The notes under the pieces were generated by a model that was not told the DNA's origin, did no database searches, and saw only the letters and a program-made list of their open reading frames with translations. Of a stretch of 64,000 nt of DNA, positions 1 to 64,000 are shown in pieces (within the stretch, counting starts at the first letter, position 1; every line of letters starts with the position of its first letter). The stretch spans positions 62,001 through 126,000 of the forward strand of contig KZ537990.1 of NCBI GenBank assembly GCA_000934665.2, read 5' to 3'. The position numbers and the translations under genes were made by a program. The DNA is from Catajapyx aquilonaris (lineage: Eukaryota).

Positions 1-1630
1 CTCAAGGTCGCATACCATAACGATTGTCGAAAATCAATTTCATGGTAACTGAACCACCTACATTGCTACAGGGCCTCTGTAACCAATACTTGCATTAAAC
101 CGCATAATTACACTGGCATACAAACAAATAAGTATACGTTTTCATGCATTTTTCTGAATGTTACTCAATATGTTCTGCATAATAGCACATGACTCGAATA
201 ATGATAAAATAATGATTTTTTTTCTCTTCGAATGAATTGATTCAGAACTTTTTCCTTGGACGTCCGTAAATTTTTCCTTGCTCGTAACAAATTTCGAATA
301 GTCTCTCAATTTTTCTCATAGCCCCATTTCAGCTGTCAGGTAGAAACCAAGTGGGGTCGACTGAGATTGACTTGGGTGCTAGTATCCCCAGACATTTCCC
401 GATGAATCAAGCCGATTCCGTAATAATAATACCGCCTCTCGGAAACATGTCACCCCAATTGAGACTTCATCCCAAGGTTGTTTTTTTTTTAAATCTAAAA
501 AAGAGTGTGGCGAGAATTCGGACTCGCTGAGAGGACAACAGATTTGTCAATGCGGGTCCATTTGTTCCCAGGATTCTACAGGCCACGGTATTTTCATTAC
601 GACGTGACCGGTTTTACCAATCGGATGCTTTACCCACTGGGTTTTTGTACCCGCCTTTTTCCCCCACAGGTTTTTTGAGAGCCTTTCCAAAGCACTTGCT
701 CCTTTCTTCATTGCGATTCCATAGAGGTTTCAGTCCTGGGTCTTTTCTTCTAGGGATCGCTTTTGTCTCGTAGAGTAAACCTCTGAGCCAGGTTGCACTG
801 ACCCGGAGCTTGTGACTACTATTTAATTATAGACTGCGATTCCTTGTCTGCCAATAGTCGCTCACAACTATTTACGTAAAAATGCACAAGAGTGTTGTTG
901 GTGTGACTATTCACTTAAGGCATTTATTAAATTCAAATGCACATATTCAATCAAAATACATTTATGTGTCATGTGGTGTAAAAAAAAAAAATCTTTGATA
1001 TCTGCCACTACTTACACAGCCATTGAAGTCAAAACTGTTTATTACCATGCCTTTGAGACGCATGTTATCAGCTAAAGTGCTCCCAACAAAAATGTTTACC
1101 ATTCGGATGATCAAAGAGGTCATAAACACTCGGCCCCTTTCATACAACTCACCACATGGATAATACCAAGTGCGGAAACTTTATGCAGAAAAAAAAATTG
1201 GAATCCAACGCAGAGCCATTAAAATCTCGGAGAGAGAAAAAAACTGCTGCTTCTCAAAAGTTATATGGTAGTGGATTTTCACATTTTGTGAAAATCTACG
1301 TGGCCCTTTTTTTGGGCCAACATCTCGTATATTCGGACTCATAAAAACGCAATGATATCCAGAGTCCCTTCATCGCGGTTTGGGTTTTCATTCGAAACGA
1401 CAGCAGAAACCTTACAAGAATTATGGTAATGACATTTTCCCCCGGCCCACAGTTCTGCGGCTAGTTGCAGTCCTGGCGAATATAAACCCTCTTTTATATA
1501 CCACCCATTTTTAGCAATGTTGGGGGTTATAAAAATGGACTGCAAACCTACTGCACAGTCATCTTGTAGTGTATAAAAGTGCCAGATTGTATTTACAAAT
1601 GAATCGTATTTATTGCAGGATCAGAGTCGG

Positions 1631-4600
1631 ATGAAGGGAAGAGAACGTCTGCCAGTGGACAACGAGGCATATCCGTATCGAAAATCAAAAGAAGATGGTT
1701 GTTGCAGCGTCAACTTCCTCAAATACGTCCTCTTTATATTCAACTTTGTGTTCATGGTGAGTATTATTCTACATTACGTACATGTCCAATATAATTATGT
1801 CCACAGCCTGTTTTACCTACTGATGGGACAACATTGCGCGGTATGTCATAATTTATTAATTAACCTCGTATGGTCGTTTCTATTTGCATTTTAATTAACA
1901 AGCACGTGCTGTACACTGCATAAATTGAACCCAGTAATAGTTGAAATATCCCAAACTTGAATTTAGCGTAATAGTAAAATAATCTGTGCACAACATAACG
2001 GACATTATCGTGCAAATATAATATATAGGGGGAGCAAGTAAAGAGCAAAATTGGGAATGAGTTTTGCAGGTTATCTATTCCTGCCAGTCTCCAATTTCAG
2101 CAGGTGCTGTCATCCTTATCCACTCGGATTCTCGTCACGCCTCGGAGAAAATTAAATTGCAGGCCTTGGAAGCCTTGTCAGCCTGGACCCGAGGCCCCTG
2201 GAATAGTCACCCGGATTCTGTAGATGTCGCACTCTACTATAGTATAATTCGCGATTTTGTTTGTTGATCGGACAGTATATTGCAATTATTACCAATAAAG
2301 TTCAGTTGTACAAGTGAGGAATTCTCAACAAGTACAGTTGTTGCTATATGAACCTTGCCTGCGTATATAAATTACTGGAAGCTTGTTTTCATGTGGTTGT
2401 ATCCAGCAGTTATGACTTCCGAGTTTGTTAACCGCATGGCACGGTCCTTTTCAGGTACACGAGTTCTGTAATTATATTCTGGACATGAGTTTGAGATCAT
2501 GTCGATGTCGCGTCGCTTCCATGTCGGAAGCACAGTGTGTGGTTTTTTGGCCTTTGTTGTGGTCCTGCTGAAGCGAGGGTTTCGCGGTTTCATCTGTTGC
2601 TGGCTGTTTGCTTGGCATGAATAGTGGACTGCTGTACTGCTCATTTCCGAAAAATGTAGTTTGCTTTTAAAAAGTTTTGTACGGACGTACATTCAGCTAG
2701 CACCAAAATGTTCTATTGAAATATATTTAATGTCAGAGATTGTGCAGGAATTCACAGAGAAGTCGATTTTTTAAATGGAAAAGACTGAGATTCTTCCAGT
2801 GATTTTAATATCGGATCTAAGATCAAAAACCAATCTTGAAATGAAAGTTTCCCTTTGACTTCAGATCAATATAGTCCTCCGCAAACAAATAATACCGTTC
2901 CGCTTTAAGATTTCAATTCAATCCACGGCTTCTTTGGCTATACATTTTCGGAATGGCATTGCTTCAAAATATATTTTCCAAGCAATGTAATGCCTCTACA
3001 TCTGATACTAATCATGATGTGCTTGCTAAAATAAAGGAAGTTCATATTTTGCAAAAGTAGGGCCTATTCCCTGCAGAATTTGTCACGAGCGAGAGAGGCA
3101 AGGTATAAAATTTTGCGACACACCGAGATTTCCCTGCAAATCAGACCCATATTACACAAGCGTACCAATAAAATATTACTGGACCGCCATCCGCTCCATG
3201 CACTGTACAGCAAATGTAGGACACCGCAAATGTCCACACCAAACCTCTCCGGAACTCACCATACACGGACTTCATCACAGGTCCAATATACCTTATATAT
3301 ATTTTTTCCGACCCTCAAAAGGGACCCCTCCATCGAATGAAACCCATCATCTAGGAATTCCCAGAATGCTCTCTTCCCCTTGCTTTCTATATACCTCGTG
3401 TTTTTCACTACAGCATACCAACCCTCAGTATTTTCACCAGCTCTGGACGTGCAAGGGTATATTGCACTGCTGGGAATTAATAATAATAATCATCCGGATG
3501 AACACGTGATTGTTTCCATTATTTATTCTGAAGAATTTATATAGATGTTGTTGAGTGATTCGCTAACTATACAGTACGGCTTACTTTGCAAACGAGCAAG
3601 TTCAATAGGTTAAGTGCTGTGCTTCATCCTTCTCACTTGTCAGCAGTACAATATCCTCTTATACACACAGACTCTCTGTGATACCTAATCGACAAAGAAA
3701 GGCACCGAAGCTTAACTCTCTGCAAACTGAGATACAGTATACTGAGAGGCTGCCAAAAGTGTTTCAGTCAAGTCAACATCACATTGGGTTAAGCACAGTT
3801 TTCGTCGTATTTTGTATTCTGTTGGACTTGGCTTCATCCACATTTTTTTTCCATGTTTCAGTTGGCTGGCCTGGCCGTTCTGGGAGTCGGTGTGTGGACA
3901 GTGGCCACCAAGCACGAGTTTATAATCCTGCTGACCACAGCCACATATGCTCTGATCGCCTATATTCTGATCCTTGCCGGAGGATTGGCTCTGCTCACAT
4001 CTGCCCTCGGATGCTGCGGTGTCTCCAAGGAGCATCGTTGCCTCCTTCTATTGGTAAATCTATTGCTTTTCCCCCTTCCAATAATAGTCTACCCGTTGTA
4101 TTGATGGCGGCCCCCTATGCTCACCCGATAATGCACGTTTGCAATAACTTCTTTCCCTGGTCTTTAACGGTAAAAAGTTTTTTTTTTTCCTTCTCTCTCT
4201 ATCCGATAAAATACCGCACCTGCTGGTCCCCGCATCTGTCCGGTTTGGAAAAAAGTTATCTGGCTCTCGCCTTGCAGAAATTGGCAGATGTTGCCCCCAC
4301 AAGGAAAGTATTTCACTTACGCGGAGGAAGCTCAATTTCTTTGGAATGCAACTTCGAAGCAGTGTGCCCTATATATATTGTGGCCAAAGTATATAAATGA
4401 AGTTAATAATCCTCATTACAGTACACATTTCTTCTACTGGTGATCTTCCTGTTGGAGGCAAAAGCAGGTGTAATATCTTACATTTACGAAGAACAAGTAG
4501 TGTATGAGCTGGAAGTGCATCTTAATTCCACGTTCATAGACAATTATCAAGTGGATCGAATCAAAACTGAAGCCATCGATAAAATGCAAAGGAAGGTAAT

Positions 4601-5127
4601 AAAAATTCATTTGTTGTAGATTTAATACCCGAAATAATAAATTTATATTCTTCACACTTCAGTTCGAGTGCTGTGGGGCGTTGAGTTTCGAAGATTGGTC
4701 ATACAGTGTGTGGATGCAGGAAAAGCATACGAATAAAAAAGTTCCAGATTCATGCTGCATATCAGAGAGTCCAGGATGCGGAGTCAGAGATCATCCGAGC
4801 AACATATACTACAGCGTGAGTCATCTCTATTACATAATTTGAGAAATTATCAAAGGAATATGTTGACCTTCAGTTGTATAAATTGTGGCGATAACCGAAC
4901 ATTCATTTAATGATTGTATCGGGTTGTTCCCAGCTTTTTCACTTTTTCATTTGTAATAACATATATTGTTTACTTCCCAGGGTTGCATATACCACTTCTC
5001 ATCCAACATCAGAGAACATCTCATAATTTTGGGCGCTGTGGGTCTTGGAATATGTATTATACAAGTTTTTGGAATGATCTTCTCTTGCTGCCTGTATGTC
5101 AAGTTAAAGGACTTCCAACATGAGTGA
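1631..5127 (+). CDS. Tetraspanin, CD151/Tspan11-like, ~263 aa; exons 1631-1756, 3862-4053, 4422-4595, 4663-4815, 4981-5127
   Basis: All introns GT-AG and phase 0. Four hydrophobic segments, [13 protein letters not shown] in TM1, ALGCCG, and large-loop FECCG, VPDSCC and GC motifs; ends [12 protein letters not shown]. Confidence 0.93.
3064..3470 (-). other. Candidate nested antisense spliced unit in the tetraspanin intron; exons ~3470-3260 and 3202-3064; product unknown
   Basis: TTCCCAG acceptor, ~70 stop-free codons, a 57-nt GTGAGT...TGTACAG intron (3259-3203), and the frame continues across the junction (DEVRV|CAWSGW...DKFCRE*). No family recognised. Confidence 0.3.
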
Positions 5128-5941
5128 AGAATTGACCCGTTTTGGCACACGGAGTATTATTCATTATTGTGATGTATAGAAAAAGGCCAGAAAAATACCT
5201 GATGCTGAAGGCCAACTTATGATGCTGTGACCAAGTAAGTGAAGTTTGGAATATTGTACGGCATCGCAACATAACAAATTTTCTATTTATTGCAGGGAGT
5301 GACCTATGGCTTCCAGTCAACTACACAGCATCAAAGTGGGATAGCAGCAAAAGTCTGATAAAAAAATGAAAAAAATTGAACATTATTTTCTCGAGAAAGT
5401 TCATTGTGTTTTTATCAATCCATGCTCCTTTTCATTTCCTCTACAGAATTTCATTAAATCGATTCTTATACTGCACAGTCACACACTGTGACTCAGGAAA
5501 ATGGACATGTCCTGCACTCTATACAAATAAAGCTTGGCAAAATAATTATATGAAAAAATTGTGGCTGTGTACCTTGTGCTACTGTTTGTACGCGTAATTG
5601 TATTTTTGTACTGTGTGTCACCAACCAAGTGTTGCAACAACCAGCATTAAACTATTTTCTTCTCCTCCCATGTTTCAAATTTCATGTCATTTGCCTGCAG
5701 TATTCCTGACACTGTATGATCCTGAAAATTAATACCTTCTTCTAATGAGGCTCACATTAGTGGGAATGACGCCTACAGCACATCTGCTGGTAATGATGAA
5801 ACTGATACTTGCAACGTACATCAAATGCACTTTCAAAATAACGAGCAACCTGCATCGGTTACAACGTACTTAAAACAAGCCGCACTTTCTGTTACATGCA
5901 GCTTCCTTTACCGTATTAACACTAATTAAAAGCGTCACTTT

Positions 5942-8900
5942 TTAAAAGAGCTGGTCCCCCTCAGGTCGTGCAGGAAAAACATCCATCCATTGCTCGTCGC
6001 TTGCACCTAGAAGTCCAGGAAATTGGGTTGAAAGAGCGCTTAGTATCTGAGAGGAAATGTCTGAAGGGCTTCCTAGTTCCGGCAGAGGTTTTGTAGCTTC
6101 TTCGGTGAGTTCAAAGGGAATTGAAAAAGAGAAAGAATACTCCCGCAGGCGGCGCTCCTCATTTTCTTTTCTTTCTAAAACCTCTTTGAGGTTCGCTTTT
6201 TTTTTCTTTTCTCGAACGCAATTGCTCTCGGCAATCACTAGAGTTTTAATGCCGGTGGCAAACAACAGGGAGGCTTCCTCACCTATCTACGAAGCGGTTC
6301 TGGACCTTTTATAGGTCTCATTCATATTTTAAAATCTTTCCGAAAATAGCTATACGGTTGGATAAGTGTTGGGTCTACCAGAAAATAGGTTTTCGCCAGG
6401 TCACTGACTTGTGCACTCCATTTTCCAAAGACTGTCAAATTTTGCATTTTATTCACCCTCACATGAATCACACACATTTCTTAAAAACCTGAGCTCCTTT
6501 CCGGTCCATTTTTATAACTGACGTCTGTTATCACAGGAGTAAATATTAATGATCCGGTCCTTTTATCATCGTGCACCAGCATTGGAATTATAAAGAAGCT
6601 TTCAGCATTATTCCCCCCCCCCCCCGCCATTTTTTCCAAAGCTTCTCTTGTAATGTAGGCGAATTAATTTTTGTCACGAAAAGTTCTAATTCTGCGGGCG
6701 AAGATTTGCAGCTCTCCTGCTGCTGCTCCGATCTCCGCCAAAGTAATGTTTTTGTTGGCTTGCCAAATAAGCCGGACCAAAATTCCAGACACGTTACCCC
6801 GAGGCAGGCCCTGCGGAGGAAAATGCACGTCGATTTCCATTACGTTCAGAGAACCTTCCTAATGCAAACACCTTTTTTTTTGTAATGCGTATACTTTGTG
6901 TCACTTTTTTTTGTAAAAAAAATACTATGCATTCAAAATTTAGTAGGTGTGTCCTGAGTAATTATGATCATGTATGTTGCAAAAAAATTTCAACTTCTTG
7001 TTGCAACCATATACCGTTGGTGTAAAGTTCGCGTGACGAATATCCAACAAAACGTGTTCTGAAGAAATTGACTTTGTTGTGTGCTTCTCAGAGCCCAGCA
7101 GGGACTGAGTGCTGCAGGGCGCCCATTTCCAATGCCGCGATCCCGTTTCCTGGTGTCTCTTTCAATTTCCGCCGGAGAATTTATTGGAACAACCCGGGCT
7201 ACTAGGAAACAGAAGCCATGTCTTTTCCTTTGTGCAATTCCAAGAGCTCTTTGATTCCGTTTGTCTCTTGCTGGGTCGTGACCCCTCCCATGATTTCAAT
7301 GACCAGTGATCATTACTTTAACAATGAGACTCCAATGCAAATATCCAACTGCATAGTAGAACATTACTCAATCCTGGGTTTTGACGGATTGAAAATTTTT
7401 TCTTCCCAAAGCGCTTTGCTTTTGACTAACGAGTTGCCCCCCAATGATGCAAATGTCACAGTAATGATGCAGACAAACAATCGGAGGGGGGGAAATGACG
7501 AATGGAGTGATTTTGAAAAACCACGCCTCACATAAGTCATTCGCACCACAAAAATGTCTGGCGCAGAGCACCGTTTTGGCCCTGCCATACATTACAAGCT
7601 TGTGATTTACCGCTTACAGGTGTTGTAAAACTCGGACAAAATTGAAGACTATATTTTTTTTTTACATGGAATGACCTATAACTCGCGATGCCAGAATTAG
7701 ATTTGATGAATCAAGTCGACTTAATTATCAATTAATATGTCACATAAATGTAACTGTTGAATAAACGCAAAAAAAAAAAATCTGGCATTTCAAATTTTTA
7801 AGTAATTAACAAAACCTGATTCTCCCTCTGCACATTCCGCAAATGTGCAAAGGCTCTAAACTGCAGATTTCTTCCAGCTGCAGCAACAATTTCGCAAATT
7901 CTGGCGACAAGTTAAGCCAAATTTTAATCTCGCTTCCCACCACACAATTTCGCGCAAGGTAAGTCACACAAGCCATTTGTAATTCCACCTCTGAAAACTC
8001 TTGAATTTCACCCTCATTTTCCTCCTCCTTTTAAGGCTCCGTGCCAATTATCAAGATATGTTTAGACGGTCCATTAGTTCCGTTCGATTTCGCCATTCTA
8101 TTGATTACTGATAATGCCACAATTTTCAGTACTTCCGTGAAGGCTTAACGAAAAAGTGATGGTGAATTACCATCGGACCAAAAAAAAAAAAAAACTGCGC
8201 TAATGATGTCTGCATCCGGAATGAGATGAAAAATTAATTATCCAAAAGTGCAGTGTAGTCATGCCGAACACTAGCTGTCAATGCATGTTCTAATTAATTA
8301 ATCAGCAAGTTACCGCCTGCCAAGAAAATTCTAGCAAAAATTTGCCAGCATTACTCATTAGCTCGGAATGCAGATTACTCCCCCTAATGAATCAACTGTG
8401 AGAAGAACAGGCTTCAAATTATTTCTTCAAGTCATTTAATCGCAACCATTGTCGTCATGCATGAATTTCCACAAGTGACACAACTTACATTTACAGGCAA
8501 TAAAATTAATTGCCAGTAATTTTTGCGCATTTTCTAATATTTTATCCGTTATTTATTTGGTCACTCATGTACTTAATTTCTTTTAATTATTTCCCATTCA
8601 TTACAAGGTGATTCGGCAAAAGTTAAGTAAAAAAATCAATGAATTCATTGATTTTTTTTTGCTTAACTTTCGGTGGTTCCGGTAGCATCACCTTTTCCCA
8701 GTCAGCATGGGGAGTAATGGTAGCTAAAGGTCTCCAGTATCGACGTCTGCATTGGACATTTCGCCTCGAGGCTCCAAAAGATCCACCCAATATCTCGAAC
8801 TTGGATACCTCTCTTTCTTCTCCTCTCCCCCATCTTCAATAACAAGGTTCTTTTCTGGTTTCACTTTTCGATTTCCCGTTCCAGACATTGATCGAACGAC

Positions 8901-9590
8901 AGCTCGGTTAGGAATCAAAGGTCCTTACGGTTATACTTGTAGTATGCAACCGCACGTCCATTTTAGGTCTCGCTCAATCTAACAGGAATTTGCAGTTGTC
9001 AGAAATATTCAAATTTTTGAGCAGTCGTCCAGCAGCCGATTACAACGTGGGATGTTAACCCATCAGGTTAACATATTCGCTGTTAATCATGTCTGGTTAA
9101 TCTGGAGTTAATCGTATACGTCTGATGGTTAACAGCTTTCGTCTCATCTCATCTTTAGTTTCATCAACCATCTGGTGTCCATTTTGCCTTTGGTGAACGA
9201 TCTATCTTGCAATTTGGACCTCAAAATAGTGTCGTAACGTCTGCCTTTTTCCGCCCAGCAGTTGCTGAGACCTTTTCCAACGTCGGATAAATTTTTTTCC
9301 CCGTCGCCTCCATTTGCAGCGTCACTGCTAATTTCCTCGTAAACCGGGCACAATGATGGTCGGTGAACGACCCTCTTTCTTACTGTGAAATGGCCTATTG
9401 CCACTTGGATCGCTGACTTAATTACGCCCCCCCTACAGTACACCCCAATTATTTTGTCGCTCCTCGCATTTTGCTCATTAAGGTAGACACCATGCGCAAT
9501 TAAATTTTTGTCATTATTGCTATGGAGGTACCTTGCCCAGAATAGAAATCTCTGCAGAGTTTTATGAACATTGCGCACCTTGACTCGCAT
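5942..9590 (-). pseudogene. Decayed coding-like minus-strand segments of unknown origin (pseudogene, transposon or viral relic)
   Basis: GC-richer patches: 148-aa ORF 9590-9144, an interrupted frame at ~7290-7015, an exon-like piece ~6858-6665 and ORF 6265-5942. Many in-frame stops and no recognisable motif. Confidence 0.2.
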
Positions 9591-11068
9591 GCTGCCTGCT
9601 TTTACTGGAGCAAAAATAAAATGTCGTAATTTTAAGTTATTTATTAGGTTGCATTAGGGGGGTTAGGCCTACTGTTTGCTTGTTGAATATTACATGAAAG
9701 TGCAGGCTCACTCGTTCACATGTGTTTATTCCTGTCATTTATACATTTTGAGAGGGGAAAATCCTGAATGTCAACAGTCAAAATGAATGTGCCAATTAAA
9801 AGCGTCCCAATCATTACGCAAGAAGGATGTAAAAAAATTACAGTTCAATATAATTATACTCGATTAGATACCTAATCAAACATGCTTTCTACGTAATTTG
9901 CTTCAAAGTGCACCGTTTTCAAAATGAGATTATTCCGTGTGCCATTTTCTGCCTCATGTGTATTATTCACAAATTTTTTGACGCCACATCAATTTTCGTC
10001 TAGCGAGCAAAATAATCTTCCGAGTTTTACAAATATAAACAAACATTTGACCCTGACAGCTCGGAGATGTAGAGTAGTACAGAGACGATTTCAATAAAGC
10101 TCAGAAACATTTATAGATTTTTTTCCTACTTATTGAGTGATTGGCATGACTGCTATATTACAATTATTAGATATGCAGTCTTACATATAGCAGCAGAGCT
10201 ATACTTGCCACATTTGTAGTAATCTTGGTAGCAATGATAAAACTTGCTATTTTTATCCTAGTTGTGCATTTATCAGGGGGCGATCCAGAAGTCATTTAAT
10301 AAATCCTGATTCCGTCCACGAATTGTGCACCCAGAAAATATGTAACCTATTCTAATACTATTTAAAATCAATAATAATTATTTTTTGCACTAACCACATA
10401 GCTGAAAATTGCCTGCCATTTGCTTCGGGCTTCGGGCTCAGGCTCCGGTGTTCTGACCTTTGGTTCTGACATAAGTTACAGTGTACAATCCGGTACAATC
10501 TGGTCGAAGGTCAAGTCGGCATTTTTGCGACGCCGGCAGCAAAGACCTGTTTGAGTCAGATCACATATCAAGGCAACACATGGAGCAAACATGGCCAGTT
10601 CACTTCCTGCCCGGTCCGGAAGCAAATCCGCTGACATATGGGTATCACTTGCAGGGCTGATCGTTGTTCATTGTTCCCACATGGATCCCACATGTATACA
10701 CTTCGACTTGGTGAGCAGCCACACAGTCACACGGATCCACGAAAGGTTGTTACTTGCCATCATTCGTACTTGTTTTTAAAAATCTTCTTAATGGTCCTTA
10801 CAGTCCATTTTACTAATCGTTCATCCCTCTGGATCAGGTGTAACGATGATGTCACCTCGATGCTAGGCAAGCATGGCATTGAAGTCTGCTGGCAGTGACC
10901 TCGTTGAGTCTGCTTGCGAAGCACTGTTTATCTGCGGAGTTCCCTTCCAGCCAATAGCACAGCGTAGGGTACCTTCGAGGGGAAAATCCCGAGCAAAAGC
11001 ATCACGTGGTTGTCACCTCCTAGTTTCAGTGTGTGGGCGAGGTCAGGCTGTGGTCCAGACGGAGGAAG

Positions 11069-12520
11069 ATGTGTGCTGCTGCGTGTCCTGGAGCCTACGG
11101 GTGCAGTCATTACAAGAGGAGGTGTCAGTTGTTGGTAAGTCAGGTTCTAATTTATATTGTTGACAGGGCCATTTAAAATACCGAAATTGTGCTGCATTTT
11201 TGTTGATGCGGAATTTGACTGGGCTCTTCTTTTTAATTGGCTAAGGAATGTGTGAGTGCATTACAACTGTGTAATTTCGTGCTCCTAGTTTGGTCCTTTA
11301 AATATGCACCCACTATACTAATAATTGTTTAATAACAATGGAAAAAAATCGGGCCAAATAATTATGTAATCTGCATTTTGTATAAATCGCTCATATTAAA
11401 ACCTGAATAATGTAAATAAATTCTTACTCACCCAAGTTCAGCCATATCGACATTAGATAATAAATGTCAGCAAACTCTGGGTAATACCGATACGTGTTGT
11501 TACTAGTGGCCTTGAACACTCCATGCACCGAAAGTCAACCCTCTGAGATCAGCATATTTCGGCACGATCAAAGTGCTTCTAGGGAATCTTCCGGGCATCG
11601 TACGACCTTGAGTGTGTTTACCATATGCCGCCAATCACGAATGCATTTTTAATAATTAATTTATTATGTAGATAGTATACATGTTGGGTCATTTTCTGTA
11701 GAGTGACAACTATACTAACCGCAATTTATTCCATCAGTGTTCCGTATGCCTCAAGTACTACGTGTGTCGCTTCTGCCACGACGAATCTGAATCAATAAAC
11801 CATACCATGAATCGAAACGAAGTGGACTTCGTGAAGTGCATGACCTGCAACCACGTGCAGAAAGTGCAGCAGACATGCAACATGTGCAGCACCAACTTTG
11901 GGAAGGTATACTGTCAGACTCTATTCAAAATAAGAGATCATGTGTCTTAACTTTTTTTTTAAATATCCACAGTATTTCTGCAAGGAGTGTTGCCTTTATG
12001 ATGATGAAGACCTTCGACAATTCCATTGCGACAAGTGCGGACTGTGTCGCCAAGGGGGAGAGCACAACTACTTCCACTGCCCAGGGTGCAACATGTGCTT
12101 GAACATTACATTAATTGATAATCACCAGGTGATGTACCTTTCAAATACATAATCTAACAGGGGAATTGTGCAAAATTATTATACACAACTTACTCATCGT
12201 TACACCAGCTTACTACATCTCACAAATGCACAGTTTACAGGAACAAAATTTTGGCTAACTAAAAAAATATTGGCACGCCAATGCATTGGAGGTGGTCAAA
12301 AATATTAGTGGACAATATTAAGTTGAATTCAATGTCATTTCAGTGTGTGGAAAACGTGTCCCATTCTGAATGCCCCATCTGCATGGAGGACCTTCACACC
12401 TCCAGGAAGTTGCTGGACCGTCCTTCGTGCGGGCATCTCATACACTTGGAGTGCAAAGATAAGATGAAGGAAAAAGGACACTGTCTGTGCCCAATATGCC
12501 GCAAGAAGATTGATGACTGA
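11069..12520 (+). CDS. RCHY1: RCHY1/Pirh2-like CHY + CTCHY + RING-H2 E3 ligase, copy A, ~188 aa; exons 11069-11134, 11738-11905, 11973-12128, 12344-12520
   Basis: YGCSHYKRRC, CRFCHD, YFCKECCLYDD, FHCDKCGLCRQGG and RING CPICMEDLHTS...CGHLIHLEC...CPICRK; phase-0 GT-AG introns. The start codon could lie further upstream. Confidence 0.9.
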
Positions 12521-13847
12521 GTGTAATAATCCAAAGCAGAAATATTCTTGCTTTTTTCAAGGCCTCTTTCATGTGTAATGTTGCTGTGATTTTTTTTTTC
12601 TTTCTTTTTAGGGCCACAGCGGGAATTAGTTAAGATAATTTGAATTTTTTCCCCTTTGAGTTATTGTGGTTTCAGTCCTTTCATAAGTTGCAACAGTTTT
12701 GGGAGGTTCTGATTTACTATTTTGTTATTGTTAAGAGGTTTGCACTTTAATATATTGTCTTATTGCAGCATTTAATCAGTTATTGTTGGAAGCTATATGT
12801 GTAGCAATAATTTTGATAGAGAAACTCTTGTACAAATCTATCAAAATTATTATTATGGAAATGCGTAAGCGCTGATTAAATTAGGATCTGTGTTATACTG
12901 TATAATTATGTACTTCCCATAATGAGTTTAATAAACAAGCAACATTTGCATTTATCAAAAATGGTGTACAATTATAGGCCTACCTTATTATAGCTGTGAC
13001 CTAACCTGGGTCACACCATTTTAATGATGGTAGATTATCTCACCAAGTCGTTGGAAACAATTATTCATTACAACAAATTACATCGATTCAATATGATTAG
13101 ATAATCTATTTACAGTACCGTATATTTAGTGGTGCAGTATGGTCTTATGAACAATTTTCTTGGATATTAATAAAATAAAATCCTAGTGGAGGAGAAGTGG
13201 ACATTCCTGCGGGGAAGTTTTTCATGCCCCAATATGAGTTTTTTTAAATACTTTTTTGGGATATATTTTCTTGAAATTATCAAGGTGCTGCTGCGCCCAC
13301 AGCTCATGCCACCTGCAAGTAGATTCTTGTACTATGCAGCAACAAGACTGTTCCTAAAACCGAAAGCCTGCAGCCACTGCCATCTGATGGAATCTTCCCA
13401 ATAGTGAAATACCTATTTTACAGTATTACAGGTCTGCCGCTATGATTGTAATCTATCACCCACGGGTCTTACTGATTTTATGCTTAAATTTTTCTGAAAT
13501 ATCACTGCAAGGAAATCGATCCAGGCATGGTCAGCTATGTTATAATTTTTATTATTACAAATAGTTATGTTTATTATGTAATTTTTATTGATACCTTACA
13601 TTATTTTGGTAAAATTTTGTTTCTATCAGGGTATCAAAAAGTGGTACCATATAAAGATTGTGGTAATGATGCTCTCTGGTCTCTATGCAGCCACACAATT
13701 GTTTCCTCATTAATGTGACAACTATATTGTTGACTACACGACCCCAAAGTATACACGGGTAATGTAAATTATTGCTGTCTAACATTTTACAAATAAATGT
13801 TTATGAACGATGTAAATGAATTGATATTCTTATCATATTTGTAGTTA

Positions 13848-13915
13848 GTCCCCCAAAGGGGCCAATATGGCCCAGAACGGGGTAATAGATAAATAAATAA
13901 AAAAAGATAAATAAA
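13848..13915 (+). mobile_element. Severely 5'-truncated non-LTR retroelement (LINE/SINE tail) with 13-bp TSD
   Basis: ATATTTGTAGTTA at 13835-13847 and 13916-13928 flanks a 68-bp insert containing a GGGCCAATATGGCCC hairpin and an (ATAA)n/A-rich tail. Confidence 0.75.
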
Positions 13916-14424
13916 ATATTTGTAGTTACATAGTATTACCAAATTGAATAATAAAAATTTATGCCAATCTACAATTTTGTTTTGAAAACTAATTGCATTG
14001 AAAATTAATCAAGTGGAATGGAAATAAAAGTATGATCTCATGCCAAAAGTACTATGATGTACCCAGTATAAGAACTGTACAACAAACAACGTCAAGATAA
14101 GAAAAGGTCATCTTCCACTATAGGGGTGGATAGAAAATTGATATAAATAAGTAATAAATGACTGCAATGCCATCTGAACGGATACTTCCCAAGTGACTGT
14201 AATCTCACATTTCCTGATATGTAATCTCATTTTATTCCCCGCTCTCAACCTCTCACATGACATGTTTTTTTCTGCAGACTGTCACTGCTCCATGATAAGA
14301 TCAGGCATGGCTCTTAGATATTTTTGCTGATTAGTGTGCTTGCTGCGTGCTGTCAAACTGCAGTTCATGAGACTTGTATATGGATTACCAGTACAGTTAT
14401 CACAATAGTCAGTACAGTTACAGA

Positions 14425-15660
14425 ATGAATGCAGGTCAGGTTGGAAATGTCGCAATATCTTCCGATGGCACCAATACCAATGAGGATACGCAACAAGGAC
14501 AACAAGTAAGCCAATATGATTCTCTCCTTTCTTGTCAATTATTATTAGCATTTATGCAGCACCCTCAAAACCGAATCTGTTTCGGAAAAGTGTATCATTC
14601 GCAATACAATGGATCATATCTGGTGTGAGCTAATTCCATGCCTTATTTCCTAACGCAGCCAAACACTGATACTGGCCATGGTGCGGAATCATCTCAAACA
14701 TGTCAAGACAGTCATCCATCAGGAAAAGGACAAGAGGAGGTTCCCAACGAAGGCACCTCTGGAGAGACATCAAGGATTCAGACAATACTGGCAAAAATTG
14801 TAGACTTCTTGAAGAATCCCAACGAAGGCGCCTTTGGAGAGACATCAAGGAAGCAGACAAAACTGGCAAAAACTGGGGACTTCTTGAAGAAAGATCCTAG
14901 AGCATTTCTATTCATCCTGTTCCTGGCATTTGTAGGCCTCTTAACTATTTTGTATCACCTTTCTTCCATTGTATCGGCAGCGTCTTTGGCTCCTGTGGCA
15001 ATCCTGTATCATTCAGCTTGTACCAATCTCTGCCAGTCTCTACCACCATTTGCAGTCAATCTTTTGTGTCAAAACAAGGAGGAGAGCAAGCGTGAAGTGT
15101 TCCTTTCTGGTTTTCCAAAATTGCAAGCAAATTTTCCATCGCAACCAGACGACACATGGCACGTTATAGGTTCAAGTGTAAAAAATGTGTTTCTTCGCGA
15201 ATCACCCAAGCCCAGCGTAATTCTCCTGATATGCACACCCGAAAGTAAAGGCAATTGCGGTCGTCTCGTTAATGATCTGGCAACACTTATGGCCACTGTC
15301 TTCGACGAACCGGTTCAGAATGCGATCCATCCCGATGACCTAAAGTCCGATGCTAAGTATGACCTGGACATGAAACTGCAGCAGTCGTTAGACACAGGAC
15401 ACCTGGCCATAATAGAAGATCTTCACCAGTTACCTCAAGACGCTGCTCTTTTACTGCACGGTTACTGCAATGCTGGGGATTCCCCGTACACAAGAGCAGT
15501 GTTCATATTCACTTGCTTCACTACTAATGAAGTTGAGGAAGAAATTAATGAAAATCAGTTAGGGAAAGACATATTGAATGAAGGGTGGAAACTTGGTGAT
15601 GACAAAAAGAATGCATTGTTAACACGGTTGACACAAAGCACAGTGGTAGTGAGAGGCTGA
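14425..15660 (+). CDS. TOR1AIP1: Torsin-1A-interacting protein (LAP1/LULL1-like) type II membrane torsin activator, ~360 aa; exons 14425-14505, 14659-15660 (start uncertain)
   Basis: Low-complexity N-terminus, one TM (AFLFILFLAFVGLLTILY) and LAP1C-type luminal motifs FPSQ..TW, PSVILL, LLLHGYCN, AVFIFT and C-terminal ALLTRL, matching the arginine-finger segment. Confidence 0.85.
14743..14892 (+). repeat. 75-nt (25-aa) tandem duplication within the TOR1AIP-like CDS
   Basis: PNEGTSGETSRIQTILAKIVDFLKN (14743-14817) and PNEGAFGETSRKQTKLAKTGDFLKK (14818-14892). Confidence 0.9.
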
Positions 15661-16347
15661 CGGAGACTATTTGGTTGATAATATTGTTTGCTTTGTTGCA
15701 TCTTGTTTGTGTGGCCAATATTGGCAAAGAATGATGTCCTAATCATGTAACTTGACAATAAATCTTACATGAAACCAGTAGGTACATATTGTTGACTCTC
15801 AATACCTATCTAATACAAATAAGCCATAGACCATGGAGAAATCACAAAATATGACTGATCTTTTTTTAATTTGAACTTATGTGCTGGGGAAAATGATCCA
15901 AACATTCTTAATATTGAGGAAGAGACTTTGCATATTATATTTATAAAATGGGATGAAGGTGGGCATAAAAGGAAGGGTCAGTAGAGGCCGAAAGGTGGAC
16001 TGAGTAAAGTGCAAATACTGGACTGTAGTATATCCGTAGAACTCTGTCTTGTAGTGGGCTATTTGTAGATATCTGCGCAATCCATCGTGGAAAGGATCTG
16101 TGATTAATAAAACTAATATCAATGAATTTCTTCTCTGGTGATTAGATTAAAGACAAAATGTGACTAGAGGGCAAACGCCATCACTTCCATGAATGATGTG
16201 TAATATTTGTTATCATGAGGTTCTTCCCCGCAGACTCTGTCTTCAAGGGTACGGCATACTATAAAACACTGGCTGGATAGAAATTATAGTGTGGTGAAGT
16301 GTGTGAAGTTAGTAGCTACTCCGCATCATTCGTAAGCTTAACCAACA

Positions 16348-17732
16348 ATGTGTTCCTGTGAATGTGCGATAATAGCGGTGATATGTAGCGCATTTATGTC
16401 TATATTATTCGTGAGTGATTTAGATGGAACATATTGCTCTAAAAGCTACTGTAAGGATGCGCAACTGAAAAGTAAGGGTACAGCTTGTGTATTAGTTGCT
16501 TATATTTACTCACTAGTTTCATGTTCAAATATATGTTTTGATATTCCAAATGAATTCTTTTATTGCAGATTTAAAATGGAACCTCCACAACAAAGTGTAT
16601 GGGCAACATTTTGCTGAGGACATTGTTATGACCGCAATAACCAAACACTCCAAAGTAACAAGGCCTGAGAAACCACTGATCCTGTCATTTCAAGGTCCGA
16701 CTGGAACAGGGAAGAATTTCATCTCAACGTTTATAGCCGACGCCATGAAACCAAGAGGCATGAAGAGTTCCGCTGTACATCACTTTAAATGTCCTTCTGA
16801 CTTCCCACACAAAAGTCAAGCCTCACTTTATAAGGTTAGTAGGCCACAATATTGATTTGAAATTAACTATTAATTGAAATTATTTAATCGCAGGCGCAGC
16901 TGGCAGCATGGGTCAAGGGCAACGTGTCCTCTTGCCCATATTCCATATTCATATTCGATGAGATAGACATGATGCCACCAAATGTCATAGACGGAATTAC
17001 ACCATTTTTGGGCGCTTATGACAACATAGGAGGTGTCGATTATCGCAAAGCCATATTTATCTTCCTGAGCAATACAGGAACAAGGGCGATAACAGATCTA
17101 GTCTTGCAATACAAGGAAGACGGCCTGTCAAGAGATAAAATAACCTTACTAGGTGAGCAGTTTAGATTGTTATGCATTACTGGTGGTTTCACCTCAAGAT
17201 CAATGCAGGCACACCTTTAAAAAATGCTGGGGATTATTATCAGAATTCTTTTAAAACCTGTAGTGGGCCGGCAGAATCTAATCAAAATTATTAATGTATT
17301 TATTTACGTGTGTTAACTAGTCCATTCATGTTTTTTTGTCAAGAACTGGAGAGTCTCCTGAAGAAAAGCTCGCTGAATGAAAAAGGGGGGCTACACATGG
17401 CTGATATCATCGGTCGAGGTGCAAAAATAAGTTATTACGTTCCAATGATGCCTTTGGAGAGACATCATGTCATGCATTGCATCCAGGATTACATACGCAA
17501 AACCTACAAGCGCGGCGTTACAGGAGAGGACATAAAGTGCGTTGAAACTATTACTATAGTTGTATAGAAATGAAAGTGATTTCGCTTCATTTTTTTCAGC
17601 TCTCTTGCAGATTCGATGGCATACTGGCCAAAAGGAGCCAACTACTTTTCGGTCACAGGTTGTAAGGAAGTCCCTGAAAAGGTTGATCTCCTGATGAGTC
17701 GACGTAAGATTCCCATGAAGGATGACCTTTGA
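16348..17732 (+). CDS. Torsin: Torsin family AAA+ ATPase, copy 1, ~324 aa, ends KDDL; exons 16348-16471, 16569-16834, 16894-17152, 17344-17536, 17600-17732
   Basis: Hydrophobic signal peptide, VYGQH, Walker A GPTGTGKN, Walker B IFIFDEID, IFIFLSN, PMMPLE and sensor-2 GCK; intron phases are consistent. Confidence 0.93.
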
Positions 17733-18286
17733 GAGAAAATTTAATATGACTGCTGTTTATGCCCAGTTTTTTTCCCAATTTTTGCTCAATTCTCTACCAC
17801 GACAGATAAAGCGAGTAGAGAACTACCAATATTCTTCTGAAATAAATGCACATTAAGAATAATGGCGTAACATGACTTTCATTATTAGTGGCATTTGCAT
17901 TTTGTCACACTTTGTTGACAGCAGTGATGTTTAAAAATGGAGTGAAGGTGTCAGGAGAGAGCGATTACATTGCAGATAATGTAAAATCCAATGTTATATC
18001 ATGCTAGTCCTGGCGAGGTTGGTTTAAGAGTCATCGAACAAGATAATAATGCACCTGATAAAATTATATCAGTGGATTTCTTTGAGATCATAAGATTAAA
18101 TGACAAATAACGCGACTTCAGGGCAAAGGCTTATATACTTCCAAGAATGTTACATAATTTTTTACTTGGGTTCTTTCCCGCAGACTCAGTGTTCAAGAGG
18201 CTAAATCACTGGCTAGATAGAGACTGATATTACCATTCAGGTGTATAGTTGGCTGCTTCATTCGTAAGCTTAACCAGCACCGCACC

Positions 18287-19676
18287 ATGAGTAATTGTGT
18301 CGAAGTAATTTTTGCATGTTTCTTTGGCACAATCGCAGTATTTATTATTTTCGTATCACCGCAGATTTATTCACATGTATGTTCTTCATACGCGGATTGT
18401 TGTAAATACGATTGGAAGGATGCGGAACTGGAAAGTAAGGATAACGACCTATACGTTTTTCTTCGCTTCACGTTCGAGTGCTAAGCATGTGTTATTTTCT
18501 TGCAGAATTAAAATCAAACCTAAAGTACAAAGTGTATGGTCAACATTTAGCAGCAGAAATTGTTACGACTGCAATAACCAAAATATCTAAAGTAGCAATG
18601 CCTGAGAAACCACTTGTGTTGTCATTTCACGGTCCGACTGGAACAGGGAAAAATTTCATCTCAACGTTTATAGCTGATGCCATGAAACTGCGAGGTATGA
18701 AGAGTTACTCGGTGCATCTTTTTATATCGCCACTTCACTTCCCACACAAGAAGCACGCCTCAATGTACAAGGTTAGTAAGCTTTAAAACTTTTCGTAATT
18801 AACGCCTCTAATGAAATAATATAATCGCAGGAACAGCTGCGAATGTGGGTCAAGGGCAACGTGACCCATTGCCCTTATTCTGTATTCATATTCGACGAGA
18901 TGGACATGATGCCACCGAATGTCATAGATGGAATTACACCATTTTTGGGCACTTATAACAACATTGAAGGTGTCGATTATCGCCATGCCGTTTTTATTTT
19001 CCTGAGCAATTCCGGAGCAAGTGCCATTACAGATCTTATACTAAAACATAAGGAAGATGGCTTCTCAAGGGATCAAATAACTTTACGAGGTGAGCAGTTT
19101 GGATTGTTCCACATTAAAGGATGATTTGAGAAATGAATGTGCAAGTGTAATTTAATATGCGCACTACCTTTTTTGAAGAAAAAAAATTCTTAAATATGTT
19201 TGATTTGACACAAGCATTAAACCAGGTCAGCGCATTTTTGTTGTAATTATACTAATAATGAGTTAATTATCACCGTTTTTAAAGATTTTGAACAGCTCAT
19301 GAAAAAAAGTGCGATGAATGAAAACGGTGGACTGCATATGGCTGATGTCGTCGGTCGAAGTGGAGGAAGCACAATCAGTTATTACATTCCAATGATGCCT
19401 TTGGAGAGAGATCATGTCCTTCTTTGCATCCAGGATTACATGCACAACTGATATAAATACACTGCTTCAGTAGCAGACATCAAGTGAGGGAAAATAATTA
19501 ACAAGTGCATGAAAATGAGAGTAATTTTGCTTCGTTTTTGCAGTTCGATTGCAGATTCGATGATTTACTGGCCAGAAGGAACCAACTACTTTTCGGTCAC
19601 CGGTTGTAAGGAAGTGCCCGAAAAGGTCGATCTCTTAATGAGTCGACGTAACATTCCAATGAAGGACGAACTTTGA
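18287..19676 (+). CDS. Torsin: Torsin family AAA+ ATPase, copy 2, ends KDEL, with in-frame TGA at 19449-19451 (young pseudogene, null allele or readthrough); exons 18287-18434, 18506-18771, 18831-19089, 19285-19483, 19544-19676
   Basis: Same exon structure and motifs as copy 1. QDYMHN*YKYTASVADI aligns to QDYIRKTYKRGVTGEDI; the downstream exon is intact (GCKEVPEKVDLLMSRRNIPMKDEL). Confidence 0.85.
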
Positions 19677-20802
19677 TCGAAAAGCCAGGAAAATCTAAAG
19701 GGATTGTTATTATTCTGTTGCTTCCAGATACTTTCCCCACAATTTTTGCCCCATCAACATTTAAAAACAGAAAGAGCATGTTCCGGGTGTTAATTAACGA
19801 TACTGACCTAGGCTGAGAACATCTGGTTAACACTATCAAACCACAGAGTGTTCACACATCTCTGCAATTTTCCATCCAGTCACTTCCACCACTTATTGTG
19901 ACAATTTCTGAATAAATTAAGTTACCTGTAATCACGGCAATAAAATTCCTCATTACAGACTCACTAAATTACTTTTCTTAAGAATGCAATGTGAAAAATA
20001 GTGTTAACACTCTTCCTGCTAAGCTCCCAGCTTGTGCAGCTTCCTGCAGTTATGATAACCGAGTAATGGCATCGCAGTGTCCTCTAATTGGATGTCGCAA
20101 GGTCAACAGTGCACGGAATGAAACATTTTACGTGAACAGTTCGAAACGTGGTGACCATGGCGATCATTTCCAAATATTCTGTTTACATCACAATAAAAAT
20201 TCGGAAAACTCGTTCCCCGCTCGTTCCTTCCTCAGAAGCGCTTGAAAATTGGGGTACCGTATCTTTAACTTAATCCAGTTTATCTTTTTGTTTGGGCATT
20301 GACATCGGTGGATCAATAATTAATTATTACCTAGGTATTAGTTATTGAATCTAATTTTTTCAACATGCGGTTTAAATTTTTATCGCAACAATATTGGAAA
20401 ACTTTATTGCCAATATTATTGAGGCGACTACATTAACAAGCGTTTGGCACAGAAAGTGTTTTTGTAGTTGGTAAATTTTGCAATCTACTCTCCAAATCTT
20501 GCGGAAATATCCCGAGAGCAATGCAGGTTTCATTTTACGGCTAATTTTTTAAAATTGCTAAAAACTGCGATTTTTTAGCAAAGAAGAAATCACTATTTTG
20601 GAGGCCATAATTCGATATTTTGGTATATCTTTTAAACATAAGTACCAGCGTCTCAATATGTGGTAAAATAGCTTCCCATCACATGAATAAAATTTTGCAA
20701 TAATTGTTGTAATCTTCTCGGCAGCCTAAATTTGCGACCTTCTGCCGGACTGGATGAAAATATATTCAGTGACAATAAGGAGTGGCCTGATGAATGAATT
20801 AA

Positions 20803-20992
20803 GGTGCGTGTACATGTGAGCAATTTGATCTTGCGATGTCATCGCCGAGCGGTGCATCGCCATAGTAACCCGAGTAACCAGTATTGTTTATTGAGGCGAC
20901 AATCGATTGTCACTTTCACTTCAAACAATATTGGTTACCCGGATCACTGGGCAATGCATCGCGCGATCAGATCGCTCGCATGTAAACACACC
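20803..20992. mobile_element. Palindromic MITE-like element (~190 bp) flanked by TTAA (Harbinger- or Kolobok-like)
   Basis: Termini GGTGCGTGTACATGTGAGCAATTTGATC and GATCAGATCGCTCGCATGTAAACACACC; internal inverted arms GTAACCAGTATTGTTT / AAACAATATTGGTTAC; TTAA at 20799-20802 and 20993-20996. Confidence 0.8.
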
Positions 20993-21840
20993 TTAAAGCT
21001 GCAGAATGGGGGCAACACATGCACACACTTGTTACCGAAATATGGAGAATAAGTACAATAAGTTCATTTTGGGAGAAAATACGTGAACAAAACACAACAT
21101 AATATTATACCAAATTATACAGCATTTGCTATACCGTACGGTACCATGTCCTGCCATGAGTTCGATTCATTACTTCATAGTCGAGTTGTGTTTTTTTTAT
21201 CGCAGATAAGGTCACGACCTGGCAATTATTTTTACTGGAATTTATATTTATCTGCAACCAGCAGTTTTTTTACTGATGAGTGAGAGGTAAAATGCACTCA
21301 TTTTTCTTTTCTTTGAAACCCATAGAGAGTATAACTACTGTTCATTGCTTTAACATTCTCATGAGCACAAAATTACTTATTGATCCAAGGAACATTTATG
21401 TCCTGTTCGTATAAAACTTACAAGTATAGTTGTAGTGAAAAATCGGCACTCTTCAGGACAATATTAGGCTTCTCACGCCAAATCATTTCAACGCAATTAC
21501 TCACCATTTTTACCTTAACTTGGAACAACCAACTTTGTTGTTCACATTCATAGTTCCTTTCCTGGAAAATAAACAGCATCATCAAATGTTAAGTATTTCA
21601 ACCATTTGCCAAACAACAATAGGGTGATTTATTTCCAGCATCTACATGGGATAGCAGGAAACAGGAAAGTGCCACAACGAGTTATGGGTGTCTTCTAAAC
21701 CATCCATCCCGACACGAGATTGGCTTCCTGATGTTTCAGTTTAGCCCAGGAAAGCGTATTTCGGAAAAAAGAGCATTCTGCAGAATGGACGGTTTGTTCG
21801 CCTAATGGCCGTTCTCGGGGTTTGAGCCTAACATAACTAT

Positions 21841-22840
21841 CCAAACTGCTCACCTCACGAGGTTATTTGATCCCTTCACAGGCCATCTTCCTTGTGCTTC
21901 AGATCTGTAATGGCACTTGCTCAGGAAGATAAATACAGCGTGGGCGATAATCGACACCTTCCACCTTGTTGTATAGGTGCCCAAAAATGGTGTAATTCCA
22001 TCTATGACATTTGGTGGCATCATGTCCATCTCATCCAATAACGGAAGAAGGGCAATAGAGAATGTTGCCCTTGACCCACATTCGTAGGTGTTCCTGCAAT
22101 CATGTTATTTCATTAGAATCTTCGTTTTCCATATAGGTTTTATAGCGTTCTAACCTTGTACCATGGGGCATGCTAAATGTGTGGGAAGTGAAGTGGCGAT
22201 ATAGAAAGATGCACCGAGTAACTCTTCATACCTCGCAGTTTCATGGAATCAGCTATAAACGTTGAGACGTAATTCTTCCCTGTTCCAGTCGGACTGTGAA
22301 ATGACAACACAAGTGGTATCTCAGGGGTTACTACTTTAGATAGTTTGGTTATTGCGGTCGTAACTATTTCCACTGCCATATGTTGATAGGTTTGATTTTA
22401 TTTATCCAAGAAAACAAGAAATACTGAGCATTCAAACATGAAGAATACTGTTAGATCTGAAAAAACCTAGGCTATCCTAACTTTCCAGTCATATTTACAA
22501 CAATCTGCAAGTGAAGAACATGCATATGAATGAAGCGCTTCATTGGTATAAAAACAACATATGCTTTAATCATTAAGATCCAGGAACTTATGACAAGAAT
22601 TACCTCGTATGGATGCATGTTGCTGGTTAAGTGTACGATTGAGCAAGGGTGTATCCAGGGGGGGCAACTGCCTTGCGATTGAAGCAGCCAACTTCACGTA
22701 CCTGAATAGTAATATCAGTCTCTATCTCGCAAGTGATTTAGACCCTTGAACATCCGAGTCCATGGGAGACAACCTAGTCTGAGTGTAAAAAAATATATTT
22801 AACATTCCTGGAAGTGTGAGCGTGTTCCCTCTAGTCACAG
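21841..22840 (-). pseudogene. Inverted torsin pseudogene most similar to copy 2 (upstream region and exons 1-3 only)
   Basis: PLVLSFHSPTGTGKNYVS, FPHI* stop, deletion of the KYKVYG segment, frameshifted DEMDMMPPNVIDGITPFLGTY exon (22093-21854); exons 4-5 not found. Confidence 0.9.
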
Positions 22841-23329
22841 CTTATCTTTTAATTTTGGTTCCGTTGCTAGTTAATGCGTACTGCACCTTTAAAATGTGGA
22901 GGGCCGGATGCTGGCATATGAGGGAAAAACAACAAAGTGCATGAGTGTTGCACCTGGATTCTTACTCTGACGGGATTTGATCACCTACTGCACATGGACG
23001 ATGTGTTAGGGGACCAAGGCAAGGGGACCAGAAGCCCTCAAACTGACTTTTACATTTAGAAGCTGGCGGAACAGATGTGACGTCACGAAACTTTGACGGC
23101 GCCTTAAGCATTAACTACGCAAAGGCGCCCGAAGGTAATTGCACATCCCAACATGAGTTTTGCGAGTACTATCAGTCTACCTGGCCATTTGGCATTAGTT
23201 TCCCTTCACCTTGTATAATGATGACACCCTATTAATATGGTATCTGTACATTAATTACCAGTGTAATCATTCAGAAATTATCACAAGAAGTTTAAGTAAA
23301 TGGCAGTAATGGGATGAACACTCTGTGGT

Positions 23330-24058
23330 TTGATATGACCAGATCTTTTGTCAATAATTGTTAAACTTAAACTCCTGCATAATTATATAGTTTAGGTAAT
23401 TACCAAAAGGGCCCAAAAATGGTCTAATTCCATTTATGACATTTGGCAGCATCTTGTCTATCTCGTCGAATATGAATATGGAGTATGGGCAAGAGGAAAC
23501 GTTTCCTTTAACCCACGATCGCAGTTGCTCCTACGATTAAATAGTTTTTATTAATAATCAATTTCAAATAAATGTTGCGGCATACTAACCTTATAAAGCG
23601 AGGCGTAATTTTCGTGTGGGAAGTCAGGACCTTTAAAGTGATGTACGGAGGAACTCTTCATGCCTTGTGGTTTCGCGGCATCAGCTATAAACGTTGAGAT
23701 GTAACTCTTCCCTGTTCCAGTCGGACCTTGAAATAACAGGATCAGCGGTCTCTCCGGCAGAATGTTCTGTACTCAATCAAATCATTGGAGTGATTGTTTG
23801 CTCATTGCGGTCATAACAATTTCCTCTGCAATATGTTGCCCATACACTTTGGAATCAAGTTTCACTTTTAAATCTGCAAGCAAAAGAATGCGCTATTTGG
23901 CATAATACCCACACTTTTGTATTTGAACATAACGAGTAATAAATAGGCTTACTTTTCAGTTGCGCATCATGACAGTAGCGTTCAGAGCAATACCTTCTAC
24001 CTAAACCATCAAAATCACGAATCCATGTGCTAATTATCATACAGAGAAATTGACACAT
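23330..24058 (-). pseudogene. Inverted torsin pseudogene most similar to copy 1 (exons 1, 2 and part of 3)
   Basis: MCQFLCMIISTW...YCHDAQLK; exon 23873-23590 reads KVYGQHIAEEIVMTAMSKQSLQ*FD*...GPTGTGKSY; exon from 23530 reads EQLRSWVKGNVSSCPYSIFIFDEIDKM, then truncates. Confidence 0.9.
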
Positions 24059-24486
24059 TGTTGCGAATCACACGTGAGACTGATCCTACCGATTGCAGCT
24101 AACTACTGACGATCTTCCCACAAAAAGCGCCCAAGCGGGAATAACTCAAACTACAAAATCTGCATCAAATATGGCTGCCTGAAAAACAACCGCGCTTGGA
24201 TTTTTTTTTCCTCTGCTCATTGCATCATCTCTGATCGGACAAAAGCCGCGTCTCGTGTTGTCAGCACGTGTGTTCGCCCCTGTGTCCGCCCCTGGTGTTT
24301 TCTGCCCCCCCCCCTGTGGGCATGAGGACAGCGGGCCAGAGCGTGCCAGGCTGGGCGTCCTGTGCACGCTCTTCGTAAAGCTGTAGGTGCGACCAGGGGT
24401 TATTGTAATGAAAGTACTTTTGGTGACATAATAATTACAAGGATAATAATTTTTACAGGGTGCTGCAAAAAGGTGTTAACCGCAGG

Positions 24487-25460
24487 ATGTGCGCTGAAGC
24501 TATGCCTGGCCGGTACATGCCATACGGTTGCAGGCACTATAAGCGGAAGGGAGCGCTTATTGTGAGTTGGAAGGCGGACTAATTAATGCAATTGCTAATT
24601 ACGATGCTATTGCAGGGCAGTTGCTGCCGGAAGGAGTATCCGTGCCACAAGTGTCATAACGAGGGGGAAACGCACAAATTTGATCCCAAGGCTCCATGCG
24701 AGGTCCTCTGCAAATTCTGCAACTACAGACAGCCGTTTGGGACCAAGTGTCGTAATTGCTTCATACTATTCGGGAGGGTACGACCTGCATAGTTTTAAAT
24801 TGCACGTTAAAATTTCCCACACCTAATTGCACAACCAATGATGACTCTGCGTGCTACTAACGAATCATTTGCCTTTCAGCATGACTGCTCCATCTGCCGC
24901 CTGTTTGACGATGAGGACAAAGAGATGTTCCATTGCGAGCATTGCGGTATTTGTCGAACCGGAGGATACGACAACTTTTTTCACTGTCCTAGATGTGATG
25001 TTTGCTATACTGCATTTCTATTCGAACATAAGGTAATGCGCAGACTCATTAACATCAATAATTGCGGTAAATGTTGTGTACAACTGTGGAGTATTTTGCC
25101 TCCATTATTGTGATCTGACATGCCCTTTCACTGCTCACATGTAAAAACATTCCCACATGCTTACATGGCGGTTGTAGAAAAATTAGGAGAAAAACTGCTT
25201 TGCCAATATTGAATGGAAGTATGTTTTCTTTGCAGTGTATAGAGCGAGCTTCAAGGTCTGACTGCCCAATGTGCCTGGAGTATCTTCATACATCGAGGGA
25301 GGATATTATTGCCTTGTCTTGTGGACATCTGATCCACTTCAAATGCTGGGAAGATGTGAAGGCAACTCGAGGGACCAAATGTCTGACGTGCCAAACCATG
25401 GTGTTTGTAGTACCAGAGAAAGGAGGAACGATATCAGCAATGGCACCGGCTGCCATCTAA
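24487..25460 (+). CDS. RCHY1: RCHY1/Pirh2-like E3 ligase, copy B; exons 24487-24561, 24616-24777, 24880-25032, 25236-25460
   Basis: [32 protein letters not shown] and [15 protein letters not shown]...CGHLIHFKC...CLTC; same intron positions as copy A. Confidence 0.9.
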
Positions 25461-26279
25461 ATGCTCAGTTAAAACGTTGAGACTGACCCGCATTTTAAAC
25501 ATTTGTTCAAAATCGAATATATTTTTTGTTCGTATAAGTAATAGAAGTAATAAAGTCTGTCATGCTGATGTGGGCTAAAACTTTATCGATGAGGTCACGG
25601 AAAAGTCAGTTTTTGTGGGGAAATTTGAAAGTTGGGGGAGAGGGCAACCACAGCAGTGTGACGATGTACTTTTGGAGGTGGGGTAGGGCCAAGCGTGACT
25701 GCATGACATGAGAGTAAAGCAGGGTGCCCCGCACACACCTGATGATACATTAATTTTCTCCTTCGCTCTACCTGGTTCAGTTCCTTCCCTGACGAAAATT
25801 ATTCATAGACTAATCGTAGACTCGATAAGATCTCTCTCATTTTCAGCTTAATTTCAATGTTGGTTCATGATAAAATTCAACATACTTAATTCAACGTGCA
25901 TGTGGTCCAGATTGAGCTATTGACATCAGAAATTAAACTTCTTATAATGGTAACATGAACTTACACACCACCATTATGCTCTGTTGCCATTGCTTATTAC
26001 CGCAGTTTATTTTTGGTTAATTGGAGGTTGTCCACAAAGTATGTCACCTCAATTTTTGTCTATTTGATCCCTTCTATCCTCACGTCACATCCAGTCATGC
26101 CAGGCCTCGCCTCTTGCAAAATGAGATCCCCCACTACTTCGGAAATCCCTCTGCACATAACTTTTGTTTACATCTCATAAAAATTAATCTGGATTTATGT
26201 GCGGGAAGTCATGCCTGCCAACACTTGCAGAGTTACCCAGGGTGTTTCTTACTACTGTGTCATTACCCAAACATACTCA

Positions 26280-26535
26280 TTGGCCCTAAACAAATCAATA
26301 ATGTAGTCGGGAGAAATGTCAAGGGACCAACCAGAAACGAGGTAGACGACTAGCCTGCCCTTAGACACATGTGGAAACACACGACACCTTTTTCAGTCAA
26401 TCTCTCGGTAGAAGAATGTGCTGTGTGTGTTTGCCATGTGTGTATAAGGGCAGGCCAATATGTTTGATGGCTCTCTTGTTACTGTTGGTCCCTTGACATT
26501 TCTCCACCAGACATTTTTTCGCTTGGATTGGGCCA
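26280..26535. mobile_element. Degenerate palindromic (foldback/MITE-like) element
   Basis: GGAGAAATGTCAAGGGACCAAC (~26310-26331) is inverted at ~26484-26505; inner arms GCCTGCCCTTA and TAAGGGCAGGC. Confidence 0.6.
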
Positions 26536-26820
26536 ACATACGCTGCTGGCCAGGCGACATACTAGTTAGAAACACCCTCTACATGCAGGGAAAAAATAGT
26601 TTTCCAATTTTTGATGTGAAAGTGAAACCTGTCCATGACATGTCTGGATACAGTAGGAAACTTGTCCATATGGAACTTTTTCGTAGTCATGATTCAGGAT
26701 ATGAAACGTAACAAATGTTTGTCAAGCATAATAAAAACCTGTCTAAGACAGAATTTTTGCGGATCAAGAGAATAAGCCGTAGACTGCTCTCACTGTATTA
26801 TAAAACGACATATTGTATTA

Positions 26821-26988
26821 AGGCCCATTCACACAGGCCGTCGATGGTTTTGTTTTTAGTTCTCGTCGATCAGAGCGGGCCCTCATGTAAACAACGCGTC
26901 ATGGTTACCGTGAGAGCCCGCTCTGATTGGTCCGCGGCGTCGACGAGAACTAAAACCAAAACCGTCGATGGCCTGTGTGGATGGGCCT
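26821..26988. mobile_element. PIF/Harbinger (Tourist-like) MITE, 168 bp, TTA TSD
   Basis: ~50-bp near-perfect TIRs AGGCCCATTCACACAGGCC... and ...GGCCTGTGTGGATGGGCCT; TTA at 26818-26820 and 26989-26991. Confidence 0.85.
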
Positions 26989-27937
26989 TTACATTGTATA
27001 TTTACGGAGTTGACAAAAGGTGGAGGAAAGAGTATAGAAAGACTGATCATGATTTTGATTTGTACTTTTATATTGTCATACATGAATGGGCTCTAATGTA
27101 CTGGTAAAGTGGTAAACAGCAAGTGAAATAAAATTTTTATCAAACAACCGTCTCTTCTAGTTTTTCGACAGTTACTCATCATGATTCTGCATTGTAAATG
27201 ATGTTGTCTGATGCGAAAATGTATGGGCATTATAATGTTATGTCAGTAATTTTTGTCATCACATTCAGTGTGTAGTAGCTACTGTACCACATTTTGTTTG
27301 ATTGTTGCCATGTTACCTTGGACATCTATTTCAGTTGTTGACACATTATAACTCACATGGTTCCAGACCACAACTGGCACTCACTGTCACACTATTTAGG
27401 AACCAATATAGTGCAGGTATAGTACAGCCTTGCCATTTTCCCATCTTTCAGAAAACATGTGGTCACATTCTAACACGAGAACCTGGTTTGCACTCCGGAA
27501 AGTACTCTGTGTAGGACTTAGGGATTTATTTCCGCCAATTAATTTGCATGTAACAATGAAGGTAAATAATCTATCTGTTGCTACTTATTATCAGCATGTC
27601 GGATAAGTTCATTGCACAACGGAATTAGGGTAAATCCTAATAGTGTCAGCCTTTCTATTGTGGGGACCACGTGTGTGGTTCCGGCATTTATGTGAAAGCA
27701 CAAATTAAGCAAAATTATGATGCGTAAATAATTATGGGAATTTTATTGCATTATAGTACAGAACCTTTGACGGTCACAAAACCGATTAATTACGGCTTGG
27801 AAAAACAAAGTTGATACTTTGTAGCCTACTTCCCTACTGTTCCATTATTATTTAAGAGTAATTTTTTTTTGCAATATTTCATACTTTTTTTTGCATATTC
27901 CATCAGCTGATATAGTTTTGCACACGCCTTCGTCACT

Positions 27938-28723
27938 ATGCAACCTGCTGGACAATACAAAACTTACGGATGCAATCACTACATGAGAAAATGCTATTTA
28001 CTCGTAAGTTGCCTATAGTTTTTTATCCTAAACTCAAAAGTTAATCACAATTTTGTCCCTCTGTGACGCAGCCCACTTGCTGCAAGAGGCACGTATGTCA
28101 CGTGTGTCACAATCAGCGACAGTCGCACTTGATGATCCGCGAGTCTTGTTTGTTAGTGTGTAAGGTATGCCTGACGAAGCAACTGCCTGATAGCAACTGC
28201 CAGAATTGTTTCATCGAGTTCGGACAGGTAAGATCCATGTCCCCCATTTGACATTATCCGTAAATTAAAAGTTTGTGGTCTTTCATCAGTACTCCTGCAA
28301 TACTTGCCTGCTGTACGACGACAGAGAGAGAGGACAGTACCATTGCGACCAGTGCGGGTTCTGTCGCCTCGGAGGTGAAGATAACTTCTTTCACTGTCCA
28401 AAGTGCGACGTCTGTTTGCCCATTGAGATGATGGAGCATCAGGTAATTTCTCAGCTTTTCGCAGATGACAGTGTGACAATTACCTTTTCGTTTATATATA
28501 GTGCGTGGAGAATGCGTCCAAGACAGCGTGTCCATTGTGCTTGGAGGACATGCACATGTCTCGTCTGCAGGTGGCCGTCTTGAAGTGCGGTCATCTGATC
28601 CACCTGACCTGCTGGAATAAGATTAAGAGACGCACACAAGTCGGAAGGCTCGAGTGTCCTATTTGCAGGGAGCAGATCATAGAATCGGAGGAACTTCAAC
28701 TCATTGCAGTCAGCGCGGTCTAG
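27938..28723 (+). CDS. RCHY1: RCHY1/Pirh2-like E3 ligase, copy C; exons 27938-28003, 28072-28227, 28290-28442, 28502-28723
   Basis: YGCNHYMRKC, PTCC, CHVCHN, CLLYDD, YHCDQCGFCRLGG and RING CPLCLEDMH...CGHLIHLTC...CPIC. Confidence 0.9.
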
Positions 28724-28995
28724 AGACTCTTTTTAGGCTTTAACAAAATTTGTCAATTTTTTTTAAAGGTCTAGCTGTTTCAATAAACAAAATCTTTAAC
28801 TCGGGAATTTATTGTGCTGAAAACATATTTTTAGACTAAATCGGGAAAAAGTCTTATAGAGAACAGCTCTGTCCGTCTGTGGATTGTGTGCATTATACTG
28901 CATCCATTTCACCTGCTGCAGCATCCTGCACATTTGTACGTCATAAAAGTAGGGGAGGACTTACCTTTATCACTTGCTTAGCAGTGTCCGGACAG

Positions 28996-29807
28996 ATGAG
29001 TTGTACCAACCAACCTGCAGTACTGGGGAAGCACAGACGATATGGATGTGAACACTACATGAACAAGTGCTATCTGGTTGTAAGTGTTGCCGAGTGTTTG
29101 TACCTTTTTTTACTGGATCCCTGATTTGATGGGTTTAATCCCGACAGGCTGCGTGCTGTAGGAATAAGAAGTTCAAGTGTGTCAGATGTCACGATGAGAA
29201 TACCCCGCACATGTTGGACCATGCCTCTGTGAAGCTGTCGTGCAAGGTATGTCTGCACCGACAAGCACCGGAACAACACTGCCAAAACTGCTCGCTTCAA
29301 TTCGGACGGGTAATGGTCACGCTCAATTTGACAACCCCGCATCGAAATATTAATTGTGTTTCCTAATTATTACTCGCAAGTATGCCTGCAATGTTTGTCT
29401 GCTGTACGACGACGAAGATATGGGACAGTACCATTGCAACAGTTGCGGTTTTTGTCGTCTGGGAGGTGCACACAACTTCTTCCATTGCTTCAAATGCGAC
29501 GTTTGCTTGCCCATTGCGATGATGGAACACAAGGTATTTGTTATGCTAATTGTTGTGCCAGTGAATTTAAAAAATATCTTAATTTCAGTGTGTGGAACAA
29601 GCATCGTGGTCCGAGTGTCCCTTGTGTTTGGAGGACCTGCACACGTCTCGAGATGGGATATATGCATTGTCTTGCGGTCATCTCATACACAGCGATTGTT
29701 TGATCCGACTGGAAGAGAAACCCGATTTGAAGTTGGAGTGTCCTCTTTGCAGGGCACCAATTCAGAGCAAGGATGAGTTACACCTAATTGCTCCAAGTGC
29801 AATCTAA
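28996..29807 (+). CDS. RCHY1: RCHY1/Pirh2-like E3 ligase, copy D; exons 28996-29079, 29148-29309, 29381-29533, 29589-29807
   Basis: YGCEHYMNKC, AACC, CVRCHDE, CLLYDDED and RING CPLCLEDLHTS...CGHLIHSDC...CPLC. Confidence 0.9.
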
Positions 29808-30279
29808 TTTGTCCTGTGTTTTGATTATATTTATATGCTTGTATGCGCTTGTTATGTTGCTTTTAAAGCCTGTGCGATTACTTTACACAAAACGAAAAAA
29901 AAAATTGTTGGAATGAAGAAGTCAGTTTTGATTATTAAGCAGTAAAAGATGTTGCCGTAATATTACTGGATTTTTTTATTTATTCTTGAATATTTTAATT
30001 TGTCAGATTCATGTTAGAAACAACGTTTGAGCGACTCCATTCACATGAATTAAAAAGAAAAAAAAATAGTCTGAAATGAGAATAATAATATAGGCAATCA
30101 AGTTTGTGGAGTCGGACCAAAAAAAAAAAAGGCAGGAGGGAGAGAAAAAAAACTGTTGAGTCTCCTTTTTTTTTCCAAGATGATTTTAGTCTTCCAGTTA
30201 CATGATCTGAAATGTTAAAAAGTGTCAATAAAATCAGAGCGGAAGTCAATTTCATTTTTAATTACTCACCTTTTCCAGA

Positions 30280-30303
30280 TTACTCAGCAGCAACCTCCGC
30301 AAC
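30280..30303 (-). CDS. TnI-1 alternative terminal coding exon (VAEVAAE*), reached from the internal donor at 31834
   Basis: TTTTCAG acceptor, phase 0; GTGAGT donor 10 nt after the stop and a UTR exon from 30206; homologous exons exist in the other two TnI genes. Confidence 0.75.
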   Translation of the reverse strand, partial: VAEVAAE

Positions 30304-31803
30304 CTGAAAAATCATGTCAGATATTAGCAAATATTAAAGTCAATTGAATTCAGTGTTGTTATGACCAATGAGTCGGCTTAGTCTGTACGGTATTCCCCAA
30401 CAAATGGGTAAAATATGTAAAATCAATTCAGTGATATTTTTTTTCATTGTTTGGAAAAGCTGTGTGTTTTTTTAATGCGGGAATGTTTTTGTAATATTGA
30501 TGTTATAGCTCTGCAATTATATTGTCCAAATATTGTTCTGAAGCAAGAAGCTAATGCATGTTACTAAGCCACCATGTCAAGTGCCATTTATCAGAAGCAA
30601 ATATATTTCCAGGTAGGGTCAGTCTGGCGCAACATTTTACAAGTTAGATCAACTCAAAAAATGATTTACATATTTTGTCAATATTTTTTTTCCAAAAATA
30701 GAAAAAAAACATGGTCGCACCTGAAAATATATTTAAACTCAGATAACATTTTGGTTTTTATGCTAATGTGAGTGGTTGTATGCACATAACTGCCATTTTC
30801 TATAGCAAAGCAGCATTTGGAAAATAGCAGCTGAATGTTAAGTTCATTATAGTGTTAGTGTAATACGGCATATTCTATGGAGCAATAGTCGCTCATACTT
30901 TTTTTTGCAGCAACTATAAACGGTGACCTATTGCTACACACAATATGGCGAAAAAAGTATTGGGCTTTTTGCCCAGTTATATGCAACACACTTATTGTGA
31001 GTATTTGTGGAATGGAGGAGTAAATAAAAGTGGACATTTTCTGTACTGTGCTAATGGGCCTCTTAGTGTATAAGTAAAACAACATTTACTGACAATACGG
31101 GAAAAAAAATCGCCAAAAATTTCAGGGGAGGTGTCGGGGTGTGTGGGAATCCAAAATAAAGCATTACTACTGTACCTGAGAGAGACGTAACTAGTCCAAG
31201 TGAGCGATAGAAATAGGGAAGAGGGTGAGCTAAATATCAAATTAAAATAGTATCTACTGGCAGTGAAATAGTTTTTCTCTTTTTTTTGTGTGTCTATACT
31301 GCGACCTTCATTGTTGGCATAGCACAGATTTATTGCACTCCTCTCTGTCAATATACAAGCACATAAAGTGAACCCCACCCTGGCAACAATAAGCAGTTAC
31401 CTTGAACGCTAAACAAGATGTATAGGCCTATCTACCCAGCCTCACCACGTGAAAACAGCCGCACAGCCGCAAGCAAGACCAATCACAGCGAATGTAGCAC
31501 TAATATCTACAGCCAAACTATGTTGCTTAACATAATATATATATTTTTTTTGTAAATGTAACTTTCAAAAAACAGAGAAAAAAAATATGGAAAAAAGTGT
31601 GTCACTTTGTCATTTACACAAAAATAACATGGGGCATTTAAAACACCCGGAAAAGTGACTTGAATAGACAGAATGGATATTATTGGAACCCAAAGTAGAC
31701 ATAGAAGCAAAATAGATAAAAGAAATAAAAAGTGGGCCGATTGTTTGCGTTGTATAAGCATGTATAATGTCGAGAGTGATCAAAAGTTTTATAAAATCAA
31801 GAT

Positions 31804-34800
31804 TTAGGCCTCCTGCGCCTGTTCGGTCTTTACCTTGTCGCCAGGCTTCTTGGACCATTCGGGTTTCTCCGCCTTTTTCTGAAATTGCAAGCAAAATTGT
31901 TGCATAACTTCGCAGTTAGGGCTTACTCCGCAATGTGAAAACAAACTTCGACGCCATTTTGATATCGTGATCACAAAATGGCGCCATTCTAGGCTTAAGA
32001 CTGATTAATCATGACAAGTGAGGCAAATCACAAAATAGTAATTTTTCAATTGACATAAATTATCATAGAATACATTTGGCAGCCATTTTGAAGTCATGAT
32101 CATGAAATGGCGCTAGGCCTAGGCCTTTTCTCGATGATGAGATAAACATGTCGAAAACTTTACCCCCTTGTCATCGTCGTCCATGGTGAACTCCTTCTTC
32201 GCAACCTGCTTCAGCTGGTTGCTGAACTTGAACTCAGTGGCCTTCTTCTGCAGTTTGGCGAAAGTCTGCTCGTACTTGGACACCTTCTTCAGTGTTGGCT
32301 TCATGCTGGAGGAAGTAACAGCAGTAATAATTGTAAGGTGAGGCAGCATACACAAGAGAAACTGTCTTATTTGGAAGTGTACTTACAACTTTCCGCGTCG
32401 ACTGTTCACGGCGTCATACAGTTCGCTGATCTATATGTGAACAGTGATGAAAATATGTATTAAAATTCCATGCAGTTGTGATATCAGCTGGATATTATTT
32501 GTCAGTCAAATTGGTGAAAACTACTTTCAAAATGGTGTATTTAGAAAAAAAAATGTACTTTACTTGAAAAGTGTCAGAAATTAAAACTTGCGCCTCGGGA
32601 ATAAGAGCAATATAAATGATGCAAATATATTGGGTGAATAACATAAGGTACAAAAACACAAAGCTATCGCATGCATCATAGCAACATTGACTGCAAACCA
32701 AGGAAGATTGGGAATTATCAAGTGTATGTGGCATGGTAATAGCATAATTATGTAGTGGACTAAAAATGCATGTTGCACTATTGTGTTAACCGTGTTTCAT
32801 TAGATAATAATCCAAAGTAGAGCATCGTATGCAATGTCAAAATATTATGCAGTTTTACCATTAATCAATAATTCATCATTGCTTGTGTTTTAATATTAGT
32901 TTCATGTCTCAAGTGCATGTGTTACAAAATACTACGAACGTGTACGTGACGCTATCCGCCACTTTTGTTGTCTGTGGAAGATTATTATGGGAGGAGAAAT
33001 ATTTTTCTTATAAACGGGCAATCTACAAGCCAGCTCGCAATATAAAAACTGCTGTCGTTTTATCCTCGGCTACTGTTGACAAACAGCAAAAAAGTGATAA
33101 ACAGTGTATTATGCTCTACTAAAAAAAAAACTGTGCGTGTGTCCTAATAGTGTCGAATAGGGGGCAGAGTAAGGATACGAGGAGTATAGTACAGTATACT
33201 ACTCCTCGAAAAAAAACCATGTCGAGTGACAACCAACATGGCGCACAACATATAATACAAAAACTGCTGTTCTACTAATATACAAAACAAAAATAAAGTA
33301 ACAGCCAGGAAGCTACAACAAAGAGTGGTCAGCTTTCATGGAGGGGGATTGCCCACAATGAGAGGCAAATATATCTTTTAAAAATGACTGTGTTATTTTA
33401 TTATAATTTGGTGGCTGGATGGCAAAAGCTTATATGCACAGAAACTCAAATTGCACAAAGAGAAGCGTTTTAAAAAAAGGAATGAACATGACATGCCACA
33501 ACCATATCAGTTTCTGACATATAGCCACCTAATTAATTATTATGTATTAGAATGGAATTATCGATTCACATGGATTTGGAATACAAAGTCGAAGTTTGAC
33601 ATTTTAGCTCTTGCCAAAAAATAAAGGATTATGCAACTGCCTTAGGAAAATGTGGTTACAAAAATAAAATCCAACATTTTATTTTCATTTCGGCCATGCA
33701 AAAAAAGTGCCATACTATATCGACACTACTATTTTGAGAAATAAATAAATAAATGCACGCCTGGTGATGGGAGGTAAGAATACAGTAATACCAATTATTA
33801 CAAAACCCAATTAGTACCGATTAGGGACATAGTGAAATAGTGCTATACGGTATGTACAGTCCCTTAAGTAGTTTTAGTACACTATGATCAACAAAGGGCC
33901 GACAACTTAATTACTTCAATTGTAACAAAGTTGTAAAATTAAATTCAGATTATTTCTACTGATTCTCGGATCTTCCAGTTTGTTTTCAATAATAATATTA
34001 ATAATAAATTTAGATAGACAGCTACACAAGAGCTGGTTGGAATTCAATTGCATACTTCAAATAAAAGTGCAGAAGTTCTGTCAAGTTGTAAATTTGACAG
34101 TAAGCTATTATTTTGACTACCCCAGAATCTTTGTTTGCTACATTTTCTTAACTGGTATCATACACTACAGAAGGTAGAATTAAATTTTTGAACAATACCT
34201 TACCATGAACCTTTCAGATAAATCAGAAATTTACATCACTGTCCTCTACTAATAAATTATGATCGTAAAATTTCTCACAATTTTAGGTGGTTCTCTTCCG
34301 GAACAATATCTATAAGTTTCGCATCCTATCCAATGAAATAACTAGCAACATTATTACGCCACATATAATAATAATTTTTTAGCTCGAATCGGATAATTAT
34401 TCTGGGCTAGTCAAAGCAGATCCGGACAAAAATCTGGCTTGTAAGCTTGGATCAAAACTTACCTCCTTCTTTTTCATCACGAAAAGAGACTGTACTTCTT
34501 AATCTCACTTTCTCACTTCATATTCCAAATCCCATATATCTGATTCTCATATTTGCGCGCTAAATACTCCTCGCGGATATGCTCGAGCTCCTCTACAATG
34601 AAACGAATAGAGTAGTCAACAAACACAAGTTACATTGTTTTGGTACTTTTTTAAAAAATTATTTGACTTTTCTAGTATTATTTTAAAATCCATCTTCCCT
34701 CCAGAAAGCATCTCTATGAAACAGTGTCCACTGAAACGCAAAATAAATGATTCCATTCTGGCCACAAATTCTTCCAAACTCCAATAAATATCGCATGCAT

Positions 34801-37222
34801 CTCAAATAATTGGCGCAAAATAAAAATAAACAACAAGAGAAGAGAGAGAGATAGAAAAAAAATCAAAGTGCTCGATTTTTTTTGTTGGATTACCTCAAGC
34901 TCCTTGACTATACACTGCCTCTCAAGATCATATTTGTCTTCCTCAATTTTGCACATTTTTGCATAGTATTCTTTGATAACCGATTGAAGTTCACCTATGC
35001 GAAGAAATAACAGACATTTAGGTTACTATTCTAAACCACGTGTTTACTATTTTACTATTTTGGCTCCGTCAGAGTCTTCATTGTGCAGAGGTAGACAAAA
35101 TAACCCACCATTAAATTATACGACGCGACTAAAGTTGATACACCAAAAATTGTGGTAATCCAAAAGACAACAAAAGTGAAAAATATAGCATAAAAAACTA
35201 ACAAAGCAAGACGACAAAAAACACAACTACCTCCAGCATCACTAACAATACCAGTGCTGTAAAAAAAAGTAGACAAGACACATTGTGTTGTTACCGTTGT
35301 CAGAGACGAGACCATCCTTCACGTGTAGTAGAAAAAGAGGGCAAAGTTTAAAATGTCAGAGAAGAGCAGTGGGGGGAAAAATATTATGAAGAGTATGAAA
35401 AAAAGCAGTTCCAATTTTTAGTGCATCGAATTTTGTTTAGCATCCGCCTTACAAACCTCGTGTTCCTTCTTTTCCACAATAACCTCAATATCATATTTGG
35501 TCGTCTCAACAGCTGCAATTCTATCATGAAATTCCTTACAGAACTGACGCAGCTCATCTGGTAAAAATGGTTACAAGAGTCATGACTTGTTTTACAAGTA
35601 GTGCCACGAGCATTTTCAAAAAAAAAGCATACAAAGGTATAGCATTTTTCACATTGCAGAAGAGAAATATGCAGAAAAATGAAATAAAGTCATAATGTGC
35701 AATATATTTGTCTCAGAATGAAACACGAATTAAGGGACCATATTTTTCCATTAAATGTAGTGACATTGTGAGACGAACATGTCCACCGTGTATTATGTAC
35801 ATTACTCTCTAAATTATTTCTGAGCTATTTTTAAAAACTTATTCCCCCATTTGACTCATGCTTACATTTAAAAAATGAACTCAAAAAGATACTAAAAATT
35901 GTTATTTATTAAGATGATTTGGAAGACCTGAAACGCTTACAAAATAATTTAGAGAGTAGAGTGTGCTGTGTTTTTATCCTGTTGCATCACCAAGTGTCCT
36001 GTCATGAACATACCACAAATTTCCAAAATATGAAAATTTATGCTAAACTTTAAAAGCAAATGCAGGTGTACCTTCACTGGCGCCGTCAACATCCTTTGCC
36101 TTTCCGCATCTCTGCTCAATGCATTTCCTCCTTTCGGCGGACTTGCGCTCCTGTTCCTTCTTCAATTCCTCTGCGGCCTTCTTTCTCAACAAAACCTGCA
36201 ATGGACACCAAAGTAAAAACACTGCCCTTACTCTTGTCCAAAATATTGCAGATTGAACACTCACCCTGAGCTTCTTCTTCCTGTCAGGGGTCATGAAACC
36301 CTTCTTTCCTTTCTGGGCCGCTGCAGCCTCCTCCAACCTTTTCCTGACCTCCGCCTTCTTCCTATCGATGTCAGCCTGCTTCTTCTTCAGCTTTTGGTGA
36401 AAAGTACAAGTCAGTCATCACGTCCACAATAGTCAAATCTACAGGTCACATGGGGACTACATGCATTTTAAAAGTGTTACCAGAATGCAATGAGTACACC
36501 CAATCTGCCTTCTTTCTCTGCAAAAATCATTTACAATAATTTATTGCAATGATGTAAGCAATTATATAAGTAGAGTATTTGCAAGTATGCATAAATTATT
36601 CATAGCAATGTTCCAAGTGCCCCAAGGACCACAGTTCAGACAACCGTGTAAAAGTATGATGATAAACAAGTACTTCAACTGTCCAAAACAAAAGATAAAG
36701 GCGGTGAAAAAGTTTTTGACTGCCTGTCATTGGAAGCGATTGCCAACGTTACTTGTCCATTAGACTCAAGGGCTTTTTCTCCGCGCCAACTTTAGAACAC
36801 GAATATTGCATAAGTTCTCACTCCATCGACGAGCCAAAACTCAAAACAATTTGGTGCATTACTTAAAGCTCAAAATGTTTACATAGCTCTAATCTCAAGT
36901 ACACATAGGTCTACTACATTTTATCAAGTGTTCGAGCGTGTAATTTTTTTGTAAGAGTTCGGAATTTTTTTGCGAGAGTTTTTGCAGCGCGGTTGTATTT
37001 TTGAATCCGCAGTGTTGAGAAAATAAGGCAGATGAAACCGGATGTGGGGGAAGAGAAATATGTGAAGACGTTTCCAAGTCAAGTCTTGCCATCATGCAGA
37101 AAATATCTTCAAGCCACTCAGATACTGAAAAAAGCAGAGGAAGAAATTAATTCAGATTTTATCTGGAATAAACACATTTTAAAGCCATTTTATTGAACTT
37201 ACCTCACAGCTTCGTCCGCCAT
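31804..37222 (-). CDS. wupA: Troponin I paralog 1 (divergent), ~208 aa; exons 37222-37208, [microexon 36517-36500], 36390-36265, 36195-36072, MXE a 35557-35457 or b 34994-34894, 32430-32387, 32305-32164, 31878-31804
   Basis: [52 protein letters not shown] and KPEWSKK; the frame closes with either 101-nt MXE. Confidence 0.92.
34496..34592 (-). pseudogene. Decayed third mutually exclusive exon (MXE c) of TnI-1
   Basis: 97 nt instead of 101; EELEHIREEYLARK, then frameshifted ESDIWDLEYEVRK*D*E; homologous to 44808-44708 and 57707-57607. Confidence 0.85.
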
Positions 37223-38009
37223 GGTTGCGCCTTACTTCCGGTCAAAAAAATCTGTAACAATATGAGAACAATAAAACTTGACACCAATCTTATCAAAAGA
37301 GTGTTGACCCGAAATCAAAGCCTTCAAACCGTGCAATATTAGCAAGGAACCGCCTGCTGTGCAAAGCCAAAGATTACTATGAGCCAGACCGCAAAGAAAA
37401 CAATCCTCTACCCCACCCATCCCAGGGGGCCTATATACCTGACACCAAAAAGCTTCTTCAACAAAACAATTTACAAAAAGCACAATCGAACGCATCGCTT
37501 CCTGGAAAGGAACCAGAAGTCTAGCCCAGAAATATAAACAGAAAGGATGAGGGCGGGTGAAACGCCAAGGAGTCAAATAAGATAGGACGAAGAGAGGTAG
37601 AAGTAATGCCCAAAATCTAGTTGGAGGGAAAGGATAATAGAAGAGTTTAAGGTGGGTGTGTTTTCCAAAGAGGAATTTGGCGAGAACGACCCTCAAATGC
37701 CCCACCTTTCTTTCTTTGAAAGGGGGACTGTCCTCAACTTACCCCCCGAACGCGACACAGCAATTCTCCTTTAGATGTCACCGTGTGGGGGTCAGGGGAA
37801 AAATAGCTGCAATCCAGAGTTTAACAGACTGGTAAAACTCGTCGCATTTCAACACACAGCTGCCAACAATGCAGCCGAAATATTCACCCCCCGTAAAATG
37901 TGATTAAAATATTCATACATTTGGATGAACTGTGCGCCCAGTTTCAGAAGGTCGACAATGTCTCAATGTCTCTTATGACACTTCGCCGCTGCCATTTGTG
38001 AAGAAGAGT

Positions 38010-38140
38010 ACATGTATCCCCGAGGACTCCCGAAATAGACGGGCGGTCCTCCGACGCTCAGATCCATTTTTGGAGCGAAGGGAAATGGCGCTTTTGGGAA
38101 ACAGCCAAACTATCGTCTTACTTTTCCCGAATATCGGATT
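38010..38140. promoter_or_regulatory. Conserved intron-1 muscle enhancer of TnI-1 with CArG box (38064-38073)
   Basis: Aligns with 50780-50910 and 61760-61870; CCATTTTTGG is a perfect CC(A/T)6GG. Confidence 0.65.
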
Positions 38141-38775
38141 TGATCTTTATCCCTCATCTAGTCATTATCACATCCTGTTGATAAGGATCAAAACCCCCCT
38201 ACTTGCACTTAGGTTCCTTCCAAGAGGGGAATGTACTCAATGGAATGTGGCAAAGAACTGGCTTGAATCTATTCAACGCAAATAGATCAGAAAAAAAGAA
38301 GGACGCGAAACATCTTCTGAAATCCACACTACAAAATATTTTTCAAATGTAGTCATCATGTAGTTATCTAATAATATCTGAAATATGTGTGACTTAGATA
38401 TCGGCAGGTTATTATCTGAACATTTAATGAGAAAAAGAGTTAGTCGCAATAATTTTTTGACTAATTGTGATCTTGCAGATTTCGAGATATATATCTGTGG
38501 TCGCTGCCCCCTAAAATTGGCCCAGGTGGAAGGCAGGAGGGTGGATGGACGGCTCGGGCAAGTGTCCTGGGCACGAGCACTCTAACATTCCTGGACAACC
38601 CACAAAATATATGCCTACATCATTCAACCCTAACAACTGCTCTAACACATGCAAGCAACTCAACACCAATAAGGTCAAACTTCCTCCAGAGCAAAAAAAA
38701 AAAGAAATAATTTTTTTGACACATTTCACATATGTTGCAACCAATTAACGACATACACGTGCACAGAAATCTTAC

Positions 38776-38950
38776 CTAGGTTTGTTTAAAAAAAATTCGT
38801 GGAGATGTCTCCGGGTATGTCCCAGCCGGTAACCCAGTCAAGTTCAGACTGGCAAAACCCGGACGATCGGGTCACGCATCCCAATTCCCTGCCGTTTCCT
38901 CATGCCATTGGCTCCAGTCCAACCCCTCGTGACCCCCTTCCAGCCAATCA
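38776..38950 (-). promoter_or_regulatory. TnI-1 non-coding first exon (~38850-38776) and core promoter
   Basis: CTAG|GTAAG donor, Inr-like CCAGTC, GGGTCAC and ATTGG-N14-CTCGTGA-N11-CCAAT, conserved in all three TnI genes. Confidence 0.7.
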
Positions 38951-40575
38951 CGACTCACAGTCTGAACTCACAAAGACTGGTTGACACCGTGACGATTGCA
39001 ATGTCGTCAGACACTGCTAAAAAGACATGTCTTTTTACACCCAAATTTTTGTACGGTGCATAAGTCCACGTGTGTGTTTTTTAAAAAAAAGTGTTTTGAA
39101 AAATTTGCGATTTCGACTAATGACGTTATTTCACGGGTTGTTTATCTCCAGGGTTAATTGCTTCACATAGGGACAGGATCTGTTCGGAGGTTTCTTAAGA
39201 GAGTTCTATGATCGAAACAGCTGCTGTGAAGCGCAGCTATGTTATTCACACAGACAGACAGGTTAAAAGTGTCGTTTGGCTCTGAGCCGATTCCTCCGTC
39301 TATATGAAGCTCGAGGGAAATATAGTAATTTTGACCTCTTCACGTTTTTTCCACAAAGAAATATATTGAGTTTAAAAAAACATTCTGAACATTTATAAAT
39401 CAGATTTTTCAGGTAAGTACGTGATGATAAGACTAGTGCGAGTGGGATTGCAATAGTTGTAATGAATTTGTAATAAATCAGTCACTATTACAGCACCAAT
39501 ATGCTTGCAAAATATTGCATTGTTGATGATGCAAAATTTTCTGATTCGTTCAGAAATGAACAAACTTCACGTACGGCTCTACTTTTGATATAAAGTGTAC
39601 TTTAGGAAGGTCCTGAAAAAAATTCCTGTTGTCTGAATGAATGGAAGTCCCATTCACTGAAGCGGCGGCAGACTGGATCTTTCTGGCAAGGGCTTTAACC
39701 CACACACATGTATCATTCCTGGCACCTTGGAACAATACCTGCCCCTCAGTGGAATAATTAGAAACACTATTTTTTTTTACAGACAACATCTGATTTGGCC
39801 GAAATTTTTGGTGTAAAGTAGATACGAAAGAGGCCAAAATTAATTTTGAATTTAAATGTCATAAGGTGTTAATGATGTCAGGAGTTTCTGTGAGTATCAA
39901 TTAGTGCCACATATTTCCAGTCAAATTTATAATAATGAATAACTCGATTGATGTGGAATTCTCAAGCGAATGGTCACGTAAACCTACAAGTAAATGTAGA
40001 GTAATTTATTTCAAATGAAATTGATTACAGCATTAAATGGTATTACTCATTTAATATGTTTCTGTTTTTTTTTTAAATATTATACCTTTTGGTAGTAGTA
40101 CAAGGCAGATTATATGCTCAACTTTCTTGCCTCTCAGCTAAATTCCAAATTGGACAAAAGTTAAAAACACATCGGAAAGTGACCTTCAGGAATATGTGAC
40201 CTTGCGTTGAGTGCCCCAAAAAATGTCGTTTTGGCTCATTACCATCAACATTTATTCCTGGGATTCGAGTTTCGTAGAGTGTGTTAGGCAAACAGATTGA
40301 ATATAAGAATAGGTTTTTAAAACGTACAAACAATCTAACGTTACGAACTTAATAGATCTTGTAAATTGGTAGCAGAAAAAATATTAACTGACAATAAAAT
40401 GATTATAATAATGTGATAGTTGGAGTTATCATTATTTTGGGCGTTGGCTTCTCAAAGGCGAATTCCGAGTCCTTCAGCTGACGATCTGATTTGGGAATAT
40501 AAGAAAGACTCATTTAAAAGTCATCATTTAAAATATTTTGTCGTATATATACTTTGGACTTTTCCAACTCACCTC

Positions 40576-40608
40576 TCAAGCAGTTTCAGCAGGCACAACT
40601 TCCGCAGC
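40576..40608 (-). CDS. TnI-2 alternative terminal coding exon (AAEVVPAETA*), from the internal donor at 42204
   Basis: TTACAG acceptor; TGA GAG|GTGAGT; UTR exon from 40485. Confidence 0.78.
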   Translation of the reverse strand, partial: AAEVVPAETA

Positions 40609-42170
40609 CTGTAACAATGACGATGGAACAATATAATTGTCACTTGTTCTCTCTGCACAATTAGCGCGTCTCAATGACTGCTTATAGTATGATGTGTGTA
40701 TGAAGCATGGATTGAAATAAATGTCAAGTTGCAATGCCCTATATAAAAACATCCATCCTGACCTCATTTGAATTAAATGTGTACCATTGGTGTGTTCCTG
40801 ACTGTTATATTTACAAAAAATAATAATTAAGCGTTCCGGCACTTTAAGTCGACATGATTAATGTGTGCAACCAGAGAAGCGTGCAATCCCTTTACCCGGG
40901 TGTTATTATTAATATGTGTAGCTATTTCAGGTGTGCTATTTTTGCTTCTGTCGCAATTCCGCAAAGTCACGTCTCATTAAAAACTGCGGCATGCACAAGA
41001 AAATAATTGCGTCTAAGTTCTACTTTCTACCATCAGCCGGTGTGAGACTGTGTAAACTTTCATCAGTTCGGCGCGTGCTAAAAATATATACGAACAGAAC
41101 TGGACATGTCATTGCACAATCACGTGTGTTTAGAGTAAAAAAGCTTGGACAGACAATGTAAAAAAAAATCTGTGTACATTCGAATAGTGTGAGACACGTA
41201 AAGTTTGTAAGAACAGGAATAGAAAATTTCTAGGGAAGAAGGTTGATCTATATTCAAAGAAAAAAAAGTTCTACAACTTGCAGTCAGTACTTTTTTTTTC
41301 TACGACGTACCAGAGTTGATTTAGCACAGGTTTATTTCACTTCTCATTTTGTCAATATACAAGCACAGGAAGTGTTTTATTATTATTGTCGGTGTCAGAT
41401 GACGTGGTAGTTCTACAGCTGAGATGTTACAAGCCATATCACATACATGTATATATATTTATGCTGCGTTCTTTTCTGGCGATTCGTACATGGTAGCACC
41501 AATGGAAATCAGTTTCAGCTACTAATGAGCTGGCTGAAAATTAGAATCGTAAAACAATGCATCATATACAGAGTCGCAAAAAGGCAGGGTTTTTTTTCAT
41601 CAAGTTGTCAACACAAAATAAATTAATGCGTCTAACAAGCAAGAGTAAAATCAAGAGAAGAAAACCATAGAACGTGTCCGATTAATTGGTGTAAAGACTG
41701 ACCTACTAACTACGACCATTCCAACTACTTCAGGCAGATAATAGATAGCTCTTAGTGACTATAGTGATTTTTGGTGCCCCACAAGTTATAGTCACCTGTC
41801 AGTAAGATTTATCTATTCGGCCCTCACATCCATAGCAGGCAATAGAAGGTGCAACTAGTAATTGTGTTACACTAGTGTCTACAACCCATCTACCTGTTTT
41901 TTTCGGAACTTTTTCGACCTCAAAAAATTGAACAAGTGTCACCATTTTATGTCATAGGTACACAAAAAATAATCCGATTGTCTCGTCAGTTGGGGGGGAA
42001 GAAAGGCAGGTCAGGACTTTACACCGCAAGTTTTGGAGGGAAGAATGGATGTTACTGGAACCCAAACACAATATTACATAAGCGTCAAATTATATACTGA
42101 TTTTTGGACTCATTTTTTTTTAAATCTGCTGATTGGGATTTTTGATCAGCACTTTGATTTAAGGATTTTA

Positions 42171-45100
42171 TTAGGCCTCCTGTGCCTGTTCCCCGCCTTT
42201 TACCTTCTCTCCAGCCTTCTTTGACCATTCGGGCTTGTCCTTGTCCTTTTTCTGGAAAGAAGCAACAAACACACATGTTTATTACGGGAATATATATGAT
42301 AGATCAAAAATCTATAATCCAAAATGCGTAAGCAATCGATTTTTTCCATTTTTAAAAATGTGTGTGAAGCAACAATATTCTCATAGGAACTTTGTGAAGA
42401 AGAATCCTGAAAAATAACTTGTTTTCTTGCTTGTACAAAGATAGACAGCACAGTTAATGAGTCGTATCAGACAAACTTTATCTCTTGTTTGAAAATATGC
42501 CTTTGGTCAGTGCGGTGTCCTTTTCATTCATCGCGAATTTTAGTTTAGGCGTTGTGCCAAGGCGACACCGCGGTATGCCTGCTGTGTTCTGAGCCAACAA
42601 TTCGAAAATGACTAATTATTGTCGGTGCTTCACACAGCATAATAATTAGGCGCCTTCTGGCAGCTTTCGTGAAATAAATTGGGTGCACAAAATAAACTGC
42701 TTGCCACACACCTTCTTGATGTCCTCCTCCTCCATGGTGAACTCCTTCTTCTGGACCTGCTTCAGCTGGTTGCGGAAATTGAACTCAGCCGCCTTCTTCT
42801 GCAGCTTGGCAAACTTGTTCTCATACTTGGATACCTTCTTCAGGGTTGGCTTCACGCTGAAAAGTTCGGGGATGAAAATTATATCTGATGGATACAGTAT
42901 ACCCTTTACAGGAATTGAATAAATTGTACTTACAACTTTCCACGAAGATCGTTGACAAGTATGTTCAGTTCGTTGATCTGTACAAATGATGACAAAAAGT
43001 GTCAATTATTTGCCCTAGAGAAGTGTAGTGTAAAAACATATCAATTTTGTTTACGTACTTTGGTGCTATGTTATAAATAACACTAGCTGTAATAGTTCTA
43101 AGAATGCTATAAGATTAGTGGCAATAAGAAAGGCTACAGGATATAGGATAGTCATGCGCTGCTGAATCACGTGCAGCCATTTCATGCAGGCAATAGTAAG
43201 TGTGATTATAATTACCATTAATAGATAGAGTGAAATATGTGACATAAATAATAACGCATGGAATGTCGAAAAATAGTTGCATGTTTTGCTTTCACGTTTC
43301 GCAATAACATATTGACTCTTAGATGTGTGTACTGCATGTTGACCAGAATCATATTAACAAGAGATACGTTTTAGCATGTGTTTATCTACATTAATAAAAA
43401 AACAGATGCCAAAATATGGCGACTGGCGCAAAGAAAATTAACCTACACATGTTTTTCCTTGACTTGTATAGTTTGACTTTGAAAATTGAATGTGCATCAG
43501 AAATAAGTGTTCGAGTGATCAATTTCGCATTGAAAATTTGGTGCTATTGGTGGTGCAAAATGTAGATGTGAATATGCTGAGGAGGGAACTACAGTAGCCT
43601 ACTAGAACTATCTGTTCGCAAGCAACCTATTGGGCAGGTGGTTAACATGGTGCGCAATCCAAATAGTATGTCAAGAAACTGTGCCTAATTTGCATACTGA
43701 GAAGAAAAAGAAAGTATAGTCAGCCAGTTGCAGCACAGAATGGTCAGGGTTTTATGGAGGATAAGTGTGAAATAATATTGTGATTAATTTTTGTATTAGA
43801 GGATTTGGAATACAAAGTGTAGGCATATATGTACAGTTAGCTCTTCTAAAGAAATAAATTCCTTTAAAATTTATTATGCAAAGTATAAAAATTTAACAAA
43901 TTTGATTTTCCTCATGCATATAAGAAGTAAACTGAAATAATTCTAGTTAAAAATTCTATAATCGCGATTGGTGTACATGAACAGAAATATTGCAACAAAC
44001 TTGCCTTCAGTTAGTATATAGGCTACTAGAATGAAATAAAAATTACTACGCATTAAGAAACTTTAAGGGGTTCATTTCTAGCAGTAGCATTTTGTAACAT
44101 TGTTTTATTTCAGGGTACCACCGTATCAGTTCAAGGTTTCCAAACGTCGCAATATAACTTATATGCCCTTGGCAACTTGTCATTGATACACTTTAATACC
44201 TAAGATCAGGATATTAAAAGAGACATGTAATTTTTTTCTGTTCATACCGACATGCAACTAAGGCTGACCTTTTTATATCGAGGATGTACTGTCTTTAATT
44301 ATTATTAAGCATAGACTTTCAACTTTACTTTGGATCCTGCACCATATTAATCAGGCTTGACATTTGGGGGGTCAATCCACTGGATTGTACCAATATCCAG
44401 TTTTTCTTCAAGTCGAATAATCTACTGTATGAGACTAAAAACCCAGAAAGCAAATCTTCTGGCCAGCCCGATTAATATTTTGTGACCTTTATTATTTTCT
44501 GCAATGTTAAGGAATATTAAAATAGTCCCTTATAAGAAGCTTTACAGATTTACATGTCACAGATTTTTCCTTGTTGAATATGTTTTGTTAAATTAAAACA
44601 TTTGACATATTCTTAATTCGGGCAGGTCAAGAAGATGTGAACAATATGGGAATTATATTAGATTGAGAATAATTTTTTATTAATATTCCACGTAATGGAA
44701 ACTGTACCTCGTGATCTTTCTTTTGCACTTCATATTCCAAATCCCATTTCTGCGATTCACAAGACTGAATGCGCTTATAATACTCCTCAATCACTTGCTT
44801 GATCTCGCCTACAAAACGATAGCAAATGGTACATATAAAAAATGGACAAAAAAATCCCATGTCACCGATCTAGATTTTTTTTTAAATTTAACCTCTCCAT
44901 ATATTAATTTCTGTGAACGGATAGAGTCCACTGAAATTGCAATATTGATACGAATCAATTCTGGCCACAATCCTTTGTAGATGTCAATGAAGGTCATGCA
45001 ACTTGCCTACTGATTGCAGCGAAAATCAGAGCGAGAGAAGAGAGAGAAGAGACACTAAAAAAAAGCTCGCGAAAATTTTTGCAAAAATCGTCGTTACCTC

Positions 45101-48100
45101 TAAATCCTTTACTTTATTCTGCTGCTCAAGATCATAAGTGTCACCCTCAAGTTTGCAACATTTTTCGTAGTACTCTCGCACAATAGACTGAAGCTCCGCT
45201 AGAATGCGAAAAAAATGCCAAAATTTACCATGTTGGTATAATTCTTGCTATTGCGCGATGCCACTTCCCTTGGCAAACATTCTTAAAACACAAAATAAAA
45301 TCTCAAAAAATTGTAAACATACAATATGTACAAATACCGCATAAAAACACAAAAAAAATCCAAAAAATGCAGCATACAAAGCAAAGTCCACAAAAAAACA
45401 CACTTTGTTGTTACCAACCCACAAATTTCTGCGTAATAAAAATACAAAAAAAGGCAACATAATGTTACCAGAATTATGTCAACTGTCAGAAAAAAGGCCA
45501 TCCTTCACATGTAGTAGAGAAAGAGAAAATTGTGTTTAAGAGTAAGACAGAGCGGCAATAAAATAAAAGCTTGAAGGATCAAATAAGCTGTATTTTGGGT
45601 TTTAGTGCTGAAATGATTTTTTTTTTTGCTTGCATCATCAGAATGGCCTTACAAACCTCGTGATCCTTGAATTCCACTTTAACCTCTAAATCATACTTAG
45701 ACGTCTCAAGAGCAGCAATTCGCTGGTGAAATTGCTTACAGAATTCACGAAGCTCACCTAATAAAACGATTAGAAAGTCACAACAAAATATTCATAGAGC
45801 AACACAACAAAAAAATACCACCCTCCAAAAATAATATTTTCTCTCCATTTGAAAAAAATACCTGTGTCCGATGTATATGTGAAGTCCTGGAGTGTAAAAA
45901 AGAAATTATGGCCAGAATATTCGCAGGCATTTAATTGTAATTAAATGTGTTTGACCGGCCAACTTAAATTATTATAGGAAAACATGCGCCAGATCAGAAC
46001 ATAATTTTGGCGCTTTTTTGCTAGAATAAAAATCCAAAAATTCCGGGCTCTAATTTTTGATAGAAAATTATCTCGCGAATCTTCTCATATTCGCGAGATT
46101 GTTTCTGATATTTTATCATTTTCTATCAAACATTAGAGCCCGGAATTTTTGGATTTTTTTTTATTCCAGCCAAAAAAGCGCCAATGGTTTAAAATGTTTT
46201 CTCTGAAATGAATCAGTTATCGCGACAGTTTACTGTTGCCAACAATAAATTTTCTGGCTCTTTTCCAGCCGAAAAATATTTCCTAAGAGGAGGTGCAACC
46301 GGGGAATAATTAATAATTCGTCGATTTCAGCTGATTTTTAACCAATAGAGAGAACATTTAGTTGCAATTCATTAAACACTCTTTTCATGTGGTCTGCTCT
46401 GATCTGTCGCATGCAAAGTATGTAATATTTTTTTATTGAATTGCAAGGCATTACCGTCGCCAGCACCATCGAAGTTCTTTGCCTTTCCGCATCTCTCCTC
46501 AATACACTTCCTTCTCTCTGCGGACTTGCGTTCCTGCTCTTTCTTCAACTCCTCAGCGGCCTTCTTTCTCAACAGGAGCTGCAGAAGAAAAGCACATTAT
46601 TGTTGCGACATGTTCTCTCGGAGAATTCCTGAGCGGTCGTTGGTCTCACCCTGAGCTTCTTCTTCCTCTCGGGGGTCATGAAACCCTTCTTTCCCTTTTT
46701 GGCAGCAGAGGCCTCCTCCAGCCTCTTTCGCACCTCCGCCTTCTTCCTCTCGATCTCAGCCTGCTTCTTCTTTCTCTCCTGATTGTTTGCACAAGGTGAG
46801 TTAAAGTATTTCAAAAATTGAATTTGCTTTACGGAACAACCAGCTGCAAGCACTTTTTTTTGTAATGAAAAAATAGCAATGCACAAGCTGCTACTCGTTC
46901 CTATTGGGTTATGCCAAATGCTTTCTGATGTAAGCTGCAACCGGCCTTTCCGCAAATACATGGTTACTCTAGCTACTATTGTAGTTGACTACAAATATAA
47001 CACAGCCTAGATTTGCATAACAATCAGAGCCTAGCGAGTGCGGTCATTTTGATGGCCATTTTTTTTTTAAATAAAGAAACTGCTGCCTGATTTAGAGAAA
47101 TGATTGATGATAATATCTCGCAAGCTTCAGATATCAAATCTGAATTATCTGAATTATTAAATAACTAAAATTCAGACAATTGGGACTCCGGCCGTTATGC
47201 AAGGGCTTTAAATACAAAATGTTGTTAGTATAATGTATGCATATGAGGCCTTTACGATTATATTAACTATGCCATACAATCTGTATATTTTCATATCAAT
47301 TTTTCTAAACATATTAATGCGATCCACAGTGATTTTAAAGCACGACTATTCCATTACTGCAATAATACATAGCATTATTTTTAGCCGCCGCTTTGCTGCC
47401 ATTTACCAAAATTTAATTAATGCATTTAATGCCCATTAACATTAAGCTAGGCGCTAAAAGCTCATTGAGAATTTAAAGCATTTAAGCAAATTAATAAACG
47501 GTGTCCAATTGTTTTGTTTGAATCTATCACATCATACAAAATAGTCCCAATTTTTTTCTAATTTCAACTACGTAAATTGAGGCAAATTGCACAATTTCAC
47601 ATTGAAATGGCTAATACAAATAACCTCCAATTAGAGGTAATATTATAAACGGTTTTCCCAAGGTTCAACCATTGGAAAAATTTTCCTTTCGACCTCATAT
47701 GCTCAGCACGTGAATCAAACCCTGGTCCTTGGAGAGTGTCCCAAAAAAATCATCCTCAACATCATCGCGCCTCGCCCACTTTATCGCAAACTTTGGCTCC
47801 TGCAGACGGGTATTTATAGCCTATCAAATCGTTCTGGCCTCGAGGATGCTCCCCACCAGTTACAGACTTTTTTTTTTGCCGATATATTTATGTGTGCCCA
47901 TGTGGTTAGTGTTCACACGTTCGGTAATCTTACGTGCCTCTTCCACCCTCTTCCTCTGAAAAAAAGAAGGAAAAAAAATATATTAATAGACGTCAACAAT
48001 TGCAGATATGTTAGTTCTATACCGTTCTCTCCACTTGTTATTGCCATACGAAAAAAATGAGACAACATATAGTCAAAAAACTGTGGGTTTCAAACAAAGG

Positions 48101-50190
48101 AGAGACGTTCTTTTAAAAAAGCTACACAAAAATATTTGGCTACGAACATTCCAAAAAAAATATGTACATGAAACAGTAAGAAAAGAAAAGAAAAAGCGAA
48201 ACAACCGGCGATATTTACCGATCTAGTAAAGCAGCGTTGAGCTCGGGGGGGCAGGGGCTTTTGGGGGGCATCTCTTCTATTTTTTTATATAAAACTTCCG
48301 TGAAGGGGGGGTCAAATTGGGGGGATTTGTTTTGGGTTCAAGAATTGGGGAAGTTTGGGGGGCCAGGTTTGGAGGGTCGAAAGAATGGACGCTGTCTGAA
48401 GCATCTGAACTCTATGAGGGCGGAGGAAATTGGGAGGGCTAACAATCGCGTCTGAAAGAAGCAACAATGAGATCATGTTTCAATAAGCGGAAATTCAGCA
48501 TTAAAGAAAAATTATTGTCCGTTTCCGACTTTTGGGACGTTTTTTGTTCTGTTGCAAGCGAAAATAAAAAGGATTGGAAGACACCAGATCTCGATAGCAC
48601 TTTGAGAGTGTTAGTGAACATGACATGTAACAACAGAGGCGACAATGGACTGGATCAATTTTTAGTATGATCAGCAATTTCCAAGAGAGAAGAAAGAGAA
48701 ATTGGGAATTGTTTTGCTCAGAAACCAGTTTAAATTGTTGCTTTTGACGTAATTTCTTTATGCAAAATACAGTATGTGATTCATTTATGTAATGGTATGT
48801 AATCCGTTCTCGTAATCTACTTCATTTGTTTGTGTAATTTTTAAATTAATTATTTTATGTAATTTGTGTAACTTTCATGTGATTGATTCATTTAAACTTT
48901 TGAGAGTAAGCATTCAAGAGCTTCTTCCTGCCTCGGTTTTTTGGCAGAGAACAATCTTATTCTTTATAGTTAAAATGCACACTATTGTTGAGCAAATTGG
49001 AGTCAAAAATGAATCCATTCCAGGCGCCTCTGCAAGTGTTAGTTTGGTAAATTAAGTAAACCAGATCTTACAAGCACTTCCTCATCCTCCTCCTCGTCGG
49101 TGCTGGCAGGATGAGTACAATGACCGTGATTAGTCACTTCATATAATTATTTATGTAAAACCACACATTAAAGTTAAACTACAGTTAAATCACCTCGTGT
49201 GAGCAGAATCACTCGAACTATAACTATAAATATTAAAGGTGGGGTGTCCTGTGAATGTTTACATAAACAATATTGGACCAAGTTGTTTACATCACACCAT
49301 GCATAGTATACCTTCCGCTTTTTCGTATTGTTGTGTGTCCCAAGAGGAAGTGAAACGAGCACAAGAAAGTGTGGAAAATGCAAGGTAGGGAAATATAGCA
49401 TCATCTATATTCGATGCTGAGGAGTTGTAATCCGATTCTGTTTTTTTGATTTTTTTGCAGGCAGATTTGCAAAGTTGTCCAAAAGTGCCCCATTCTTTAA
49501 ACCACACATCATGCAGGCAAGATCCTCATGTCTTCACGTTTGTCACTAAATACTGGGAAAGGTGAGAGAAATGTAGGAAGAAGAAAAAGGAAGAGAAGAG
49601 AGAGAGAGAGAGAAAGAGAAAGAAAAATAAATGAATAAAAATTTGTGTGAAAAAAATAAAATGCAAAACGATTCGAGTCACATTTTCATCAAAATTGAAA
49701 ACTTCTCATTGTTCAGTTTTATTATGTAACAATTACAATTCCATTGAGATACATTGAAAAACTGGGACTCATTACCCAATAAAGCATCAATAAAATTAAT
49801 CCTTGAAAATAATTGTGACGGTTCGTTCTGCACTTGTGCACTAATATGATTTAACGTAAGAAATATCATGTAGACCTACACTTTAACTTACGTAGGAAAA
49901 ATAATTATTCATTTCATAAACTATTCATTTGTATTATTAGATTACGTTCCACTGCAAACGTTTCTGTTTAAAATTGTAATTCCTCTACCTGATATTTACA
50001 GTTTAGTAATCCAAAATCCCGAAATAAAATATCAGGCATTAAAGTAGAAATAAACACTATCCTAATCAACACTATACACTAGCCTATATAATTAACACTT
50101 ACTTTAGCACACTTCTTGAGTATATTCCCGCAAGGGTAAATGTCAGCAAAATATTCATTTGTCTTACCTCACCTCGTCGTCGTCCGCCAT
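42171..50190 (-). CDS. wupA: Troponin I paralog 2 (most canonical), ~213 aa; exons 50190-50173, [microexon 47955-47938/47934], 46778-46650, 46578-46455, MXE a 45757-45657, b 45198-45098 or c 44808-44708, 42977-42934, 42856-42712, 42251-42171
   Basis: [38 protein letters not shown] and [40 protein letters not shown]; three homologous 101-nt exons in identical phase. Confidence 0.95.
46007..46184. mobile_element. Long palindrome / MITE-like insertion in the TnI-2 intron upstream of the MXE cassette
   Basis: TTGGCGCTTTTTTG...AATCCAAAAATTCCGGGCTCTAAT...TCTCGCGAAT is inverted as ATTCGCGAGA...ATTAGAGCCCGGAATTTTTGGATT...CAAAAAAGCGCCAA. Confidence 0.75.
48219..48405 (-). promoter_or_regulatory. Candidate internal alternative first exon/promoter of TnI-2 (homolog at 60188-60003 in TnI-3)
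   Basis: Conserved AGATGCTT(T)CAGACAGCGTCCAT start block, C-rich body and CAACGCTGCTTTA...ATCG|GTAAAT donor in both genes. Confidence 0.5.
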
Positions 50191-50779
50191 TGTTATAAGG
50201 TCTTACTTCCAGCCGAAACCTGCAATTAAAACAGCATTGTTACACAAATGTGTATGCATCCCAGTTATTTGGAGAAGCAATAATTGAGTGTATTATAATA
50301 TTGGGCAACATGAATACTAACTAATAATATATAACTAATAAAGTACAGTATGTAGTTGCTGCTATTGCTGTTGCTGTTGTTACTCTGCTGCTTGAGGACA
50401 TGTGGAGTACAATGGTCTTTACATATTGAGAGAAATATTCAATTGATACCGAATAATTGTTTTTCAATCTTCGTGTATTTCTGTCTCAGTATTGATTTTA
50501 TTTTCTAGGAATGAATGGACCTGGTGTAAGAAGGGGGCTTATTATCTCTGTATCGAAATTGGAGATGTTTGCAACTATAGAAACCTGTAGTCAATGAAAT
50601 AACGTCAGGTAATAATCCATCACATTTCTTTCCTGTTGAAAAAAAAGGCATAGCGAATGACGCAAAAAGCAAATATTTTTCTTCCGGGACGAGAGAGAAG
50701 AAAAAAAAAACTTCGACTTGTTTCGCTTTTACGAGGTTGGTGCAGATGCTGCCATCTGGTGCTTGAGGGAGCGGGCATC

Positions 50780-50910
50780 TAAGTTTATCTCAAGGGCTCC
50801 CGAAATATAATTGAGGTCTTCCAGCTACCAAGCCCATATTTGGAGCGAAGGAAATAGACCGACTGGGTAACAGGCCAAAATTCGTATTACTTTTTCCCGA
50901 ATGTCATATT
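50780..50910. promoter_or_regulatory. Conserved intron-1 muscle enhancer of TnI-2 with CArG box (50834-50843)
   Basis: CCATATTTGG; the block aligns across the three paralogs. Confidence 0.65.
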
Positions 50911-51733
50911 TAATTAGTCATCTTTGAGGACAGCCACTTATTATGAGCTTTATATGCGCAGTACCAAAACATCTTCAAACGTTGGATGTACTTTCTGCTT
51001 GTAACGTGTAAAAAGTGAACGCCTGGATTCGCAAATTTGTAGAATATTTAGCTAAATAATGTTGTAATGCTAATTAATGTAAATGATGGAGGTTGTCTAC
51101 CACCAAATATAAGTAGTGTAAAATGGGAGATCTATAATAAATTTTACATATAACCGTATGTCTTTATTTCCATGATTTTATATATAGGTGTTTTGCAAGT
51201 TTTGAAATTATCCTAATTATTTTGTGATAATCGCAAATACACACTAGTCATACGTGAGTCATACTGACTCCCTCTGAATAGAAATATTCCAGCAATGTTT
51301 TAAAATATTTTAGCACTTCACAAACTTTGCTTAACAACGACTACATTAAACTGCACTGTTGAGACATAAATAAGATTAAACCTAGCACGAACGAAGCCCT
51401 CAAAAAAAATCTTATGTTAAGACACGGCCCGGAATTTTTTAAAAGCCCCTGAAGTGCGAGATGCTCAATTTAGAAATTACGTAATGAAAACGAGCCAACC
51501 CATTTGCTTGGCCTAAGAAGCTCATTGCGCCACTTCAAATTGGGCCAGGATTCTCGCATGATAAACGCTGTGAAAATGCAAATTATCACCGTTAACACCC
51601 CCATTTGCATCGCCTCACAACATTACATTAAACGGACCTCCTTGTCACTTCACAGCCTCACAGTAATTTGATAGGGTCACACTTGTTATTTTTTTAAAAA
51701 ATCTTCGTACCTAATTATAAACAAGGAACTTAC

Positions 51734-51915
51734 CTGGAAAATGAGAGAAAAATGTGTTTCCCCGAAGAGTGTTAAGGTGTTCCAGCCAGTAACCCAGGCA
51801 AGTACTGACTGGAAGAGACTTTTGACGATGGGGTCACGAGTATCCCATTTCGGTTTTCGTCTCCTTCTGTCATTGGCACCTGGGCCAGGCCACGTGACTT
51901 CCACGGCCCAATCAG
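51734..51915 (-). promoter_or_regulatory. TnI-2 non-coding first exon and core promoter
   Basis: CCAG|GTAAG donor at 51734, CCAGTC Inr-like site, ATTGG-N14-CACGTGA-N10-CCAAT. Confidence 0.7.
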
Positions 51916-54109
51916 CACCTGAAATCGGATCACTCAATTTCCGAATCATGTGCTTGGAATAAAATTATTCGAGCAAGTGACCGCATATTTACTTGTACAC
52001 TTCCGCTCTTCCCCAGCATGTATATGATGTGTTAATTAATAATAATAATTGAGTGGAAAAAGCATTTTAAAAATTGGGGTTTAAAATTTTGAGATCTTAT
52101 CCATTTTGCCAATTCATTTGAATAAAATGTTTGCAATATAAGATTGCAGAAAATCGTAGTGTGCAAAATTGTTCACTCTTTTTAAGCTAATACCCATGCT
52201 AATACCAATCATAATCTTACCACAGAGAAGGTGAATTTAGGTCTAAGTTGAAGTGTCAAATGCACTGTGGTTTCATAGTCTCGCTCAAATTATTTTTCAC
52301 GTGATGAAGTTCTTATGAACAAATCATTCTTGTCGATAATTATTATCCAATGCCATTTTGGCATATTTATTTCCGAGGCATAAATTGTCAAGGCTTTAGG
52401 TGTAAACCGGAGCTTGTGACATCCTTGAATAGGTCGTACAAATGACCCAGTCCCCTTGTAGGTAGGATTGAGCTAAGTGTCAGCCTCCAGTAATAGACAG
52501 GGCCGAGAAGACAGGCAGTCGGAATGTTGGGTTAGTACTGCATAGCTTTTCGAAGAGAGCACAATGCAGTTTGACACCCTCCTGGAAAACATCCAAGGAG
52601 GAAGGAATAAACTTCTGGTAAACGACAGTCATGCTCGATGGGAATGACTTCGCAATGTTCAAACATGCTTTGTTTGAATGTATAAGTCCACGCCATTAAA
52701 ATATTTGTATAATATGTGTGTTACTCTCAACAAATCTTGTGGGTTTATTAACACTGCGCCATGTCCATAGTGTATAATATCCTGCGTATACTGCACCAGA
52801 AGTGTCATTTTTAAAACCAATAGTTTATGTGCACACTGGCGTTTTTATGCGTGGTGTAACAAACATCTGCTGAAAAGTTAGAGTTATTTTAAAATATGCG
52901 TTTCCTTGCTGCAAACCGACCTACTACAATTTTAACGTAACAATGATTTTTTAAAAGATCAAAATGTATGTAATGTTCTGAGCTCTTCATATCCACTTGC
53001 TGGTGTGGTAAATCCTCAGAGCCATCCTCAGTGCATGCAATATAATTGAATACACCTCATATCTTCATTCAAAATAATGCAATCACGACTTGAATAAAGA
53101 AATTCTAACACTCCACAAGATACCTACTGCATACAAAAAAAACAACAATGCCTTATAATTATGAAGTGTAATTTTGTATAATGGAGCAGGCCTCACTAAT
53201 TGAAATAACCCCTGCTATGCTGACCTCACTCTTCATGTAGAATTCCATCTGCCAAGTAAAATATGATACGGTGCTCTATACAATGCAGGTAGTAAAATGC
53301 AGAGAAGAAGGGAAAGGGGATTGAGAGGATTGATACAAACAATATTCCATTGTATATTTTCAGTGTTATTTATTTGGTTGTTGATATAGGAACAGTGTTT
53401 TGGAAATTCATCTTTTGCTGATGGGGAGTAATCAACGTAGCTAGATCCTTACCAGTGCAGTGGTTGTGTTATTTTAACGTCCGCCAAAATAATTTAAAAT
53501 AATTCCAGGGCGGAGACGACACGTATCTGATGTCTCATGGAAATCCAACAATATGTGAACAAAATAATATACAGTACCTGAGTACCTATCTCCGAATTGG
53601 TATGTTTTCTTCAATAATACCAGGCTTCAATGGCTGCAGTGATGGTTCTGCCTCATGCAGTACTTTTCATGTTACATAATTCTTGAGTAACAATAGTCAA
53701 GATGTTATCGTAGACTTGAAGCACGGACACGGTGATGTAATAATTGTGATTGTGGAATTAAATACAATAAAGAAATATTAATAGTGTCAATGTTACGGTA
53801 CTTTATTACGTATGAATTGGCAAAATAATCGTGTTAGAAAGTCTAATTGATAGAGTGTGTCTTTTTGGATGTACTGCATTAACACGAAAATAATATCTGA
53901 AATTGACTTCAGGAGCTATGCTGATGTTGGGACAGACCAAAACAAAAAGGAAGGTAAGTGTAATAATCAGTGTTGGTATTCTTCTCAAGACGAATCCTGA
54001 GGCTTCCAGTCTGCGCTGACTTGGAAGGGGGAAAAAAATGCACGAGATGTAATGGGCACAAACATTGTCAAAATTTCTGAGAGTTCAAAACAAAAGCAAC
54101 TCACCTTTT

Positions 54110-54142
54110 TTAAGCTGTTTCTACTGCACCTGCGTCTGCAGC
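54110..54142 (-). CDS. TnI-3 alternative terminal coding exon (AADAGAVETA*), from the internal donor at 55736
   Basis: TTTTACAG acceptor; TAA AAAAG|GTGAGT; UTR exon from 54019. Confidence 0.78.
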   Translation of the reverse strand, partial: AADAGAVETA

Positions 54143-55702
54143 CTGTAAAAGTAACAACAACAATGGGGACCAAAATCCAACATTAAATATGATAAAGTCT
54201 CATCTACATAGCTGCTCATTTCAGAAGGAGGGGGAAGGTGGGAGGTAAAATAATGTGCCCTGAACGTGTAATTGTAAAATAGTGTATATGAAATATCCCC
54301 TTGAAATCACGGATTTTGTATAATTATCCTGATAATTATGCTTGGAACATTATATTTTTATCACTTACTTCGACTCTAAGTCTGGCAAGCAAGCTGTGCA
54401 TGTGGTTATTATTATTATTATTGCAGCAAATTTTATGTAATTATATTTAATTGCAAGATACTGTGTTTTAATAATGCAAATTACTCTAGATGCAGTTAAC
54501 AGTTTCTTAGCAACGTTTTACAAGTAACTGTTCATGCAAATGCTACCAATACAATATGCTCTACTTGCTACCAAGTCATCTCTTATATAATAAAAATCGA
54601 GGAGGAAATAAAATCGGACATTTTTCCACAAACACTTTTGTGCTACCAGGTGTGTGTAAACTACAATATTGGCAAAATAAATAAATATGCAGGTTAAGGA
54701 CAAGTGTGTACAGTACATAAAGGGGAGTAAATAACAACATAAGCGCAACTACACGTGGGAGATGAGACTTTACTATGGGATGAACATAAATAATTGGAGG
54801 GGGGGTCTACTTGCAGTCAGTAATTGGATTTTTCTACGACGACCACAGTTGGTTTAGCACAGATTTATTGCACTCCTCTCTGTCAATATACAAGCACAAT
54901 AAGTGGTTTTAAGTCGATGTCAATACTGTGCCTAAAGAGCCTTCTTAATATTTTTGTCTTATTATTTTTTTTCTTATACGTACTGGCTTTTTGGATATAT
55001 GGAAGCACCATGGAAATCAGTTTCAGCGTCTAGAAATTAGCATGTGCTGAAATATTAAGAATATTGCAAGACAGTGCATCATATACAGAGTCATAGTGGC
55101 GGTTTCGTTGGCCATCAAAAAAGAAAGAAAGAAAGAGAAATAAAAGTAAGTGCATTTAAGCATTAACCAGCTCCGTCTTATTAATGGTGTAAAGACCGAC
55201 CTACATAAACTACGAACAGTTTTTCTTTCATTCCAACTACTGTACTTGCTGTTCTGATGGCTCTTATCGCATTCGAGTGTCTTGTTAGCCACTCGAAGGC
55301 AAAATAAGACCTATCTTAAGCAGCCTTCATTATTGTCATTCCATATAGTGGTATCAGCAGGCATTCACAGTGCAACTAGTTTTTATGTTACACTACAATC
55401 TACAACCCAAACTACCTGTTCCTTCACACTTTTATTTTCAAGATGAAATTGAACAAGTGTATTACGTTGACAAAAGGATATTTTTTTGCTTTCTTTTAAA
55501 TCCTGAGTGGGAGTGAGGACAGGTCAGGACTTTACACCGCAACTTCTTTTTTTTGGGAGGGGATTATGGATGTTACTGGAACCCAAATGTAATTATTATA
55601 CAGAAGCACCAAAGATTAAAACCTGATGGGCAGACTTTAAAAATTTGTTGCAAAATAAATCGAATGGGCAGTTGTTGTTTTTTGGTATAAAACAGTAACT
55701 TT

Positions 55703-58700
55703 TTAGGCCTCCTGTGCCTGTTCACCTCCTTTTACCTTGTCGCCAGCCTTCTTCGACCATTCGGGCTTGTCGGCCTTTTTCTGAAACGAAAACCACGATT
55801 CAATTAGCTGTCATGTAATGTACAGAGAGCTTCATCCCACACACATGTCCTTTTCCTATAAAAACATGAAATTGCTCATGTGCGTCAATCCATTAAGAGC
55901 GAAGGTGTTCAAAAGAAGTGGAAGAACAACAAGGTCTATGATGATGTTTTGGCCAATCTAAAGTGACTTTCAATTCTGCTCCAAAAATGGAACCTTTTTC
56001 CAGTCCGTCCCTAATGTACTTATGATTAAAAGCAGTAGAAATGTTACCCCTTTGTCGTCATCCTCCATGGTGAACTCCTTCTTCGGGACCTGCTTCAGCT
56101 GGTTTTTGAAGTTGAACTCAGCCGCCTTCTTCTGCAGCTTGGCGAACGTCTGTTCGTACTTGGACACCTTCTTCAGGGTTGGCTTCACGCTAAGAAGTTA
56201 TAATAAATTGGCTGTAATTGAGCAGCTTAGAGGGTACTGTATGTCGAAGAAAGAAAAAAAAAGTTACTCACAACTTTCCTCGGAGGTCGTTCACTTGTAG
56301 GTTCAAGTCGTGGATCTACGCGAATGGTAATGAGACATTAAAATCTGGGATGTAACCTCGGGTAAATAACAGTTGCTCAAATAATGTTGCTTAACATTTT
56401 CTGATAATTTAGCCGTAAACCGGCTTAAGACATTCGATTTTTAAGAAGCACAAAAATAAGCTATAACAAAGATGGAATGATAGCGCAAAAAGCAACACAA
56501 ACTAAGCTTTGCTACATTACGAAGTACACATAAAGGAGAAAATAAAGATTACACAAAAGGGAAAATAATTTATACACAAAAGGGGAAAATAATAATTTAT
56601 ACACGCAAAGAAAAATATAAATAGTATGGCATGCTCATGCATGTAAGATATTGCAATGACAGGAACTGCAGGAAAGGAATGACTTTATGAAAGTGGCTGC
56701 AAATGAATCAGATTTTCCCTTGCTGAAATTCGACACGAAAAGTATTTGAATGGAAAAAGCAAGGTGATTCATTTGATGCTCAGAAAAAAGGGTTATTATT
56801 TGCCAAAAACACGTTTGGAACTTCGCATAGTTAGCAGTCATGTAAGACGACACATTGCATCACTTTTGTTGTCTAAACGCATCACAAAAATATTGTAAAA
56901 AAATCGTTGTGTACCATACCAGTAAATGTACCAAATCTGCCAAGTAGTCATTTGAAAAACTGCTCTGTGACAGTGAAAAAATATGCATTGAAGTTCATGT
57001 GTATGGGGGGGGGGGATATTGGGGGGAAATATTGGAGGGCTTTATGTCTATATGGGGGGCATCAAACTAGAGGGTTTGGGGGAGAATTACCATAACAGGC
57101 ATCAGACTATAGTTCTACAGCCGGTCAAGAACAGCTTGTGGAACATGTTGCCAAAATACTACAGTGTGAAATACAAAATTCAGAAATGAACCGTAATATT
57201 GGTATTTAATGGGGACAGGGAGGCTCAAAAATACTTCAGTGGTTGGAATATACTCCAATTTCTAGTTCGCGGAAATCGGAATAATTTCATTTCCTTTATA
57301 GAACTTCAGTGTTTTTCGGAAATGATAATTTTGGCCATCCCAGAACTCGGTATTATTTTTCAAAGGGCTATGTTTGATATCTCTGTAACATCTACAAACG
57401 TTCAGTAAAAGGTCACGGGTTATTTGCGCGTTTGATTATTATTATTATGCTGCAAATCTTTTTCCAAGCTGCTCAAAGAGAACTGGCACAGGGACATTAA
57501 AAATAACATCTGTAAGCTTTGACGTCATTCGGAGATGGCCAAAAAAAATTTGAGAGCAAAACTCGTGGTGATGGTCATGTCAGATAATTCCTTTGAAAAA
57601 CTGTACCTCAAAGTCCTTCTTTTTTACTTCAAATTCTAGATCCCATTTCGACGATTCGCACGTTTCAATGCGCTTAAAGTAGTCCTCAATAATCTGCTTG
57701 AGGTCGTCTAGGAAAATAAAATTGGATCATGACAAAGGAAATAATTATTATGAGACTTTTGCCTCTTGCATGTATAATTTACACATGAAAATATGGTGTG
57801 TCGGAAATACATTCTGGCCACAATATTACTTTTCAAGGGCGATATTCATATACTGAGGGGGAAATAGTTATAAAATATTGTTATTTCAAATAAAAAAATA
57901 TTCGAGTCCTCTGAAATAATCGCTAAGTAACTTATGAAGGTAGCTTTCGCCATATTGCGTGATATTATTTCCTTGGCGGTCAACTTGTACTTTTTTAGGC
58001 TCGTTTAGGCTATTATAAAACGTCGCAACACAAAATAGCCTATTCGTAGAAAATATTTTGTAAAATGTTGATATGTAGCGCAGAATCCATAGATCCAAAA
58101 GACAACAAAAGTGTAAAAAAAGACAAAAGCCTGCTGCATGAAAAATTATTTGCAAAGCAAAAAGCCCACAAGACACATACCCTCGCACCAACCCAATGAA
58201 AAAAAGAAGCTGCCAGACATCACAAAATATGTGGTTACTACACTAAGAAATATTCAGTACAAAATAAAAATCCAGCCGCTCACGAAAAAAAATAATCAAA
58301 AAAGCACAATGGTCAAAGAGACAGAGCGACAAAAATATGAGCAAAAAAAGCTGCCGAGTCGCTTAAGTGTCTCATGCCATCCGGAATACAAACCTCTTTG
58401 TCCTTCTTTTCCACAATAACCTCAATATCATACTTGGATGTCTCGACAATATTAATTCTGTCGTAATATTGCTTACAAATGTCACGAAGGTCATCTGTCA
58501 AAAAAGAAACGGTTAAATGACAATAGATTATGATTCTTTGACTCACATAATCATGGCCAGAATGATTCATATACTCATGTAATTATTTTACTGCTAAGGA
58601 TGTTGCAATGAGTAAAACATTGATATGATTTCAACTTGCCAAATCAAAAGGTAAGACTGTTATCTGCAAAAAAAATACAAGTTTTTTCTGTGCATGGGCC

Positions 58701-61546
58701 ATAATCCAGAAATTGGAAAGTGACCAATTTCGTTCAATTTTGTGTACTCTACGTACATCGATCAAATTGAAATGCATTGTGAACGTTTGTTTTCCTGGAG
58801 TGTGAAATATTAATTATTGAAACACGGGCATCAGAGTCACTGATGAGGACAGACAGTCCATACCATCACTGGCTCCTTCCACGCTCTTTGGCTTTCCGCA
58901 TCTCTCCTCAATACACTTCCTTCTCTCTGCGGACTTGCGCTCCTGTTCCTTCTTCAACTCCTCAGCGGCCTTCTTTCTCAGCAAAACCTATCAGGACCAA
59001 AATTGGGTTGAGATCTGATCCGGTACACTTTTCAACATCCAAACTCACCCTGAGCTTCTTCTTCCTCTCAGGGGTCATGAACCCCTTCTTTTGCTTGCTG
59101 GCAGCAGAGGCCTCTTCGAGCCTCTTTCGCACCTCAGCCTTCTTCTTGTCAATCTCCGCCTGCTTCGCCTTTTTTGCCTATTGGGCAGAGCACACATGTC
59201 AATCTGCACCTGTTGCGCATGGGTTAGTGGACAAACAGCGGTCAGATGGAGTTGGCAGCGTGAGTATTTCAATCACTCTTCAATTATGGTGTCTACAGTG
59301 TTTGCCAATTGAAGTGTCCCTTTCAGAAGAAGAAAAATCGCAAAAAGTTGTCAATAGTTGTTGACTTTCAGCCAAAAAATAATTATAACTATATATATAG
59401 CTCAGCCTAATATTAGCAAATAATTCTATCTGCAGCATCCAAGTAACGAGCAGCTTATGGACATCTGAAACGGACACATCAATTGTTACCCAATCTGCAC
59501 TGCATGAAAAATTTACAAACAATCACACATGCATATGATATTTTTTTTGCAAATTGTTTCATAGTGAAATAAGCTTTGCGTGATGTGTTAATCACAATCC
59601 ATTACCTCGGTGACATTGTGAAACTAGCACATATCTCCCCAAGTTACGTGATGGATCTCGGCAACACCTGGTTTTTCCATAGGTGGCCTTGGAGAGAATG
59701 ATCACGTGTGAACATGCAGTTAGTGGTTCATACTCCCTCGGTACTCTTATACGGTTCCTCTTCAGCCCTCTTACTCTGAAAAATGAAGAAGAAAATAGCG
59801 TCACTAATTATCCAAATATGACAATAAATTTTTAACAAAATGTTCACCCAACAACTACTCGAGGACATAAAAAAATTACAAAAAATTCAGTCCTCAAAAT
59901 ACCAAAAAGACATCATATAAAAAAACTACACAAATAACTACATACGTGCGAAAAAGGAACAAAAAAAACCTACAAAATGAAGCGAAAGGACGCAATATTT
60001 ACCGATTTATTTAAAGCAGCGTTGCGCTCTGGGGGGGCAGGGACTAAGGGGGGCACACACAACATATCTTCTCTCCAGAGGGCCTTTTTGGAGGGCAGGG
60101 TCAATGTTTTGTGTGGGGGGTTGGGGGGTTGTTTTGGAGGGTTGTTTTGGAGGGTCAGAATATGTATGGACGCTGTCTGAAAGCATCTCAACAAGGGATC
60201 GAGAATATAAAATAAATAGTGATTGGGACAAGCCTAATTACTGAGTGCGATAGTGCAGGGAAATAATATTCGTGCTCAGGCTTGATTCTGAGTAAGCCTA
60301 TATGACGCAGTATTTTGCCCTTTTACCAAAGTGTGTATGATGTCTTTTTTTATTAAAAAGTACTAAGAAAGTCGGACTACGAACTACATCAAGATTTATT
60401 ATATGACGTCAGTCCTAACATTAAAAATTGTAGTGGAGTTGTATTGTTTGTAGCCTACTGTATAGGCATTGTTACAATTTTAAACTTTTCTGACAGCTGT
60501 CATTAAATATAATCACTGCAACAACAAAGGATAAAGTAACAATTTGCTATTCATGTACAGTACGTCACTTAAATATCTCTTTGGAATTAGTCGGAACAAT
60601 AGTTTTTTTTTGCAATATTGGCTTTGGCAGGCAAAATCCCACGAAATTGTTTATAACTACGTCTACAATACTTCAAGCACTTCTTAGCCTTCGAATTTTT
60701 AAAAGCAAGCGAAGTTTAAGCATACTTAGAGCATATTGCTCAAGTTAGAAACCATAGTGGTGGTGGTAAACAAATACGAGTACAACATTACAGTATTATT
60801 AAAAGATGTCAATTCCAAAAACAATTAAAGTTTGCAATAGGCATTGCCATGTCCTTCGAGCAAAATGGTATTGTTGTGGAATTAAAATCTCTTCACACCT
60901 TCAAGCCTTATTATACTGTAGTCAAAGCCGTCGAGTAGTGAACACAAAAATGTATTAATTAGTCAACTTGTAATGTCAAAAATGTAACTGCAAAAGAAAC
61001 AGCCATTTAAAAAGCGCGTCCACACCAAAAAATGTGGGAATAAAAATATACGTGACGTCAAACCATGCTTGTTCCAATGTACCTTCCGTTTTATGTAACG
61101 TTTGTTGTATCCCAAGAGGCAGAGAAAACGCACACAAAAGTTGGGGTTTGTGAGAAGGGATTGAGATGCTGGAATGAGAAAGGATAATTTTTTTTTTGCT
61201 GCTGAGGAATCTCCATTTTTTTGTTTTCATCTGTTGTGTTTCTTGTTGTTCAACTCGAGAAGAGGGCAAAGAAGACACAGAATCATCCCACAATTGCCCC
61301 CAGTTTTGTTAACCCACACCGTCATGCAGGCGTGGTGTTGAATTCGTCGAGTTCGCCGATAGAGTACTGAGTGTTTGAAGGTTTGGAGAAATAGAAAGGA
61401 AGAGCGAGAGAGAGAGAAAGGAAAAGAAAAGAAGAAAAATACATAAACATTAATCAGTACGAAATTTTTTGACTAATCTACATACCTTTCTTCAATTTAA
61501 AAATTTCCATCTAAAATATGACTTACCTCACCTCGTCGTCCGCCAT
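55703..61546 (-). CDS. wupA: Troponin I paralog 3, ~210 aa; exons 61546-61532, [microexon 59775-59734], 59177-59049, 58987-58864, MXE a 58494-58394 or c 57707-57607, 56315-56272, 56189-56048, 55780-55703
   Basis: [48 protein letters not shown] and [21 protein letters not shown]. Confidence 0.95.
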
Positions 61547-61759
61547 TGTTGTTAGTTTTTTTTAACTTCCGGGGAGGAAGGTTCTGAAAATAAACACATG
61601 GAACGATGTCAACATTGTCAACCTCGACCTTCATCAAAATGAGTCATGTCAAATCCACCCCCAATTTTTATGGTTCCAACAAACCCCAAGCACACAAACA
61701 GATGGCCCAGTAATTTCGCAAGCATTTTGTTGTTTTCACGTCTGTTACACTTTCGGATT

Positions 61760-61870
61760 AAGATGTATCTCAAGGGCTCCCAAAATAGAATTGAGGTGCT
61801 CCAGTACCCAAGTCCACATTTGGCCCGAAGGGAAATGGCGTAATGGGGAAACAGCCAACTTTTCCCACTC
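61760..61870. promoter_or_regulatory. Conserved intron-1 muscle enhancer of TnI-3 (CArG-like CCACATTTGG at 61814-61823)
   Basis: TATCTCAAGGGCTCCC.AAATA.AATTGAGGT is shared with TnI-2. Confidence 0.6.
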
Positions 61871-62179
61871 TCTAGCCTTACTCTCCGCATTTTTGCAGCT
61901 CAATGTGACACAAGTTTTTGTTTATCGTTTTGCAAAAATTTATTTTGAAACAAGTTATAAAAAAATTATTGAATTGCGAATGGTTGCCTTTTCACAAAAA
62001 AAGCATTTTCTGTCGCAAAAATTAGCAGAAAATTGTTTAGACTATTAGTTGCTTATTTTAGTTTGATTACATAATTATGCCAGATTGTACAATGATGCTA
62101 TTACACTTTATATGTGTTACATGACTCACTGCGTATCCACAAATCACTCGCACTGATCACACCCCCGCACAGAACTTAC

Positions 62180-62356
62180 CAGGTAATGCAAAGAAGAGAT
62201 GTGCCCGACCAGGCAAAAAAAAGGTGTCCTAGCCAGTAACCCGGGCAAGTACTGACTGGTCTTACCAGTACAATCGGGTCACCCATCCCAGTTCCCTCGG
62301 CCTCAACCTGTGATTGGACCACAAGCCAAAACACGTGATCATCTCAGGACCAATCA
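62180..62356 (-). promoter_or_regulatory. TnI-3 non-coding first exon and core promoter
   Basis: GTAAGT donor at 62180, CCAGTCAGTACTTGCC shared with TnI-2, ATTGG-N14-CACGTGA-N11-CCAAT. Confidence 0.7.
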
Positions 62357-62899
62357 CCACTTGAAACCGGATCAGTATGTCCTAAAATATAGCCCCAGCT
62401 CCTTCCCCTCCACAGGTAAGTTTAGCCCTCTGGCACATCCTCTACAAATGGACACCCCGGGCAAAAAGACAGCCTTTGCACTGAGCAAATACCGGTACCA
62501 ACTTTGGAACGCGTCCCAGAACGATGGTAACAGTACTCTTTGAAATGATCCTTTCAAATAATATGAACCATTCATATCAAGTTCAAAATGGTAGGCGCAA
62601 TTATTTTAAAAATGGATATCATCTGAAGACATCTTGGCACCAACTAGGGAGATTTATGTGCCCAAATTAACAGTGGCGATGGGCCCACGTTGCAGGTTTT
62701 GCAGCTGACACCTACTTGGGAAGTGGCCAAGACTTCTGGATGGGAGGCTGTTAGGGAGAACAGCTGTAATGCTCTCTGGTTGTTATTTCACTCTTAATTT
62801 GCGAATAGAAGTGCTTGGGAAAAGGGTTTAAATAATTGCAGGCTGATGAGTTCAGGTACAATTAATCAAGGTGTGGACATGAATCTTCACTTGGTTCAT

Positions 62900-63300
62900 A
62901 TAGTCGCCCTATCTCTTGTCATTGTTATATAAATGTGCTGACATCCCTGACTCATTGATTTGCTCCAGACTTCACACTGCCGGAGTTGTGTGTGACAAAC
63001 TTCTTCTGCACTGCAATGCAACAATGCAAATTGCTGCCACACTACTCTCAGCAAAGGCTTAAGATTGCAATTTTCTATCCAGTTCACAACATTTTGTATA
63101 CACTGTCACGTGCCAATTATTATGACACTATAATAATAGTTGACAGGATTATTAGAGAGGTAGTGTGAAAATATGCAGGTCATGTCATCCGTACAATAGT
63201 TTCCTTGATTCCAGACGCGTTTTGGATTGGTGCCGAATAATTTTTCCTCCAGCATCCTTTTGCCTGGCATTTTCACCACACCTGATCTTAGCAACTGGTG
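62900..63300 (-). mobile_element. Possible decayed LINE ORF2 fragment
   Basis: Weak peptide resemblance only (LEEKLFGTNPKRVW; SAEEVCHTQL) with frame breaks. Confidence 0.2.
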
Positions 63301-64000
63301 ACCTTAAAAAAAAAAAGGCCCCCACATTTTCTATTAATACATCTGGACAATTACAGCATTGTGGGTTCTCAGAACTCGGCAGTTATTTTTTTTGTCAACT
63401 TTCTTTCTCCTCGGGCGAAGTAAATATAACACTAATATTATTGACACTTCAGCGACTTCACCTTATTATTTCCTATCGCATGATACCGAAGCCGCATTGG
63501 TATATCATCCGCTCCCTTTGATATCTTTTTTTCTCACAGAAAAAAAAGTTAAGCTTCTTTTCTGCAAATTAACCTTTGACATTTGGAGCCAATAAAAATG
63601 TAGAAGTGACGCACAAGTTTGGCAACTGGCAAACTAATCGGCTATTTCTTTAGGCTTCCGAGTTTATTTTTCGCCAAACAGCAAACTGCACAATGCGCAG
63701 AAAAATATTTCATTTCCGGCTTCCAACTTAGTAGTCCCGAATGCAATTTAAAAATGGTGCATTCAACCTTATGCAACAGTCCGGAATATTCTGGCTCCCC
63801 CCAAAACACTTCAACCCCCGCCATCTCTCCGCAAGAATCCGAGTTCAAACTTGGCCCACCCAAAAATAGATCAGGGTGCATTCTCCGCAAATACATTTCG
63901 CCCTCTCTAGTGTCAGCTATCTTTCACCCTCACTTTGCCACGCATTCTTGACCCGATCAGTGCAAAAAAGGGCGTGGATTACACATTACGAATAATATAT

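Follow-up and report, generated by a model that had tools for sequence, protein, structure and literature searches.

Candidate long-range intron pairings for exon choice in a tandem cluster of arthropod troponin I genes

A docking site/selector system was reportedly described for Dscam1 exon 6 by Graveley in 2005. In their available portions, one source names Dscam, MRP, Mhc, srp and 14-3-3 zeta as genes with mutually exclusive exons controlled by RNA pairing (PMC6071210) and another names 14-3-3, MHC, SF1, DNM1, PLP1 and ATE1 (PMC11802352); as far as those portions go, troponin I is on neither list. The literature searched contained no description of exon choice by RNA pairing in troponin I, in agreement with the first-pass annotation of this DNA, which was aware of none. 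Isoform switching of troponin I sets the contractile properties of arthropod muscles, and we know of no mode of selection for its alternative exons. Control of mutually exclusive exons by RNA pairing has been demonstrated for a handful of genes, a class that a muscle structural gene would join if the pairings described here were confirmed.

The window, i.e., the whole 64-kb stretch of DNA that was analysed, reads as three tandem arthropod troponin I paralogs (TnI-1, TnI-2 and TnI-3), each with a cassette of 101-nt mutually exclusive exons (Table 1). All five exon translations matched PF00992 (Pfam Troponin) in a profile search (E 2.4e-8 to 4.8e-4), three of them beyond its gathering cut-off, and from our own reading of the sequence we take the family to be troponin I, not T. 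The alternative exons of all three genes have this one length and map to the same Pfam Troponin positions (48-80 for TnI-2 exons a, b and c). Exclusivity is also guarded by the reading frame, since 101 is not divisible by 3. Exon b is absent from the TnI-3 cassette, where only a and c are present. Divergence at four-fold sites is 6/20 between TnI-2 and TnI-3, and 8/19 and 9/19 for the other pairs.

Exon joints with GT-AG borders were read from the RNA-like contigs of one run (X5). In TnI-3, exons a and c were joined to the downstream exon in separate joints, and exon a was also joined to the upstream exon; this gene employs exon a or exon c, exclusively of each other. The TnI-2 contigs joined the upstream exon to exon a and exon a to the downstream exon, skipping b and c, and among the joints listed from this single run no use of exons b and c was seen. 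Homologous exons of equal length are thus used one at a time, which makes this a mutually exclusive exon cassette.

Table 1 Positions of exons and candidate pairing arms in the three troponin I genes
Feature	Position	Strand	Details
TnI-1 upstream constitutive exon	36072-36195	-	
TnI-1 degenerate P1 dock	35707..35722	-	UUCAUUCUGAGACAAA; GGCC core gone, 11-bp residual pairing
TnI-1 P2 arm A	35165..35179	-	intron between exons a and b
TnI-1 P1 selector, retained	34751..34768	-	UUUGUGGCCAGAAUGGAA; dead exon c ~160 nt downstream
TnI-1 dead exon c	34492..34592	-	34532-34515 still the exon arm of P3
TnI-1 P3 intron arm	33572..33589	-	18/18 identical to TnI-2 arm; 18 bp with dead exon c
TnI-1 P2 arm B	32959..32973	-	~530 nt ahead of downstream exon
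TnI-2 upstream constitutive exon	46455..46578	-	
TnI-2 P1 dock	45905..45918	-	AUUCUGGCCAUAAU; 537 nt past upstream 5' splice site, 148 nt before exon a
TnI-2 alternative exon a	45657..45757	-	101 nt
TnI-2 alternative exon b	45098..45198	-	101 nt
TnI-2 P1 selector	44958..44971	-	AUUGUGGCCAGAAU; exon c 150 nt downstream
TnI-2 alternative exon c	44708..44808	-	101 nt; 44745-44726 is the exon arm of P3
TnI-2 P3 intron arm	43800..43819	-	CACUUUGUAUUCCAAAUCCU; 20 bp with exon c, three G-U
TnI-2 downstream constitutive exon	42934..42977	-	
TnI-3 upstream constitutive exon	58864-58987	-	
TnI-3 P1 dock	58550..58564	-	CAUUCUGGCCAUGAU; exon a 56 nt downstream
TnI-3 alternative exon a	58394..58494	-	101 nt
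TnI-3 P2 arm A	58100..58113	-	CACUUUUGUUGUCU; intron after exon a
TnI-3 P1 selector	57810..57824	-	AUUGUGGCCAGAAUG; exon c 103 nt downstream
TnI-3 alternative exon c	57607..57707	-	101 nt
TnI-3 P2 arm B	56861..56874	-	AGACAACAAAAGUG; 733 nt past exon c, 546 nt ahead of downstream exon
TnI-3 downstream constitutive exon	56272-56315	-	

The first of three candidate duplexes, P1, pairs a dock in the intron that follows the upstream constitutive exon with a selector 103-160 nt before exon c, positions from which pairing would loop out the proximal exon(s). On the minus strand, 45918-45905 (ATTCTGGCCATAAT) and 44971-44958 (ATTGTGGCCAGAAT) of TnI-2 give 14 bp with one G-U, and 58564-58550 (CATTCTGGCCATGAT) and 57824-57810 (ATTGTGGCCAGAATG) of TnI-3 give 15 bp with two G-U, just as the first-pass annotation had reported. 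The TnI-2 helix is longer than first noted, with 16 contiguous bp followed by a 2-nt bulge and 7 more bp, and its dock side reaches 45925-45903. The annotation was also right that TnI-1 keeps the selector (34768-34751) but has a dock (35722-35707, TTCATTCTGAGACAAA) without TGGCC and a dead exon c, which carries a frameshift and in-frame TGA and TAA; the residual pairing at the homologous place has the strength of chance. As it remarked, the TnI-3 pair lies in otherwise poorly alignable intron: the introns of the paralogs align nowhere else, and the 28 arm positions show one difference between TnI-2 and TnI-3. In TnI-1 and TnI-2, UGCAUG precedes the selector by 20-30 nt, and TnI-2 and TnI-3 have more TGGCCA sites on the downstream side of exon c.

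With the selector fixed and the up-a intron shuffled, a contiguous complement as good arose in 0/5000 shuffles for TnI-2 and 0/5000 for TnI-3, and in 3014/5000, i.e., at chance level, for TnI-1. A generic test, in which the up-a intron could pair anywhere else in the cassette, gave a weaker result (16/300 shuffles in TnI-2, 3/300 in TnI-3). Among pairs of 40-nt windows, P1 was the strongest of the 8128 formed by the TnI-3 cassette; for TnI-2, with 15,753 such pairs, it was the third cluster. When contiguous helices were compared all against all, only P1 and the duplexes P2 and P3 described below had both arms conserved in a paralog, and these conserved helices ranked 1 and 2 among the long-range helices of TnI-3, 2 and 5 in TnI-2, and 1 and 3 in TnI-1. 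No significant dock complement that could serve as a second selector was present upstream of exon a or b; the best other dock partners per gene scored at most 24 vs 34 for the selector, with a chance maximum of about 25-28. Within the window, the P1 motif with up to two mismatches occurs only at five troponin I sites. It is missing from 79 of the 80 arthropod-like relative loci retrieved with the upstream constitutive exon as query, and a helix of P1 geometry is unusually strong in only 2-3 of 9 other arthropod troponin I cassettes.

The core of P1, UGGCCA, is palindromic, and two copies of one motif are therefore automatically complementary; as direct repeats, the two arms are also 12/14 identical. 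The complementarity could accordingly be a by-product of a site at which a dimeric protein, either an RNA-binding splicing factor or a DNA-binding enhancer factor, reads the palindrome AUUNUGGCCANAAU, as the restriction of the element to troponin I cassettes within the 64 kb, the conserved TnI-1 selector without a partner and the extra TGGCCA sites past exon c would suggest. However, the two variable positions (C/U in the dock, G/G in the selector) are complementary between copies and not within either, and in each paralog the pairing runs past the palindrome on one side only, the outer. The non-Watson-Crick pairs are all G-U on the sense transcript only (sense scores 32 and 34, antisense 25 and 28), P2 and P3 behave alike though non-palindromic, and we know of no factor for the motif. 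We consider a protein site of this kind the least probable of the explanations weighed here.

Conservation of the arms is uneven. The selector is identical at 14/14 positions between TnI-2 and TnI-3 (1/200 shuffles) and between TnI-1 and TnI-3 (3/200), and TnI-1 and TnI-2 share 13/13, whereas the dock, at 13/14 between TnI-2 and TnI-3, is by itself not significant (29/200). The weak signal of the dock and the low four-fold divergence of this pair would suit a neutral relic, in which a palindromic intron element was copied with its exon in a tandem duplication and has persisted, undecayed and functionless. The TnI-2 arms, similar as direct repeats, lie at nearly equal distances from their exons (148 and 150 nt). 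One origin proposed for such elements, in the available part of PMC6071210, is a tandem duplication that copies an exon together with flanking intron. Against a relic stand the near-identity of the arms within introns that are otherwise unalignable, a selector identical across all three paralogs, outer flanks that pair beyond the palindrome, and two more independent conserved duplexes in these cassettes, one of them also in another species. We regard a relic as improbable.

The docking-site/selector label proposed at first pass is borne out in part. The geometry, the complementarity, the sense-only G-U pairs, the use of exon c in TnI-3 and the decay of the dock along with a dead exon c all fit it, but with one selector the system is not a full one of this kind, and among the three copies we found no compensatory double substitution, the changes being one-sided and G-U-compatible. 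Nor was there a preference for cognate arms across paralogs; non-cognate arms at least matched the cognate ones, as in the pairing of the TnI-3 dock and the TnI-2 selector at -37.7 kcal/mol. TnI-2 and TnI-3 are not independent replicates because they share ancestry. Folding, a check suggested at first pass, depended on context. In intron-only folds of ~1.2 kb, the core P1 pair probability was 0.94-1.0 in TnI-2 and TnI-3 and 0 in TnI-1, but it fell to 0 in both TnI-2 and TnI-3 once the upstream exon and more downstream sequence were added. When all 2548 nt of the TnI-3 interval were folded freely, neither P1 nor P2 was part of the MFE structure; forcing them cost 12.7 and 17.9 kcal/mol, and the forced folds contained one helix or the other.

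The selector of TnI-1 is intact despite the loss of dock and exon c, which hints at another role for it. A P1 duplex might then form and act otherwise, by back-splicing (circular RNA of a or a+b), by slowing removal of the up-a intron or by joining regulatory protein sites. According to the accessible part of PMC11802352, inverted repeats on both sides of exons classically drive looping-out and circular RNA. In addition, one RNA-like contig keeps the entire a-c intron of TnI-3, and UGCAUG lies near the selector in TnI-1 and TnI-2. By contrast, no back-splice joint was present among 15 of the 23 joints in the RNA-like contigs, the TnI-1 dock has decayed along with exon c, and the layout matches that of known exon-selecting pairs exactly: a dock that follows a constitutive exon and a selector ahead of the distal exon. 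Such a different role seems to us unlikely, though it carries more weight than a relic or a protein site.

P2 is a perfect, non-palindromic repeat of 14-15 bp in TnI-1 and TnI-3 that links the intron after exon a with the intron after exon c and crosses the P1 helix. Its 14-mer has exactly four occurrences in the 64 kb, an inverted pair in TnI-1 and an inverted pair in TnI-3, and with arm A fixed it was matched by 3/2000 and 2/2000 shuffles. The order of elements in TnI-3 is dock, arm A, selector, arm B, so P1 and P2 interleave there. TnI-2 is without P2, and TnI-1 is without P1.

P3, found in TnI-1 and TnI-2, is a duplex of 18-20 bp between exon c and an intron element ~900 nt downstream (shuffle tests, 1/2000 and 3/2000). 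An independent arthropod locus on an unrelated contig (L060) carries a 15-bp Watson-Crick version of P3, whose intron arm differs at two positions from the TnI-1/TnI-2 arm and keeps the pairing at both.

We give the explanation by P1 and P2 as a whole slightly better than an even chance: the troponin I cassettes probably join the genes in which RNA pairing selects exons, and we infer that in vivo the duplexes arise and direct this selection. P1 would form on the sense pre-mRNA of TnI-2 and TnI-3 as an intron-intron duplex of 14-16 bp, loop out exon a and bring the 3' splice site of exon c effectively closer to the upstream 5' splice site, so that distal exon c would be favoured over the proximal default exon a. 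The first-pass annotation had exons a and b looped out together, which would apply to TnI-2 but not to TnI-3, where the loop would enclose exon a alone because exon b is lacking. The dock leaves with the up-a intron, and exon choice would thus probably be a kinetic race of P1 formation against excision of this intron. In TnI-3 and TnI-1, P2 would join the post-a intron to the intron ahead of the downstream constitutive exon and loop out exon c, favouring exon a. Because P1 and P2 interleave, each would trap one arm of the other in its loop, and this trapping could act as a two-state switch like the bidirectional pairing of Drosophila srp exon 4. If confirmed, TnI-3, with two exons and two helices, would be an unusually simple test bed, and the different helix subsets of the three paralogs would allow direct comparison.

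A broader reading is possible, though we hold it doubtful. A three-helix RNA code might run the cassettes, with P1 favouring exon c, P2 favouring exon a, and P3 pairing exon c with the downstream intron, each paralog having lost a different helix and exon (P1 and exon c in TnI-1, P2 in TnI-2, P3 and exon b in TnI-3) and each loss hard-wiring its copy to a different isoform output. P3 would then be ancient, since an unrelated arthropod shares it. If this were true, the isoform output of each copy would be fixed by loss of RNA structure rather than by protein change, and the gene cluster would be a natural knock-out series for structure-guided splicing.

Among known systems, P3 recalls the insect ADAR targets, which have intronic editing-site complementary sequences. 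Its intron element likewise lies hundreds of bases downstream and pairs with the coding sequence of exon c; the predicted P3 duplex spans only 15-20 bp, and to our knowledge troponin I is not an edited transcript. The looping-out described for Alu pairs, FGFR and DNM1 in the accessible part of PMC11802352 also uses complementary intron arms around whole exons, with the enclosed exons predicted to be skipped, whereas the troponin I arms are short, unique, conserved and non-repeat. A 2011 system, as cited in the available part of PMC4691838, resembles P2, whose arm B precedes the downstream constitutive exon and whose partner lies behind a variable exon, but P2 has a single partner and no competing selector set was found. 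In Drosophila srp exon 4 (Yue et al. 2016, PMC4691838, available part), a small cluster is governed by approximation, upstream pairing favouring one exon and downstream pairing the other; the TnI-3 cassette likewise consists of just two exons, P1 being the upstream pairing and P2 the downstream one. The srp helices share an arm, whereas those of TnI-3 are predicted to interleave, and P1 and P2 occur together in one of the three paralogs only.

Dscam1 exon 6, as far as the available parts of PMC11802352 and PMC4691838 describe it, has a selector for each variable exon, whereas the troponin I cassettes have a single one, which thus has no rival for the dock. The predicted troponin I helix spans 14-16 bp, belongs to a cluster of two or three exons and is unrelated in sequence. 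In both, the dock is in the intron that comes after the upstream constitutive exon, the selector precedes a variable exon, and pairing would juxtapose the splice sites and loop out the proximal variants.

Comparison of the window with itself revealed that one minus-strand gene is present in three tandem copies (TnI-1, TnI-2 and TnI-3), and Pfam Troponin was matched by all five exon translations (5/5). A search with the upstream exon recovered 80 arthropod-like relatives from metagenome contigs. The 101-nt alternative exons (a, b and c) of every gene fall on profile positions 48-80, and since 101 is not divisible by three, double inclusion or skipping would break the frame. TnI-1 has exons a and b plus a dead exon c (frameshift, TGA and TAA), and TnI-3 has a and c alone, exon b being absent. 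The paralogs differ at 6/20 (TnI-2/TnI-3), 8/19 and 9/19 (the other two pairs) of their four-fold degenerate sites, and outside conserved blocks their introns do not align. No Rfam family was detected in the window.

Genes, alternative exons and pairing arms of the troponin I cassettes.
Feature	Position	Strand	Size or pairing	Basis
TnI-1 gene	~31.3-38.9 kb	-		self-comparison of window
TnI-2 gene	41.3-51.9 kb	-		self-comparison of window
TnI-3 gene	54.8-62.3 kb	-		self-comparison of window
TnI-2 exon a	45757-45657	-	101 nt	
TnI-2 exon b	45198-45098	-	101 nt	
TnI-2 exon c	44808-44708	-	101 nt	
TnI-3 exon a	58494-58394	-	101 nt	
TnI-3 exon c	57707-57607	-	101 nt	
P1 dock + selector, TnI-2	45905-45918 + 44958-44971			
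P1 dock + selector, TnI-3	58550-58564 + 57810-57824			
P1 degenerate dock + selector, TnI-1	35707-35722 + 34751-34768			
P2 inverted pair, TnI-1	35178-35165 + 32960-32973		14-15 bp (35165-35179 with 32959-32973)	exact match
P2 inverted pair, TnI-3	58113-58100 + 56861-56874			exact match
P3, TnI-2	44726-44745 (exon c) with 43800-43819		20 bp	
P3, TnI-1	34515-34532 (dead exon c) with 33572-33589		18 bp	
P3-type, L060	5931-5945 with 7106-7120		15 bp Watson-Crick	

Exon use was read from X5, a run of unrecorded kind that derives from RNA, since its contigs carry GT-AG joints at exact exon borders; it supplies contigs only, so no proportions, and was read over TnI-2 and TnI-3. Four DNA runs may stem from the source sample. 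Among the joints listed, those of TnI-3 link the upstream exon to a, and both a (skipping c) and c to the downstream exon, so exons a and c are both used, exclusively of each other. The TnI-2 joints listed link the upstream exon to a, and a to the downstream exon with b and c skipped; none of the pieces listed covered TnI-2 exons b and c or the two TnI-2 arms of the helix P1 described below. By reading, two loose X5 ends match exon a and the downstream exon of TnI-1. One RNA-like contig (57607-58423) keeps the entire TnI-3 a-c intron, starting within exon a and running to the end of exon c, and may be a splicing intermediate or a case of intron retention.

The first-pass annotation had proposed a helix, here P1, between a dock upstream of the cassette and a selector upstream of exon c; the dock lies in the up-a intron, behind the upstream constitutive exon. 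All of the arm sequences were found where it had placed them. P1 has 14 bp with one G-U in TnI-2 and 15 bp with two G-U in TnI-3, as claimed; the former grows to 16 contiguous pairs, followed by a 2-nt bulge and 7 more pairs. TnI-1 likewise bore out its description, with a retained selector, a dock without the GGCC core and a dead exon c. When the up-a intron was shuffled with dinucleotides preserved and the best contiguous complement to the fixed selector scored, the real P1 was reached in 0/5000 shuffles in TnI-2 and 0/5000 in TnI-3; TnI-1 was at chance (3014/5000). A generic test, in which the up-a intron could form its helix with any other part of the cassette, gave 16/300 for TnI-2, 3/300 for TnI-3 and 278/300 for TnI-1. 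P1 ranked first among 8128 pairs of 40-nt windows in TnI-3 and was the third cluster of 15,753 such pairs in TnI-2, where a local repeat hairpin and one more pair came ahead of it. The chance tests agree in direction and differ in strength. No intron block is better conserved between TnI-2 and TnI-3 than the selector (14/14; 1/200 shuffles), which is common to all three genes; the dock alone is 13/14 identical between these two paralogs, which is not significant (29/200). At up to two mismatches the motif occurs at five troponin I sites only in the 64-kb window. A transposon end as the origin of the arms was rejected because coding exons lie between them and no other copies of the motif occur.

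The arms could instead be two copies of one palindromic site. The core UGGCCA is a palindrome and the arms, read as direct repeats, are 12/14 identical, so two copies of one such site would pair automatically. Caution is called for on three counts: P1 shows no genuine compensatory change, arms taken from different paralogs pair as well as cognate ones (their pairing energies revealed no cognate preference), and the TnI-1 selector persists without a dock or a live exon c. Against the palindrome reading, the two variable motif positions are complementary between the copies and not self-complementary within either, and the helix continues past the palindrome on its outer side in each paralog. Also against it, all three non-Watson-Crick positions are G-U on the sense transcript, where the antisense would give A-C; P1 scores 32 and 34 in sense versus 25 and 28 in antisense. 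More TGGCCA elements are present 3' of exon c. Two of them in TnI-3, 57532-57544 and 57329-57341, pair with each other over 13 bp, and one in TnI-2, 44457-44465, could form 9 bp with the dock.

A second helix, P2, joins two introns. Its 14-mer, CACTTTTGTTGTCT, has four exact occurrences in the 64-kb window with no mismatch, forming a perfect, non-palindromic inverted pair whose two arms are identical in TnI-1 and TnI-3. In the pre-mRNA, the intron that follows exon a carries arm A and the one that follows exon c carries arm B, ~530-550 nt ahead of the downstream constitutive exon. P2 is the strongest helix between the arm regions in both genes, and with arm A fixed it was matched in 3/2000 and 2/2000 shuffles; TnI-2 has no P2 (500/2000). 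The ten bases directly 3' of arm A in TnI-1 (35154-35163) are the perfect complement of the exon b 5' splice site (34885-34894), a pairing of chance strength in a notable place.

The third helix, P3, pairs the coding sequence of exon c with an intron element ~900 nt further 3' that is 18/18 identical between TnI-1 and TnI-2 (E 4.6e-5). It was reached in 1/2000 and 3/2000 shuffles, is retained in TnI-1 despite the dead exon c, and is absent from TnI-3 (773/2000). In L060, a locus of an unrelated arthropod, a 15-bp version links the last alternative exon to the downstream intron and is second in strength among long-range helices within 6 kb; its intron arm differs from that of TnI-1/TnI-2 at two positions, both of which still pair (G-C or U-A versus G-U). 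The same locus holds two 14-bp Watson-Crick pairs, 4317-4330 with 5338-5351 and 5583-5596 with 7201-7214; the first flanks its third alternative exon and the second its fourth, a geometry that suggests looping-out. In an all-against-all list for each gene, no helices other than P1, P2 and P3 had both arms conserved in a paralog; these three ranked 1-2 in TnI-3, 2 and 5 in TnI-2, and 1 and 3 in TnI-1.

Folding, the check proposed for P1, gave a divided answer. In intron-only folds (~1.2 kb), P1 was present in the MFE and centroid structures of TnI-2 and TnI-3 with core pair probabilities of 0.94-1.0; for the TnI-1 dock and selector the probability was 0. When the fold was extended to take in the upstream exon and additional sequence on the downstream side, the probability of P1 fell to 0 in both genes and the dock paired locally, with weakly conserved partners (45961-45955 in TnI-2, 58706-58697 in TnI-3) that could be competitors of P1. 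The free MFE of the full 2548-nt TnI-3 interval contained neither P1 nor P2, and forcing them cost 12.7 and 17.9 kcal/mol, respectively. What thermodynamics predicts thus depends on the context folded, and the duplex is neither proved nor excluded by it. Duplex prediction over whole introns returned giant, meaningless duplexes and was discarded.

Several other elements were observed. The TnI-2 up-a intron carries a strong local inverted repeat (46007-46184; 27-bp and 14-bp stems, -51 kcal/mol) that is absent in the other paralogs; DNA depth is doubled there, many contigs diverge nearby at 46250-46284, and a small repeat insertion is the probable explanation. A 28-nt block ~130 nt 3' of exon a is 26/28 identical between TnI-2 (45498-45525) and TnI-1 (35312-35339), and in TnI-2 could form a 16-bp helix with the bases 22-37 nt ahead of exon c. 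A CU-rich 14-mer ~50 nt 3' of exon b, identical in TnI-2 (45034-45047) and TnI-1 (34836-34849), resembles a polypyrimidine-tract-binding type of site. UGCAUG, the Rbfox-type motif, is found 20-30 nt ahead of the selector in TnI-2 (~44990-44995) and TnI-1 (~34795-34800), and also ~45 nt inside the TnI-2 up-a intron (~46405-46410). Away from the troponin I genes, four torsin-like paralogs lie within 14629-24010, two direct (~16.1-19.7 kb) and two inverted (~21.8-24.0 kb), adjoined by a weak LAP1-type activator domain match (14629-15657).

The mechanism we propose is inferred from the geometry and from how such pairings are known to behave (PMC4691838 and PMC11802352). P1 would loop out exon a, bringing the upstream 5' splice site to ~420 nt rather than 1156 nt from exon c in TnI-3; in TnI-2 it would loop out a and b, leaving ~700 nt rather than 1646 nt. 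The looping-out of a and b claimed earlier thus fits TnI-2, where both lie between the arms, but not TnI-3, which lacks exon b. P2 would loop out exon c and draw exon a near the downstream exon. The TnI-3 order is dock, exon a, arm A, selector, exon c, arm B, so P1 and P2 interleave and should oppose each other. The dock is lost once the up-a intron is spliced out, so whether P1 forms first or that intron is excised first may decide which exon is chosen. For P3, the possible roles are masking of exon c, a bridge from exon c to the downstream exon, and an RNA editing complementary sequence. The P1 observation is confirmed; its interpretation finds partial support and is widened here.

The other arthropod cassettes were compared using 10 genomic loci with at least two alternative exons, of which nine were used (L004 is likely a duplicate of L001). 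A strong dock-type helix was found in only 2-3 of the nine (shuffles: 0/100 in L015, which is of low complexity, 2/100 in L016 and 6/100 in L066), the remaining six being at chance. Among the 80 loci, the P1 motif occurred once, in an irrelevant place, and the P2 motif once, in an mRNA-like contig; the two sequences are not common to other arthropod troponin I cassettes. Full-text literature searches (main texts) yielded no paper tying troponin I or wupA to RNA pairing, in keeping with the first-pass supposition that it was undescribed. In PMC6071210, wupA is a four-exon cluster outside the genes with reported competing structures; the word troponin does not occur in PMC11802352, nor wupA or TnI in PMC4691838.

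The docking/selector reading of the earlier annotation holds for the geometry of P1 and its complementarity in TnI-2 and TnI-3, but not for a selector at each variable exon, one of the defining features of such systems, which these cassettes lack: a search for selectors of exons a and b returned none that was convincing. Judged on sequence, these troponin I cassettes are probably a new member of the class in which RNA pairing guides exon choice. In geometry, P1 matches the upstream dock of Dscam1 exon 6, and P2 the downstream docks known from 14-3-3 and from Dscam exons 4 and 9; as a pair, they are reminiscent of the bidirectional model for srp exon 4.

Follow-up and report, generated by a model that had tools for sequence, protein, structure and literature searches.

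How does a troponin I pre-mRNA with several homologous versions of one exon settle on a single version, and what part does a short intronic sequence complementary to one of these versions play in the choice? The properties of different arthropod muscles depend on which troponin I isoform is chosen. In Drosophila, loss of Muscleblind leads to the wrong choice or to double inclusion of the exon 6 variants of wupA; there are four such variants, no YGCY cluster explains why Muscleblind is needed, and recognition of RNA structure is suggested (PMC3315501).

The troponin I genes analysed here carry, in the intron downstream of the exon called c, an element complementary to that exon. The complementarity is conserved across paralogs and distant species, is strand-specific, and is present in predicted folds. 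Element and exon would form a long-range helix that masks exon c and silences it, a reading to which a probability of about 0.55 is given; that the helix forms in vivo and that it causes skipping is what we infer.

Troponin I Genes and Their Exon Cluster

The window, a 64 kb stretch of DNA analysed as a whole, contains three troponin I genes in tandem, all on the minus strand (TnI-1, TnI-2, and TnI-3). The 48-residue constitutive exon matches 1629 proteins at E <= 1e-5; among the matches listed, the majority have the domain PF00992 and those with a name are insect troponin I, which places the genes in this family. Homologous exon copies of about 101 nt are found three times each in TnI-1 and TnI-2 and twice in TnI-3. 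The cluster is mutually exclusive, as seen from the tandem homologous copies and from RNA junctions that contain a single exon b or a. Nasonia troponin I isoforms have a matching exon layout, with a c-type exon among them. Wherever a genomic locus shows more than one of the cluster exons, the c-type exon comes last. The frequent presence of c-type exons in spliced metatranscriptome contigs indicates that exon c is not simply off. The paralogs are below synonymous saturation, with 48 of 69 same-residue degenerate codons identical. The c exons of two of the genes are as follows.

44708..44808, minus strand: mutually exclusive exon c of TnI-2; 101 nt with an open frame, bounded by AG and GU
34496..34592, minus strand: pseudo-exon c of TnI-1; 97 nt, with a deletion of 4 nt and with in-frame stops; the splice signals AG and GUACAG remain

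An Intronic Element Complementary to Exon c

Which sequences pair with each other? A search of the window finds GGATTTGGAATACAAAGT as exact copies on the plus strand at 33572-33589 and 43801-43818; copies with two mismatches occupy 34515-34532 and 44727-44744 of the minus strand. Transcribed from the minus strand, the element becomes ACUUUGUAUUCCAAAUCC, and its partner is GGAUUUGGAAUAUGAAGU of exon c; the two DNA mismatches become G-U pairs, which are possible on the sense transcript only. The preliminary description had reported the shared element, its pairing with exon c, and G-U wobbles confined to the transcribed strand, and all of these sequence statements hold. It had also described the target as unchanged in the frameshifted, stop-ridden exon c of TnI-1; the target indeed lies in a run of 22 nt identical to TnI-2.

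43800..43819, minus strand: anti-exon element of TnI-2; transcript CACUUUGUAUUCCAAAUCCU; the 18-nt core (43801-43818) is identical in TnI-1
44726..44745, minus strand: exon c target of TnI-2, GGGAUUUGGAAUAUGAAGUG; codons W-D-L-E-Y-E-V, 19-38 nt upstream of the 5' splice site
33572..33589, minus strand: 18-nt anti-exon element of TnI-1, with the same sequence as in TnI-2
34515..34532, minus strand: pseudo-exon c target of TnI-1, within the 22-nt run identical to TnI-2
43801..43858, minus strand: island of 58 nt that aligns between TnI-2 and TnI-1; its U-rich 5' part lies opposite the purine-rich 3' end of exon c

The TnI-2 helix has 20 bp (44745-44726 with 43819-43800) and an energy of -26.9 kcal/mol, and that of TnI-1 has 18 bp and -22.7 kcal/mol; in both pre-mRNAs it ranks as the best or second-best stem. 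The element sits in mid-intron, 889 nt past the exon c 5' splice site in TnI-2 and about 907 nt past it in TnI-1, within introns that run 1.73 kb and about 2.06 kb, respectively, to the next constitutive exon. When the two introns are compared by blastn, the sole collinear match is the 18-mer, at 100% identity. The 12-mers common to both introns are seven overlapping words in the element and one A/T-rich word, with no others.

The pairing is specific to exon c. Exons a and b give no match to the complement of the element at up to three mismatches; only the exon c copies match. The exon of TnI-3, said earlier to have drifted and to lack an intronic partner, does read TGGGATCTAGAATTTGAAGTA, and no partner was found in its intron (203 of 300 shuffles reach the best score). 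Since neither arm differs between TnI-1 and TnI-2, the paralogs show no covariation. The protein sequence, too, constrains the exon arm.

How much of this could be due to chance? Matches to GGATTTGGAATACAAAGT at up to three mismatches number four in the window against 0.14 expected, and none of 100 shuffles gave four. Runs of at least 18 pairs, with G-U allowed, appear in 30/100 and 25/100 shuffles of the 3.7 kb pre-mRNA; run length was dropped as a statistic, since 25-30 of 100 shuffles attain 18 pairs. The helix energy is modestly unusual (-22.7 or lower in 10/100 shuffles, -26.9 or lower in 1/100). The length or energy of the helix at a single locus is weak evidence. Across loci, duplex energy with interior loops proved too permissive (null means of -21 to -35), and an ungapped score was used instead.

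Recurrence in Other Species

Does the pairing occur outside the window? When metagenomes were scanned with the exon c alignment, 592 stretches matched and none was confirmed; a scan with the constitutive exon yielded 141 relatives, 80 of which were examined. The ungapped score was applied to nine loci with a c-type exon plus its downstream intron. When exon c is compared with its own downstream intron in this way, 1/300 shuffles reach the score in TnI-2, 3/300 in TnI-1, 4/300 in L072, and 16/300 in L044.

In L072, the exon sequence GGAUUUGGAAUAUGA pairs with UCAUAUUCCAAAUCC 1139 nt downstream by 15 Watson-Crick pairs. In L044, the helix covers 19 positions with one mismatch and one G-U pair, and the element is located 2.7 kb downstream; here the extended complementarity reaches a duplex energy of -45.2 against a null mean of -32.9 (0/15 shuffles). 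A further locus, L063, contains the element core; its exon lies beyond the contig end, and it counts for the element only. The introns of these three metagenome contigs do not align with the window.

The invariant run of the five-way alignment is limited to the exon-complementary core, and conservation ends where complementarity ends. The element differs between loci at five positions by transitions that keep the pairing through G-U, and that would give A-C mismatches on the opposite strand. One terminal pair is altered on both sides, from G-C to U-A. Mismatches in the element occur at one position in L072 and L063 and as a C-A mismatch in L044. The exon arm ends at exon nt 81-84 in TnI-2, TnI-1, L072, and L044 (4/4). 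Complementarity is conserved between species with pairing-compatible changes in the two paralogs of the window, L072, and L044, while L063 contributes the element only. Recurrence in other species puts the exon/element pairing beyond chance.

The preliminary description would have been refuted by absence of the element from orthologous introns or by its match to a dispersed repeat. The element is present in L072, L044, and L063. Four of the nine loci tested have no partner (TnI-3, L039, L018, and L052; 97 to 282 of 300 shuffles reach the scores), and not every c-type exon is accompanied by the element. Its occurrences in the 64 kb window and in the 80 loci are confined to the expected places, with no sign of a dispersed repeat. 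A bulged, seemingly compensatory candidate in L015 was found by optimisation, fails the ungapped test (245/300), and is not counted.

Predicted Folds and Neighbouring Helices

The minimum-energy folds contain the whole helix (20/20, 18/18, and 15/15 pairs, with mean pair probabilities of 0.98, 0.94, and 0.99, respectively). In TnI-2, three further elements are relevant.

43831..43838, minus strand: 5' splice-site complement of TnI-2, AACUGUAC, 11 nt 5' of the element; pairs with GUACAGUU (44707-44700)
45903..45918, minus strand: docking-like element of TnI-2 upstream of exon a, AUUCUGGCCAUAAUUU
44958..44973, minus strand: selector-like element of TnI-2 upstream of exon c, GGAUUGUGGCCAGAAU

The exon c 5' splice site of TnI-2, GUACAGUU, is paired at all eight positions in the minimum-energy fold. 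Taken alone, this 5' splice-site helix is marginal in TnI-2 (90/1000 shuffles reach the score), significant in L072 only (8/1000), and not significant in TnI-1, L044, or L015 by the same shuffle test.

Do the docking-selector and exon helices exclude each other? The extended docking/selector duplex of TnI-2 has an energy of -30.8 kcal/mol. The preliminary description proposed that it and the exon helix form a bidirectional structural switch. As structural competition, however, this idea finds no support: the segments used by the docking-selector helix (45918-45903 with 44973-44958) are separate from those of the exon helix and do not cross them, and the minimum-energy fold of a 2166-nt segment holds both (13/16 and 20/20 pairs, respectively). 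Functional antagonism of the two helices is possible, and is hinted at by the fact that TnI-1 has lost the docking site, leaving the exon c selector without a partner, yet has kept the anti-exon element.

A second conserved pair loops out downstream exons in TnI-1 (35179-35165 with 32973-32959) and in TnI-3 (58113-58100 with 56874-56861). TnI-2 lacks this pair and has the exon helix. Each of the three paralogs retains a different two of the three conserved helices.

Transcript Evidence and the Dead Exon c of TnI-1

Transcript evidence comes from the assembled contigs of one RNA-like run of unstated kind, to which the limit applies that transcripts of paralogs outside the stretch used for mapping also mapped to it. 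TnI-1 is expressed with exon b and with c skipped (junctions 32430->34894 and 34992->36070). In TnI-2, exon a is spliced to the downstream exon (junction 42977->45657); in the same run the region around TnI-2 exon c is almost without cover, and no use of that exon was seen. TnI-1 retains both arms of the helix unchanged despite its dead exon c.

Proposed Exon Masking and Its Alternatives

How would the helix act? On the favoured reading, the element supplies the 3' arm of a long-range RNA helix that is conserved in troponin I pre-mRNA. As soon as the mid-intron sequence downstream of the cluster has been transcribed, 15-20 nt of it would pair with the W-D-L-E-Y-E-V codons of exon c, and weaker flanking pairing would extend toward the 5' splice site, and over it in TnI-2. 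The helix would bury the 3' third of exon c and enclose the 5' splice site of this exon in a loop of 0.9-2.7 kb. Exon c, the nearest to the downstream acceptor, would then be less well recognised, and exon a or b would be joined to the downstream exon. The 58-nt island looks as if the 3' end of exon c had been copied long ago in inverted orientation, with only the paired part of the copy retained by selection.

A silencing role would fit the position of the helix on exon c, and on the 5' splice site in TnI-2. That TnI-1 has retained the helix, and that exon-c-skipping junctions occur in the one RNA-like run, agrees with such a role as well. The predicted helix includes nucleotides of the regulated exon, as inhibitory stems that sequester an exon or its 5' splice site do. 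That the effect is skipping is suggested by this anatomy and by TnI-1.

Could the helix have another purpose? In classical ADAR sites, a coding exon is paired with a conserved element of the downstream intron and synonymous sites are frozen. The exon c helix has a similar exon-intron architecture, and as a duplex of 18-20 bp, extended in L044, it might act as an editing-site complementary sequence that recruits ADAR to adenosines in the D-L-E-Y-E codons. In the spliced contigs L008 and L009, however, exon c does not differ from that of genomic L015 over 102 nt, which argues against high-level editing there, although L015 is the weakest of the cases and rare variants are lost in contigs. A helix kept in the non-coding exon c of TnI-1 would be pointless under recoding, and most ADAR targets are neuronal, whereas troponin I is expressed in muscle; editing is quite unlikely. 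An architectural role is unlikely as well: the helix would loop out 0.9-2.7 kb and so shorten the path from the exon a or b 5' splice site to the acceptor, or time co-transcriptional splicing, and the burial of exon c would be a side effect. The second looping pair of TnI-1 and TnI-3 points to the use of looping in this gene family, but this leaves unexplained why in four loci one arm is formed by the exon, each time at the same codons, and why flanking pairing extends toward the 5' splice site. The practical outcome predicted by looping is the same as that of masking, namely more a or b and less c.

It is very unlikely that a splicing factor binds the element as a single strand and that the resemblance to the exon complement is incidental. 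Such a site would be in keeping with the need for Muscleblind in the choice of Drosophila wupA exon 6, for which a YGCY cluster is not the explanation (PMC3315501). A protein site does not explain why conservation stops exactly at the ends of complementarity, or why the changes present are those that preserve G-U pairing. To our knowledge, the element core contains no known splicing-factor motif, which also speaks against such a site. Or does the element lack any function, as the remnant of a partial and inverted duplication of exon c, as the product of a short gene conversion, or as a coincidental match? An inverted-copy origin is itself likely, given that the reverse complement of the L044 island resembles the exon over a longer stretch, and run length alone is not significant. 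A neutral copy, however, should decay like its flanks, and the core is kept in five loci with non-aligning introns; a conversion tract of 18 nt with unrelated flanks is implausible and would leave the other species unexplained. Lack of function is thus hardly credible.

Masking of exon c can be placed in a wider scenario, which is offered tentatively. The anti-exon may have been born as an inverted copy and kept as a dedicated exon c silencer from insect-type to non-insect-type arthropods, in two-key control with an upstream docking-selector activator. In TnI-1 it would have outlived the death of exon c because splice sites persist in the dead exon, which has to be kept out of the mRNA.

If exon c is masked in this way, the helix is a concrete, mutable cis-element for troponin I exon choice, and would account for the frozen synonymous sites TGG GAT TTG GAA in the coding exon. 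The three TnI paralogs would then be a natural experiment, in which one dead exon still has its putative silencer.

Comparison With Known Systems

In the openly accessible literature searched, no report of RNA pairing in troponin I or wupA was found. Exon 6B of chicken beta-tropomyosin, a mutually exclusive exon of a muscle gene, is repressed by a local stem that involves exon sequence and the upstream intron. Both that stem and the TnI helix include exon sequence, whereas the TnI helix is long-range and uses the downstream intron.

The inhibitory stem ISTL1 of SMN2 exon 7 has a span of hundreds of nt. ISTL1 is a long-distance stem that lowers exon 7 inclusion; like the TnI helix, it has its 5' strand at the 5' splice site region of the exon and its 3' strand deep in the downstream intron (PMC3783185). 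ISTL1 is described as intra-intronic, whereas the TnI helix has its 5' arm in the exon, spans 0.9-2.7 kb, and belongs to a mutually exclusive cluster (PMC3783185). Human ATE1, in which several conserved helices of the competing and ultra-long-range elements R1-R5 jointly act on the mutually exclusive exons 7a/7b, resembles TnI in this multiplicity of helices; the ATE1 elements are all described as intronic, whereas the exon and docking-selector helices of TnI compete for no shared strand (PMC7797038).

The docking site/selector structures of Dscam exon 6, 14-3-3 zeta, and Mhc are similar to TnI in that long-range, deeply conserved complementary boxes lie in diverged introns of an arthropod mutually exclusive cluster, and the TnI clusters also carry a docking-like/selector-like intron pair (PMC4691838, PMC6071210, PMC4174434). 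In those structures both docking and selector arms are intronic, whereas the 5' arm of the TnI helix (44745-44726) lies inside coding exon c; exon c alone has a partner, in place of a set of selectors that compete for one docking site, and the TnI helix would be expected to repress the adjacent exon rather than activate it. The repertoire of mutually exclusive splicing would thereby be extended from intron-intron docking pairs to include an exon-intron pair.

Gene layout and identity

Three troponin I genes, TnI-1, TnI-2 and TnI-3, lie in tandem on the minus strand of the window. One constitutive exon of 48 residues has 1629 protein matches at E <= 1e-5; among the matches listed, PF00992 is present in most, and those with a name are insect troponin I. 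The exon layout of the window genes, including a c-type exon (CEGQKWDLEREV in Nasonia), is shared by Nasonia isoforms. The mutually exclusive exons of each cluster, homologous exons of about 34 codons each, were located by tblastn with the exon c peptide:

35555-35454, minus: TnI-1 exon a
34998-34891, minus: TnI-1 exon b
34546-34490, minus: TnI-1 exon c, broken
45761-45654, minus: TnI-2 exon a
45202-45095, minus: TnI-2 exon b
44812-44702, minus: TnI-2 exon c, tblastn match (exon 44808-44708 with AG and GU boundaries)
58492-58391, minus: TnI-3 exon a
57705-57601, minus: TnI-3 exon c

The same search found no b-type copy in the TnI-3 cluster (57601-58492), which has two exons only, a and c. At every genomic locus showing more than one of these exons, the c-type exon is the last. 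In TnI-2, exon c ends at 44708 and the next constitutive exon lies at about 42977-42935, so that the intron between them is 1.73 kb long. The first intron of the TnI-2 cluster contains a perfect 27-bp inverted repeat (46132-46158 with 46028-46054, -41 kcal/mol). At 46249-46284, many different loose ends occur in DNA run X1, a pattern that a dispersed repeat or mobile element would produce.

An intronic element complementary to exon c

The preliminary description reported an element in the intron downstream of exon c that is complementary to that exon in TnI-1 and TnI-2. This observation is confirmed. The 18-mer occurs exactly on the plus strand in both introns (33572-33589 and, mid-intron, 43801-43818) and matches exon c on the minus strand with two mismatches each (34515-34532 and 44727-44744); these four matches compare with 0.14 expected, and none of 100 shuffles reached four. 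Both DNA mismatches become G-U pairs in the sense transcript. The resulting pairings, referred to here as the exon helix, are as follows:

44745-44726 with 43819-43800, minus: TnI-2 exon helix, 20 bp, -26.9 kcal/mol
34515-34532 (exon) with 33572-33589 (element), minus: TnI-1 exon helix, 18 bp, -22.7 kcal/mol

Among all stems of at least 11 pairs in pre-mRNA segments of about 3.7 kb, the exon helix ranks second in TnI-2 and first in TnI-1. The claim that the target survives in the dead exon also holds: exon c of TnI-1 is broken by in-frame stops and a 4-nt deletion, and a 22-nt run over the target is identical to TnI-2, while about 6 in 10 of the other aligned positions match (hand count of the alignment). 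TnI-3 has indeed drifted at the target (GAT CTA GAA TTT), and the partner element was not found in this gene.

Chance or conservation?

Could such a helix arise by chance? At one locus taken singly it is unconvincing. Runs of at least 18 pairs with G-U allowed occur in 30 of 100 shuffled TnI-1 pre-mRNAs and 25 of 100 for TnI-2. As for energy, 10 of 100 shuffles contain a stem at -22.7 or below, and 1 of 100 contains one at -26.9 or below. In a narrower test, exon c plus 8 nt was compared with its own downstream intron by ungapped score, and the observed score was reached by 1 of 300 shuffles in TnI-2 and by 3 of 300 in TnI-1. The weight of the case lies in conservation. The TnI-1 and TnI-2 introns share one collinear blastn match, the 18-mer itself (100% identity); of the 12-mers common to both, seven are overlapping words from the element and the only other one is A/T-rich. 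Local alignment widens this island to 58 nt (43858-43801 versus 33625-33572), with a looser, U-rich 5' part. The paralogs are unsaturated, since 48 of 69 degenerate codons for the same residue are identical between them, and this comparison is therefore not decisive by itself.

More distant loci go further. The constitutive exon was used to scan metagenomes, which yielded 141 relatives; 80 loci were retained, many of them spliced transcripts and a few genomic. On the gene strand, a 12-nt core of the element (at most one mismatch) matches three of the 80: L072, L044 and L063. The preliminary description had named absence from orthologous introns as the finding that would count against it, and these three loci carry the element. 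On the other strand there are seven matches, six of which are mutually exclusive exons themselves (five c-type plus L028); a match in L014 is unrelated. Exons align between the window and these loci at 72-88% identity and introns do not, and in the five-way alignment of the island the invariant run falls within the exon-complementary core.

The cluster of L072 has four exons, with the c-type at the end. Its sequence GGAUUUGGAAUAUGA (5931-5945) pairs with UCAUAUUCCAAAUCC (7106-7120), 1139 nt into the intron, through 15 Watson-Crick pairs (-20.7 kcal/mol); among the stems that touch an exon of this cluster, it is the best. In L044, GGAUUUGGAACAUGAAGUG faces CACUUCAUAUUCCAAGUCC 2.7 kb downstream over 19 positions, with one G-U pair and a single C-A mismatch, where the codon changes from Tyr to His; the complementarity runs on toward the 5' splice site (-45.2, a value that none of 15 shuffles reached; null mean -32.9). 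The L063 contig starts within the intron, and ACAUCUCAUAUUCCAAAUCC precedes its INELNIQ exon by about 1.1 kb. In the narrow test, 4 of 300 shuffles reach the observed score for L072 and 16 of 300 for L044, and the exon arm ends at exon nucleotide 81-84 in all four positive loci (TnI-1, TnI-2, L072 and L044). The last residues of exon c in L044 match transcript L019, which carries ISDLNAQ, the motif of named insects, in contrast to INELNI in the window, L072 and L063; the helix thus spans two deep troponin I types, and L044 is presumably from an insect. A second short complement to the target lies in L044 at 4737-4746, about 70 nt after the main element (CCAAAUCCCG versus UGGGAUUUGG, 10 bp). 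In L072, UCUCCUUGCAAAAA (7201-7214), about 80 nt past the element, pairs with 5583-5596, a site that precedes exon c by 290 nt (14 bp, -19.1 kcal/mol), and the same stretch (7202-7212) pairs with 11 nt within the preceding exon (4910-4920); this might represent a further loop-out or a further anti-exon pair.

The helix is not universal among the nine loci that have both a c-type exon and its downstream intron. By the narrow test no partner was found in TnI-3 (203 of 300 shuffles reach the score), L039 (97), L018 (282) or L052 (259); in these four the downstream introns are short (about 0.2-1.4 kb) and the target codons differ. L015 does not pass this ungapped comparison either (245 of 300), and a bulged candidate there with three apparent double changes was discounted, since it was found by optimisation.

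Across the aligned loci the exon arm is nearly invariant and the element variable. Five positions differ between loci by transitions that exchange a Watson-Crick pair for G-U, changes that work on the sense transcript only, and one terminal pair is altered on both sides (G-C in TnI-2 and L044, U-A in L072). Disruptive states are A-A in L072 and A-C in L063 at one position (the latter assuming the usual exon, which is off the contig), C-A in L044, and G-G at the helix end in TnI-1. The codons TGG GAT TTG GAA are exact in five c-type exons (TnI-2, L017, L044, L067 and L072) and in the TnI-1 pseudo-exon, while other exon types coding KWDLEY mostly use GAC CTG GAG, and the second KWDLEY exon of L072 has CTG GAG. 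With species sampling uncontrolled, this suggests that the c-type exon may be under extra codon constraint. Overall, we put the probability that the helix is real and conserved at about 0.9.

Predicted folds and other helices

In minimum-energy folds from exon c to the element, the exon helix forms 20 of 20 pairs in TnI-2, 18 of 18 in TnI-1 and 15 of 15 in L072 (mean pair probabilities 0.98, 0.94 and 0.99). A further conserved long-range pair has its docking-like arm upstream of exon a and its selector-like arm upstream of exon c; it is listed here together with a second long-range pair:

45903-45918 with 44958-44973: TnI-2 docking-like and selector-like pair, extended duplex -30.8 kcal/mol
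58550-58564 with 57810-57824: TnI-3 docking-like and selector-like pair, extended duplex -27.4 kcal/mol
34754-34767: TnI-1, selector only
35165-35179 with 32959-32973: TnI-1 second long-range pair, CACUUUUGUUGUCU with AGACAACAAAAGUG
58100-58113 with 56861-56874: TnI-3 second long-range pair, CACUUUUGUUGUCU with AGACAACAAAAGUG

For the TnI-1 selector no contiguous partner was found, and no docking match at two or fewer mismatches lies upstream of exon a. The CACUUUUGUUGUCU/AGACAACAAAAGUG pair is also conserved. One of its arms lies in the intron that follows exon a and the other in the intron that leads to the downstream constitutive exon, so that b and c are looped out. TnI-2 lacks this pair, and each paralog thus keeps a different two of the three helices.

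A 2166-nt TnI-2 segment, from the docking-like to the anti-exon element, is predicted to fold with three helices together: all 20 pairs of the exon helix, 13 of the 16 docking-selector pairs, and 8 of 8 pairs between the 5' splice site GUACAGUU and AACUGUAC (43838-43831). The two long-range helices are thus compatible and not alternatives, and the earlier proposal of a switch by structural competition is unsupported. Taken alone, the 5' splice-site helix is clear in L072 only (8 of 1000 shuffles); it is marginal in TnI-2 (90 of 1000), and for TnI-1, L044 and L015 the shuffle test gives no significant result. In TnI-1 the pseudo-exon c 5' splice site GUACAGUCUCUU (34484-34495) is complementary to AAGGGACUGUAC (33854-33865), 630 nt downstream; this predicted pair (12 bp, -16.5 kcal/mol) lies within the loop closed by the exon helix.

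RNA evidence

The splicing evidence comes from the assembled contigs of a single run, X5, whose kind is unstated and which derives from a different sample of this organism. The run behaves like RNA, with minus-strand GT..AG junctions in its contigs. In TnI-1, junctions join the downstream exon to exon b (32430->34894) and exon b to the upstream exon (34992->36070); in TnI-2, they join the downstream exon to exon a (42977->45657) and exon a to the upstream exon (45755->46453). Exon c is thus skipped in both isoforms. Both elements are covered by X5 contigs without differences; the contigs mapped here include transcripts from paralogs beyond the mapped part. A 10.4-kb junction between a TnI-1 and a TnI-2 exon (36193->46648) is most simply TnI-3 mRNA placed on its paralogs, because the TnI-3 exon 59044-59172 has the same letter at all 8 variant positions. 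Expression in X5 seems to be highest for TnI-3, contig depth being a poor measure.

Possible role and known systems

What might the exon helix do? It would bury the 3' third of exon c and enclose its 5' splice site in a loop. Because the c-type exon is last in the cluster, this splice site is the nearest to the downstream acceptor; burying exon c would favour its skipping, and a or b would be joined to the downstream exon instead. From sequence and predicted structure, it is likely, if modestly so, that the helix is a silencer of exon c. TnI-1 appears to give the best hint to the direction of the effect: its exon c is dead with splice signals present, the gene is expressed with exon b, and both helix arms are intact despite the dead exon and the lost docking partner, which fits a silencer and not an activator.

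No report of RNA pairing for troponin I or wupA was found in the open-access papers searched. The exon helix is not a docking-selector system: it has one exonic arm and no competing selector set. As a silencer, it would work in a manner similar to ISTL1 of SMN2, an inhibitory long-distance stem (PMC3783185). The exon helix can also be placed beside mutually exclusive systems with multiple helices, such as ATE1 (PMC7797038).
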